Source: Macrostomum lignano (Eukaryota). From it: 64,000 bases of DNA. Of the stretch, positions 1-64,000 are shown piece after piece (the stretch's first letter is position 1; each line of letters begins with the position of its first letter). The notes beneath the pieces are model-generated. The model saw only the letters and a list, made by a program, of their open reading frames with translations, was not told the DNA's origin and ran no database searches. The stretch spans positions 10,493 through 74,492 of the forward strand of contig NIVC01003837.1 in assembly GCA_002269645.1 (NCBI GenBank). The letters are read 5' to 3'. A program made the position numbers and the translations under genes.

Positions 1-573
1 TGTCTAACATGGCTTAGGCACCTGTCTAACATGGCTTAGCCACCTGTCTAACATGGCTATTAGCCACCTGTCTAACATGGCTATTAGGCACCTGTCTAAC
101 ATGGCTTAGGCACCTGTCTAACATGGCTTAGGCACCTGTCTAACATGGCTTAGGCACCTGTCTAACATGGCTTAGGCACCTGTCTAACATGGCTTAGGCA
201 CCTGTCTAACATGGCTTAGGCACCTGTCTAACATGGCTTAGGCACCTGTCTAACATGGCTTAGCCACCTGTCTAACATGGCTATTAGCCACCTGTCTAAC
301 ATGGCTATTAGGCACCTGTCTAACATGGCTTAGGCACCTGTCTAACATGGCTTAGGCACCTGTCTAACATGGCTTAGGCACCTGTCTAACATGGCTTAGG
401 CACCTGTCTAACATGGCTTAGGCACCTGTCTAACATGGCTTAGGCACCTGTCTAACATGACTATCAGGCACCTGTCTAACATGACTATCAGGAACCTGTC
501 TAACATGACTATCAGGCACCTGTCTAACATGACTATCAGGCACCTGTCTAACATGACTATCAGGCACCTGTCT
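1..573. repeat. 20-22 bp minisatellite (tgtctaacatggcttaggcacc)n
   Basis: Direct tandem units running off the window edge. Confidence 0.95.
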
Positions 574-1140
574 CACAGATAAAATAAACAAAATGAAAAG
601 AAAACCCCTCTCACCCTGCCAGCAGTAGTGCCTGTCGATTATCCACAAAAGTTTGGTCAGATACTAAAATTGGAAGGTAAAATGAATGCATGAATTAGTG
701 AGCATTGTTGGGGCGAGGGTGTTGCATGAAATTCCTATAGACCTTCACGGCAGCCTCCATCCATTCAACAGCCAATAAAATGCAGACAGCTCACAACTCA
801 CATGGCTCACATTTTTGTTAATGAATCTTGGTTAGGAAAATTAGCTCTAAAAGGATTTGTGGGCGGCAGTGACCCAGCACAGTAGCTTACCACCCAATTC
901 AACCAGAAAGAAATGTAATTCAGTTTCTGCTAATTTGAAGAGGAGAAACAGACATGGCAAAAATTGTTCTGTAGAGCACACACCGCATGAAGGCGGTGTA
1001 AACACGGGCTTTTGGACTGACTAAACATGTAGCCGTGACTCATGCCCGCTTGAGACCTAATTATCAGATATAAAGGAATGTCTGCGCCTAAATAGAGATG
1101 TTTTAATACTATAGTTACTAAATATGTAAATTACATGCTT

Positions 1141-1454
1141 AGAGCTACCTGGAATACCTGTTCCCTAATTATACAGCTACCTGGAATACCTGTTTCTTAA
1201 TTATTGAGCTACCTGGAATACATGTTCCTTAATTATTGAGCTACCCTGGAATACCTGTTCCCTAATTATTGAGCTACCTGGAATACCTGTTCCTTAATTA
1301 TTGAGCTACCTGGAATACCTGTTCCTTAATTATTGAGCTACCTGGAATACCTGTTCCCTAATTATTGAGCTACCTGGAATACCTGTTCCTTAATTATTGA
1401 GCTACCTGGAATATCTGTTCCGTAATTATTGAGCTACCTGGAATACCTGTTCCC
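1141..1454. repeat. 32-bp minisatellite (gagctacctggaatacctgttccttaattatt)n
   Basis: About 9-10 units. Confidence 0.95.
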
Positions 1455-2436
1455 CATGCTCTTCTTGTCCCAGTGACTCCCTGGCAACTCTACAGGACTG
1501 TAAAAAACAGCTTAGTCATCTGTTTCATTTTATACACAATCTATAAGATGCAGAACCCAGCAATGCACAGTGCTACCTAATCTAGCCTTAAATAAACTAT
1601 ACAGGTTACAGGCAAAGCACCGCGTCAATTTGCCTTCTCTGCTTTGCCCCTCTCATTTTGCAGAAACGCAAAAGCAGACTCTTGCAGAATAAAAATTACA
1701 ATAGTTAGCCAGTTTGATATATCACTGGCTCAGTAACTGCTATGCGGCATTTGCCATGTTATAATAATGAATGGAAGTGAGGTATACTCAGAGGGTACCC
1801 CTCGACGTCTATAGTTGTAGGTATGCGATATGCCAGCCGCTGCTGGCAACACATGAGACCCGCAGTGCGGGAAAAGAGCAAGAAGCACACAGAGAGGCAA
1901 TGCGATAGCCAGGGAGAGAGAGAGGGAGAGATTGAAAACTCACCGTGGCCCCTGAGTAGCTGTTAACATGTATGAGCTTAGGGCGTTTTTAAAATACGCG
2001 CATGACTCATCGTTTGCCTGGAGTTCAGTTAGGCCCGTAATTTTTTTGCTTTACAAATTTATAATTTTTTACCTTATAGTTAAGAAATTTCACAGAATTT
2101 TAATGTCAATACTTAAGTTGATCTTTGACTATGCTTGATAGCTCGTAATTAATCTGATGCAGAATCACAGTTTGCACACGGGGCAGGCGTGGAGCTGAGC
2201 GGCCGGACAGCTTGCAGTTCAAGCGCTAAGAAGGGAACGCCATGAAGTTCACCAATATGCTACAGAAAGCCTTAATGAACAAATTCTACAGAGTTGTAAA
2301 GACTTTCTCAGTAGCCCTGGCTGTTCTGAGACCCCTACAATAAAACAGTGGGGATTTATAGACCTGGCTCTATATAGCAAACCATCGTGTTTTGACGAAA
2401 TTACTGGTAGGTACAGTAAAATTTTCCATTCATTAT

Positions 2437-3178
2437 GACACAGCTGACATTCAATTCAGACACAGCTGACATTCAGTTCAGACACAGCTGACATTCAATT
2501 CAGACACAGCTGACATTCAATTCAGACACAGCTGACATTCAATTCAGACACAGCTGACATTCAGTTCAGACGCAGCTGACAATCAATTCAGACACAGCTG
2601 ACATTCAATTCAGACACAGCTGACATTCAGTTCAGACACAGCTGACATTCAATTCAGACACAGCTGACATTCAATTCAGACACAGCTGACATTCAATTCA
2701 GACACAGCTGACAATCAATTCAGACACAGCTGACATTCAATTCAGACACAGCTGACATTCAATTCAGACACAGCTGACATTCAATTCAGACACAGCTGAC
2801 ATTCAATTCAGACACAGCTGACATTCAATTCAGACACAGCTGACATTCAGTTCAGACGCAGCTGACAATCAATTCAGACACAGCTGACATTCAATTCAGA
2901 CACAGCTGACATTCATTTCAGACACAGCTGACATTCGGTTCAGACACAGCTGACATTCAATTCAGACACAGCTGACATTCAATTCAGACACAGCTGACAT
3001 TCAGTTCAGACACAGCTGACATTCAATTCAGACACAGCTGACATTCAATTCAGACACAGCTGACATTCAATTCAGACACAGCTGACATTCAATTCAGACA
3101 CAGCTGACATTCAGTTCAGACACAGCTGACATTCAATTCAGACACAGCTGACATTCAATTCAGACACAGCTGACATTC
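2437..3178. repeat. 22-bp minisatellite (gacacagctgacattcaattca)n
   Basis: About 33 units, directly downstream of the Shank donor at 3209. Confidence 0.95.
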
Positions 3179-3209
3179 TAAGTCAGATTTTGAAGTCAGC
3201 CCAGCTCAC

Positions 3210-8257
<5,048 letters not shown>

Positions 8258-8644
8258 CTGTTGAATTTGCATTTTGGTCGGGCTTTATGTAAATTAACCC
8301 CGAAAGCCGGAGCGAAGGCAGTTCGGTTGAGTCGACTTTATAATTAGTGCTCAGGTAGGTATATTTAAGGCGTGCCGCAATGACGCAGTGAAAAATTCCT
8401 TTGAGACCAGTTGCGATAAAAAGATAGAGAGATTCTAAGAAAGTCTCGTTTCAAACTGTGACCCTGCGAAGATACGCTGAACTTCTGCTTTGGAAGAAAG
8501 AAAATGTATTTATTTTCTTACCTGCGTTCAACAGAGATCGGAGCTATATAGAAAAATCAGAGACTGCTTAGGGAAACCGGATTGTTCTTTTCTCTCGTTT
8601 CAAACATGACCTTATTTGAGGCTAATACAGAGATTCGCCGCTTC

Positions 8645-8698
<54 letters not shown>

Positions 8699-9670
8699 TA
8701 AATGCACACAGTCTTGCTTTGGTGGGGACTCGAAGCTCTGTTGCTTGTACACGTGCGTACCTTCTCTCTTGAGAAAATAAAGAATTCAACGCACAAAACA
8801 AATTGCGCAGTATGGCAAAAATGACGAATAGAAAGCCCCCCCCCGACTGGTGGTCGAATAGTCAGAGAAAATAGGAATTAAAATGAGCTGCAGGTGGCTG
8901 TGTTGCTGTGCCCCACTGCCCCACTCCTGTGCCTTGGCCGACTATGGCTGGCACCGAGTATGCATGCCCCCCCCCCCAGGTTGCCTTACCTGTTTGAAAC
9001 GAGTGGCATCATTATTAGCGAACTCTACCTCTCTGACCCACCTCTCACTGTCCCTGTCTATCCTCTGCGTTATTCCTATTTGGCATTTCTTCTGCTTGAC
9101 AGCTCATTTCTGACCTTCCTGTTCTCTTGGACACATAGCTTCTGTTCTGCTCTGTATAAACAGTATGCCGAGTACGTGCACGGGGTTCTGGGGTGTATAA
9201 ATTGGATGGAGAGTTACCTAATGCTGGAACTGCACATACAAAAATAAGGGCAAACACACGCAAAATGGCATACATTGATTAAATAAACAGTCTACTTATT
9301 AGCTTACCGAATTTCCTCCTTGATTTCCTCAATAGAAAAGCATTAAAGCAGACAACACGGGATGGAAGTCATCAGGACAAAAATCAGCAAAACAGTTATA
9401 GTTAAGATAAACAAAAAAACAAAAACAACAAGGAGTGACGACACAATTCATAGACATTAAAATTGTTTAAGGAAAAAGGTGGGCAAACAAAAATTTAATT
9501 GAATACCTGCAACTGCTGAGAATTCTAGCTATAATCCCACCACAAACTCAACCAAAACCAGCAAAACTGAAGCATACAGATGCCGAACAACATTTATTTG
9601 TTTAAATATCGGGTCTACTCAATATTGGGCAGAACCGCATTGAGGCGTCTCGCACTGCTCTCTGGCTTAC

Positions 9671-11200
9671 CTTCGCGTGATGTCGGAACGCCGTTGCTGC
9701 TTCCTCAGCTGCTTCATTGCTGGCTCCGAGGCCAACAGTGCTGAGCTCGTCATAGCTAAAATATCTGGTCATCTTTGCTTTCAGATTCTCTTCCTCAAAT
9801 GTGGGAATAGATGCCTCCTTCTTAGGCCTTGTGCTAACAGTAAGGTCTTCTGCGGCATCGAACGTGGCCAGGATGGTTGGATTCTCGTAGCTAAATATGA
9901 AATCGCTAGACTTATTCCTGGTCAGCTGCTGCTCCTTTGACTTGGGCTTCTTCAATATTGACTTCGGCTTCTTCATAGCAGCAACTTGGCTGGCGCTGGG
10001 GCTGGAACCCACTGGGTCCGAGTACAACGACGAGTTGAGGTCGGAGGCCCTGTCAATGTCGATTGACATGCCGTCGTCGGCGCTGGGATCGATGTACCTG
10101 CCCGACTCCGACTTTGAAACCGTTCGAATAGGAATTCTGCGACCGTAAATATCCTGCGAGGACAGCTGCTGCTGGGTGTCCGACATCGCCTGCTGACTGT
10201 GATAAGATCCATCGCTTGACTGTCTGGAGTGCTGGTGCTGATGACCGGACTTCTTCGGCAGAGTGGTGTAGTCGCCGGCTCCCCGCTGCGCCCTCTGCTG
10301 CTTCAGCTGCTCATCTGAGATGTACATGTAGTCCGAGCCTCTGCCGTGAGACTTCGGTGCTGCAGCTGCCAACTGTTCAGCCTTGCTCCTGCTTCTCTCC
10401 GGATCCTCTTTGGTCACCTCAACGAAGGTGCTGCCAAAGCTCGGCCGCTTTTGCACCCGAGGCCTTCGATGCAGTGAACTCGAAGAGCTGCTCTCGTTGC
10501 TGCTGGTTCGTCTCACGCTGCTGGATGACTCCTGAGTCGGCTTCCGGCTCGGCATTGGGGCCGTCTCCACGAATAGCTTGCCCTGCTTGATCTCGATAGC
10601 TTTCACGATCGGCTGATAGGTGTCCTCTTGTATCGCCTTCCTGTGCCGTGGAGCCTGCGGCTGCGCCACGTTGGCCGTAGATTTGGACAGGTGGCTGCCC
10701 AGACTCTGCTTTGACAATTGACCGTGCGCAGCGCTTGTGTCCAGCACGTAGTAGTGCTTCGCCGCCTCCTTCTTTGGCGACTCGTAGCTTCTTTGTTGCG
10801 TTCGAGAGCTGTGCTTTGAATTGTAGGCGTCAAGCGTGCTCGGGGGGTGCTGCATGCGCCTGCTGCTGCTGCTGCTGTTGCTTCCGATGCTACCGGAATC
10901 CATCAGTACCTGCGATGATGTACTCTTTTTCAGTATGGATTGAAGCGGCTTCTCCTGCTGATGATCTTTGGCGTGGAATGTCTTTTTTGACTTCATGACC
11001 CGGTTTGAAATCATGTGACCGCCGAAGCCCAGCTCCGAGCTGCACACATAGTCGCTCTCTTGCTGCTGCGGAGGCTTCAGTTGACTTTTTGGACGGTACT
11101 CTTTCGGCGTCTCTTGCGTACGGGCACTTGCTTCGCATGTTTGCTCTTGATCGCCAAAAGTAAGATCCGATAAAGAAGAGGATCTAGCAAACTTTATCAT
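9671..11200 (-). CDS. Large low-complexity exon (~510 aa, S/Q/K-rich), probable alternative first coding exon of the SHANK gene
   Basis: 532-aa ORF. Strong donor AAG|GTAAGC at 9671/9670 (phase 0), compatible with acceptor CAACAG|ACA at 8258/8257 (phase 0) of the Shank exon. No recognisable folded domain. Confidence 0.65.
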
Positions 11201-13034
11201 TCCAACAGCGACTAAGCTTATACGGCCACTCTATAAATCTCATAAACGATAATAGTTCTATTGCTACCATAAACACAAAAAATAAGCTCTACTAAGAAAA
11301 ATTAATAGCTTACTTTTGTCAAGTTATGCCTTGCTAGTTTATAGGACTAAATGTGAAAAAATTTATACAAAAGTGACATGCAAGCAAGGCGCGCAAAGTC
11401 TCTTTTATAGAAGCAAAAGCAATAATTGCGCGGTGAGGCAAGAAATACTCCTATCTGTGGGTGACTTACTCAATTATTTGAGCCAGCGCACGTCCGAACG
11501 ATGAGTCATCAGCTTCGCCATTTCTGATTGTTCCCTAAAGCAAAGCCTAAAATGTACATTGGCTGTGTAGAAAAAGTTCATACAATGGTATTAGGAAGTT
11601 TATTATACAGAAGACGGATCAGTTAGAATATTTATTTTCATTGTTAAAAGGTTCAAATTTACAGCAACTATTTAACTGTGTAATTTCTTTGATAAATATT
11701 AGTTATACATATGGAAAAAATCAAAAAATCGAAATTCTTCGAAACCAACAAAAACTACACGTGCCTTTTGTTCAAGAACTTTCCGCTGTGTCATCTCTGA
11801 CTTTAAATTTGTAACTATAGTTGGTACATGTATAAGTCTGCAATAAATGCGTTGTAAGAGGCTTTTTAATTTGCTAAGCATGCATACAGAAGCATACATT
11901 TTTATTGTTAGCTATTAAGATATTAATAAAATAATAATAATAAAATAATAATAAAATACAGAGTAATAAAATACAGCAGAAATAATAAAATAAATAAAAC
12001 ATAATCTAAATAGATATTTGATTCAGTATGCTGTATACCCTATATTCTAAAGGCTAAACTAATAGTTAACAAGAATTCATTGTATTTTTACTTCTCATCC
12101 ATCAAAGTTCAAAGCAGAAAAGTTTTATACTTACTAAATATGAGAATTTAGCCTGCTAGATAATTAATCTTCAGTTATTTGTCACCTCGAATTTATTAGG
12201 GACCTACTATGGATGTCAATAATTCTAGTGCATCTGTATTTATTTTATATATTTTTTGCAGATAATTAAGCATATTTATGACAGATGCTCTCTAAAAGTC
12301 AATTTTTTATGTCTTGGTCAGATTATTTGAAGTAATAGTTTTCTAAATTGGATCAGACTTAAAAATTGCATTGTCTGTTTTTTAATTTTTCTGCAATAAA
12401 GCATGTAATAGCATGCAATAAAACATAAAGGATGTATGGGGGAATAATACAAGGGAATTTTTTTATTGATGCATTAGAGTTTATTCTTTTGCTATGCCTA
12501 TAGTAAGCTAACTAGTATATGAGGATACCAATAGTTATTAGGTGTTAAAAATGAAGGTTAATTTGGAATTTAAAATTCATTGCATAGAAATTATCATTTA
12601 GTTTTTGAATTAGTTTCGACGACGCAGTTTAAGCACCTGAGATGTACAGCGCAGTCTCTAAATAGAGACAAGCAGCCACTGGGTAGAGAGGACTAAAAGA
12701 GAGCCATAGCCTGCCTGTGCTCTTAAGTTGAAGTAATTTCAGTGTTTGCAACAATAACGCTTGCTTATATTGTGTGCATCTTTTCGAGTTGCCACTCAAC
12801 TGTAAATAGTTTTTTATGCAAAAACTGTTCTCATTTGATGAATAAGAAGTACAGTTCGCTTGAGCCCTAACAAATTCACTGCGGTTTTACAACTTTAAAA
12901 AAAGTTTTTTAGCAATATTTGCAAAGCTTACTTAGAGTAGCTAGAGTGCATATAACAAGTTTATTTTCGTCCTGATGAGTAAAACCTATTGTAAGGATTT
13001 TACTGAATTGCTGCTTTCAAACTTTGGCGCCGTA

Positions 13035-13293
13035 CAGGGGCGTCGCCACCGGGGGGGACAGGGGGCAATGCTTTGTCCCCCCACCCCATCTTTATTGACC
13101 TGCTATGCAAATCAATAATTTTGCTGCTTCAGGGCGACAAACATAGCGCATGCAGCGCTAAAATGAGTGCCTGCGGCGCTGACAACACCGATTCTCAGAA
13201 AAAATGTACATGTAGAAATTTATTCATGTACATGTACGTCGTAAAATTCATTGCTTTGTGTCCCCCCAACAAAAAACCATGGCGACACCCCCT
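13035..13293. mobile_element. hAT-type MITE
   Basis: TIRs caggggcgtcgcca / tggcgacacccctg; degenerate 8-bp flanks gcgccgta/gcagcata. The internal gcgctaaaatgagtgcctgcggcgctgacaacac motif recurs at 31055-31135. Confidence 0.65.
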
Positions 13294-15234
13294 GGCAGCA
13301 TATAATATTGACTATCTTTCTATACAAAGGCAAAGGTGCCAAGTCAAGTGTATTCAGTGAGCAAAGCTGCAAAATTTGGACCAGCTTTTAGGCTTAAAAT
13401 TTTTTATTCTCGTTGTATGTTTCTTTCAAACAGACTAACCCAGCCCACGAAATGTTTCTAAGAATTAAAGACAGTTCTCAGGTATGCCGTCTCAGTCTCA
13501 GATACACTTTCCGGCCAGCCTCACTCGATTTTCTAGCGATGCAAACTGAGCGCCTCTTTCGCGTGGTTAGCAATGGCAGGGGTCTTTGAGCAGTAAAAAA
13601 AATTCGAGCACAGACCTTCCTACCCTCGAATTGTACATTGAATTTGTTTTAATGCGTTGCTAAGTCGGTGAGGCTTGAGTTATTAGTAAGACGCGATGTC
13701 GCATTGAGTTTGGATGGTTAATGAGCCCTCGCTAGCTTGCTAGTTGCTTGCGATACTCGCTTGCGATACTTATTCCATTAAATTTTTCACCTCTTTTTAC
13801 GAAGAAAAAAATGTACGTTTTAGGGGCTTCCAGTTGCACCCAGTTGACAATAGCAGTCTAATTTCCTGCTTTGTTAGAAAGAAAATAGTGGAAAGACTTT
13901 TCAGTCCGATAAGTAGCGGTTACAAGCGTGTATGCAGAAACTATACTTAAAGCATGATGAAATACAACTTTTCCATCTCTCAACCCCAAGCTAGAAGTAA
14001 CCTATAAGCGTTCGTATCTTTGAGTAGACTCTTCAAAAAAAGAGAAAAAGCATACAGTTTTTTGTTAGCAACAGTTCGCTTCCAGGGAATAAGTGTTTCA
14101 ATTTTAGGCCTAAAATCTGACTGTCGAATTTTGTTATTTCCACTCTTATCATAGAATTTGTTTACTCCTGATTCACACTCAGTTTAATCAATGGGAGCTT
14201 GTTTTTCGACGAAATCCGGGTATGAGGTACTGCAAGACGATGTACGTTTCCCAGCGAGTACCGTAGAGTATGATCAGTGGAATCGATATTTTTTATGCTT
14301 CTACACTGTATTTTTGGTCATTTGCTTTTGATTTTCCTGAGATGTCAAGTCTTGGGGGGTTTCTGAGATGTGAGGCGGCGGCTTGGTCAGGCGAGAAGTC
14401 TGCGTTTCGTCGACCTGCTTTTAAGAGACGCTGAAATCTGCGACCCCCGCGGACTCGATTGCCCAGGATTGCTGTAGTTTGTTGTTGTTGTTGTTGCTGA
14501 GATGTCAAGTCTTGGGGGATTCCCGATATGTCAAGGCTTAAGAGGGAATTGCTGAGTTGTCAAGGGGAGATCATATTTTATTGAGGGATTTGCATGAACT
14601 GTCGAGGCGACTACATGATTTATTGAGACGATAGCAGGAATTATCTAGCAGGTAGGACGATTTTAAAGAGAGTAGCATGACATATTGAGGGAACAACATG
14701 GTGTGTTGTAGATTTACAGGTAAAGCATGAAACTTCGAGGGGATTTCTCGGTAAAAAGTTCCTGATAAAGCGTTTCCAGGGAATAGTTTGAAATTTCCAG
14801 GTATAGCGTGAGAGCAGGAGAGCAGGGGATATCAATGAAAAATTGCAAGAGATATAGCTAAGAGATATCGATGGGATGGCTAGAGATGCCAATTGTTAGC
14901 AGGGGATATCAAGAGATCCAGAGAGCTAGAGATACGAGCTATCAAGAGATAGCTAGAGATATCAAGGGGATAGCAAGAGTTATTTAGCGCATAGTATAGG
15001 GAATAATTTAGGGGATATCTAGGTGAGAACATAGCGTGATTCAGTTTAATAGTTTTTTATTTCCTAGGATATTAAAAGCGTGTTTTTCTTTCCCCAGAGG
15101 GGGATTTGGTATGCTAGTTCCCTTTATTGCTTTGAGTCGCACTAGGCAGCTGCAACTGATGTACTCGTACGTATTTACCTTTTTTGAAGATAAGCTTTAA
15201 CTTAGCTAATTGGATCGCCTTTAACTTTTTGCAG

Positions 15235-17715
15235 ATTCCATTCAATCGAATCTACCAGCCAGGAAGAAGAAACGAGGCAGAAGCCCCAATTCCTCGGAGG
15301 ACGAAGAACGAAACGAGCAAAAAGTCCTAATTCTGGAGGAAGGCACCCCCATTGCCTGCACTAGCCGATGGAATACTGATTACGCAATAGTTGCCAAAGA
15401 TCTTCACAATTCCAAACTAATCAAACCTAATGAAAACCGCCGCGCCTGCCACAAAATCGAAGTCATAACTTATAGATCCGATACGGTAGCGATTCGACAG
15501 TTGTGCGACTTTTAACATCTTTGTCTGGCTATTAAAGCTTTTGCTGACAATCTTCGGCTGTCAGTCAAAAGTTGTCGCACGGAAGACACTCTGGTTGGAC
15601 ACCATGCGACAGCGTTTGTACAAGCTGGAATACAAATGCAGTAATGGAGTCAAAGTGAAACCAGAGCAGGTTTTGCAACGTGCGATCTCTCGAATTGGCG
15701 AACGCAAGTACGATTCCAAATGGAACAATGACCAGGACTTCGTTCGCTGGTGCTGCACCAAGCACTGCGACAACCAGAAGTATTTTGAAATTCCAGTCAA
15801 GTCAATTGATCAACTGAAAAGCGTTTTTGACGCAAACGGAAGGAAAAAATATGCACTTATTGATGCAAACGGAAGGAAAAGATATGCACTTATTGATGCA
15901 AACGGAAAGAATAGATATGCACTTATTGATGCAAACGGAAAAAATAGATATGCACTTATTGATGCAAACGGAAAGAATAGATATGCACTTTTTGATGCAA
16001 ACAGAAGGAAAATATATGCGCTTATTGATTCAAAACTGTTAACTTTATTGTCCAATTTCACTGAGCTCAGACACCAGGATAAATCACATATGGTACTTAC
16101 ATGTACTGTAGACAATTTGTGTAAAGACACTTCATGCTGCAGTGGAAACAGTTCGTGTTGCAGTGAAGGCACTTCATCTTGTTGTAGAAACACTTTGTGT
16201 TGCAGAGAAGACACTTCGTGCTGCAGAGAAGACACTTCGTGCTGCAGAGAAGACACTTCGTGCTGCAGAGAAGACACTTCGTGCTGCAGAGAAGACACTT
16301 CGTGCTGCAGAGAAGACACTTCGTGCTGCAGAGAAGACACTTCGTGCTGCAGAGAAGACACTTCGTGTTGCTGTGAAAACACTCCGTTTTGTTGCAAACG
16401 TTATAAGTACTTCTTTACGGTTCAGAAAGTCGAAGTAAAGTCAAGAACAAGAAATAAAGAAATAAAGAGCTTCGGGCTTTCAGCTGTTTCTTAAGAGACT
16501 GCAGAGACTGCAGAGGCTGCAAAAGAGTTCTTTGAAAAAAAGACAAAAAAATTGATCGGCAAGTCAATCTGGTTGAACCGTCGTGGCACAGTTCAGACTA
16601 AAATCGATAGCGAGACCTTCTGCAACTGGCTACAAAAGTCAACAACTCCCACGCTAGATGACATTGAGCTGCTGCCATGGGCTGGCGACTGTTGCTGCAG
16701 TTGCTGCAGTTCTCGTCTTTGCTGTGACTCTAAATGCGGTCAACAACCGACATTCAACAGTCATGAATTTGGTGAACACGTTGTCGGTGAACACGTCGAA
16801 GTAAGCCCGAAGCAGGGTACTCCGTACCATATGCTTATCACGGAGATCGTTAATCCAAAAACCAATGATTGCGTTTACAAAGGCATAACCTCCCGATATA
16901 AACAAGGTATTCAACATGAGCAATTTAAGAAACTCAAAGCAATCGTAACCTTCGACCAGGTTGAGTTGCTTGCGTTTAACGACGAACCCAAAGATTTCAC
17001 TCTCGCTAATAGAGAGGCTTCGGGCACAATATCTGATTGCTGGAATTTCTTCTGGATCACATTTCTTGTGCTGTCGTTTATCGTGACGCATTTCCGGTTA
17101 TTAAAAATTCTTGCTGTGGCGGCGCCGCTATTTAAAAATGATAATTGCACAACTCAGCACCTTTTGAAGCCTCCGCTGTGTTTTGACGTTCTTGATGAAG
17201 ACTGCAACTGTCCATGGGAGCAGATCATCATAATCGTTTATGCCAGCATTGCTGGGGTTTGCTTACTCATCTTGATCGGACTGCACTTGTTCGAAGTCCC
17301 GTGCTCGAGAGGCTGTGTCAACGGGTGCCGTCACAGACCGCTTAAGACTACTCGCAAACGGATGAGCTGGAGTTTGATTGAAAGCTCAATTAACTTTGTG
17401 ATTGTTTTTGGTTTGATTTATTTTCAACTTTGGCTCAGGCAAAAATTGAGTAGTGAGTCGAGATTAGGCAACACATATTCATTTCTCATCACGTCTGCTG
17501 TCTCCATCTGCTTGTTTCTCATCAGAGCGCTGCTGCCAAGATGGATCCGCTGCTGCTGCCCGAGCAAGGATGCGGCTTACTGCTCACACTGCTGCCTCTG
17601 CTGCTGGTGCTCTGGCAGCACCGAATGTTGCGGGGTGGCTGATCACGAAGCCATCATTACCAAAGAAGAGGTCCATTTCAACAGGCAAAATGAACTAGCA
17701 GCAGCAAATGCATAG
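15235..17715 (+). pseudogene. Copy 1 of LRAT-like/4TM/Cys-rich gene, disrupted
   Basis: Colinear with the intact 25066-27918 ORF, but lacks its ATG. Frame change near 15300-15330, an extra T at ~15510 (gacttttaac vs gactttaac), and in-frame TAA at 16492 where copy 2 has CAA. Splits into ORFs 15541-16494 and 16552-17715. Acceptor tttgcag| at 15234. Confidence 0.7.
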
Positions 17716-18553
17716 ATGAGTGAACTGCAGTTTTCTGGGTTTTGAAAATAGAAATAGTTCAGTACCGCCTTTGCATGGTGTGTTACAGAATTTACTTAAC
17801 CTAGGAAATGATACGCTCGTATTAATTTTTCAGAGGTGTACTATGACCCGACTTTTTTAACGCTATTCTGTCCCATAGTTCCATAGGTTTACGTGTTGCT
17901 TGTGTGTTTTTCTAAAAATTTTATGTATTTTAAACGTGTTGACTATAAATTTTAACTTTTACATTAAACAATATTTTCATATTTTTGATTGGTACATTAT
18001 TCACATACGAGCTGTCATTGATTTAGAAATGATAAATTCACTAGTTACATGCTAGCTGTTAGATCTTATAGTTTTAGTTACAGTTATCTGTGTTGCTTCA
18101 AAAAATTCTCGTTAGTAGCTATTTTTTACTCTAATACATTGCCAATGTGTTAATCCCATTTCTTTTCATTAAAATTGACGTATTCGCGCGAACTTCTCTT
18201 ATAGCTACATATTAGGTACAGTAGCACATTTTATGCGCTTCCATGAGAAGCGAAGTATAAATTGGAATACAAGAAAAGCTGATTAATTTTAATGCACTCA
18301 GTAACATGAGAGCTCACTCTAAAATATGAGCTGCTGTATTTAAAGTATCGAGTTAGGGAGATCACGAGATGTAAAAAACAATCGCATGAAACCAAGACGA
18401 CATATACTGATAAAGTCATTGGCTAAAAGCATTTTTTAGAACTGCTATTGGACGGAGCTGCATCTGTAGCTGTTTATAAAGTCTCAATCATACTCAAACC
18501 TGCCTGTAGAAATTTTCCCATTAAGAAATCCCAGCTGTCTTTGAAAAAGAAGG

Positions 18554-19440
18554 ATGAAATATTCGTTAAGCAACTTCCAAGCGTTTCAAGCGCTTTTCGG
18601 CATTGTAATCCAGTTGCTGCCTGCAGTGCGGGCTCTGGCGTGTCCGGATCCGTTCAGCCCGAGGCAGGCAGGTGCGTGTTCGTGAGCACTGCTCAAGATT
18701 TCACCTGGTGCGAAGCCAACCAGCGGTGCGCTGCAATCCAGGGCGAGCTGCTCAACTCGTACAGCTCGCTGCAGCTGCTGGCTCAAGGCAGCTTTCCCAG
18801 CCTCCGCTGCAGCTGCTGGCTCAAAGGCAGCTTTCCCAGCCTCCGCTGCAGCTGCTGGCTCAAAGGCAGCTTTCCCAGCCTCCGCTGCAGCTGCTGGCTC
18901 AAAGGCAACTTTCCCAGCCTCCGCTGCAGCTGTTCCCTGTGGCTTGGAGTCAGCGACTTGGCCGATGAACGGAACACAAGCAAATCAGGCTGGGTGAAGA
19001 TCAACGGCAATGGAATTTTTCCCCTCGATAATGCTTTGTGGGCTTCAAATATGCCATCTAACAATGGGAATCAGGACTGCTTGGTGCAGTCTGAAGGAGA
19101 GGCGCTACTCAAGGATTTAAAGTGTTCAACCCGTCGTGGCTACGCATGCGAGTTTGTTGCCAAAGATGAACTGCAGACTGGGCCGACTGGCTCCGTTGCC
19201 TCGTGGAAGCGAACTCCGTTCAAGCGCACCAGCTACAACCCCAGCTCTCGCTACTGCTACTCTGACCTGCAGCAGGTTGGCAACGCAATGAAGTGCGTAG
19301 CGGCTGGCATGAGATCTGGCAACTGCAGACAAGTGCTGTACAACAGCAAGCTGAGAGCCTGCCGCCTGCTGCTGTTCACCGACGCTCAGGTGGAGGAGGA
19401 GATCGAGACGAGCGCCGACTGGGTCAAGTTCAGCGTGTAG
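18554..19440 (+). CDS. Secreted C-type lectin domain + PAN/apple-like C-terminal domain protein (copy 1; 1-nt frameshift at ~18660)
   Basis: ATG at 18554 gives signal-peptide-like MKYSLSNFQAFQALFGIVIQLLPAVRALA. CTLD motifs C.F..TW.EA...C, LWLG.SD, W....P.N.GNQDC, D.KC....YACE. C-terminal C-x-C..LYN...RAC.L pattern. The signal frame and CTLD frame are separated by a missing C (agcccgagg vs agccccgagg in copy 2). Confidence 0.75.
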
Positions 19441-19607
19441 GGCTGGTGCAACTAGAGAGTTGCTGGGGGCGCCCGGACAGGAACGCTCTAGTACACACGC
19501 TCACACAGGGTGTACAGCGGCTCTTTGACTCTCTAATCGTCAGGCATGTGCACTCTCTGTGTCTTCGGGGTCGGCCCTCAGGGCTGGGAATCGCACGATG
19601 TGTGAGT

Positions 19608-19965
19608 GCATCTCAGCTATTCCCCCATGAGCCTTAGCATCTCAGCTATTCCCCCATGAGCCTTAGCATCTCAGCTATTCCCCCATGAGCCTTAGCATCT
19701 CAGCTATTCCCCCATGAGCCTTAGCATCTCAGCTATTCCCCCATGAGCCTTAGCATCTCAGCTATTCCCCCATGAGCCTTAGCATCTCAGCTATTCCCCC
19801 ATGAGCCTTAGCATCTCAGCTATTCCCCCATGAGCCTTAGCATCTCAGCTATTCCCCCATGAGCCTTAGCATCTCAGCTATTCCCCCATGAGCCTTAGCA
19901 TCTCAGCTATTCCCCCCTGAGCCTTAGCATCTCAGCTATTCCCCCATGAGCCTTGATATCTCAGC
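19608..19965. repeat. 29-bp minisatellite (gcatctcagctattcccccatgagcctta)n
   Basis: About 12 units. Confidence 0.95.
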
Positions 19966-20574
19966 AACTCTTATATAAGCCACAATATTTTAGAAATGTC
20001 CCCGTATGTCTTTCCCTCACAGCCATTTCTCAGGAGCCAATTCAGCCACAGTATAATTCCAATATTTCCCCATGAGCCTTGACATCTTAGCAATTCCCCC
20101 AATTACTCCTATATGTTTGATAGCGCGCTTTTTATGGTTGACATGGTGATTATTTTTTTTCGTTCTTTCGTTGAGTTTTCGTTTCTATGAATGAAAAGAA
20201 GTTTTTGATAAAAAATTACATTGCTTCACCAGCACTGCTCTAGAAGATAAGCGCAGCCCAGCAAAATTATCTTTGAATTTAATTGTTAAATACGAGCGGT
20301 CTGGATGAACCTGCATAGGAGACGATCATTTCTGTCACAGGTCACAGAGATAAATCCAACTGAGCTCCACAAAGTTACATGTACATAAAATTCAATAAAT
20401 TAATCTATAGCTCTCTTAGCATTATCTACTACTTTATTGTGTAAGTTCTGTCTTGTATATCCATATAAATTGTAGTATATCGATATTTTGCAATAATTGC
20501 GCCATAAATATTACACGACTACCATCAGATTTGCACTATACTCCCCCAGATTAACACTGCTTCCCTTAGATTAG

Positions 20575-21000
20575 CCCCACTCCCCAGATTAGCACTACCC
20601 CCAGATTAGCACTACCCCCAGATTAGCACTACCCCCAGATTAGCACTACCCCCAGATTAGCACTACCCCCAGATTAGCACTACCCCCAGATTAGCACTAC
20701 CCCAGATTAGCACTACCCCCAGATTAGCACTACCCCCAGATTAGCACTACCCCCAGATTAGCACTACCCCCAGATTAGCACTACCCCCAGATTAGCACTA
20801 CCCCCAGATTAGCACTACCCCCAGATTAGCACTACCCCCAGATTAGCACTACCCCCAGATTAGCACTACCCCCAGATTAGCACTACCCCCAGATTAGCAC
20901 TACCCCCAGATTAGCACTACCCCCAGATTAGCACTACCCCCAGATTAGCACTACCCCCAGATTAGCACTACCCCCAGATTAGCACTACCCCCAGATTAAC
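20575..21000. repeat. 17-bp minisatellite (cccccagattagcacta)n
   Basis: About 25 units. Confidence 0.95.
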
Positions 21001-21625
21001 ACTTCTTCCCCCCCCCCCAAATCTGCATGAAACTGCATGGGAGACAATCATTGTGACAGGTTACAGAGATAAATTCTCTGCTTCAATGCAGATTCGAACT
21101 GCCGACCATCTCCTTAGCCTGTTCCACTCTGCCTACAACGCGGCTATTTCGAAGAAACACATTTTACTGTTCTCTTAACAGTTATCATTTATCCCCTCAG
21201 CAGTCAGCAGTTCTCCTCTCGGCCGGCTCCTCAGTCTCCTCAGTAAACTGCAATGATTCTTTCAATAGTATAAAAATTTTCTCAGCATTTATTACGGCTC
21301 ACTAATTAATTTTCGATACATATCGGCAGTCCTAATGCACAACACAGCGTTTAGCGATACCTTCAGCAGATTAGCAGCATCGTCGGCAGTTTGGCAATTT
21401 CATACTTATATGATGGGATCAGTAATACTCAAAGCAGTTTTAAAAAAATGAAATTTGCTGAACGACTTGTGCCGAATAGCAAAAATAATTCATTAAGTGT
21501 CAAAGTGTGCCTTACTAATAAATAAAACGTTTTCCAATTATCTGCAAATGAATGAATCAATTTTAATTGTCCCCAGTAGGCTCACTCGAACCTGGGACCT
21601 TACGCCTAGCCTAATCCCAGTCCTA

Positions 21626-21819
21626 GGGCCGTATGCAGAAAGCTTAGTCCAGACTAGCCAGTCCGGACTTGGGTAGTTCAGTCTATGGTCTATGGTCTAG
21701 CTACCTTAGTTCTGTCTATAGTAGACCGGTCTAACTTTGTGTTTCTGCATACCAACTCCAAGTCCAGACTAGCTTTTCAAGACCGGACTACCCTAGACAG
21801 AGCTTTCTGCATACGGCCC
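21626..21819. mobile_element. MITE with 3-bp TSD (PIF/Harbinger-like)
   Basis: TIRs gggccgtatgcagaaagct / agctttctgcatacggccc; CTA duplicated on both flanks; internal gtccagactagc repeats. Confidence 0.75.
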
Positions 21820-23269
21820 CTAGTGTCTTCTGCATATTGATCAGAGGGCGATAAAATCAGCCATATATGTTTTTATATGGCTGAGCAGAGCAGCAAGCAG
21901 AGCGAATGTACAGTTGTGTGAAATCTATAAATAGCAATTGTCTATGCAGTCCGCCAGTCAGTCAGGGTCAGATTGTACACACGCAGCCACTGAGCATTCC
22001 TAGCTCCCTTGCTCACTGCAGCCAGTGCAGTAGGCGAGAGAGAAGTTATGGCGCAAACTCAATTGGAATTGAAATTCAGTCAGTCAGAGATTTTGGGGTC
22101 GTATATTAAAGCTGTCGTAGCGTAAGTTTTATCGAACTCGTACGTCGGAACTTCTACACTGCAGAGACAGAAGCTAAGAACGATCTTATCTTTATAGAAC
22201 GGGCCCTTTGACTTTTTCTAGTCTTCCATTGAAGGCATTGGAGAAACTCGTTTTTCGAATATTTAATACTCCTTGCGCAAAAGCCTATTGACAAAATTCG
22301 AACCTACAATTCAAAAATTTTCTTTTTTTGGTGAAAACGCGATAAAAATTGATTCAGGCTTTCAGACTGTGAAGCGTTCTACATAGACAGGCATAGATTA
22401 GAGATTTAGTATAGGTAGAAGATAGAAGACAAGCATACAAACCTTAGAGATTTAGTACATTTAGATTGAAAAGAAGAAGATTAGATAGTGGAAAGACTGC
22501 AGTCCATAATTATGCTGCTGTTGCAAACGTGTATGCACGTGAGATGCGGTAACAAAGCGGCCTCCAAAGCCAAAGCAACAAAATATTTAGGCAGACGGGC
22601 CGCGCGTAAATTGAGGCAGTTGCCCAGCGAGACGGCGACGCCCCCCTCACCCCACCCCACACGGATCCACAGAGGCGGCAGGGATTGGCTGATCACTAAA
22701 GCCGATTTGCACGCACCCATGCAAACCAAATCAAATTTAAAGCATAATAAAAAGCAATACAACTTGTCCATTTCTCAACCCCAAGCTAGAAGTAACCTTT
22801 AGAAGCGTTCGTAACTTAGCGGCTACTCTTCAAAAAAATAGAAAAAGCATACACTTTTGTTTGCAAAAATTATCATAAGTGTCAAAATCTTGAAGCTTAA
22901 AATCTGAATGTCGAATTTTGTTTATTTCCATTCCAATTTGTTAAACTTTGTTTTACTCCTAATTAACACTCGATTTAACCAATGGCAGCTGGAAGCTCAA
23001 CAAAATACGAAGTACAAGTAAGTTGTCAAGCGAGTACCGTGAAGTAAGATCAGTGGAACGGATACTTTTTACGGTTCTATAGACTGTCTTTTTGGTGATT
23101 GGCTTCTGGATTTTACGAGGCCATTGGAAATTGTTCAGGGATGGTGGCTTTCTGATCTAGGTTACTAATTACTGTAAATTATTTTTATCCTTGATAGATT
23201 ACTCGTTGCAATTAGCTCATCTTTCGAATTGTAAAAATTCTACCACTGATATGACTGAATCCCAGACGT

Positions 23270-24885
23270 TGTTGTTGTTAAACGAGGGTGGGTAGCCTAG
23301 GGGTTCCCGCGGATCAGCCCAGGGAAGGGCTCTGCCGCTAGAGAACAGGGTGGTGTTTTACGAACCAAAGTTCAACCTTAAGATTAAACTTAGGATTGAG
23401 TTTAGGATCGACGTGTTCTATGAAGATAAAAGTCGATCTTAGCTGGGATCCAACTAAGGTCTGACCTAATGGAAGATAAGATCGAACTTACGACTGGTGC
23501 GTTTTATCAAGAGAGACTGTCTATGACCAAAACTGTCATGGTCGGTCTTAACTTTAGGACACATCTAGAGTTGTCCTAAGTTTCAAGTCGCTATCTGAAC
23601 AGCAAGAGTCGATCTGTTGGAATAAAATGTTTGCCGTTTTAATTGCTCGTCGTGCGACGAGATGCTCTGCTGGCTAAAATAAAGCTAAAGTTTGACGCCA
23701 CGCGGAATTAGTCTATGGTCAACCCTATCTTAAACTTTCTCGTCCACAACCAAACCTCGACCTTAGCTAAGATCGAGGTTAGAAGTGACTCCTAAGTGTT
23801 TGTAAAACGCATTTACGGCTCAGTCTTAAGTTCGAGCCTAAGTTGGAACTTAGGAGTCAGTCTTAAGACGCAGTTCGTAAAACAACCCCCAGGGGCCTAT
23901 CTAACCAGGGGCATACAGCCTGAGCGGCCCAGATTGGGACCAGGAACAAGGCCTGGTAGAAATACCTTATTGGGGCTACCAGCTCAAACCTTTGGACTAA
24001 GACACCGCCAACCCATAGTGGAATCAGGGACGGTGCTAAGACCGAGTCCACTTGGAGCGAATCTGGGCAGCTTATTTGCCAAAGGCGAGTCTCCGGAAGC
24101 GCAAAGCCGACTGAAAACTCCCCCTATAGGGCTGCGAGCCTCACGGCTTTTTCACTACCCAGCTCTAAACAATATTGGAGTAAGCTTAAGCGGTCCGAGA
24201 GAGGAAAGATCCTAGTCTACGGAAAAGGCTTATCTATTGGAGCGAGTCTGGAAGCTTATTGCCAAGGGCGAGTCGATCCTGTCAGGCAGGAGACCCTTCT
24301 ATACCGATAGGGCTGCGAGCCTCAAGGCTTTTTCGCTATCCAGCTCAATAAGGGCTAGGCCAAGGGGTTGGATAGGGCACAAGGTCAGCAAGAGGAACCC
24401 GGACTCAGCCGGTTTTCCCGAATCGGGACGAACTTATTCACCAGGACTCCAATCCACTGTCAGAGATAAGAGCCGAGACACAAAAGCAGGGAACTTCCAG
24501 AGGAGACAGCAGGTGGACCAAGGCTATAGAGCGCCCTCACCGAGGCGAGATTTGCAACTCCAAATATTGGGTGGTTCAAGTGCCAAGATAAAAACACAAA
24601 GGATAAAAGGCCACAAAGGCAGGGATAAAAACAATAAGGAGGATCACACAACCTCAGGGGCTCAGCCTCAGGGCTGGCATCAACTTTGTGAATGGTCGTC
24701 TTTCCTGCAGGGCGGGTGCGACCAAGGGGCTCAAGTCCCGTTCTAGCCACACTGCAGTCCAGAATTCCAGGTACACCCCCATAAACCAAAGCCGAGGGCC
24801 GAAATAATTGCAAAGAAATAGGGTTATATAATCCCAACTTCAGAAACCCGCAAATCCCTTCTCATTTCAGCTGCTATAACATTTT
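23270..24885. mobile_element. Unclassified TE-like insertion (LTR-like ends) upstream of copy 2
   Basis: Absent from duplicate unit 1. Bounded by tgtta...taaca, with an internal ~180-bp direct duplication (24066-24160 vs 24250-24345). No TSD and no recognisable gag/pol. Confidence 0.4.
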
Positions 24886-25065
24886 CACAAGCCTCGACTA
24901 CTAATAATAGCGTAAAAGCAAATTTGTTTTAACAACAATTGAAATTCTGTTGCCACTTGCCACTATTGCTTTGAGGCGCAATAGGCAGCTGAAACTATCA
25001 TTTCTTGAATCTGAACTTTAACTTTAGCTAATGGAATCACCTTTAAATCTTTGCAGATTTCAATG

Positions 25066-27918
25066 GACCAATTCGGAAGCTCTGACCAGCCAGGAAGACG
25101 AAACGTGCCCGAAGTCATTCTGCAGGAAGGCACCGCCATTGCCTGCACTAGCCGATGGAATACTGATTACGCAATAGTTGCCAAAGATCTTCACAATTCC
25201 GAACTAATCAAAACTAATGAAAACCGCCGCGCTCGCTACAAAATCGAAGTCATAACTTATAGATCCGTTACGGCAGCGATTCGACAGTTGTGCGACTTTA
25301 ACATCTTTGTCTGGCTAATAAAGCTTTTGCTGACAATCTTCGGCTGTCAACCAGCAGTTGTCGCTCGGAAGACACTCTGGCTGGACACCGAGGGACAGCG
25401 CTTGTACAAGCTGAAATACAATGGCAGTAATGGAGTGGAAGTGCTGCCACCAAATGAGGTGCTGCAACGTGCGATCTCTCGCATTGGCGAACGCAAGTAC
25501 GATTCCAAATGGAACAACGACCAGGACTTCGTTCGCTGGTGCTGCACCAAGCACTGCGACAACCAGAAGTATTTTGAAATTCCAGTCAAGTCAATTGATC
25601 AACTGAAAAGCGTTTTTAACGCAAGTGAAAACGCAAGTAAAAGCGCAAGTGGAAACGCAAGTAAAAACGCAAGTAAAAATGCAAGTGAAAGTAAAAGATA
25701 TGCACTTATTGATGGAAAACTTTTAACTTTTTTGTCCAAGGGCACTGCGCTCAGACACCAGGATAAATCGCATATGGTACTTACTGTAGACAGCTTGTGT
25801 AAAGACACTTCATGTTGCAGTGGAAACACTTGGTGTTGTTGTAAAAAGACTTCGTGTTGCAGTGAAGACACTTCGTGCTGTTGTAAACGTTATAAGGAAT
25901 ACTTATACTTCTTTACGGTTCAGAAAGTCGAAGTAAAACCAGGAACAAGAAATCAAGAAATCAAGAGCTTAGGCCTCTCGGCCGTTTCTCAAGAGACTGC
26001 AGAGACTGCAGAGGCTGCAAAGGCTGCAAAAGAATTCCTCGAATTCCTCGAAGAAAAGACAAAAGAATTGATCGGCAAGTCAATCTGGTTGAATCGTCGT
26101 GGAACAGTTCAGAGTAAAATCGATAGCAAGACCTTCTGCAACTGGCTGCAACAGTCAACAGTTGACACGCTAGATGACATTGAGCTGCTGCCAGGGGCTG
26201 GCGACCGTTGCTGCAGTTGCTGCAGTTGCTGGAGTTCGCTTTGCTGCGGCTCGAAATGCTGTCAACCAGCGACATCCGACGGTCATGAATTTAGAGTCGG
26301 TGAACACGTCGAAGTAAGCCCGGAGCAGGGTACTCCGTACCATATGATTATCACGGAGATTGTTAATCCGAGTACAGATGATTGCGTTTACAAAGGCATA
26401 ACCTACCGATATAAGAAGCCTATAGATAATGATAAAGGGCAACTTAAGCAACCTAAAAAAGGTATGCAACATGAGCAAGATGTGCAACACGAGCAAGATG
26501 TGCAACATGAGCAAGATGTGCAACATGAGCAAGATGTGCAACATGAGCAAGATGTGCAACACGAGCAAGATGTGCAACATGAGCAAGATGTGCAACACGA
26601 GCAAGACGTGCAACATGAGCAAGATGTGCAACACGAGCAAGACGTGCAACATGATCAAGATGCGCAACACGAGCAAGACGTGCAACATGAGCATGATGTG
26701 CAACATGAGCAAGATGTGCAACATGAGCAAGATGTGCAACATGATCAAGATGTGCAACACGAGCAAGATGTGCAACATGAGCAAGATGTGCAACACGAGC
26801 AAGATGTGCAACATGAGCAAGATGTGCAACACGAGCAAGATGTGCAACATGAGCAAGATGTGCAACACGAGCAAGATGTGCAACATGAGCAAGATGTGCA
26901 ACACGAGCAAGATGTGCAACATGAGCAAGATGTGCAACATGAGCAAGATGTGCAACATGAGCAAGATGTGCAACACGAGCAAGATGTGCAACATGAGCAA
27001 GATGTGCAACACGAGCAAGATGTGCAACATGAGCAAGATGTGCAACATGAGCAAGATGTGCAACATGAGCAAGATGTGCAAAACGAGCAAGGTGTGCAAC
27101 CTAAGCAAGATGTGCAAAACGAGCAAGGTGTGCAACCTAAGCAAGTTGAGAAACTCGAAGCAATCGTAACCTTCGACCAGGTTGAGTTGCTTGCGTTTAA
27201 CGAGGAACCCGAAAATTTCATTGACGCGAACAAGCAGATTTCGGGTACAATATCTGCTTGCTGGAATTTCTTTTGGGGCACATTTCGTGTGCTGTCGTTT
27301 ATCGTGACGAATTTTCGGGTATTAAAAATTTTTGCTGTGGCGACGCCGCTTTTCAAACATGATAAATGCACAACTCAGCGCCTTCTGAAGCCTCCGCTGT
27401 GTTTTCATATTTTTGATGAAGACTGCAACTGTCCATGGGAGCAGCTCATCATAATAGTCTATGCCAGCATTGTTGGGGTCTGCTTACTCATCTTGATCGG
27501 ACTGCACTTCGTCGAAGCCCTGTGCTCAGGATGCTGTCGTCACAGGCCGCTTGAGATTACTCGCAAACGGATGACCTGGAGTTCGATTGAAAGCATAGCT
27601 GACTTTCTGATTATTGTTGGATTGATTTATTTTCAACTTTGGCTCAGACAAGCCTTGAGTGACACATTCAACAACGCAGGTTCATTTCCTATCACGTCCG
27701 CTGTCTCCATCTGCTTGTTTCTCATCAGAGCGCTGCTGCCAAGATGGATCCGCTGCTGCTGCCCGAGCAAGGATGCGGCTTACTGCTCACACTGCTGCTT
27801 CTGCTGCTGGTGCTCTGGCAGCACCGAATGTTGCGGGGTGGCTGATCACGAAGCCATCATTACCAAAGAAGAGGTCCATTTCAACAGGCAAAATGAACCA
27901 CCAGCAGCAAATGCATAG
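25066..27918 (+). CDS. Uncharacterised membrane protein: tandem degenerate LRAT/NlpC-P60-like domains, HEQDVQ repeat, ~4 TM helices, Cys-rich tail (copy 2, intact)
   Basis: ~950-aa single-exon ORF after acceptor tttgcag| (25058). EVLQRAISRIGERKYDSKWNNDQDFVRWCC matches the LRAT C-terminal motif (V..RA.S.LG...Y....NNCEHF..WC). Four hydrophobic segments lie near the C-terminus, followed by a CC/CXXCC-rich tail. Confidence 0.75.
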   Translation, partial: DQFGSSDQPGRRNVPEVILQEGTAIACTSRWNTDYAIVAKDLHNSELIKTNENRRARYKIEVITYRSVTAAIRQLCDFNIFVWLIKLLLTIFGCQPAVVARKTLWLDTEGQRLYKLKYNGSNGVEVLPPNEVLQRAISRIGERKYDSKWNNDQDFVRWCCTKHCDNQKYFEIPVKSIDQLKSVFNASENASKSASGNASKNASKNASESKRYALIDGKLLTFLSKGTALRHQDKSHMVLTVDSLCKDTSCCSGNTWCCCKKTSCCSEDTSCCCKRYKEYLYFFTVQKVEVKPGTRNQEIKSLGLSAVSQETAETAEAAKAAKEFLEFLEEKTKELIGKSIWLNRRGTVQSKIDSKTFCNWLQQSTVDTLDDIELLPGAGDRCCSCCSCWSSLCCGSKCCQPATSDGHEFRVGEHVEVSPEQGTPYHMIITEIVNPSTDDCVYKGITYRYKKPIDNDKGQLKQPKKGMQHEQDVQHEQDVQHEQDVQHEQDVQHEQDVQHEQDVQHEQDVQHEQDVQHEQDVQHEQDVQHDQDAQHEQDVQHEHDVQHEQDVQHEQDVQHDQDVQHEQDVQHEQDVQHEQDVQHEQDVQHEQDVQHEQDVQHEQDVQHEQDVQHEQDVQHEQDVQHEQDVQHEQDVQHEQDVQHEQDVQHEQDVQHEQDVQHEQDVQHEQDVQNEQGVQPKQDVQNEQGVQPKQVEKLEAIVTFDQVELLAFNEEPENFIDANKQISGTISACWNFFWGTFRVLSFIVTNFRVLKIFAVATPLFKHDKCTTQRLLKPPLCFHIFDEDCNCPWEQLIIIVYASIVGVCLLILIGLHFVEALCSGCCRHRPLEITRKRMTWSSIESIADFLIIVGLIYFQLWLRQALSDTFNNAGSFPITSAVSICLFLIRALLPRWIRCCCPSKDAAYCSHCCFCCWCSGSTECCGVADHEAIITKEEVHFNRQNEPPAANA
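26467..27140 (+). repeat. 18-bp coding repeat (QHEQDV)n
   Basis: About 37 in-frame units inside the copy-2 ORF. Confidence 0.95.
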
Positions 27919-28756
27919 ATGAGTGAACTGCAGTTTTCTGGGTTTTGAAAATAGAAATAGTTCAGTACCGCCTTTGCATGGTGTGTTACAGAATTTACTT
28001 AACCTAGGAAATGATACGCTCGTATTAATTTTTCAGAGGTGTACTATGACCCGACTTTTTTAACGCTATTCTGTCCCATAGTTCCATAGGTTTACGTGTT
28101 GCTTGTGTGTTTTTCTAAAAATTTTATGTATTTTAAACGTGTTGACTATAAATTTTAACTTTTACATTAAACAATATTTTCATATTTTTGATTGGTACAT
28201 TATTAACATACGAGCTGTCATTGATTTAGAAATGATAAATTCACTAGTTACATGCTAGCTGTTAGATCTTATAGTTTTAGTTACAGTTATCTGTGTTGCT
28301 TCAAAAAATTCTCGTTAGTAGCTATTTTTTACTCTAATACATTGCCAATGTGTTAATCCCATTTCTTTTCATTAAAATTGACGTATTCGCGCGAACTTCT
28401 CTTATAGCTACATATTAGGTACAGTAGCACATTTTATGCGCTTCCATGAGAAGCGAAGAATAAATTGGAATACTAGAAAAGCTGATTAATTTTTAGGCAC
28501 TCAGTAACATGAGAGCTCACTCTAAAATATGAGCTGCTGTATTTAAAGTATCGAGTTAGGGAGATCACGAGATGTAAAAAACAATCGCATGAAACCAAGA
28601 CGACATATACTGATAAAGTCATTGGCTAAAAGCATTTTTTAGAACTGCTATTGGACGGAGCTGCATTTGTAGCTGTTTATAAAGTCTCAATCATACTCAA
28701 ACCTGCCTGTAGAAATTTTCCCATTAAGAAATCCCAGCTGTCTTTGAAAAAGAAGG

Positions 28757-29481
28757 ATGAAATATTCGTTAAGCAACTTCCAAGCGTTTCAAGCGCTTTT
28801 CGGCACTGTAATTCAGCTGGCACCTGCAGTGCGGGCTCTGGCGTGTCCGGATCCGTTCAGCCCCGAGGCAGGCAGGTGCGTGTTCGTGAGCACTGCTCAA
28901 GATTTCACCTGGTGCGAAGCCAACCAGCGGTGCGCTGCAATCCAGGGCGAGCTGCTCAACTCGTACAGCTCGCTGCAGCTGCTGGCTCAAGGCAGCTTTC
29001 CCAGCCTCCGCTGCAGCTGCTGGCTCAAAGGCAGCTTTCCCAGCCTCCGCTGCAGCTGCTGGCTCAAAGGCAGCTTTCCCAGCCTCCGCTGCAGCTGCTG
29101 GCTCAAAGCAACTTTCCCAGCCTCCGCTGCAGCTGTTCCCTGTGGCTTGGAGTCAGCGACTTGGCCGATGAACGGAACACAAGCAAATCAGGCTGGGTGA
29201 AGATCAACGGCAATGGAATTTTGCCCCTCGATAATGCTTTGTGGGCTTCAAATATGCCATCTAACAATGGGAATCAGGACTGCTTAGTGCAGTCTGAAGG
29301 AGAGGCGCTACTCAAGGATTTAAAGTGTTCAACCCGTCGTGGCTACGCATGCGAGTTTGTTGCCAAAGATGAACTTCAGACTGGGCCGACTGGCTCCGCT
29401 GCGTCTGTGCCTTCGGGATCTGCCCTCATGAGTGTGAATCGGTCAATTTTTGTGCACAAGCCCCAAACTACAACTATGTGA
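28757..29481 (+). CDS. C-type lectin gene copy 2 (1-nt frameshift at ~29109; PAN-like domain missing)
   Basis: Near-identical to copy 1 up to 29398. The signal peptide is in frame with the CTLD start, but a G is missing at tggctcaaagcaac (copy 1 aaaggcaac). The sequence diverges after GPTGS, so the C-terminal domain is absent. May be a pseudogene. Confidence 0.6.
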
Positions 29482-30937
29482 GTAGTGAACTCGCGTGGGA
29501 ATCGAACTAAGGAGTCATGGCGCGAGAGTCAGACATCACCCCTTCTGCCGTGTCACAGTCACATCTGCCCTGGAACTGGTTTAATTGAAGAGTGACTTGA
29601 GCAAGCATATTCATTTGCGTACGTACGAAATGAATATTACTAACTCGTACTAACCACGGCCAACGTTGCTTAACTTTTATCCTATAAACTGTAAAAAAGT
29701 TGCAAAATTCATACAATTTTTTTAGCTAATCGAGTTTCCGGTATGGAAACAATGCATGTAGATGCATTCTATTCACCATTCACGGAAAACTGCATTTCCC
29801 CTGAAAAAAGTCTTTCATCGATCCAAGCAGCCTACCGGACGCTGACATCCGCACGCTAGATTTCTTTGTCTCTGCAATCGATTCTTGAACAATCAGCAGC
29901 ATCTCTCCTTCTTCGCATTTGTTGCAGTCCGGAAAGCCTACCAGGATCCCATGCAGCACACGTCCTCATTCCTCATCCTATGAAAATAGTTGCTACGAGT
30001 ATACTTCACGGCTTCTACATGCCGATTTCGGTAAATTTGTCAGCAATTGTCGCCTCATTTTTACTTTTTTTGTTGGCTGAGTCTTACTTGACTGACTTAC
30101 CTGACTCAGCTGCAGGGGGCTCCGTGCATCCGGATGCAGCGAGAGGAGGCGTTGCCGCCCATTCTGCCAACCCCTGGCGACCACGGGCAGCTGGCGATGC
30201 GGTGTCGCGCAGGGAGATCCGGTGCTGCCGGTGTCCGCAGCTCGGTCCCCCTCCAGAGAGTCCAGGAGGTGGCTTGTCGCTAGCCCGGTAGCCCTTAGTC
30301 AATTGAGTCAAGTTTTGTTAAACTGTATCGACTTGATTACTTTTCCCTCTTTGAGTTGATATGAGCCGGGTCTTGCCATATTAATACGATAAAAATGCGC
30401 ATTTTAACTTTCTTAAATTGTGTCCATGCAGAGGAATGCCTTCATAAAAATCTTGAATAAACTACATGTAGGTTTTTAAAGCCTAGCTATTTGCATACCA
30501 ACATAATGTAGCTTTTCAATCAGAAACTGGGATTTGGGATTTTGAATTTCGGATATGGGGTTTGGATTTCGGATTTGGAATTTGAGATTTAAGATTTTCA
30601 AACAGAGACTGGGATTCGGGATTTGCGATTATTTTATTATTTTTTATTAGAGGCAGGGGGGTTGTGTGCACACTGGCGCACTTAAAGCGACATAGGCACA
30701 CAACCGGCGAGAGGCATTACTGCCCATTCCGCCGACTCCCCTGAGCAGGCACACAAGCGCGCGGATACGTACGCAGGCACACACTCACACAGGAGTGTAC
30801 AGCGGCCCTAACTTTATTTTATCGTTAGGCATGTACACTTCACTGCGCCTTGGGGGGTTGGCTCTCAAGGCCGTTAATTCCACGAGGAGAGCCAAGCCGA
30901 GATTCCAATTCAGCCCCAAATTGATGTGATTGCACTT

Positions 30938-30996
30938 GGAATTGAGCCTGGGTCGCTGGCACACCAGAGCAGCTGCGCTACCGCTGGGCTACGGCC
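30938..30996 (-). mobile_element. tRNA-derived SINE head
   Basis: Minus strand GGCCGTAGCCCAGCGGTAGCGCAGC..GACCCAGGCTCAATTCC has A-box and B-box-like motifs but no complete cloverleaf or acceptor stem. Similar B-box remnants at ~21093, ~21590 and ~29498. Confidence 0.5.
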
Positions 30997-31149
30997 CCCC
31001 TCCCTACCTTGTGCTTCGTGTTAATCAATAATTTTTCTTCAGGGAGCCAAAAAAGCGCCTTCGGCGCCAGAATGAGTGCCTGCGGCGCTAAAATGAGTGC
31101 CTGCGGCGCCAGAATGAGCGCTGACAACACGATTCTCAAACTAAAGTAA

Positions 31150-31325
31150 AGCCATCAGCTGCATAGCGGAGTCCTTGGAAACTGAGGATCCTGATGAGAG
31201 TCTGGAACGACTCTGAGCACTGGGCCGAGTACTCCAGCTTCTCCGTGGGTCCTGAGTCCGACAACTACCGGCTGAGCGTGTCCGGCCTCTCCGGCAGCGC
31301 CGGCATCGGCGACAGCCTCGCGACT
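31150..31325 (+). pseudogene. Fibrinogen-related domain (FReD) fragment
   Basis: WKLRILMRVWNDSEHWAEYSSFSVGPESDNYRLSVSGLSGSAGIGDSL matches the FBG core (LR......A.Y..F.VG.E...Y.L.V..YSG.AGDSL). A preceding HQL is in another frame, and no flanking FReD exons were found. Confidence 0.7.
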
Positions 31326-31505
31326 CGCGTCGCTGCTGGCCCGCACCGCGCATTTAGACTCGCTTTGGGCTGGCGGAGAACTCGTGGCCTCGTGGTCGGA
31401 GAGGCTCTCGCGGCCCGACTGCCACAGCTGCCCGTGGGCGGTGGCGGCTTCGGTCGCGTGATGCAGCACTGCAGCCAGCAGCAGAGTGAATTGACCTGAC
31501 CTTTA

Positions 31506-32890
<1,385 letters not shown>

Positions 32891-32947
32891 GTAAGTCTCG
32901 ATATTTTTTAATAGCATCCAGCAATCTGCGCCCTCGTTGGGGCGCCC

Positions 32948-33260
32948 GTCTCCTAGGTAGGCACCCCTGTCTCCTAGGTAGGCACCCCTGTCTCCTAGGT
33001 AGGCACCCCTGTCTCCTAGGTAGGCACCCCTGTCTCCTAGGTAGGCACCCCTGTCTCCTAGGTAGGCACCCCTGTCTCCTAGGTAGGCACCCCTGTCTCC
33101 TAGGTAGGCGACCCTGTCTCCTAGGTAGGCGACCCTGTCTCCTAGGTAGGAGACCCTGTCTGCTAGGTAGGAGACCCTGTCTGCTAGGTAGGCGACCCTG
33201 TCTGCTAGGTAGGCGACCCTGTCTCCTAGGTAGGATACCCTGTCTGCTAGGTAGGAGACC
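32948..33260. repeat. 21-bp minisatellite (cctaggtaggcacccctgtct)n
   Basis: About 15 units. Confidence 0.95.
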
Positions 33261-34078
33261 CTATCTATACTATCCGTGGCCTTTTTGCTTAGTCATTTCG
33301 CGATAGCAGCGTAGCATGATACGTCGTAGCTTTAGCACCAAGCAGACAAGAGCAAACAGCTGCTAACTTCTCTGCGTTCTCTGAATCTTTTATTTCTTGC
33401 TTGAAATTCAATTGAGTTATACTTATACAAAAATGCCGACGATCAGTCTTGCGTTCCTGGCTGCGCCAGCAACTACATAAGCGGTGAAAGGTGCACCGTG
33501 TGTATACTTTTCCGGAAGTCGAAGTCGTAGTCGAAAAATTAAATTCGCACTGCTTCAACATTTATTTTTGCGGCATGAACTGGCAAGCAATACTATTATG
33601 CTTAATTTAATTATTAAGGCAAATAAGGCGAATTATAAGGCGAATTTAATTTTTTGACTACGACTTTCGACGTCGGCCCGACGTCCGACCAATAGGAAAC
33701 ACGTAATGTTACATAGACGTCGTACGACGTCGGTCAGAGGTCGGTGCGACGTCGGCCGACGTCGGATTGTTGTACGGGATTAAACTTTAATTTCTATTAA
33801 TTTATTATACACATCGCTTCACAAGCAAAAAGGCCACTAAAACGATAGACATATACATTCAAAGCGGCCTTTTTAGAATTCTGCCAATATTTGCAAGTGC
33901 AACATCCTGTGTTGCTTATAGTATAGTATTCCATGGAAATTTACTGGAGGGGAAAGCTACAGAGAGCAATCAAAAGTAATAGGGAAAACACGTTGCAGAA
34001 AACCTATTATTATCCTGTTAGTCCGTTAGTCCGACGTTCCGAATGAATAGACCATTCGTGGTGGCCGATTAACGCTTT

Positions 34079-34440
34079 GGGGGGGGGGTTCACAAACTCG
34101 AAATTTCACGTCGAAAGCACCTCTTTCACAAGGTCGAAAACTCAAATAGCAGCCACTTTCACAAGGTCGAAACTTCACAAGGTCGAAATTTTACAGCATC
34201 GAAAACTTTAGCAAGGCACTTCATAAGGTCGAATTTCACAAGGTCTAAATTTCACAACGTAAAAACAACTGCATGGTTCTTGTTATACTAAGTTTTCGAT
34301 TGACGTTGTGAAATTTCGACCTTATGAAGCCCCTTGCTAAAGTTTTCGATGTTGTGAAATTTCGACCTTGTGAAGTTTCGATCCTGTGAAATAATTTACT
34401 TCTCGACGTTGTGAAATTTCAACCTTATGAAAGCACCCCT
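34079..34440. mobile_element. MITE with internally repeated gaaatttc(g)acc TIRs
   Basis: Left and right thirds are inverted repeats built from ttcacaaggtcgaaatttcac units; same family as 41421-41646. Confidence 0.7.
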
Positions 34441-34457
34441 TCACGCTGGCCAGATTT

Positions 34458-37400
34458 GGGTGTGTATAAAAGCTGGCACTGGCACATTGGACACATTGGA
34501 CACCCCTTTTTATAACAAAATTAGATATGAAAATGCAGAATAAACTTGCGGAGATACTTTTAAATAATTTAAAAAATTGATAATAATAGAAATGACATCC
34601 TTGCTTTCGTGATAGATGATTTGTTAAATATTCTTTGTATTATCGTTTTTTGTACATGTTTAATTTGGCATTCGATTTTTTAAAATAATCGCACATGCAA
34701 AAACTGCAGCTTGCAATGCTATTACACTGTGATTTTACTACCCGAAGGTTCTGTACTACAGGCGTACCGATTTAATGCTAAATATGTCTGATATATGAAA
34801 TGATCAAACTAATAGTCAGAACTCAATTTTCCATAAAATGATGAAGCATTCTGCTCTTATAAAAAAACCACAACTTATTTTGTTAGGATTACTTCATGAA
34901 GAACGAACTTTGGATATTCCAAATTGCAAGTATTTCTATATTAAAAAAGTTAATACATTGGCAGATTATTTGATGAAAAAATTGCACCCAAAAAGTTTTT
35001 TTTACTTTGTAAGATGATGATTAAATTAATAATTTCCAAGCTTCTTCTTTTATTAGTTCAATTACTTTTTGTATGATTTCAACCAACAAAAAAAGGAATA
35101 GCTACTCAGTGAAAGTTCAAATTACAGTCTCTTCTTTATATACAATCCTTTTAAGAAAACATTATTATGAATAATTTGCCAAGTCATGATATTTAAGAAA
35201 TTGTGCTAATCATTTAAATTATGAGTTAAAAAATGCAAGCATATAAGTAAAAAATCTACCTCACAGACCAAGAAGTCTTTTTACTAAAAGTTTATATGTG
35301 ACGCTTTGAAAAAAAAACATATAAACCATCTTCACATAACATTTATTGTCATTTATTTCAGACCTAAATCCTTTAGCACATAAATATTCTGCACATATGT
35401 TGCAGGGTATACTTCCTTCTTCTAAAATCCTACAAATGCCACAAAGTTTTAATAGGCAAATTTATTCGTATTGTTTATATTAATATTTCTATATTTATGA
35501 GAAGTTTTCCAATAAGAACAAGTTCCCAATCAGTAAAACACTATATTTTAATTCTAATGTCCAAAATTATGGCATTCTAAGGGACCAAGTGATAGGTTTT
35601 AAGCTACTATTAGCACCTGCATGATTTATTTATTTAATACCTACACATTCCTTAATGTCTATAGTTCGCCTAATTGCCTAATTGCTAACCCTAATTCTAG
35701 CCTTCTTGGCTTACAAGTTTGAGTCTTCACAGCATATTATTCAATTCAAGCCCTACTAATTTTATTAGCCTCTCTTAATTTTATAAAATAATAATTTTCT
35801 TTAGTGTAACTGCTCCAAAAATTTCAACTTTAATTTAAGTGGTGTGCCGAAACACCACTTGCACCATTACAGCCGTCTATAATTTTTTGTGCTAATTGGT
35901 TGACCACTTTCAATAATTTTCTTGGGTCAAGAGTGTGATATATGCATATTGCAGCATGAATTTTTTAAAGAATCCCTAATTTTATACAAGGAATCATATA
36001 TATTTATAGAAAGTTAGCTCTTAGAGTAGAGATAAAGTACATAAGACTATTAATAGCAACTTTTCATACAATTGCTTATGGTAATGATTTCTATTGTTAT
36101 AAAGTTACAAATAAATAAAAAGTTACATTGCATTTAAACTGTACTTTATGAGTTGTAAGCCTTTCAACTCAGAGTTCACTTCAATTGCTTTAATATACAT
36201 TGCTAGATGTTATTTAGCATTTCTTTGTTATTTATCATTTAACTCATTGCATTGTTTAATTGCTAATTTCATTTGCTCAGCTGCAATATTTATTACTTTT
36301 TTATTAATGCCAATGTTTGTAATACTTTTTCTCCCCATTTTTAGTGTTTGTGGTATTCTTTTGTCAAATTTTAATTTTCCGCTGTATCTATCTTTACAAA
36401 AAATTGTACCTGTAAACTTATGGTTTTTTGCTTACAATGGTGCTGTACTAAATTATATTTATTTCCTTGTTAGATTCTCTAAATTGAAAAAGTAATGCAC
36501 TGCTTTATTATCATGCATATTGAATATTAAGGATAGTTAGTATTCCTTCCTTGAAAAAGATTCTAGAGTTGGATTCTATTTGATAAGAGAATAAATAATT
36601 TATTGAGTTTAAATGTTTTTAAAACATTAATTAATTGCATTTTGATGGAAATCACAACTTAAAAAAATTATTCGTTTTTTTTATTTAAGACACGGGGGAT
36701 TTTAAAAATCCATATTAACAGCAAATCAAACATTATGGGAGAGAGAGAGAGAGAAGTATTAGATTCACTTTCACCATTGCTGTTGATTTATGGAAAGGCA
36801 GTAAACAAGCCAGAGCAGCTGCAAATAGTCAAATATGCCATGTCCGGCAATAAAATTCTGCAACTAGTCTGCTGCTCACTTTTTCCAACGTTTATTGAGG
36901 ACAAGAAACGGCATTTAATGTTTCTATGTTTTCTGTAAGTGCACCAACTAGGTAAATGAAAATGACGTACCGAAAGTAGTTCGACAATAAAGCAAGATAA
37001 GAAATGAATTTAAATGTAGAATAAAACTTGTTGATACTACCAATCTCATGGTTGTTAGAAGTATATGAAAAAGTGCAATTATAAATAAATATTTACATTT
37101 TTATTCGAAAGCCAAAGTATATTTATTCAAGCAAAACAACGATCAAAACTCGATTTTTGTTAACATAAGGGGTGTCCAATGTGCCAATGGTGCCCTGCTT
37201 TTATACAGACCCTCTGGCTTATACAAACCTTTTATACAAACCTCTGGCGGGTCTGTATAAAAGCAGGGCACCATTGGCACATTGGACACCCCTTATGTTA
37301 ACAAAAATCGAGTTTTGATCGTTGTTTTGCTTGAATAAATATACTTTGGCTTTCGAATAAAAATGTAAATATTTATTTATAATTGCACTTTTTCATATAC

Positions 37401-40005
37401 TTCTAACAACCATGAGATTGGTAGTATCAACAAGTTTTATTCTACATTTAAATTCATTTCTTATCTTGCTTTATTGTCGAACTACTTTCGGTACGTCATT
37501 TTCATTTACCTAGTTGGTGCACTTACAGAAAACATAGAAACATTAAATGCCGTTTCTTGTCCTCAATAAACGTTGGAAAAAGTGAGCAGCAGACTAGTTG
37601 CAGAATTTTATTGCCGGACATGGCATATTTGACTATTTGCAGCTGCTCTGGCTTGTTTACTGCCTTTCCATAAATCAACAGCAATGGTGAAAGTGAATCT
37701 AATACTTCTCTCTCTCTCTCTCCCATAATGTTTGATTTGCTGTTAATATGGATTTTTAAAATCCCCCGTGTCTTAAATAAAAAAAACGAATAATTTTTTT
37801 AAGTTGTGATTTCCATCAAAATGCAATTAATTAATGTTTTAAAAACATTTAAACTCAATAAATTATTTATTCTCTTATCAAATAGAATCCAACTCTAGAA
37901 TCTTTTTCAAGGAAGGAATACTAACTATCCTTAATATTCAATATGCATGATAATAAAGCAGTGCATTACTTTTTCAATTTAGAGAATCTAACAAGGAAAT
38001 AAATATAATTTAGTACAGCACCATTGTAAGCAAAAAAACCATAAGTTTACAGGTACAATTTTTTGTAAAGATAGATACAGCGGAAAATTAAAATTTGACA
38101 AAAGAATACCACAAACACTAAAAATGGGGAGAAAAAGTATTACAAACATTGGCATTAATAAAAAAGTAATAAATATTGCAGCTGAGCAAATGAAATTAGC
38201 AATTAAACAATGCAATGAGTTAAATGATAAATAACAAAGAAATGCTAAATAACATCTAGCAATGTATATTAAAGCAATTGAAGTGAACTCTGAGTTGAAA
38301 GGCTTACAACTCATAAAGTACAGTTTAAATGCAATGTAACTTTTTATTTATTTGTAACTTTATAACAATAGAAATCATTACCATAAGCAATTGTATGAAA
38401 AGTTGCTATTAATAGTCTTATGTACTTTATCTCTACTCTAAGAGCTAACTTTCTATAAATATATATGATTCCTTGTATAAAACTAGGGATTCTTTAAAAA
38501 ATTCATGCTGCAATATGCATATATCACACTCTTGACCCAAGAAAATTATTGAAAGTGGTCAACCAATTAGCACAAAAAATTATAGACGGCTGTAATGGTG
38601 CAAGTGGTGTTTCGGCACACCACTTAAATTAAAGTTGAAATTTTTGGAGCAGTTACACTAAAGAAAATTATTATTTTATAAAATTAAGAGAGGCTAATAA
38701 AATTAGTAGGGCTTGAATTGAATAATATGCTGTGAAGACTCAAACTTGTAAGCCAAGAAGGCTAGAATTAGGGTTAGCAATTAGGCAATTAGGCGAACTA
38801 TAGACATTAAGGAATGTGTAGGTATTAAATAAATAAATCATGCAGGTGCTAATAGTAGCTTAAAACCTATCACTTGGTCCCTTAGAATGCCATAATTTTG
38901 GACATTAGAATTAAAATATAGTGTTTTACTGATTGGGAACTTGTTCTTATTGGAAAACTTCTCATAAATATAGAAATATTAATATAAACAATACAAATAA
39001 ATTTGCCTATTAAAACTTTGTGGCATTTGTAGGATTTTAGAAGAAGGAAGTATACCCTGCAACATATGTGCAGAATATTTATGTGCTAAAGGATTTAGGT
39101 CTGAAATAAATGACAATAAATGTTATGTGAAGATGGTTTATATGTTGTTTTTTCAAAGCGTCACATATAAACTTTCAGTAAAAAGACTTCTTGGTCTGTG
39201 AGGTAGATTTTTTACTTATATGCTTGCATTTTTTAACTCATAATTTAAATGATTAGCACAATTTCTTAAATATCATGACTTGGCAAATTATTCATAATAA
39301 TGTTTTCTTAAAAGGATTGTATATAAAGAAGAGACTGTAATTTGAACTTTCACTGAGTAGCTATTCCTTTTTTTGTTGGTTGAAATCATACAAAAAGTAA
39401 TTGAACTAATAAAAGAAGAAGCTTGGAAATTATTAATTTAATCATCATCTTACAAAGTAAAAAAAACTTTTTGGGTGCAATTTTTTCATCAAATAATCTG
39501 CCAATGTATTAACTTTTTTAATATAGAAATACTTGCAATTTGGAATATCCAAAGTTCGTTCTTCATGAAGTAATCCTAACAAAATAAGTTGTGGTTTTTT
39601 TATAAGAGCAGAATGCTTCATCATTTTATGGAAAATTGAGTTCTGACTATTAGTTTGATCATTTCATATATCAGACATATTTAGCATTAAATCGGTACGC
39701 CTGTAGTACAGAACCTTCGGGGTAGTAAAATCACAGTGTAATAGCATTGCAAGCTGCAGTTTTTGCATGTGCGATTATTTTAAAAAATCGAATGCCAAAT
39801 TAAACATGTACAAAAAACGATAATACAAAGAATATTTAACAAATCATCTATCACGAAAGCAAGGATGTCATTTCTATTATTATCAATTTTTTAAATTATT
39901 TAAAAGTATCTCCGCAAGTTTATTCTGCATTTTCATATCTAATTTTGTTATAAAAAGGGGTGTCCAATGTGTCCAATGTGCCAGTGCCAGCTTTTATACA
40001 CACCC
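34458..40005. mobile_element. 5.5-kb palindrome: two inverted copies of a ~2.76-kb TIR-bounded non-autonomous DNA element
   Basis: Arms 34458-37212 and 37249-40005 are reverse complements with only a few differences (mirror ORFs 36148-36495/37988-38314 and 36735-36938/37523-37726). 36-bp spacer. Each arm has its own TIRs (gggtgtgtataaaagc..ggcacattggacacccctt / gggtctgtataaaagc..). ccagattt occurs at 34450 and 40011. Confidence 0.93.
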
Positions 40006-40903
40006 ACCCGCCAGATTTTAGATCCAATTACTAAACGGATATTAAAACAAAGTCTTTGACAAACGGATATCTAGAGATGCAAGAAACTTAATTATTTTTA
40101 TTGGTGTATGGCATTGAGACTAACATAGCTCACTTAGCAATTCGATATAGTCAGACTTCTTTCTTTGCCACAATTTTAAAATGAGCCATCTTTCGAAGCC
40201 TGCAGGGCCTTCGCGGACCTACAACCTATAAAAATTGAGCTGTAAGCGTTGTACCTCGGATCTCTCATTAAAATAATAGGAGACTGCGGTCTACAAAGTT
40301 CGTTTATTTTTTTCTAACTTACAGGCTTTCTTTGAAGGATTCACACGTGCTCTCTTACATATAAGATTTCTCGTTCAGTGATACTGACAAGCTGATAGGC
40401 CTATAGCTCTGTTGATCTTTTGAATCTAAATAAAACGCATAGTTCAGTATACTTTATAGGATTAGTTAAGAAAGTAAGCAAAAAAATTTGGATTTTTTTA
40501 ATAACTTCACCAATGTTGTGTCCTATATAAACCAAAGACCTTAGTTTATGCCATGATTGTATTGTATGCCAAGTGCATCAAGGAGCCCTTGTGTGTGTTA
40601 TACTGTGTTATATATTTGGATTTATGGTTTTATTGTCAGTTTGGCACTTGGTACTCTTGGCTTTCCTAAAACATTCCCTGTTTTAGTGAATTTTTTTTGT
40701 TCTAATTCTTGTATATTTACAATTATAAATGTATGTAGCACCTTTTTGTGGGCTTTGGTATTTTAAAACAAGGAATATAAACAGTGAAAACAAAGATAAA
40801 AGCAAGGCAAAAGAGGCTAATTGGTAAATATAAATGCCTTCTAAATTTGCTCAAGGTAGGCTATAGGCTAAATTGATACACAATAAGGTTTATATATGAG
40901 TAC

Positions 40904-42263
40904 TAGGGATGTTGACCCCGGGGAGCTTGTCGGGGAATACTCCCCGGCATACATGCGCAACAGTCGGCCGAGTCGGCCGATCCGGCCGACCGATCTGGCA
41001 GCCAACCAAGGAAGTCGCAAAAATGCCCACCCGAAAAAATAACCAAGTAGTAGTACTAAGTAGCTGATGAGGCATTTTGGCTTAATAAGACAGTCATAGT
41101 TACTCCTGCCGTTTACCCAAAGTTGCATTAATTTTGCATTAGGGTTTTTTTACATGTAAGTCGCATTTTTGGCCAAAAACTACGTCACATTTTTGTTGAA
41201 ACTAAGTCGCATGGCCGACCAAATTTCGGAGGTTGCGCATGTATGCTCCCTGGCAAATTGGACCGGGGACCCCGGGGAGAAAAAAAAGCATTTTTAACTT
41301 AATTTTTGCCATTTAAATAAAAAAATCATTCACAGAAAGCTGATTGAAACTCTGTCTATGCTTTTTTACCGCAAAACTGCTTATTTCAATGTATTATTTC
41401 AAACACAACACGTTTGAATAGGGGGGGGGTTCATAAGACCGAAATTTCACAATGCCGAAACACCATACTTCACAAGACCGAAACTTCATAAGACCAAAAT
41501 TTCACATTGTAGAAAACTTAATACAGTAAGGATTGTATTGCATGCAGAATTTTTGGCGTTGTGAAATTTCGGTCTTATGAAGTTTCGGTCTTGTGAAGGG
41601 TAGTGCTTTTCGGCATTGTGAAATTTTGGTCTTATGAAAGCGACCCGTTTGAATGTTTTTTTTCACTATTAGTCTTTCAATCAAGCAAATTGAACGTACG
41701 AGCGTAGAAACCCGTCAGGAAAAAAAGCCTTATTAACTATTATGTTGGTCTGCGTTGACAGCTTGACGCATTTGACGCAGGCACAGCGCTGTGTCCTGCG
41801 TCAGTCACTGACGCATAGGGGGGTGTCATACAATAACAAAATACTCCCTATTAGACAGGACAAAATGGTGATTTACATGTATCTACAAGAAATTAAAATT
41901 CCGATTAAAAACAGTCTCATTCATTAATTATCCTCCCACGAGTGTAGCTGCTGAGTATGCATTTTCCGCCTCCAGAGTCTGGACCCTTTCTGATAAAGGT
42001 GCGTGCACGATTTGGTGATGCCACGTTGTCAAATACAGTTTAAACAAACATTGCTTAAAGTTTTTACCCTTGCGCCTTGAACGTGTAGTCCATCCAAAGC
42101 TTTTATCAAAGTTTAAAAAATGCCACTTAATGACTTAAGATCTAAGTTATCTGCCGTTTTTACTTTTTTTTTCTTTTCCCCGGGGTCCCCGGGGTCCCTG
42201 GGGAATGAGAGTAAATTCCCCGGGTCCCCAATAAGAAAATTCCCCGGGGAATCGACATCCCTA
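40904..42263. mobile_element. Non-autonomous hAT transposon with perfect 8-bp TSD
   Basis: TIRs tagggatgttga / tcgacatcccta; TSD atgagtac at 40896-40903 and 42264-42271; subterminal ccccgggga repeats. Confidence 0.9.
41421..41646. mobile_element. MITE nested inside the hAT element
   Basis: ~85-bp TIRs (ttcataagaccgaaatttcacaatgccgaaa.. / ..ttcggcattgtgaaattttggtcttatgaa); related to 34079-34440. Confidence 0.8.
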
Positions 42264-42384
42264 ATGAGTACAGTGCAAAGTGAAAATAGGATTTTGTCAT
42301 CTATGCAATTAGAAAATAGAAAAAAATATTGTGGAATTCATGAGCAAGAAATCAATTAAAGATTGGAACTGTAGTTGATATTTT

Positions 42385-42945
42385 TAGGGATCTGAAGTTG
42401 AGATTATTGGGGATCTAAAGTTGAGATTATTGGGGATCTAAAGTTGAAGTTTTTTTTGGGGATCTGAAATTGAGATTATTGGGGATCTGAAGTTGAGATT
42501 ATTGGGGACCTGAAGTTAAGATTATCGGGGATCTTAAGTTGAGATTATTGGGGATCTAAAGTTGAGATTATTGGGGATCTGAAGTTGAAGTTTTTTGGGG
42601 ATCTGAAATGAGATTATTGGGGATCTGAAGTTGAGATTATCGGGGATCTGAAGTTGAGATTATTGGGGATCTGAAGTTGAGATTATTGGGGATCTGAAGT
42701 TGAGATTATTGGGGATCTAAAGTTTAAATTATTGGGGATCTGAAGTTGAGATTATTGGGGATCTGATGTTGAGATTATTTGGAATCTGAAGTTGAGATTA
42801 TTGGGGATCTGAAGTTGAGATTATTGGGGATCTGAAGTTGAGATTATTGGGGATCTGAAGTTGAGATTATTGGGGATCTGAAGTTGAGATTATTGGGGAT
42901 CTGAAGTTGAGATTATTGGGGATCTGAAGTTGAGATTATTGGGAA
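42385..42945. repeat. 23-bp minisatellite (ggggatctgaagttgagattatt)n
   Basis: About 24 units upstream of UBA1. Confidence 0.95.
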
Positions 42946-44537
42946 ACTGAAGTTTCGGTTTTTTACAATCTAAAATTGAGATTTTTGAGGATCTGAATTT
43001 AGGATTTAAAGATCTTGTAAAGTTGTAACCAGAACTGGGAAATTATAATTGAGTTTCTGGCATCTGAAAATGCAAATTATTTAAGTTTTATGTTAGCCTT
43101 ACTAATAGTAGCACAATTCTACTTATTCAGCAATTTTTATTTAAAAAATAAAAGGACAACAAAAACTACGAGTAGAATAAAATTCTTCTTGCACAAGATG
43201 CATCATCCTGGTTTCCCGGGTATCAATCCTTTAATTCTAAGTTTAATGTTTGAAACTTTAATCGTTAGTAAAACTGCAAATGGTTAAAAACTGTTTACTG
43301 GAAAAAATTAGAAAAATGAAAACTGTACTATGCTGCATACTGTACAAACAGTGAATATATGCGCTACTGTAGTGTACAGTGCATTGATTGGGGTGTACAC
43401 TTCAAGTTCAGCCAGCAAGGATAGAGGGGAGAGAGAGAAGGAAGGGAACGGGGAGAGAGTGGGTGTGAAATATGTGGCATCGCCTTTTTGGATTTGCATG
43501 GGTCCGGATGTGACTTGGCCTGTCTGCCCCAGCTAGGACTTGTGCGAATTTGGGTTTTTGGCTAAGTACACAGCTTAAGGCAGGGCTGGACTGTCTTTCT
43601 AGCTGCTAGCTAACAGGAGACTAAAAATAGCTCTTTCATAGCGTCATTTCACTTGCCTGCAAGCACTCTGTGCTACGCCCCATATCTCCTTTCTCTCTCT
43701 CTACCCCTATAAGCTGAATGTATAACATCTATAATATACCGAAGTGTAGTTTATAAGCTAGCACCGTCTTTCCCTCAGTGTAGCTCGGCTTCTTTTCCTC
43801 TCTACACAGATAAGAAATAGGGATAGAGAAAGAGAGAACTGAGAAGGGCGAGAAAGAGAGACAGAGAGACTCGCAGAGTACAGTTGGGAACTGCCTGCTC
43901 ACCAACTCTATTCGCTTACCCTCTCCACCCGCTCTCTGCCTGACCCTTGCTGCGCTTGCGTACTTGCACAGAAAACAAGGTAAGAGTGACACACAAACCG
44001 GCTTATGGGTAGAGAGATTCAGATTGTAAGAGAGGAGAGAGAGGAGAGGCATATAGAGAGAATTTCTCAGTCTGTTCAGCCGTAGCTAAGAGTAAAGAGG
44101 GTGACTGCTAGTCCAGGTGAGTTTCTCTCGCATCTGCCATAGGTTATATCCTCCTCCCCCTTGGTCTGCCCAACAGAATTAGACAGCTTTAAACTGGGCC
44201 TTATAAAGTAGCCAGCTGTCTGCTACTAGCTCAGCATCCTTCAAGCTTCATCAGAGAGCCAGAGTGAAATATAGATAATCCGATAGACCAACATATCTAA
44301 TTACATTTTATATGTATAGAGATTTTAAAGCCGCTAGACTACAACAGGTATTATACACATTATAAATATTTATCAATGACCTTTGTAATGTACATATACT
44401 ATATATAATATTACTAAATATGTACTTTTGTTTTTTAGACAGCGGCATCGCAGGCTACAGCAACAGGAGACGAACGCTCGAACGGTACCGGTTCACAGCA
44501 GCAGCAACAGCAAGCCAACGGTTCCAGCGCTAACAGC

Positions 44538-47500
44538 ATGTCTAACAATAGCCGATCAGCTGTTAACGGCACCAACGGTGTCGAGATAGACGACTCGCTG
44601 TACAGTCGGCAGCTGTACGTGCTCGGTCACGAAGCTATGCGCAGTATGGCCACGTCCAATGTGCTGATCTGCGGCCTGCGCGGCCTGGGCATTGAGATTG
44701 CTAAGAATGTCATCCTGGGCGGAGTGAAGTCGGTCAGCCTGATAGACAACTCACCACCAGATTGGTCAGACCTGACCAGCCAGTTCTACATTGAAGAGTC
44801 AGATATTGGCGGCTCAAAATCTCGAGCTCAAATTTGTCTGCCTAAGCTAGCCGAACTCAACAATTATGTTCGAGTATCGGCGCTTGAAGGCGAACTAACT
44901 GAGGATGCGATTAAACAGTTCCGAGTTGTAGTGCTGACTGACTGGCCAATGGCTGAGCAGTTGCGCATTAATCAGGTGTGCAGGAAGCATGGGGCCAGGT
45001 TTATTACCGCCTCTGCTGCCGGCCTGTTTGGCGGCATCTTCTGCGACTTTGGCGATGCGTTCTCCGTTACTGACAAGAATGGCGAGCCGTGCAAGAATTT
45101 CATAGTAGACTGGATTGAGCAATCGGCAGATGGGACTGTGACCTGCGCTCAGGACTCTAGGCACGATCTGGAGGATGGGGACTATGTCACCTTCACTGGG
45201 GTGCAGGGCATGACCCCGTTGAATGGCTGCGCTCCACGGAAAGTGCAGGTGAGTTGTGCCACGCTGGCTCTGGGTTTGAGAAGAATGTTTTAGAATATTT
45301 AAAACGATTAAAAATCTCTCCCAAATCCACAAGAATCACTCATAAATCCAACTAAAATTATTAATAAATCCACCTAAAAAATCTCCTAAATTCTCGTAAG
45401 AATCGCTCCTAAATGCCCCTAAGAATCGCTCCTAAATATACCTAAAAATCCCTCCTAAATACACCTAAGAATCGCTGCTAAATATACCTAAGAATCGCTC
45501 CTAAATACACCTAAGAATCGCTCCTAAATATACCTAAGAATCGCTGCTAAATATACCTAAGAATCGCTCCTAAATAGACCTAAAAATCGCTCCTAAATAC
45601 ACCTACGAATCGTTCCTAAATCCGCTAAGAATCGCTCTTATAAATCCATCTAAAAGTCACTTCTAAATCCTCTTAAGAATCACTCCTAAATCCCACTCGA
45701 ATCGTCCATAAAATTAAATAGAAAAAAACACCCGTTTCAAGGACGTTTCGTCAGTTCACATTAATTTCCCAGGCTATGTACGCAAAGGTATTGCTTAGCT
45801 AGCATTTCCTCAGTATCAATTTTCTGCATTCCGCACTACATCAGTACCAAGTGCGGCCTGTTAAAGTTTAGTCAATTACTGTGCACTAGTGACTGTCTGC
45901 CCCATGGCAGACCCAATGAGTTCAAGTATAAAAATAGATCTTCGTATATTTTTGCGTCAGTTTTACTACACCAAAAGTAAATTTCGATTGTCATGTACCT
46001 TGTTTATTACTCTACTAAGAGTAGAAATATGAAAATATGAAAACTAAATTTTCAGGTGGTGAACCCAAGCAGATTCAAAATCGGCGACACTAGCGGATTC
46101 CCGCCCTACGAGAAGGGCGGGTATTGCAAGGAAGTGAAAATGCCGGAACAGATCAGCTTTAAATCTCTGCAGGATGCATTGGCTAGTCCCGAGTTTGTCA
46201 TCACGGACTTTGCCAAGTTTGACAGGCCGGCACAGATTCACGCACTGTTCCAGGTAATTTTTATTTCACTTAAATAATCACTGCATATCTCAGCCACGGA
46301 TCTATCAATCATCAGCTCATATCTATCAAACTGATCTATCAATCATCAGCTGACATCTATCAAACTGATCTATCAATCATCAGCTGACATCTATCAAACT
46401 GATCCATCAATCACCAGCTGACATCTATCAAACTGATCTATCAATCATCAGCTCAAATCTATCAAACTGATCTATCAATCATTAGCTGACATCTATCGCA
46501 CTGATCTATCGTGCAACTATCAATCCCCAGGCCCTGTCCGAGTTCGAATCCCGCCATTCGGGCCGCCGGCCGGAGCCCGGCAACGCCGCGGAAGCCGCCG
46601 AGCTGGCCAGAATCGCTGAGGAGATCGCCAAGCGCCAGGGTCTCGAGCCCGCCCCCGACCCCAAACTGGCGGCCACCTTCGCTCAGGTCAGCTCGGGTCA
46701 GCTGGCCCCGGTCCATGCCGTGATTGGCGGCACAGCCAGCCAGGAAGTGATGAAGGCCTGCTCTGGCAGGTTCAATCCTATCAGACAGTTTCTGTACTTT
46801 GACGCGCTCGAATGCTTGCCCGAAGGTGCCGCACCCTCGGTGGCGCCAGCCGACGGGAAGCGGTACACCGGCCAGACTGCCGTGTTTGGTGACGAATTTC
46901 AGGTGAGCCAGTTTTCTAATTTATTTATTTTCCGAAATCCATGACATCTATAAGCATTTGCGCTGCTTTAGATGGCTTAGTGTCATTAGCTCGTAATTGT
47001 GAAATAGTTAGTCCCCAAATGGCAGGTGTCATTAATCCTCTATTGCCCAAATGCATTAATCCCTAAATTACAGGTGTCATTAATCCTCTATTGCCCAAAT
47101 GCATTAATCCCTAAATGGCAGGTGTCATTAATCCTCTATTTTAAAATTCATTAATCCCTAAATGACAGGTGTCATTAATCCTCTATTTTAAAATTCATTA
47201 ATCCCTAAATGACAGGTGTCATTAATCCTCTATTGCCCAAGTGCATTAATCCCCAAATGACAGGTGTCATTAATCCTCTATTGCCCTAATTCTTAACCCC
47301 CAAATGACAGGTGTCATTAATCCTCTATTGCCCAAATGCATTAATCCCCAAATGGCAGGTGTCATTACTCCTTTATTGCCCAAATGCATTACTCCCCAGA
47401 TGACAGGTGTCATTAATCCTTTATTCCCCAACTTCTTTAATCCTCTATTGCCCAAATGCATTAATCCCCAAATGACAGGTGTCATTAATCCTTTATTCCC

Positions 47501-50500
47501 CAAATTCATTAATCCCCTTATGGCAGGTGTCTTTAATCCTCTTTTGCCCAAATCAATTATTCTCCTTCCATCTGACAACTCACTTCAGTCTCGCCTCGGC
47601 TCCGCCCGAGTGTTCCTGGTTGGCGCAGGCGCTCTGGGCTGCGAGCTGTTGAAAAACTTCGCCCTGATGGGCATCGGCACCGGCAGCCGCGGTGGTCAGG
47701 TGATCGTCACCGACATGGACCGGATCGAGAAGAGCAATCTGAACCGGCAGTTCCTGTTCCGGCCCTGGGACATTGGCCGCGCCAAGTCCACAACTGCCGC
47801 CAAGGCTGCCATCAGGATGAATCCGAATTTCAAAGTCGAATCGCAGGAGAATCGAGTCGGTCCAGAGACCGAGGCCATCTATACCGATGATTTCTTTGAA
47901 AACCTCACCGTTGTTGTCAACGCATTGGACAACGTCGAGGCCAGGACTTACGTTGATCGGCGTTGTGTTTATTATAGGAAGCCGCTGATGGAGTCCGGCA
48001 CCACAGGGACCAAAGCCAACACTCAGGTTGTGCTGCCGTTTCTCACCGAGTCCTACAGCAGCTCGCAGGATCCGCCGGAGAAAACCACGCCAATTTGTAC
48101 TCTGAAGAATTTCCCCTACCAGATTGAGCACACTATTCAGTGGGCTAGGTGAGTTGCCATTTGTCTTAATCACGGGTGCCATTTTTCTTACTCACGGGTG
48201 CCATTTGTCTTAGTCACGGGTGCTACTTGTGTTAGTCACGGGTGCCATTTTTCTTAATCACGGGTGCCATTTTTCTTAATCACGGGTGCCATTTTTCTTA
48301 ATCACGGGTGCCATTTTTCTTAATCACGGGTGCCATTTGTCTTAGTCACGGGTTCCAGTTTTATTAATCACGGCTGTCATTTTATTAATCACGGCTGTCA
48401 TTTTTATTAATCACGGCTGTCATTTTTATTAATCACGGCTGTCATTTTTATTAATCACGGGTGTCATTTTTATTAATCACGGGTGCCATTTTTCTTAATC
48501 ACGGGTGCCATTTTTCTTAATCACGGGTGCCATTTTTCTTAATCACGGGTGCCATTTTTCTTAATCACGGGTGCCATTTTTCTTAATCACGGGTGCCATT
48601 TGTCTTAGTCACGGGTTCCAGTTTTATTAATCACGGCTGTCATTTTGATGTGGCCGCAGCCTTCTGCTGCAAGCATAGGGCCGCAGTCACATCTTAGGCA
48701 CTGTTGTCCGCTGCTAGTATCTGGAATAGGAATTTTTCTGCTGCCTCCATGCACTCTAAGCAGCCCTCCTTGGCGCTCAGAAGTTGCACATTATGGCGCA
48801 ATGGTGACGTCAATAACATAGGAAATTAGGAAGTTTTGCCTAGCCTAGGGTTAGTTAGTGGAAGCCGCCAAATTTGGCGCTTGCCTGTACTGTTGTTGCC
48901 TGGCCTGCCGCGTACGATCGCTCAGTGTACGCAAGTCTAGTTAGCCGCACTCCTCCCCCGTGCGCTCTCTGGACCCTTCCCCTTTTCTGCTCTCTCGTTC
49001 CTCCTGCGTCCGAGCCTCTCCCCATGCGTCTTCTATTTTTAGACTGAGGGTTTCGCGGACCCCGTGTCCCGAGCTGAACCCTCCCTCACGTGCTGCCTTG
49101 TGCGCACAAGCCCAAATTTGGCATGCTATTGTCACTAGTGGCTGGAGGCGACTGTCGGCGCTTCGTACAAGCTACTTTCTCCCCCATGTTTAATCAATAT
49201 CTGTTGTGCATCATTATCCGCACTTTTCGGGCTGCAGTTCCATGGTCAAGCCACGGAATGCCCAAACGCTCCACCCTCCGCGTTCTATATTAACGAATGC
49301 AGGCCCGCTTGTCTGAATTTTTCCTCAGAACCGTTTTGACCGCTGGTCAGACTTGTCGAGAGCCTTCTCCAAGTCAAGCGCTCTAGCGCCGGTTAACAGC
49401 GAAGCAAAGCTCCTGAGCAGGTCTTGGTAGAGCTTTAAGCATCGCTAAGCAGCTGCAAGCTCCTGAGCAGGTCTTGGTAGAGCATTGCAGCGCTCAAGCA
49501 GAAAGCACGCTCCTGAGCAGGTCTTGGTAGAGCATTGCTAGTGCTATAGCTCTGGTTTTCCAGCCTACCCTATTGGCAGGAAATCAGTTAGCTGAAGCCA
49601 TTCTGCTAGTGTCAATTCGCGACACAGGCGCGAATAAGAGTGAGAGTGAGTGTGCAGTCGCAGCACTCGTGCGCGATTCTAAGACTAGCTGTTAGTTTAT
49701 AGGCCTAGAGTCTATTGCTGCTTCAGGCGCATAGACCTATTCCTCGCCGCCCATCTGCGCGAGACGTAGCTATTAGGTTGGTAGGAGTTAGGGGTCCTCT
49801 GAGAGCTAAACTCAGACACGCTCAAGCGCGGACATTTGTCAGTGCCAGGACTGCGCCGCTCAGGCCATTTGCTACCATTGAGTCCTGTCACTTGGACATT
49901 GAAATATCTGAGACTAGTTGTTCTAGCGTTATTTATTTGCGTGGAGCCCAAACAGACCCCTTCATTGCGGATCCTACGGTTCCCACGCTGGTGGCAGCAC
50001 TACCCTTAATTTTAGATTTCTCCCCAGTCTCAGCCCCCATAAGTATAACCGCTAAGACCGCCCCGGCCAATAGCAGTCCACCTAGTTCTATCCCGGGCAG
50101 TAAAGCGAGTTATAACATTTTTTATTAATCACGGCTGTCATTTTTATTAATCACGGCTGTCATTTTTATTAATCACGGGTGTCATTTTTATTAATCACGG
50201 GTTCCAGTTTTATTAATCACGGCTGTCATTTTTATTAATCACGGCTGTCATTTTTATTAATCACGGCTGTCATTTTTATTAATCACGGCTGTCATTTTTA
50301 TTAATCACGGGTGTCATTTTTTATCACGGGTTTATTATTAATCACGGGTTCCATTTTTATTAATCACGGTGCTATTTTTTTAAAGTCACAGGTGTATGAA
50401 TTATAATTGCCAATATTTTGAGTTATTTTTTACTTTTCACCCAGGGATTACCTGGAGGGCGTGTTCTGCCAACAGTCGCAGACTCTGCACCAGTTCCTTC

Positions 50501-52743
50501 ACGATCCCACATTCATGGAGCGAACCCTGGCTCTGCCCGGCAACCAGGGCATTGAGACGCTGGAGGCCATCAAGACCAACCTGTTGGACAAGCGGCCGAA
50601 AGATTTTGCCGACTGCATCACCTGGGCCAGGATGCAGTTTGAAGAGATCTTTAACAATCAGATTCGGCAGCTGTTGTTCAACTTTCCGCCTAACCAGGTT
50701 TGTGCGGTTTTAATTGGTGTCAACCTTGGTTGACCTCAGTCCCATTGTGTGACCGTCCGTTATAGAAGACTTCTGCACTCAATTGATCCCAACCCCCTGC
50801 GTGGAATGCCTTCAGGTGACCCTATCTCTACCCCATTGATATCTTCATGTGACCCCATCTACTGCACAATGTCCTCAGGTGACCTCATCTACCCCACAAT
50901 GTCCTCAGGTGACCCCATCTACCCCACAATGTCCTCAGGTGACCCCATCTACCCCAAAATGTCCTCAGGTGACCCCATCTACCCCACAATGTCCTCAGGT
51001 GACCCCATCTACCCCACAATGTCCTCAGGTGACCCCATCTACCCCACAATGTCCTCAGGTGACCCCATCTACTCCAAAATGTCCTCAGGTGACCCCATCT
51101 ACCCCACAATGTCCTCAGGTGACCCCATCTACTCCAAAATGTCCTCAGGTGACCCCATGTACCCCAAAATGTCTTCAGGTAACCCCATCTACCCCACAAT
51201 GTCCTCAGGTGACATTATCTACCCCACAATGTCCTCAGGTGACCAAATCTACCCGACAATGTCCTCAGGTGATCCCATCTACCCCAAAATGTCCTCAGGT
51301 GACCCCATGTACCCCAAAATGTCTTCAGGTAACCCCATCTACCCCACAATGTCCTCAGGTGACCCCATCTACCCCACAATGTCCTCAGGTGACCCCATCT
51401 ACCCCACAATGTCCTCAGGTGACCAAATCTACCCGACAATGTCCTCAGGTGATCCCATCTACCCCAAAATGTCCTCAGGTGACCCCATGTACCCCAAAAT
51501 GTCTTCAGGTAACCCCATCTACCCCACAATGTCCTCAGGTGACCCCATCTACCCCATAATGTCCTCAGGTGACCCCATCTACCCCACAATGTCCTCAGGT
51601 GACCCCATGTACCCCAAAATGTCTTCAGGTAACCCCATCTACCCCACAATGTCCTCAGGTGACCCCATGTACTCCAAAATGTCCTCAGGTGACCCCATCT
51701 ACCCCACAATGTCCTCAGGTGACCCCATCTACCCCACAATGTCCTCAGGTGACCTCATCGGGCGCTCCGTTCTGGAGCGGCGTGAAGAAGTGCCCAACTC
51801 CGCTGTCCTTCGACGCGGCCGACCCGACCCACTGCGAGTTCGTCACCGCCGCCGCCAACCTTCGCGCTTTCGTGTTCGGCGTCCCCGGGGCTTTCGGCGA
51901 TCGCAAAGCCATCGGCCAGCTGGCGGGTTCCATCCGTGTGCCCGAGTTCGTGCCCCGGTCGGGCGTCCGCATAGCAACCAACGACACGGAGCTGCAGAGC
52001 CAGCTGTCCGTGTCCTCCTCGACCGAGCCGGACGCGCTGGACAATCTGGCCAAGGATCTGCTCGAAGCCAAGTCGCAGTTCGCCGCCTCCGGCCTCGCCG
52101 ACTCCGTCCGAGTGGTGGAATTCGAGAAAGACGACGACTCGAACTATCACATGGATTTTATTACCGCTTGCAGCAACCTGAGGGCGGCCAACTACGATAT
52201 TGAGCAGGCCGACCGGCACAAGACTAAACTCATTGCCGGCCGCATTGTGCCCGCCATCGCCACCACAACCTCCGTAGCTGTCGGCCTGGTCTGCCTGGAG
52301 CTCTACAAACTGCTGCAGGGTCGGCAGAAGCTCGAGGACTACAAGAACGGCTTCTTGAATCTGGCGCACCCGTTCTTCGCCTTCTCCGAGCCGCTGCCGC
52401 CTGCCAAGCACAAGTATCACGACACCGAGTTCACCCTGTGGGATCGGTTCGAGATTGACGGCGACATGACTGTGCAGCAGTTGATTGATCATTTCCAGGT
52501 GAGTCTCCACTTAGTCTCTGGTAATTTTCTTCACTGTCTCAGTGTGAGCTTCAACTGTTATTGATTTCTTATTTGTAGGAGAAGCACAAGCTGGAGGTGA
52601 CCATGATCACCCAGGGCATCTCCATGCTGTTCTCCTTCTTCATGCCGCCTGCCAAGAAGAAGGCTCGGCTCGGCTGCGAGTGAGTTGCAGACTTTCATAC
52701 TGCCTGACTGTGTCTGTCTGTCTCTATCTATCTATCTGTCTGT

Positions 52744-52776
<33 letters not shown>

Positions 52777-52820
52777 TGCCTGTCTGTCTGTCTTAGTGTC
52801 TGTCTGTCTGTCTGTCTGTC

Positions 52821-52889
<69 letters not shown>

Positions 52890-53109
52890 ATCAGTGTCCG
52901 CCAGTCTGTCAGTGAATCCTCAAGAGTCCCAGCCGCTCAGCTCTCCCTCCCGCCCCCGCAACCGCAGGATCTCTAAAGTGGTGGAGGAGGTCACCAAGAA
53001 GCCGATCCCGGCGCACGTCAAGAGCCTGGTCATCGAGCTGTCCTGCAACGACAGCGAAGGCGAAGACGTTGACGTGCCCTACGTGAAGTACAACCTGCCC
53101 GGCAAGTGA
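44538..53109 (+). CDS. UBA1: Ubiquitin-activating enzyme E1 (8 coding exons)
   Basis: Exons 44538-45248, 46056-46253, 46531-46902, 47589-48148, 50445-50697, 51749-52498, 52579-52679, 52968-53109, all GT-AG with compatible phases. Motifs [47 protein letters not shown], catalytic [23 protein letters not shown]-terminal UFD ending [17 protein letters not shown] at ~53299. Confidence 0.98.
45340..47550. repeat. UBA1 intron 1-3 minisatellites (23-bp at 45340-45700; ~34-bp at 46296-46520; ~48-bp at 47011-47550)
   Basis: cctaagaatcgctcctaaatata; atctatcaaactgatctatcaatcatcagctgac; aaatgacaggtgtcattaatcctctattgcccaaatgcattaatcccc. Confidence 0.9.
48155..50370. repeat. 22-bp minisatellite in UBA1 intron 4, split by an insertion
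   Basis: ttaatcacgg(g/c)tg(c/t)cattttt units at 48155-48645 and 50118-50370. Confidence 0.92.
48646..50117. mobile_element. Probable solo LTR (~1.47 kb) inserted in the UBA1 intron-4 minisatellite
   Basis: Begins TG and ends CA (tgatgtgg..ttataaca). Splits the ttattaatcacggctgtcattt array. agtaaa lies just before the 3' end; internal 3x gctcctgagcaggtcttggtagagc. TSD ambiguous within a T-run. Confidence 0.55.
50812..51748 (+). repeat. 30-bp minisatellite ending exactly at the UBA1 exon-6 acceptor
   Basis: About 31 units of gtgaccccatctaccccacaatgtcctcag. Confidence 0.95.
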
Positions 53110-55395
53110 GGCCACAGCTTGGCGGCCCAGACTAGCGAAAGACTTCAACTAATGATTTTCGTGTTCATCCATGTTGTCACCAATCCAGGCCCGAGCTCTT
53201 CGGTTCTAAGATTAAAATATCAGTTGTTATTCCGCCGGTCTGTCGCAAGAGCAGAAACTCAACCCAACACTTCGATAACCCAAGTTCATTAATTATTAAT
53301 AAATTTGAAGTCCCTGTTTGTGCAACCATTTTTGTGAAGCATAAAAAATTTAAATAACCGCGAAGTTTAACTCTCAGCGCACTTAAACAACATGGCTATT
53401 CAGAATTGCTAAGTTTAGTGGCTCTCTACCTGCGTGCATTAATTTTTCACTATAATAAATATTGCTTTATTTGTCAGTGCATTGCTAAATTTATCGTGTG
53501 CCCGAATACTTGCTAACTGAACTGTCAATCTTAAAGAGCATTATATTATTAATAAATAATAATTAGCAAGTAACTTGTCGGTCGTATTTTATTTCAACTG
53601 ATGCTTTATCTGACAAATTATATATTGAAATAATAATAATATTATAGTCTGTAATATTGATATCACTCCCCAAACCGTGGGAGTCCTGTGCTCTTTGTTA
53701 TCCTTTAAGCCTTGGTCTTTGTTTCGTTAATAAATTATGCATCGTACTTTTTAATAACAGAAAAACACAACTTTGCTACTTATAATTAGTGACTCAGTAG
53801 TGTAGTTATGACATTAGAACCGCAAATATCGATTATTTAACAAACATGGAAAGTTCCAATTTAAATATCCGCTTAGAATTGTATAGCAAATTGACTACCA
53901 ATAGTTCAATGCATCAATTGTTATCCCTTTCGAATTCACCGTTAAGTCCCTGCTTCAAGCAGTTATATCCAATATCTTGTCTACTTTTTGGTCTTCTAAA
54001 AAAGCGCGCGCACCTGCGGCTGCCGCGCTGAGCAGTCGGTGCCAGCCCGCCGTTCACCCGCCTATTCAGGCCTGGATCTTTCTTTTTTAATTCTAGTATA
54101 CTGAATAATATTATTTATACTTATGCTTGTCGACTGCTTATAAATTTCACAACTCGAATGCTTTTTTCTGCAATCCCGTCTTACAGGCCATAACTCCTCA
54201 GCCGCCACTGCATCATAAACAAAGCATGGGTCGGATTGGTGTGGAGAATGAGTCCGCGCTAATGAATTCCATTCATTTTGCTTTTGTCTCCGAATCCATT
54301 TAGGCCGTATGCTATCCGGTTGAATAATAAAACAGTATCGCCTCCATCGAGCGGTTCGCTTGCCCAACCCATCAATTTGTTTCGGCATTGAAAAATCCGT
54401 TTGTTCGTTTGTCGACTCCGTCATTTTCGGAAATCTACTAAAAGTAGTATAGTAAAATGATTGACATCTTTGAGAATGTAAAAATATCTCTAGGATTGCG
54501 TTTTTGAAGAAATGTGTTTTATTCATTATACATTCATTATTCATTATACATGTATTTTGACCGTGATTTTAATTGTGTGTACCTTCGGAATAGAAATACT
54601 TTTGCAAAAACGTAAAAGATTGTCATCATTGGCGAAGCGAAGCAAGGGCTCAGATACTACTCAACAGTAGTTAATATGCCGAAAATGGTTGATTACAATC
54701 AATCAGCATGATTGAATTAGTGGATGCATGCGCTTAGAACGAGTAGACTATTGCACATTGTCTACCGATATGCTGCGATCCGCCTCTAACACCGCTCACG
54801 CGGTCAAAAGTACATAACGACATTCGTCAAAATACAAAAGCTCCGATTCGGCAATAATCAGTTGAAAATGTAAATCGCATTATTGTAAAATCTTTTGTAG
54901 AAAAATCTGGAATTTAGAGGCATCCATATATACAGGTAATGAGAGAAGTGACTCGACTGGAATATTATGTACAAAATAGATTGGTAATTAGCTAGAGCGA
55001 GGACAATGGAAGCATCGAATAAAAAGAATGGCATTTGAGCGGCGCTTTGAAGGCTTCAATCCGTATAAATTAATAACTGGACAATGCATCACACCTGAAT
55101 ATTTCTTCATAAAATAGGAATTATCAAGGCATCAGCAGTTAAAAAAATAAACAAACTTTTTTCCGACTGGGAAGTTGTTTTCGATACATATCGTATGCTT
55201 CACATGCTATAAATAACAATTCAATTTAAGCCGGAAGGCCAAAACCGATATTATACAAACATACTGATCCTGCATAAAAACTTAATTTAATAATTTAAGC
55301 TAAAAACGATACACAAATATCGCTCTAAAATGTTCTTTTCGATACATATCGGCATATTTACAAAGAGTGTAAAATTTGCATCAAATTAATTCGCG

Positions 55396-58300
55396 CTACA
55401 AAAGCGAGCCCCCAGCAGAGGTCGATGGCCCGGCAACGGAGGAAGCCGCGGCTGCCGACGCCGAGTGTCGGACAATTCGTCGGGAACGTCGCTGCTGACG
55501 TCGGGACAGTCGCTCGCCGTCGCTGTCCTCGTCGTAGCCGATCGCGTTGTTGTCGGCCTCGAAGCTGCTGTCGGAGTCACCGGAGTCGTTGATAGCAGTT
55601 GATGACGCGGTCAGCACGCCGGCCGGGCCGGCCGTGAGGTCGCGGAAGGCGATGACAGCGCTCAGCAGGGGGTCGCCGACCCGCGGCAGCCACAGGGCGG
55701 CAACGAATGCCAGGACTGTCAGCGGGCCGCCGACTGAGAGGCGCCAAATCTCTGAGGCCGGCTGCGGGTTGGCGACCGTGCAGGAGCATCTGGGAGGCTG
55801 GCCCAACAACTGGGGATCTGGGAGGCTGGCCCAGCAACTGAGGATCTGGGAGGCTGGCTTAGCAACTGAGGATCTGGGAGGCTGGCCCAGCAACTGAGGA
55901 TCTGGGAGGCTGGCCCAGCAACTGGGGATCTGGGAGGCTGGCCCAGCAACTGAGGATCTGGGAGGCTGGCCCAGCAACTGAGGATCTGGGAGGCTGGTCA
56001 AGCAACTGAGGATCTGGGAGGCTGGCCCAGCAACTGGGGATCTGGGAGGCTGGCCCAGCAACTGAGGATCTGGGAGGCTGGCCCAGCAACTGAGGATCTG
56101 GGAGGCTGGTCAAGCAACTGAGGATCTGGGAGGCTGGCCCAGCAACTGGGGATCTGGGAGGCTGGGAGTGAACAGCTATGGAAGGCAGCCACAGGCCAAA
56201 ATCAATAAAAAACAGGCATCTCACCCTGTGAAAGAAGGCAATGCCAGCCACACAGGCCAGCGGCACGGCAAGGGTGCAGGACATGCAAGCTGCCAGGCTG
56301 TTGGTCAGGTAGCAACCGCTGCAGTGTGAAAAAGTCGTAGCCACTTATAAATTTGAAATAATCGAGATTAAAAGACAATCTTTAAATAAGTCGGACAGAA
56401 CTCACAGCACCAGCAGGAACTCGGACAGCGCCACGCCAGTCAAGCCGTGGAACACGAATCTGCCCCAGTTGGTGGCGTTGGGCAATTGGAACTGTTCCAG
56501 CCGGGAGTAGTGCAGGATGAAGAAGCCGGGCCACATGGTCAGGCAGCTGACTGCACCGATGAAGCCTGAGCCCAGGTGCGGGATGCATTTGACATTTTAT
56601 CCCACCTGAGAATGACTCGATGACCCGATCGCAGAATAACCCTATGATCAAACCTGAGAATGACTCTATGATCCCACCTGAGAATGACCTATGATCCTAC
56701 CTGAGAATGACGTCATCAACCCACCTAAGAATGACGTCATCAACCCACCCGAGAATGACGTCCTCAACCAATCCGAGAATGACGTCATCAACCAACCCGA
56801 GAATGACGTCATCAACCAATCCGAGAATGACGTCATCAACCAACCCGAGAATGACGTCATCAACCCACCGAGAATGACGTCATCAACCAACCCGACAATG
56901 ACGTCATCAAGAAATCCGAGAATGACGTCATCAACACGCCAGTGAATGAGATCAAGACTTACCAAAAAACATCGCTAAGGAGGGCAGCGACCGCAGTCGT
57001 GGCGCCCGACGCCTGAGCCCTACGAGGCTTAAAGCGACGCACAGGGCGCCAAGCGCCGCTAGAACGGAGCCCCACAGACCGCTGCCGGTGGAGGCGCCAA
57101 CAAAGAGATGCCGCCATGCGAGCAGCTGCGGCCAGGCGATCAGCAGGGCACCAGCGACGCAGGCCAGGACGCAGGCCGCTTTGCTGAGCGTGGCGGCGTC
57201 CGGCTCAGCGCTGCCGGTTCTCCTGCCGCCTCGGCGACCACTAGTGTCCGGCGCCACTGACGGAAAGAGTCCGGCCAGCAGCAGCGCCGCCACAGGCGCC
57301 ACAGCGGCCGAGACAAAGGCGACAGCTGTTTGAGTTGACAGGGCTTGGCGCTGGGACTCCAGCAGGCACCAGGTGGATACGAACCAGAGCGGTGCGAACA
57401 TTAGCGCCAGCTGTGGTGGTGGTGGGGGGGCAATGAGGGGACTATAATTATTTTCGATACATATCGGTCACCATTTAAATTCGATGCTATCATAGAATCT
57501 TATACGATTAAAAACTACCAAGAATTGTTTTTCATCTCTTTCGATACATATCGGATAGGCATTGAGTGCATTGTGATAATGAGCTCACATATCGGAAGAT
57601 TTAAGATAGACAGCATGCCAATTATCAGTTTTTATTGCGTAACAGACTTTTTAACAATAGCTGACTCTCGGTCAAGTGTGCCCGGCACTGCACTCCTACC
57701 ACTCCCGCCGCGTGCTTGCGTCAACCCCCCCCATTCTGTCTCGGCTGGCTGCGGCCCCAGTGCGCCCCTCGCTCGCCCTGCGATTGGCTGGCGGTCCAAT
57801 GTGTACTTCCCTCCACCAATCGCGACCCCGGCGCGCTTTGTAACTTTTAAGACTCGTAACTTTGGCTATCTGGGCCTGAGGTAGCGATACCCCAGGGCTT
57901 AACCAGCTAGCGTAAATATAAATTTATGCAGGAGCGATTGATATATACGCAGCTGCAAGCTCCGTTACAACCAAAACTGAACTTACTCAGAAGCCAATCT
58001 TTACTCAGAACTTTCGCCAGAAGTTGAGAGAAGCAACCCTGCCGCCGCCATGACTATTGCGAGAAAATAAGAGAGTGAGTCGCGTGTCTTTGTAATTTGC
58101 GGGACTGGCTGGGTTTAATTTGTGCCGTAGGGCGTCCGAAGTCAGTCCGGCCAGTTGGCTGACGCCATCTTCGGCTCGTCCACTGAGATAACTAGAGTTG
58201 CGGTCCGGCCTTTAGCACAACATGCACACTGTACGTATAATAATTAACAATGTTGTTTTCCATACATATCGGCAGTCACAGATACATCAAGAAATCGAGA

Positions 58301-60155
58301 TTTAGGATTGCAAAAGGCTAAACTCGTGTTATAACCCGCTATTGAAAATTAGAGCAGATACATAGTTATATTCTTTTCGATACATATCGGCAGTCTCCAA
58401 ACGCCCACCTTGACAGTTTCCACCAGTGACAGAGTCCCAGCTGCGGCAGACGCTGGATCAGTCGGAGTCGCTTCAGCTGCCTCGCTCGCCGGCGTCACCT
58501 CAGCATCGGCATTGAACTCGACATTCTCGTCATCGAAATCGTGCTCAAAATCATCGTAATCCAACTCGTCTTCGTCGAATTCGTCCAACTCGTCGGTGAC
58601 TTCTAGCGACGATTCCAAGGCTCGCTGGTAGGCCTGATAGGACATCCTCGCCATCGAGGCGGCGTGGGCTTCGCTTTCGCTTAGCTGGCGAACCTCCGAG
58701 ATTCGAGAGAATCGAACGCCACGAGCTCGTCTGGCCTCAGGCAGAGGTTGAGACTGCGGCAGCAGGGGGAAGCTTCATCGGCGGCAGCGAATGCTCCCGG
58801 GGCCGATGGGGCAGGCGAAGCATATTCGGCGTTCAGACTGGAGTACAGCTCCGCCTCCGTGCTGCTCGAGTCGAATTGGACCGGCACAAAATGGGGGTCG
58901 CTCTGAGAGAGGAAAAGAGGGTTGGATTGCATACAGTACTAACAGTAAATTGACCTCAGATGACCCCTGGGTTGACGTTAGAATTAACGATCTGACCTCA
59001 GATGACCCCTGGGTTGACGTTAGAATTAACGATCTGACCTCGAGTTAATATCTGGATTGGCCTCAGATTGATATCTGGATTGACCTCAGATTGATGACCT
59101 CAGATTGATATCTGTGTTGACCTCAAAATGATTTCTGGATTGACCTCAGATTGATATCTGGATTGACCTCAGATTGATATCTGGATTGACCTCAGATTGA
59201 TATCTGTGTTGACCTCAAAATGATTTCTGGATTGACCTCAGATTGATGACCTCAGATTGATATCTGGATTGACCTCAGGTTGTTATCTGGATTGACCTCA
59301 GGTTGTTATCTTGATTGACCTCAGATTGATATCTGGATTGACCTCAGGTTGTTATCTTGATTGACCTCAGATTGATATCTGGATTGACCTCAGATTGATA
59401 TCTGGATTGACCTCAGATTGATATCTGGATTGACCTCAGATTGATATCTGTATTGACCTCAGGTTGATATGTGTTGAACTCAGACTGACCTTCCTATCAG
59501 CGGAGCACTGTCCCTTTACCCAACTTTTATTCACCATCTTTGCTTCATCAGCCTTTTCAGCGGCTTCTTCAACAGTTGCCAGATTATCATAGTCAGTCAC
59601 GCCTTCGCCAATCTGTACATCGCTAGCGTCAACTACAGCAGGTCGCTGGCGCTGCCGCTCCGGCCGACGCCTAGAAGAATACAAAAATCTCCGCTGCTGC
59701 CACCAATCCGGCAGGAAGGAGAAGCCGATCAACTGCAGCGACATCAGACAAGCGGATGTGTACACCACTAGAAACGGCCGATCCGAATTAGCCAGAGTAC
59801 TGGGCTCCGGACCGTCTGTTGACATTGTGAAATTCGACAATACCGCCGACAAGTCCGACGGTCTCGCATGTCGACGATGAACGGCGTCGACAATCAGCCT
59901 GGCCAGGTGACCGCCAAACGCGCTAAGCAGAGCCGACGCAATTAAACAGCCGAAGCCCGACAGTCTGTTGGCGAGCCGACGGCGAAATAACCTCCTACGA
60001 CGGCGACGGCGAATCCGACGGTGCCGGTAGTAGTCGGCTGATGGCGTCGGTGGCGCGGCCACCAAGCGACTGGGCGGTCCGATGCCTAGAGTGCCTCTCA
60101 TAAATTTTTTGCATGCGCTATAGATACTACTTAGAGTGGTAACTATGCGATACAT
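55396..60155 (-). CDS. SLC35F5: SLC35F5-like EamA/DMT-family transporter (6 exons; 1-nt frameshift in exon 2)
   Basis: Exons 60155-59490, 58902-58409, 57410-56963, 56565-56406, 56318-56225, 55761-55396. Motifs RPFLVVYT, SDPHFVPVQF, VRFSRISEVRQL..ARMSY, FAPLWF, TLSK, MFFGFIG..WPGFFILHYS.LE.FQLP, LSEFL..LGCYLT, TL.VPL match SLC35F5 orthologues. Exon 2 needs a frame change near 58770. The start could be 60101. Confidence 0.82.
55790..56935. repeat. SLC35F5-like intronic arrays: 28-bp (55790-56163) and 24-bp TGACGTCA-containing (56600-56935)
   Basis: gggaggctggcccagcaactgaggatct units; cccgagaatgacgtcatcaaccaa units. Confidence 0.92.
58950..59470. repeat. 23-bp minisatellite (gattgacctcagattgatatctg)n
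   Basis: Fills intron 1 of the SLC35F5-like gene. Confidence 0.9.
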
Positions 60156-60227
60156 GCTACTTATATTGATTTTTATAGTTACAGACTTCTACTTCTGATG
60201 ATGGTTTTGTTTAGTCGATTTGCGGTA

Positions 60228-61727
60228 TATACTACTTATGGATTTGACTAAATAGGTTGCGGTATGTACTACTTATGGATTTGACTGAATAGGTTGCGGT
60301 ATGTACTACTTATGGATTTGACTGAATAGGTTGCGGTATGTACTACTTATGGATTTGACTAAATAGGTTGCGGTATGTACTACTTATGGATTTGACTGAA
60401 TAGGTTGCGGTATATACTACTTATGGATTTGACTAAATAGGTTGCGGTATGTACTACTTATGGATTTGACTGAATAGGTTGCGGTATATACTACTTATGG
60501 ATTTGACTGAATAGGTTGCGGTATGTACTACTTATGGATTTGACTGAATAGGTTGCGGTATGTACTACTTATGGATTTGACTGAATAGGTTGCGGTATGT
60601 ACTACTTATGGATTTGACTGAATAGGTTGCGGTATGTACTACTTATGGATTTGACTGAATAGGTTGCGGTATGTACTACTTATGGATTTAACTGAATAGG
60701 TTGCGGTATATACTACTTATAGATTTGTCTAATCAGGTTGCGTATATACTACTAATGGATTAAACCTAATGGATTGCGGTATGAACTACCCATACGGTTT
60801 TCAATATTTTCTCCGCACATTCTATTTGATGTCTCGAATAATACGAGTAGTAGCATGAGACGCATATTAAGTTTGCGGCTAGACAGATATTTCTTAAAAG
60901 TGAAATAAATTAGCAAAAAAGTAGAACAAAGCACAAAGCTAAATTTCTCGAATCGCAAAACGACATTAAATATATTTTAGAGAGCAAACAATTAGCAAAT
61001 GTATTTGACTTATTTCGCAACTAAGCTTGTGATTAGATCCGTTCTCTACTTATCGAATCTACCAGAAATAGATATTAAGAATAATTATTACTATTAATAA
61101 CACCTGCTGAGAAAACAAAAGTGAATATTATGTTTAACGGAACATTAAACCAATGAGTAATGAAAGTAAACTTGTGTGTTTCTGGCACTCGTAAAAATAT
61201 AATTTGTCAAGTATAAGCTTACTCGCAAATAAACGACAATAATAAAGAAATCACAGGGCTTACAATAGGCCTGCAGCAGGGAAGATTAAAATAGGCGAAT
61301 ACCGGAAACGATATGTAAAGTAAGCTAATAGATTTTCATTGACTCGTAACTCATCATTGGCTAACTGATAGGTCAGGCCAACTCTGTATGAATGGGTCAG
61401 ACTAATACAATGTGGGTCAGACTAACACAATGTGGGTCAGACTAACACAATGTGGGTCAGACTAACACAATGTGGGTCAGACTAACACAATGTGGGTCAG
61501 ACTAACACAATGTGGGTCAGACTAACACAATGTGGGTCAGACTAACACAATGTGGGTCAGACTAATACAATATGGGTCAGACTAACACTATGTGGGTCAG
61601 ACTAACACAATATGGGTCAGACTAACATGATGTGGGTCAGACTAACACTATGTGGGTCAGACTAACACAATATGGGTCAGACTAACATGATGTGGGTCAG
61701 ACTAACACATGGGTCAGACTAACACAA
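60228..61727. repeat. Intergenic arrays: 37-bp (60228-60745) and 20-bp (61395-61727)
   Basis: gttgcggtatgtactacttatggatttgactgaatag; tgtgggtcagactaacacaa. Confidence 0.95.
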
Positions 61728-62495
61728 GTCAGACAAGCCAAAATTTGGGTCAAAAAAGCACTACACGGGTCAGACATGCTCAAACGAGTCAGAAAGTCGA
61801 ATTAAATTTTGAGTAAGCGGAAAAATAAATTGCACAAAAATAGTCGGTCTCTTGCTTACATATTTTTGGCAATTATATTTCATCAATCGAGAAAATACGG
61901 AGATCAGAGTGTAGAGAAACTAATCATACTACTTATCATAGTACGGAGCGCGCAGTAAGGAGAGAAAAAGTTTATAAGAAACAACATTGTCGGTATTTTA
62001 TTTGCAACATCCCAAAACCAGCATATTGATTAAATCAAATTTGAAAAGCTAAACGAAACCAAAGTTGAATTTGCAAGTAGCCAATCGTATGAATCATAAT
62101 TTAAATAAAACAAAATCAATTCGACTAACACAAGTTATTAAGCATGAGTTTATCGGGATGAGTTAGGTACTCGTAAAAAACTTTGATTGACAATAGTTAA
62201 CTGCACTATGACCGAATATATAGTCACTAATATCGTAGTAAGTCATTAAACTGATTATATATAAACGTCAAGACCACTAATCCGATTCTAAATATCCCAA
62301 TTTTGACTCTTAAAGCTAGATCCCAATTCTGAATCTGAAATATCCCAATTAGATCAACCACAGATATCCCACAGATATCCCAACAGATCCCAATTAGGAA
62401 TCCAACAGATCCCAATTAGGAATCCAAGACATCCCAATTACAATTCATAAATACTAAGACGAAGCTCCCAGACCCCGAATCCCTATATCGAACTG

Positions 62496-64000
62496 TCAAA
62501 AGTCGGAGTCTTTCACGCTCTGCTTCAAATAGGCGGTGTACAGCTCCTTCCGCTGGGCTTCCACAAAGCCGGTCACGTGATCGCTGACCTGGCCGAGGCG
62601 GCGCCGCTCAGCCCTGGTGAGCCGCTTGGCGGTGCGGCCGCACAGGCGGGCGAGGACAAAGCAGAACAGGGCAACAGCGGCCACCCCGCCGAACAGGTGC
62701 GAACTGTACTCGGCCGGGAAGCGTCGATAGAGCGGCACGAGAAAGTCGTGCAACGGAGTCGAATAGCCTAGAAACTGGATAGCAACAGGTTGGGAGACGC
62801 AAATGGCGAGCAGTACGGGCAGCACGAGGGCCAGCAGGCTGAATAGTAGGAAACGAAATCTGGCGCCGCAGTTGGCGCGACCGCGGGCGGCGTCGGCAGC
62901 GATGTCTTCGTGGCAGCGACGCGAGATCAACTGGGGGGAGGGGAGGGGTTGACAGGCTGTGTCTCGATCGATAACACTCAGCATACATGCGCAACCTTGG
63001 GAATCACTCGGCCGTTTCTATTGGCAAACACACACACACACACACATGTAAGTCGCTATTGGCTGAGAGCAGTCACGTGACTACTATTCCGTCCAATAGC
63101 GACTTACATGTGTGTGTGTTGCCAATAGAAAAGGCCGGGTGAATCCCTAGGTTGCGCCCAAGTATGGATAACAGGATCTTGAAAGCAACAGGAAGATAAT
63201 AGATCAACCTCTGATCAACTGGAAGACAATGCCTGTCCATGAGCATCTTGAAGACAATGCCTCAGTCTATGAACATCTTGAAGACACAGTCTCAGTCTAT
63301 GAGCATCTTGAAGACAATGTCTCAATCTACTAGTCTTGTATGAGAATCTTGAGGACGATGGCTCAATCTATGAGCATCTTGAAGACAATGACTCAATCTA
63401 TGAGCATCTTGAAGACAATGGCTCAATCTATGAGCATCTTGAAGACAATGACTCAATCTATGAGCATCTTGAAGACAATTCCTCAATCTATGAGCATCTT
63501 GAAGACAACGCCTTAATCTGTGAGTATCTTGAAGACAATGCCTCAATCTATGAGCATCTTGAAGACAATGGCTCAATCTACGAGTATCTTGAAGACAATG
63601 TCTCAATCTATGAGCATCTTGAAGACAATGGCTTAATCTATGAGTATCTTGAAGACAATGTCTTAATCTATGCGCATCTTGAAGACAATGCCTCAATCTA
63701 TGAGGATCGATCTTGAAAAGAATGTCTCAATCTGTGAGTATCTTGAAGACAATGCCTCTATATAAGAATACTTGGAAGATGACTTAAGTTTTTTCTAACC
63801 TTGCAATCGTGCTCAAGCGCATTCAGAGTATGCTGCAGCGTCATCTGAATAGCCTTGTCAATAGTTTTGGCGGCTTCGTCGATCTGATTGACGCAACGAG
63901 TCGGCTTGGCCCGATTGGGATTGTAGATGGTGTGAATGTCGAAGCAGGTCCGATTTAGAGACGGCCATTTGCACACCTCCTGGGTGATCTGCATCAGCAC
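62496..64000 (-). CDS. Last two exons of an uncharacterised protein with C-terminal TM segments (5' part beyond the window)
   Basis: Exon >64000-63800 (LMQITQEVCKWPSLNRTCFDIHTIYNP..CVNQIDE..LEHDCK|gttaga), phase-0 splice to acceptor ccccag| at 62930, then LISRR..FLLFSLLALVLPVLLAI..LFGGVAAVALFCFVLA..* at 62496. Family not confidently recognised. Confidence 0.7.
62989..63157. mobile_element. Hairpin MITE in intron
   Basis: ~75-bp TIRs gcgcaacc(t)tggga(a)tcac..ctattggcaa(ca)n-tgtaagtcgctattgg around a short loop containing gtcacgtgac. Confidence 0.75.
63205..63760. repeat. 30-bp intronic minisatellite (tatgagcatcttgaagacaatgcctcaatc)n
   Basis: Tandem units in the last intron of the minus-strand gene. 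Confidence 0.93.

What the first reader, a model, noticed from the sequence alone, without database searches (positions are those of the whole stretch)
25066..27918. Novel architecture: tandem 'dead' LRAT/NlpC-P60-like domains fused to a 4-TM module and Cys-rich tail
Seen: the first ~165 aa read like an LRAT/HRASLS domain, but the catalytic NNCEHF motif is NNDQDF and the His-bearing strand reads NTDYAI. Two further degenerate repeats are plausible: IPVKSIDQLK..KSHMVL..ELIGKSIW..IDSKTFCNW, and GEHVEV..TPYHMIITEIVN. Four hydrophobic segments follow, with a Cys-containing loop (KCTT..PLCF..DCNCPWE) and a CC-rich tail. Established: LRAT/PLAAT enzymes need the NCEHF Cys, and LRATD1/2 (FAM84) are pseudoenzymes with this Cys substituted. 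Inference: a lineage-specific membrane sensor/scaffold whose pseudoenzyme domains bind lipid or protein; the tail may be palmitoylated. I do not recognise this domain combination.
Basis: partly seen in the sequence, partly recalled or inferred. Interest (0 to 1): 0.72.

Follow-up and report, generated by a model that had tools for sequence, protein, structure and literature searches.

The report
Flatworm membrane protein with dead LRAT domains
This is an intact 951-residue gene of the flatworm Macrostomum lignano, a divergent member of a species-specific family of multi-LRAT-domain membrane proteins in which no lipid-acyltransferase-like unit keeps a conserved catalytic cysteine; it is an unusual variant of a known enzyme superfamily and its function is unknown.

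Summary
Window 25063-27918 (+) is one uninterrupted 951-codon ORF.

- **Unit 1 (aa 15-165)** is a genuine LRAT/PLAAT-type domain (Pfam PF04970, 27.0 bits against a 24.3 cutoff; hhalign 99% against validated LRAT domains). All three catalytic positions are replaced: His to Asp35, His to Thr65, Cys to Asp153.
- **Unit 2** is supported indirectly. It is homologous to unit 2 of M. lignano paralogs (z=8.3), and that paralog unit matches LRAT (z=10-14).
- **Unit 3** is only weakly supported (3 of 170 shuffles reach its score).
- **AlphaFold models** of units 2 and 3 had low confidence, so the fold test was inconclusive.
- **Membrane part:** four hydrophobic segments, a four-cysteine loop and cysteine strings are all present and conserved in the only close relative, A0A1I8HFC8 (43% identity by BLASTP).

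The architecture is not wholly new. M. lignano encodes 800-1400 aa "LRAT domain-containing" paralogs built from two copies of the same three-unit module, usually with a live last unit (NNCEHF) and C-terminal membrane helices. Bivalves and a hemichordate have similar arrays. The target has one module, no conserved nucleophile, an orphan four-pass Cys-rich module and a 38-copy QHEQDV insert. A damaged tandem copy lies 10 kb upstream. Verdict: a new variant of a known kind, probably a palmitoylated non-catalytic membrane scaffold. Function and transcription are untested.

The parts
25063..27918 (+). Complete 951-codon ORF of the target gene (copy B), ATG to stop, no intron needed
   Evidence: An acceptor-like tttgcag ends 7 nt upstream of the ATG.
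25105..25557 (+). Unit 1 (aa 15-165): LRAT/PLAAT-type domain, catalytically dead
   Evidence: Pfam PF04970 27.0 bits, E=6.1e-6. hhalign against validated LRAT units 99.1%, E=5e-19, z=40. Best PDB sequence hit is 4q95 HRASLS3/LRAT chimera, E=0.88, in the same register.
25159..25176 (+). NTDYAI (aa 33-38): strand that carries the catalytic His in LRAT enzymes. The His position is Asp35 (Lys in P0001).
   Evidence: hhalign column correspondence
25261..25356 (+). Hydrophobic insert of about 32 residues (aa 67-98) in unit 1, between strand 3 and strand 4. This is the position of the PLAAT L1 loop and the LRAT-specific insert.
   Evidence: Left unaligned as an insertion by hhalign. Kyte-Doolittle peak 1.89. 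4q95 alignment. L1 loop role taken from PMC8154263.
25513..25530 (+). NNDQDF (aa 151-156) in place of NNCEHF. The nucleophile Cys is Asp153 (Ser in P0001).
25558..26178 (+). Unit 2 (aa 166-372): degenerate LRAT-like unit. The helix IDSKTFCNW has Ser355 at the nucleophile position.
   Evidence: Target unit 2 against paralog unit 2: hhalign E=1e-4, z=8.3, 0/40 shuffles. Paralog unit 2 against LRAT: E=2.5e-5, z=10-14. No direct Pfam or PDB hit. AlphaFold pLDDT 38.5.
25618..25690 (+). 12-bp coding repeat (NASK units) in the linker at the start of unit 2
25798..25899 (+). Cys string 1 (aa 246-279, 12 Cys), a 21/42-bp slippage repeat inserted in a loop of unit 2. Expanded to nine CCREDTS units in copy A and absent in P0001.
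26179..26271 (+). Linker with Cys string 2 (aa 373-403, 9 Cys) between units 2 and 3
26272..26412 (+). Unit 3, N-terminal strands (aa 404-450: GEHVEV, PYHMIITEI with His427, YKGITYRY)
   Evidence: hhalign against LRAT covers 49 columns in the correct register, E=0.018, 3/170 shuffles reach it. Collinear with the live last unit of the paralogs. The low-confidence AlphaFold model shows strand-strand-strand-loop-strand-strand-helix order.
26465..27145 (+). 18-bp x 37.8 tandem repeat encoding about 36-38 QHEQDV units, inserted in the strand 3-strand 4 loop of unit 3. Absent from copy A and P0001.
27142..27255 (+). Unit 3, C-terminal part (aa 694-731: LEAIVTFDQVELLAFNEEPENFIDANKQ)
   Evidence: Aligns with paralog FLRVTGPGHIEKVVHNSELNWDQIDAK. 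Statistically weak.
27256..27354 (+). Hydrophobic segment 1 (aa 732-764), starting at SAC733WNFF. Either transmembrane helix 1 or the remnant of the LRAT Cys-helix; the register is ambiguous.
27355..27435 (+). Loop 1 with four Cys conserved in P0001 (C769, C780, C788, C790). Inferred to face the outside or lumen.
   Evidence: Topology inferred from the positive-inside rule.
27436..27741 (+). Hydrophobic segments 2-4 (aa 792-822, 843-862, 874-893) with the basic loop CRHRPLEITRKR between segments 2 and 3
   Evidence: Kyte-Doolittle up to 2.96. AlphaFold gives long helices, with its best pLDDT (62-72) on segments 3-4. 43-67% identity to P0001.
27742..27837 (+). Juxtamembrane Cys-rich tail (aa 894-925, 11 Cys; the core CCPS(K/R)D(A/V)AYC(S/T)HCC is conserved in P0001)
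15303..17715 (+). Copy A: tandem paralogue of the target (83-95% nt identity). It has no ATG, one extra T that shifts the frame, and an in-frame stop at 16492-16494. It lacks the QHEQDV repeat and has its own repeat expansions.

Best explanation
SHOWN. The locus is an intact single-exon gene of Macrostomum lignano. Its product is a divergent member of the LRAT/PLAAT branch of the NlpC/P60 papain-like superfamily. The protein carries one copy of a three-unit module that its M. lignano paralogues carry twice. Unit 1 is a clear LRAT domain with His, His and Cys all replaced. Unit 2 is a degenerate LRAT-like unit with Ser at the nucleophile position. Unit 3 is a probable LRAT remnant. No unit has a nucleophile Cys conserved between the target and its only close relative. 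The loops of these units have taken up large inserts: a hydrophobic 32-mer in unit 1, a Cys string in unit 2, and about 36-38 QHEQDV units in unit 3. The C-terminal 220 residues have four hydrophobic segments, a four-Cys loop and a Cys-rich tail. These are conserved in the relative but undetectable anywhere else.

INFERRED. There is no signal peptide, and the positive charges sit in loop 2 and in the tail. This gives an N-in/C-in four-pass topology, with the LRAT-like units in the cytosol and loop 1 (two likely disulfides) outside. The cytosolic Cys strings are probably S-palmitoylated and would pin the units to the bilayer, as the C-terminal helix and L1 loop do in PLAAT enzymes. Lacking a conserved nucleophile, the protein most likely acts as a non-catalytic membrane-surface module. 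It may bind acyl chains or phospholipid, or act as a partner or decoy for the catalytically live paralogues.
For: - ORF and motifs.
- Species: a UniProt M. lignano fragment (A0A1I8H6L1) is identical to aa 1-62.
- Unit 1 is LRAT: Pfam 27.0 bits against 24.3; hhalign 99.1%, z=40; substitutions mapped column by column.
- The Cys-His-His triad and the NCEHFV motif define active PLAAT/LRAT enzymes (PMC8154263).
- Paralogue family: 7 of the 21 listed hits of the profile search are long M. lignano LRAT-family proteins. The alignment is collinear over 509 columns, 99.5%.
- Unit 2 by transitivity: z=8.3, then z=10-14.
- Unit 3: weak signal in the right register.
- The paralogues are an internal duplication of the three-unit module (99%, E=3e-18).
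- No upstream exons for further units in the window.
- Purifying selection: mosaic conservation with P0001, at 70% in the unit 1 C-half, 73% in the unit 2 helices and 58-67% in loop 2, segment 3 and the tail, against 17-22% in the repeats and the C-terminal end. The ORF stays intact over 951 codons while copy A carries three defects at Ks of about 0.16.
- Hydropathy and helices.
Against: - No structural confirmation for units 2 and 3: AlphaFold pLDDT 38.5 and 46.8, and Foldseek found nothing at E<1.
- Units 2 and 3 of the target do not hit Pfam LRAT or PDB directly.
- Unit 3 against the paralogues' live unit is not significant (4/40 shuffles).
- The N-terminal strands of P0001's unit 3 also give a weak hit to an unrelated beta domain (Peptidase_U32_C, E=0.0015).
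- There is no transcript evidence. The only database gene model for this locus is a 70-aa fragment with a frame-shifting intron, and the full product is not in a collection of 15 billion proteins.
- Ka/Ks against copy A is 0.4-0.7, which is compatible with relaxed constraint.
- Palmitoylation, topology and any binding function are inference only.
Confidence: 0.6

Rival explanations
1. The protein is still an enzyme. Unit 3 of the target keeps a His (His427 in PYHMIITEI) and a Cys (Cys733 in SACWNFF) that one alignment places on the catalytic His and the NCEHF Cys of the live paralogue unit. Alternatively, unit 2 uses Ser355 with His237. The protein would then be a membrane-bound acyltransferase or phospholipase with two regulatory dead units, like its paralogues.
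For: MAFFT alignment A7 puts YHMIITEI on VHFIVTKW and ISACWNFF on FNNCEHFV. Copy A also has DCWNFF. Most paralogues keep a live last unit, so 'dead, dead, live' is the family norm.
Against: Three methods give three different registers for Cys733. P0001 has Leu at that position and no Cys anywhere in the segment. His237 is Leu in P0001. The second triad His has no counterpart. Unit 3 against LRAT is only marginally significant.
Confidence: 0.12
2. The gene is a decaying or non-functional young paralogue. It would be a recently duplicated, unexpressed or dying copy in a fast-turnover tandem family, whose open frame survives by youth and whose repeats reflect unconstrained slippage.
For: The adjacent copy A has no start codon, a frameshift and a premature stop. 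There are large lineage-specific coding repeats in both copies. Ka/Ks is 0.4-0.7. The public gene model is a 70-aa fragment and the full-length product is absent from protein collections.
Against: A 951-codon frame stays open at Ks of about 0.16 from copy A. With roughly 0.08 substitutions per site on each lineage, I estimate several stop codons would be expected under neutrality (estimate based). Conservation with the 43%-identical P0001 is block-wise, with functional-looking blocks at 58-73% and linkers at 17-22%. All slippage repeats are multiples of 3 bp and stay in frame.
Confidence: 0.18
3. The protein handles metal. Its 49 Cys, many in CC/CCC strings, and about 36 His-Asp/Glu hexapeptides would make it mainly a membrane-anchored metal-binding or buffering protein (metallothionein-like or His-rich), with the LRAT units as an inert scaffold.
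For: Composition: 49 Cys, about 7% of the residues outside the repeat. The repeat has 35 His and 71 Asp+Glu in 227 residues. There is a weak compositional Pfam hit to a Plasmodium His-rich protein.
Against: The QHEQDV array is absent from copy A and P0001. Cys string 1 is absent from P0001 and differs in copy A. So these features are not conserved properties of the subfamily. CC strings next to membrane helices are more typical of S-acylation (general knowledge, not tested here).
Confidence: 0.07

Closest known systems
PLAAT1-5 (HRASLS) and LRAT enzymes (Pfam PF04970; circularly permuted NlpC/P60 papain-like fold)
   Same: Unit 1 matches the LRAT profile over the whole domain. The large insert sits at the L1 loop (LRAT-specific insert) position. 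The globular part faces the cytosol and is followed by a C-terminal membrane anchor.
   Different: The Cys-His-His triad is gone in unit 1. There are three units instead of one, four hydrophobic segments instead of a single C-terminal helix, and Cys strings plus a 38-unit acidic/His repeat.
LRATD1/LRATD2 (FAM84A/B), vertebrate LRAT-domain proteins without the catalytic Cys
   Same: Both are LRAT-fold proteins that have lost the nucleophile and presumably act non-catalytically at membranes.
   Different: LRATD1/2 have a single domain, N-myristoylation and no membrane helices. The target starts MDQF (no Gly2), has three units and a four-pass module. Orthology was not tested and is unlikely, given the Macrostomum-specific paralogue family.
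Macrostomum lignano multi-LRAT paralogues (e.g. PAA47239/A0A267DF96, PAA47238, PAA65928, PAA52141), labelled only 'LRAT domain-containing protein'
   Same: The last three units are collinear with the target's units 1-3, including WN(N/S)xxDFxRWC, the xSxxFCxW helix and the GxHxxx...H strands. Several members continue into hydrophobic C-terminal helices, and the genes are near-intronless and arranged in tandem.
   Different: The paralogues have two three-unit modules. Most (P0002, P0006, P0007, P0008, P0010, P0029) have a live last unit (NNCEHF; YNCEHM in P0006), whereas P0004 and P0005 show no NCEH motif. Their hydrophobic tails show no similarity to the target's four-pass Cys-rich module (z=0.5). 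They have no Cys strings or QHEQDV repeat.
Tandem LRAT arrays of other marine invertebrates (Ptychodera flava XP_070560329; Mytilus galloprovincialis VDI83150; Ruditapes philippinarum XP_060585066)
   Same: Several LRAT-like units per protein, many with the Cys replaced (NRSPHF, NKSNHF, NENRHF). Some have a live unit and membrane or Gly-zipper segments.
   Different: They have different unit numbers and orders, and show only domain-level similarity to unit 1. None has the target's four-pass module.

Membership tests
LRAT/PLAAT domain family (PF04970, NlpC/P60 superfamily) | Significant match to the LRAT domain profile | tested here: met
   Unit 1: 27.0 bits against a gathering score of 24.3, E=6.1e-6 on aa 1-180. 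hhalign 99.1% over the full domain against Pfam-validated LRAT units. The hit is not seen when the whole protein is scanned.
LRAT/PLAAT domain family (PF04970, NlpC/P60 superfamily) | Nucleophile Cys in the NCEHF(V) helix | tested here: not met
   Unit 1 has NNDQDF (Asp153; Ser in P0001). Unit 2 has Ser355. In unit 3 no Cys is conserved between the target and P0001.
LRAT/PLAAT domain family (PF04970, NlpC/P60 superfamily) | Catalytic His on strand 2 and a second His (or Asn) on strand 3 | tested here: not met
   Unit 1 has Asp35 and Thr65 (Lys and Ser in P0001). Units 2 and 3 of the target keep a strand-2 His (His237, His427), but His237 is Leu in P0001.
LRAT/PLAAT domain family (PF04970, NlpC/P60 superfamily) | Permuted papain-like fold (three-dimensional structure) | tested here: inconclusive
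   Unit 1 was not modelled. Models of unit 2 and of unit 3 with the membrane module had pLDDT 38.5 and 46.8, and Foldseek gave no match at E<1.
LRAT/PLAAT domain family (PF04970, NlpC/P60 superfamily) | Acyltransferase or phospholipase A activity through a thioester intermediate | not testable with these tools
   Needs biochemistry. The sequence predicts that activity is absent.
M. lignano multi-LRAT paralogue family (unnamed) | Collinear three-unit module: dead LRAT, then the degenerate unit with the xSxxFCxW helix, then a last LRAT unit | tested here: met
   MAFFT and hhalign are collinear over 509 columns, 99.5%. Unit 2 against unit 2 gives z=8.3. Unit 3 correspondence rests on position and weak similarity only.
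M. lignano multi-LRAT paralogue family (unnamed) | Live last unit with NNCEHF | tested here: not met
   The target and P0001 have no NCEH motif. P0005 and P0004 also lack it.
M. lignano multi-LRAT paralogue family (unnamed) | Homologous C-terminal hydrophobic region | tested here: not met
   hhalign of the membrane modules gives E=0.22, z=0.5, with 30/100 shuffles reaching the score.
LRATD1/2 (FAM84) pseudoenzymes | Single Cys-less LRAT domain, N-terminal Gly for myristoylation, no membrane helix | tested here: not met
   The target starts MDQF, has three units and four hydrophobic segments. This is an analogy, not membership. Orthology was not tested.
S-palmitoylated Cys-string membrane proteins | Experimentally detected S-acylation of CC clusters next to the membrane | not testable with these tools
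   Only the sequence context is seen: CSGCC after segment 2, RCCCPS...HCCFCCWC after segment 4, and two Cys strings in linkers.

The most novel reading that the evidence does not exclude
The three-unit LRAT module (dead, degenerate, then last unit) is an undescribed composite super-domain of flatworms. The target/P0001 subfamily would be its fully pseudo-enzymatic form, coupled to a new, orphan four-pass Cys-rich membrane module. It would act as a lipid-sensing or membrane-remodelling regulator that pairs with, or antagonises, the live paralogues. That would make it a dedicated pseudoenzyme regulator of a PLAAT-like membrane-lytic system.
Probability: 0.15. Interest if true: 0.55.

Novelty: new variant of a known kind. 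Interest (0 to 1): 0.36.

Why it matters
LRAT/PLAAT enzymes remodel and even rupture membranes, and catalytically dead relatives (LRATD1/2) are poorly understood. M. lignano offers a natural series from six-unit proteins with one live unit to a three-unit protein with none. It is also a laboratory flatworm in which, as I recall, RNAi and transgenesis are available. That series could show what dead LRAT domains do, for example membrane targeting, substrate presentation or regulation of the live unit. The locus also shows how slippage repeats colonise the loops of a conserved fold (L1 loop inserts of 32 to about 240 residues). By itself the finding is one uncharacterised lineage-specific paralogue without expression data, so its immediate impact is modest.

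Tried and rejected
1. Whole-protein Pfam scan gave only compositional hits (Plasmodium_HRP, FAM222A). LRAT appears only when the N-terminus is scanned alone.
2. The word-indexed homologue search found only P0001, with the single protein and with a family profile. The exhaustive profile search was needed to find the paralogues.
3. Pfam on units 2 and 3 of the target and P0001 gave no LRAT hit. P0001's unit 3 gave a weak Peptidase_U32_C hit, which I judged a generic beta-hairpin similarity.
4. PDB sequence searches: single-sequence unit 1 gave only 4q95 at E=0.88. Profiles of unit 1 and unit 2 gave nothing, and the middle region gave chance hits.
5. AlphaFold2 on unit 2 and on unit 3 plus the membrane module (repeat deleted), with 6-7-row alignments, gave pLDDT 38.5 and 46.8. 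Foldseek against PDB gave no match below E=1.8. These results are treated as uninformative, not negative.
6. The idea that the target's membrane module is homologous to the paralogues' C-terminal helices was rejected (z=0.5).
7. The idea that upstream exons add units a-c was rejected: tblastn with all paralogues finds nothing between copy A and the target.
8. The claim that Cys733 is the retained nucleophile was not adopted, because the register differs between alignments and P0001 has Leu there.
9. Look-ups of the contigs encoding the target and P0001 found nothing on record.
10. Literature searches found no paper on Macrostomum LRAT proteins or on tandem LRAT arrays.
11. Rfam found no RNA family in the window.


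Full report
**What is at the coordinates.** Window 25063-27918 (+) is a single open frame of 951 codons. The first in-frame ATG is at 25063, and an in-frame stop lies 19 codons upstream. All quoted motifs are present. A splice-acceptor-like tttgcag ends 7 nt before the ATG and is conserved in the upstream paralogue. The only polyadenylation-like signal I saw is an ATTAAA about 250 nt after the stop. ORFs on the other frames and strand across 26.2-27.4 kb are by-products of a tandem repeat.

**Organism and relatives.** A 70-aa UniProt entry of Macrostomum lignano (A0A1I8H6L1, P0003) is identical to aa 1-62 and then jumps through a frame-shifting intron to a stop. The window is therefore M. lignano, and the public gene model for this locus is a fragment. 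The full product is not on record. The only close relative among 5.8 billion clustered proteins and 1.84 billion representatives is A0A1I8HFC8 (P0001, 680 aa, 43% identity). It has the same layout but no hexapeptide repeat.

**Tandem duplicate.** Ten kilobases upstream lies a tandem duplicate, copy A (15303-17715), at 83-95% nt identity. Its downstream C-type-lectin-like neighbour was duplicated with it. Copy A has no ATG, one extra T in a T-run that shifts the frame, and a stop at 16492-16494. Ks between the copies is about 0.16 and Ka/Ks is 0.4-0.7.

**Unit 1 is an LRAT domain and is dead.**
- Scanned alone, aa 1-180 hit Pfam PF04970 (LRAT) at 27.0 bits (gathering score 24.3), E=6.1e-6. The whole-protein scan missed it because of compositional bias.
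- A profile of the target plus P0001 aligns to eleven LRAT units taken from other hits, which I verified by Pfam. The result is 99.1% probability, E=5e-19, covering the whole domain, with z=40 against column shuffles.
- Column by column, the strand-2 catalytic His is Asp35 (Lys in P0001), the strand-3 His is Thr65 (Ser in P0001), and the NCEHF Cys is Asp153 (Ser in P0001).
- Active PLAAT/LRAT enzymes depend on this Cys-His-His triad and the NCEHFV helix (PMC8154263).
- A hydrophobic 32-residue insert (aa 67-98) sits between strands 3 and 4. This is where PLAATs have the disordered, possibly membrane-anchoring L1 loop and where LRAT has its specific insert.

**The wider family.** The exhaustive profile search returned 21 proteins with E<=1e-3.
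- Seven are 800-1400 aa M. lignano proteins named only 'hypothetical' or 'LRAT domain-containing'.
- The others include Ptychodera flava, Mytilus and Ruditapes proteins with several LRAT-like units, many of them Cys-less.
- The M. lignano paralogues align collinearly with the target from its unit 1 onward.
- In that alignment, a dead unit (WNSxRDFARWC) matches unit 1, and a degenerate unit ending in xSxDFCxW matches the target's IDSKTFCNW.
- A last unit follows; it is live in most paralogues (NNCEHFVNYLIYGR, Pfam-positive). Hydrophobic helices follow in several members.
- The N and C halves of the paralogues match each other (99%, E=3e-18). The paralogues therefore carry two copies of a three-unit module, and the target carries one.
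- No exons for extra units lie upstream of the target in the window.

**Units 2 and 3.**
- Unit 2 of the target does not hit LRAT directly. It is homologous to paralogue unit 2 (E=1e-4; z=8.3; 0/40 shuffles), and paralogue unit 2 matches LRAT over 114 columns (E=2.5e-5; z=10-14).
- The nucleophile position in unit 2 is Ser355, which is also Ser or Asp in the paralogues.
- Unit 3 is weaker. Its strands (GEHVEV, PYHMIITEI, YKGITYRY) align to LRAT strands 1-3 in the right register, but only at E=0.018, and 3 of 170 shuffles reach the score. Its match to the paralogues' live unit is not significant.
- Whether Cys733 (SACWNFF) corresponds to the NCEHF Cys depends on the aligner, and P0001 has Leu there. 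I do not count it as a conserved nucleophile.
- AlphaFold2 models with 6-7-row alignments were of low confidence (pLDDT 38.5 and 46.8), and Foldseek found nothing. The secondary-structure order predicted for unit 3 (three strands, loop, two strands, helices) is compatible with LRAT but carries little weight.
- My estimates that each unit derives from an LRAT domain are about 99% for unit 1, 85% for unit 2 and 70% for unit 3.

**Inserts.**
- The 18-bp x 37.8 repeat (26465-27145) encodes about 36-38 QHEQDV units in the strand 3-strand 4 loop of unit 3. It is absent from copy A and P0001.
- Cys string 1 (12 Cys) lies in a loop of unit 2. It is expanded to nine CCREDTS units in copy A and is missing in P0001.
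- Cys string 2 links units 2 and 3 and is longer in P0001.
- All of these are in-frame slippage products and evolve fast.

**Membrane module.**
- Hydropathy gives four segments (aa 732-764, 792-822, 843-862, 874-893). The model draws them as long helices, with its best confidence on segments 3-4.
- Loop 1 has four Cys conserved in P0001, loop 2 is strongly basic (CRHRPLEITRKR), and the tail begins RWIRCCCPSKDAAYCSHCC.
- With a hydrophilic N-terminus and the positive-inside rule, I infer an N-in/C-in four-pass topology, with the LRAT-like units and Cys strings in the cytosol.
- This module has no detectable homologue other than P0001 in the exhaustive search. It shows no similarity to the paralogues' hydrophobic tails (z=0.5) and no Pfam family.

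**Is the gene alive?**
- Identity to P0001 is mosaic: 70% in the unit 1 C-half, 73% in the unit 2 helices, 67% in loop 2, 60% in segment 3 and 58% in the Cys tail. It falls to 17-22% in the repeats and at the C-terminal end. This is the signature of purifying selection.
- The frame stays open over 951 codons while the sister copy is damaged.
- Against this, there is no transcript evidence, the public model is truncated, and Ka/Ks against copy A is moderate.
- I give 'functional gene' about 0.8.

**Mechanism.** The following is inference. The protein is most likely a cytosol-facing array of non-catalytic LRAT-like domains held on a membrane by a four-pass module and by S-acylated Cys strings. 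It would act as an acyl-chain or phospholipid-binding scaffold, or as a partner of the live paralogues. Rival readings are residual catalysis through His427/Cys733, a decaying paralogue, and a metal-binding role. They are listed with their evidence in the Rival explanations section.

**Comparison and novelty.** By homology the protein belongs to the LRAT domain family, but it fails that family's catalytic criteria. It is analogous to the vertebrate LRATD1/2 proteins and is not a member of that group. It is a divergent member of an unnamed, unstudied M. lignano multi-LRAT family (no literature found). I class it as a new variant of a known kind, with interest 0.36.

Noticed in passing
window 15303-17715 (+): Tandem paralogue (copy A) of the target. 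It has a lost ATG, a +1 T frameshift near 15490 and an in-frame stop at 16492-16494. It carries its own coding repeats (six ANGKNRYALID units, nine CCREDTS units) and no QHEQDV array. The single-base indel lies in a T-run and could be an assembly error.
   Followed up: yes
window 18448-19440 (+) and 28651-29481 (+): C-type-lectin-like ORFs (Pfam Lectin_C, E=0.024 and 0.009, both below the cutoff) were duplicated together with the LRAT-like gene. Both contain a 39-bp coding tandem repeat (SFPSLRCSCWLKG units; 28971-29135).
   Followed up: partly
window 44538-45293, 47304-48152, 51569-52564 (+): Exons of a ubiquitin-activating enzyme E1 (ThiF E=7.5e-52, E1_FCCH, UBA_E1_SCCH E=4.7e-52, E1_UFD). 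This is a conserved housekeeping gene downstream of the LRAT-like cluster.
   Followed up: partly
window 20514-21071; 31612-32239; 32873-33329: Long, very homogeneous tandem repeats of 17 bp (about 33 copies, many identical), 36 bp and 21 bp. The 36-bp array lies inside overlapping minus-strand ORFs 31354-32612, which are therefore probably repeat artefacts.
   Followed up: no
window 34000-40000: AT-rich block (GC 0.28-0.32, against 0.42-0.54 elsewhere). Symmetrical chance tblastn hits at 36893-36958 (-) and 37503-37568 (+) hint at an inverted duplication.
   Followed up: no
window 25249-25585: The public model A0A1I8H6L1 (P0003) removes this stretch as an intron (GT after YKIE, AG before SSQLIN*). 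That shifts the frame and truncates the protein to 70 aa. It is probably an annotation artefact, or else a non-productive isoform.
   Followed up: partly
P0002/P0007 (contig NIVC01004522.1, locus L001) and P0008/P0022 (a 167,875-bp contig): Multi-LRAT paralogues of M. lignano appear to sit in pairs on the same contigs (inferred from identical longest-contig lengths). The P0007 gene spans 3082 nt for 999 codons, so it is nearly intron-free. The family seems to grow by local tandem duplication, as seen in the window.
   Followed up: partly
P0002, P0004-P0008, P0010 (M. lignano paralogues): Each paralogue is an internal duplication of a three-unit module (N half against C half: hhalign 99%, E=3e-18). 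A conserved LCVHND..DC.L.GGG motif sits just before the fourth unit, and the target lacks it.
   Followed up: partly
window 4027-4872 (-) and 7406-8272 (-): ORFs with weak ankyrin-repeat hits (E of about 3e-3) and a weak talin FERM F0 hit (E=3e-4), all below Pfam cutoffs.
   Followed up: no
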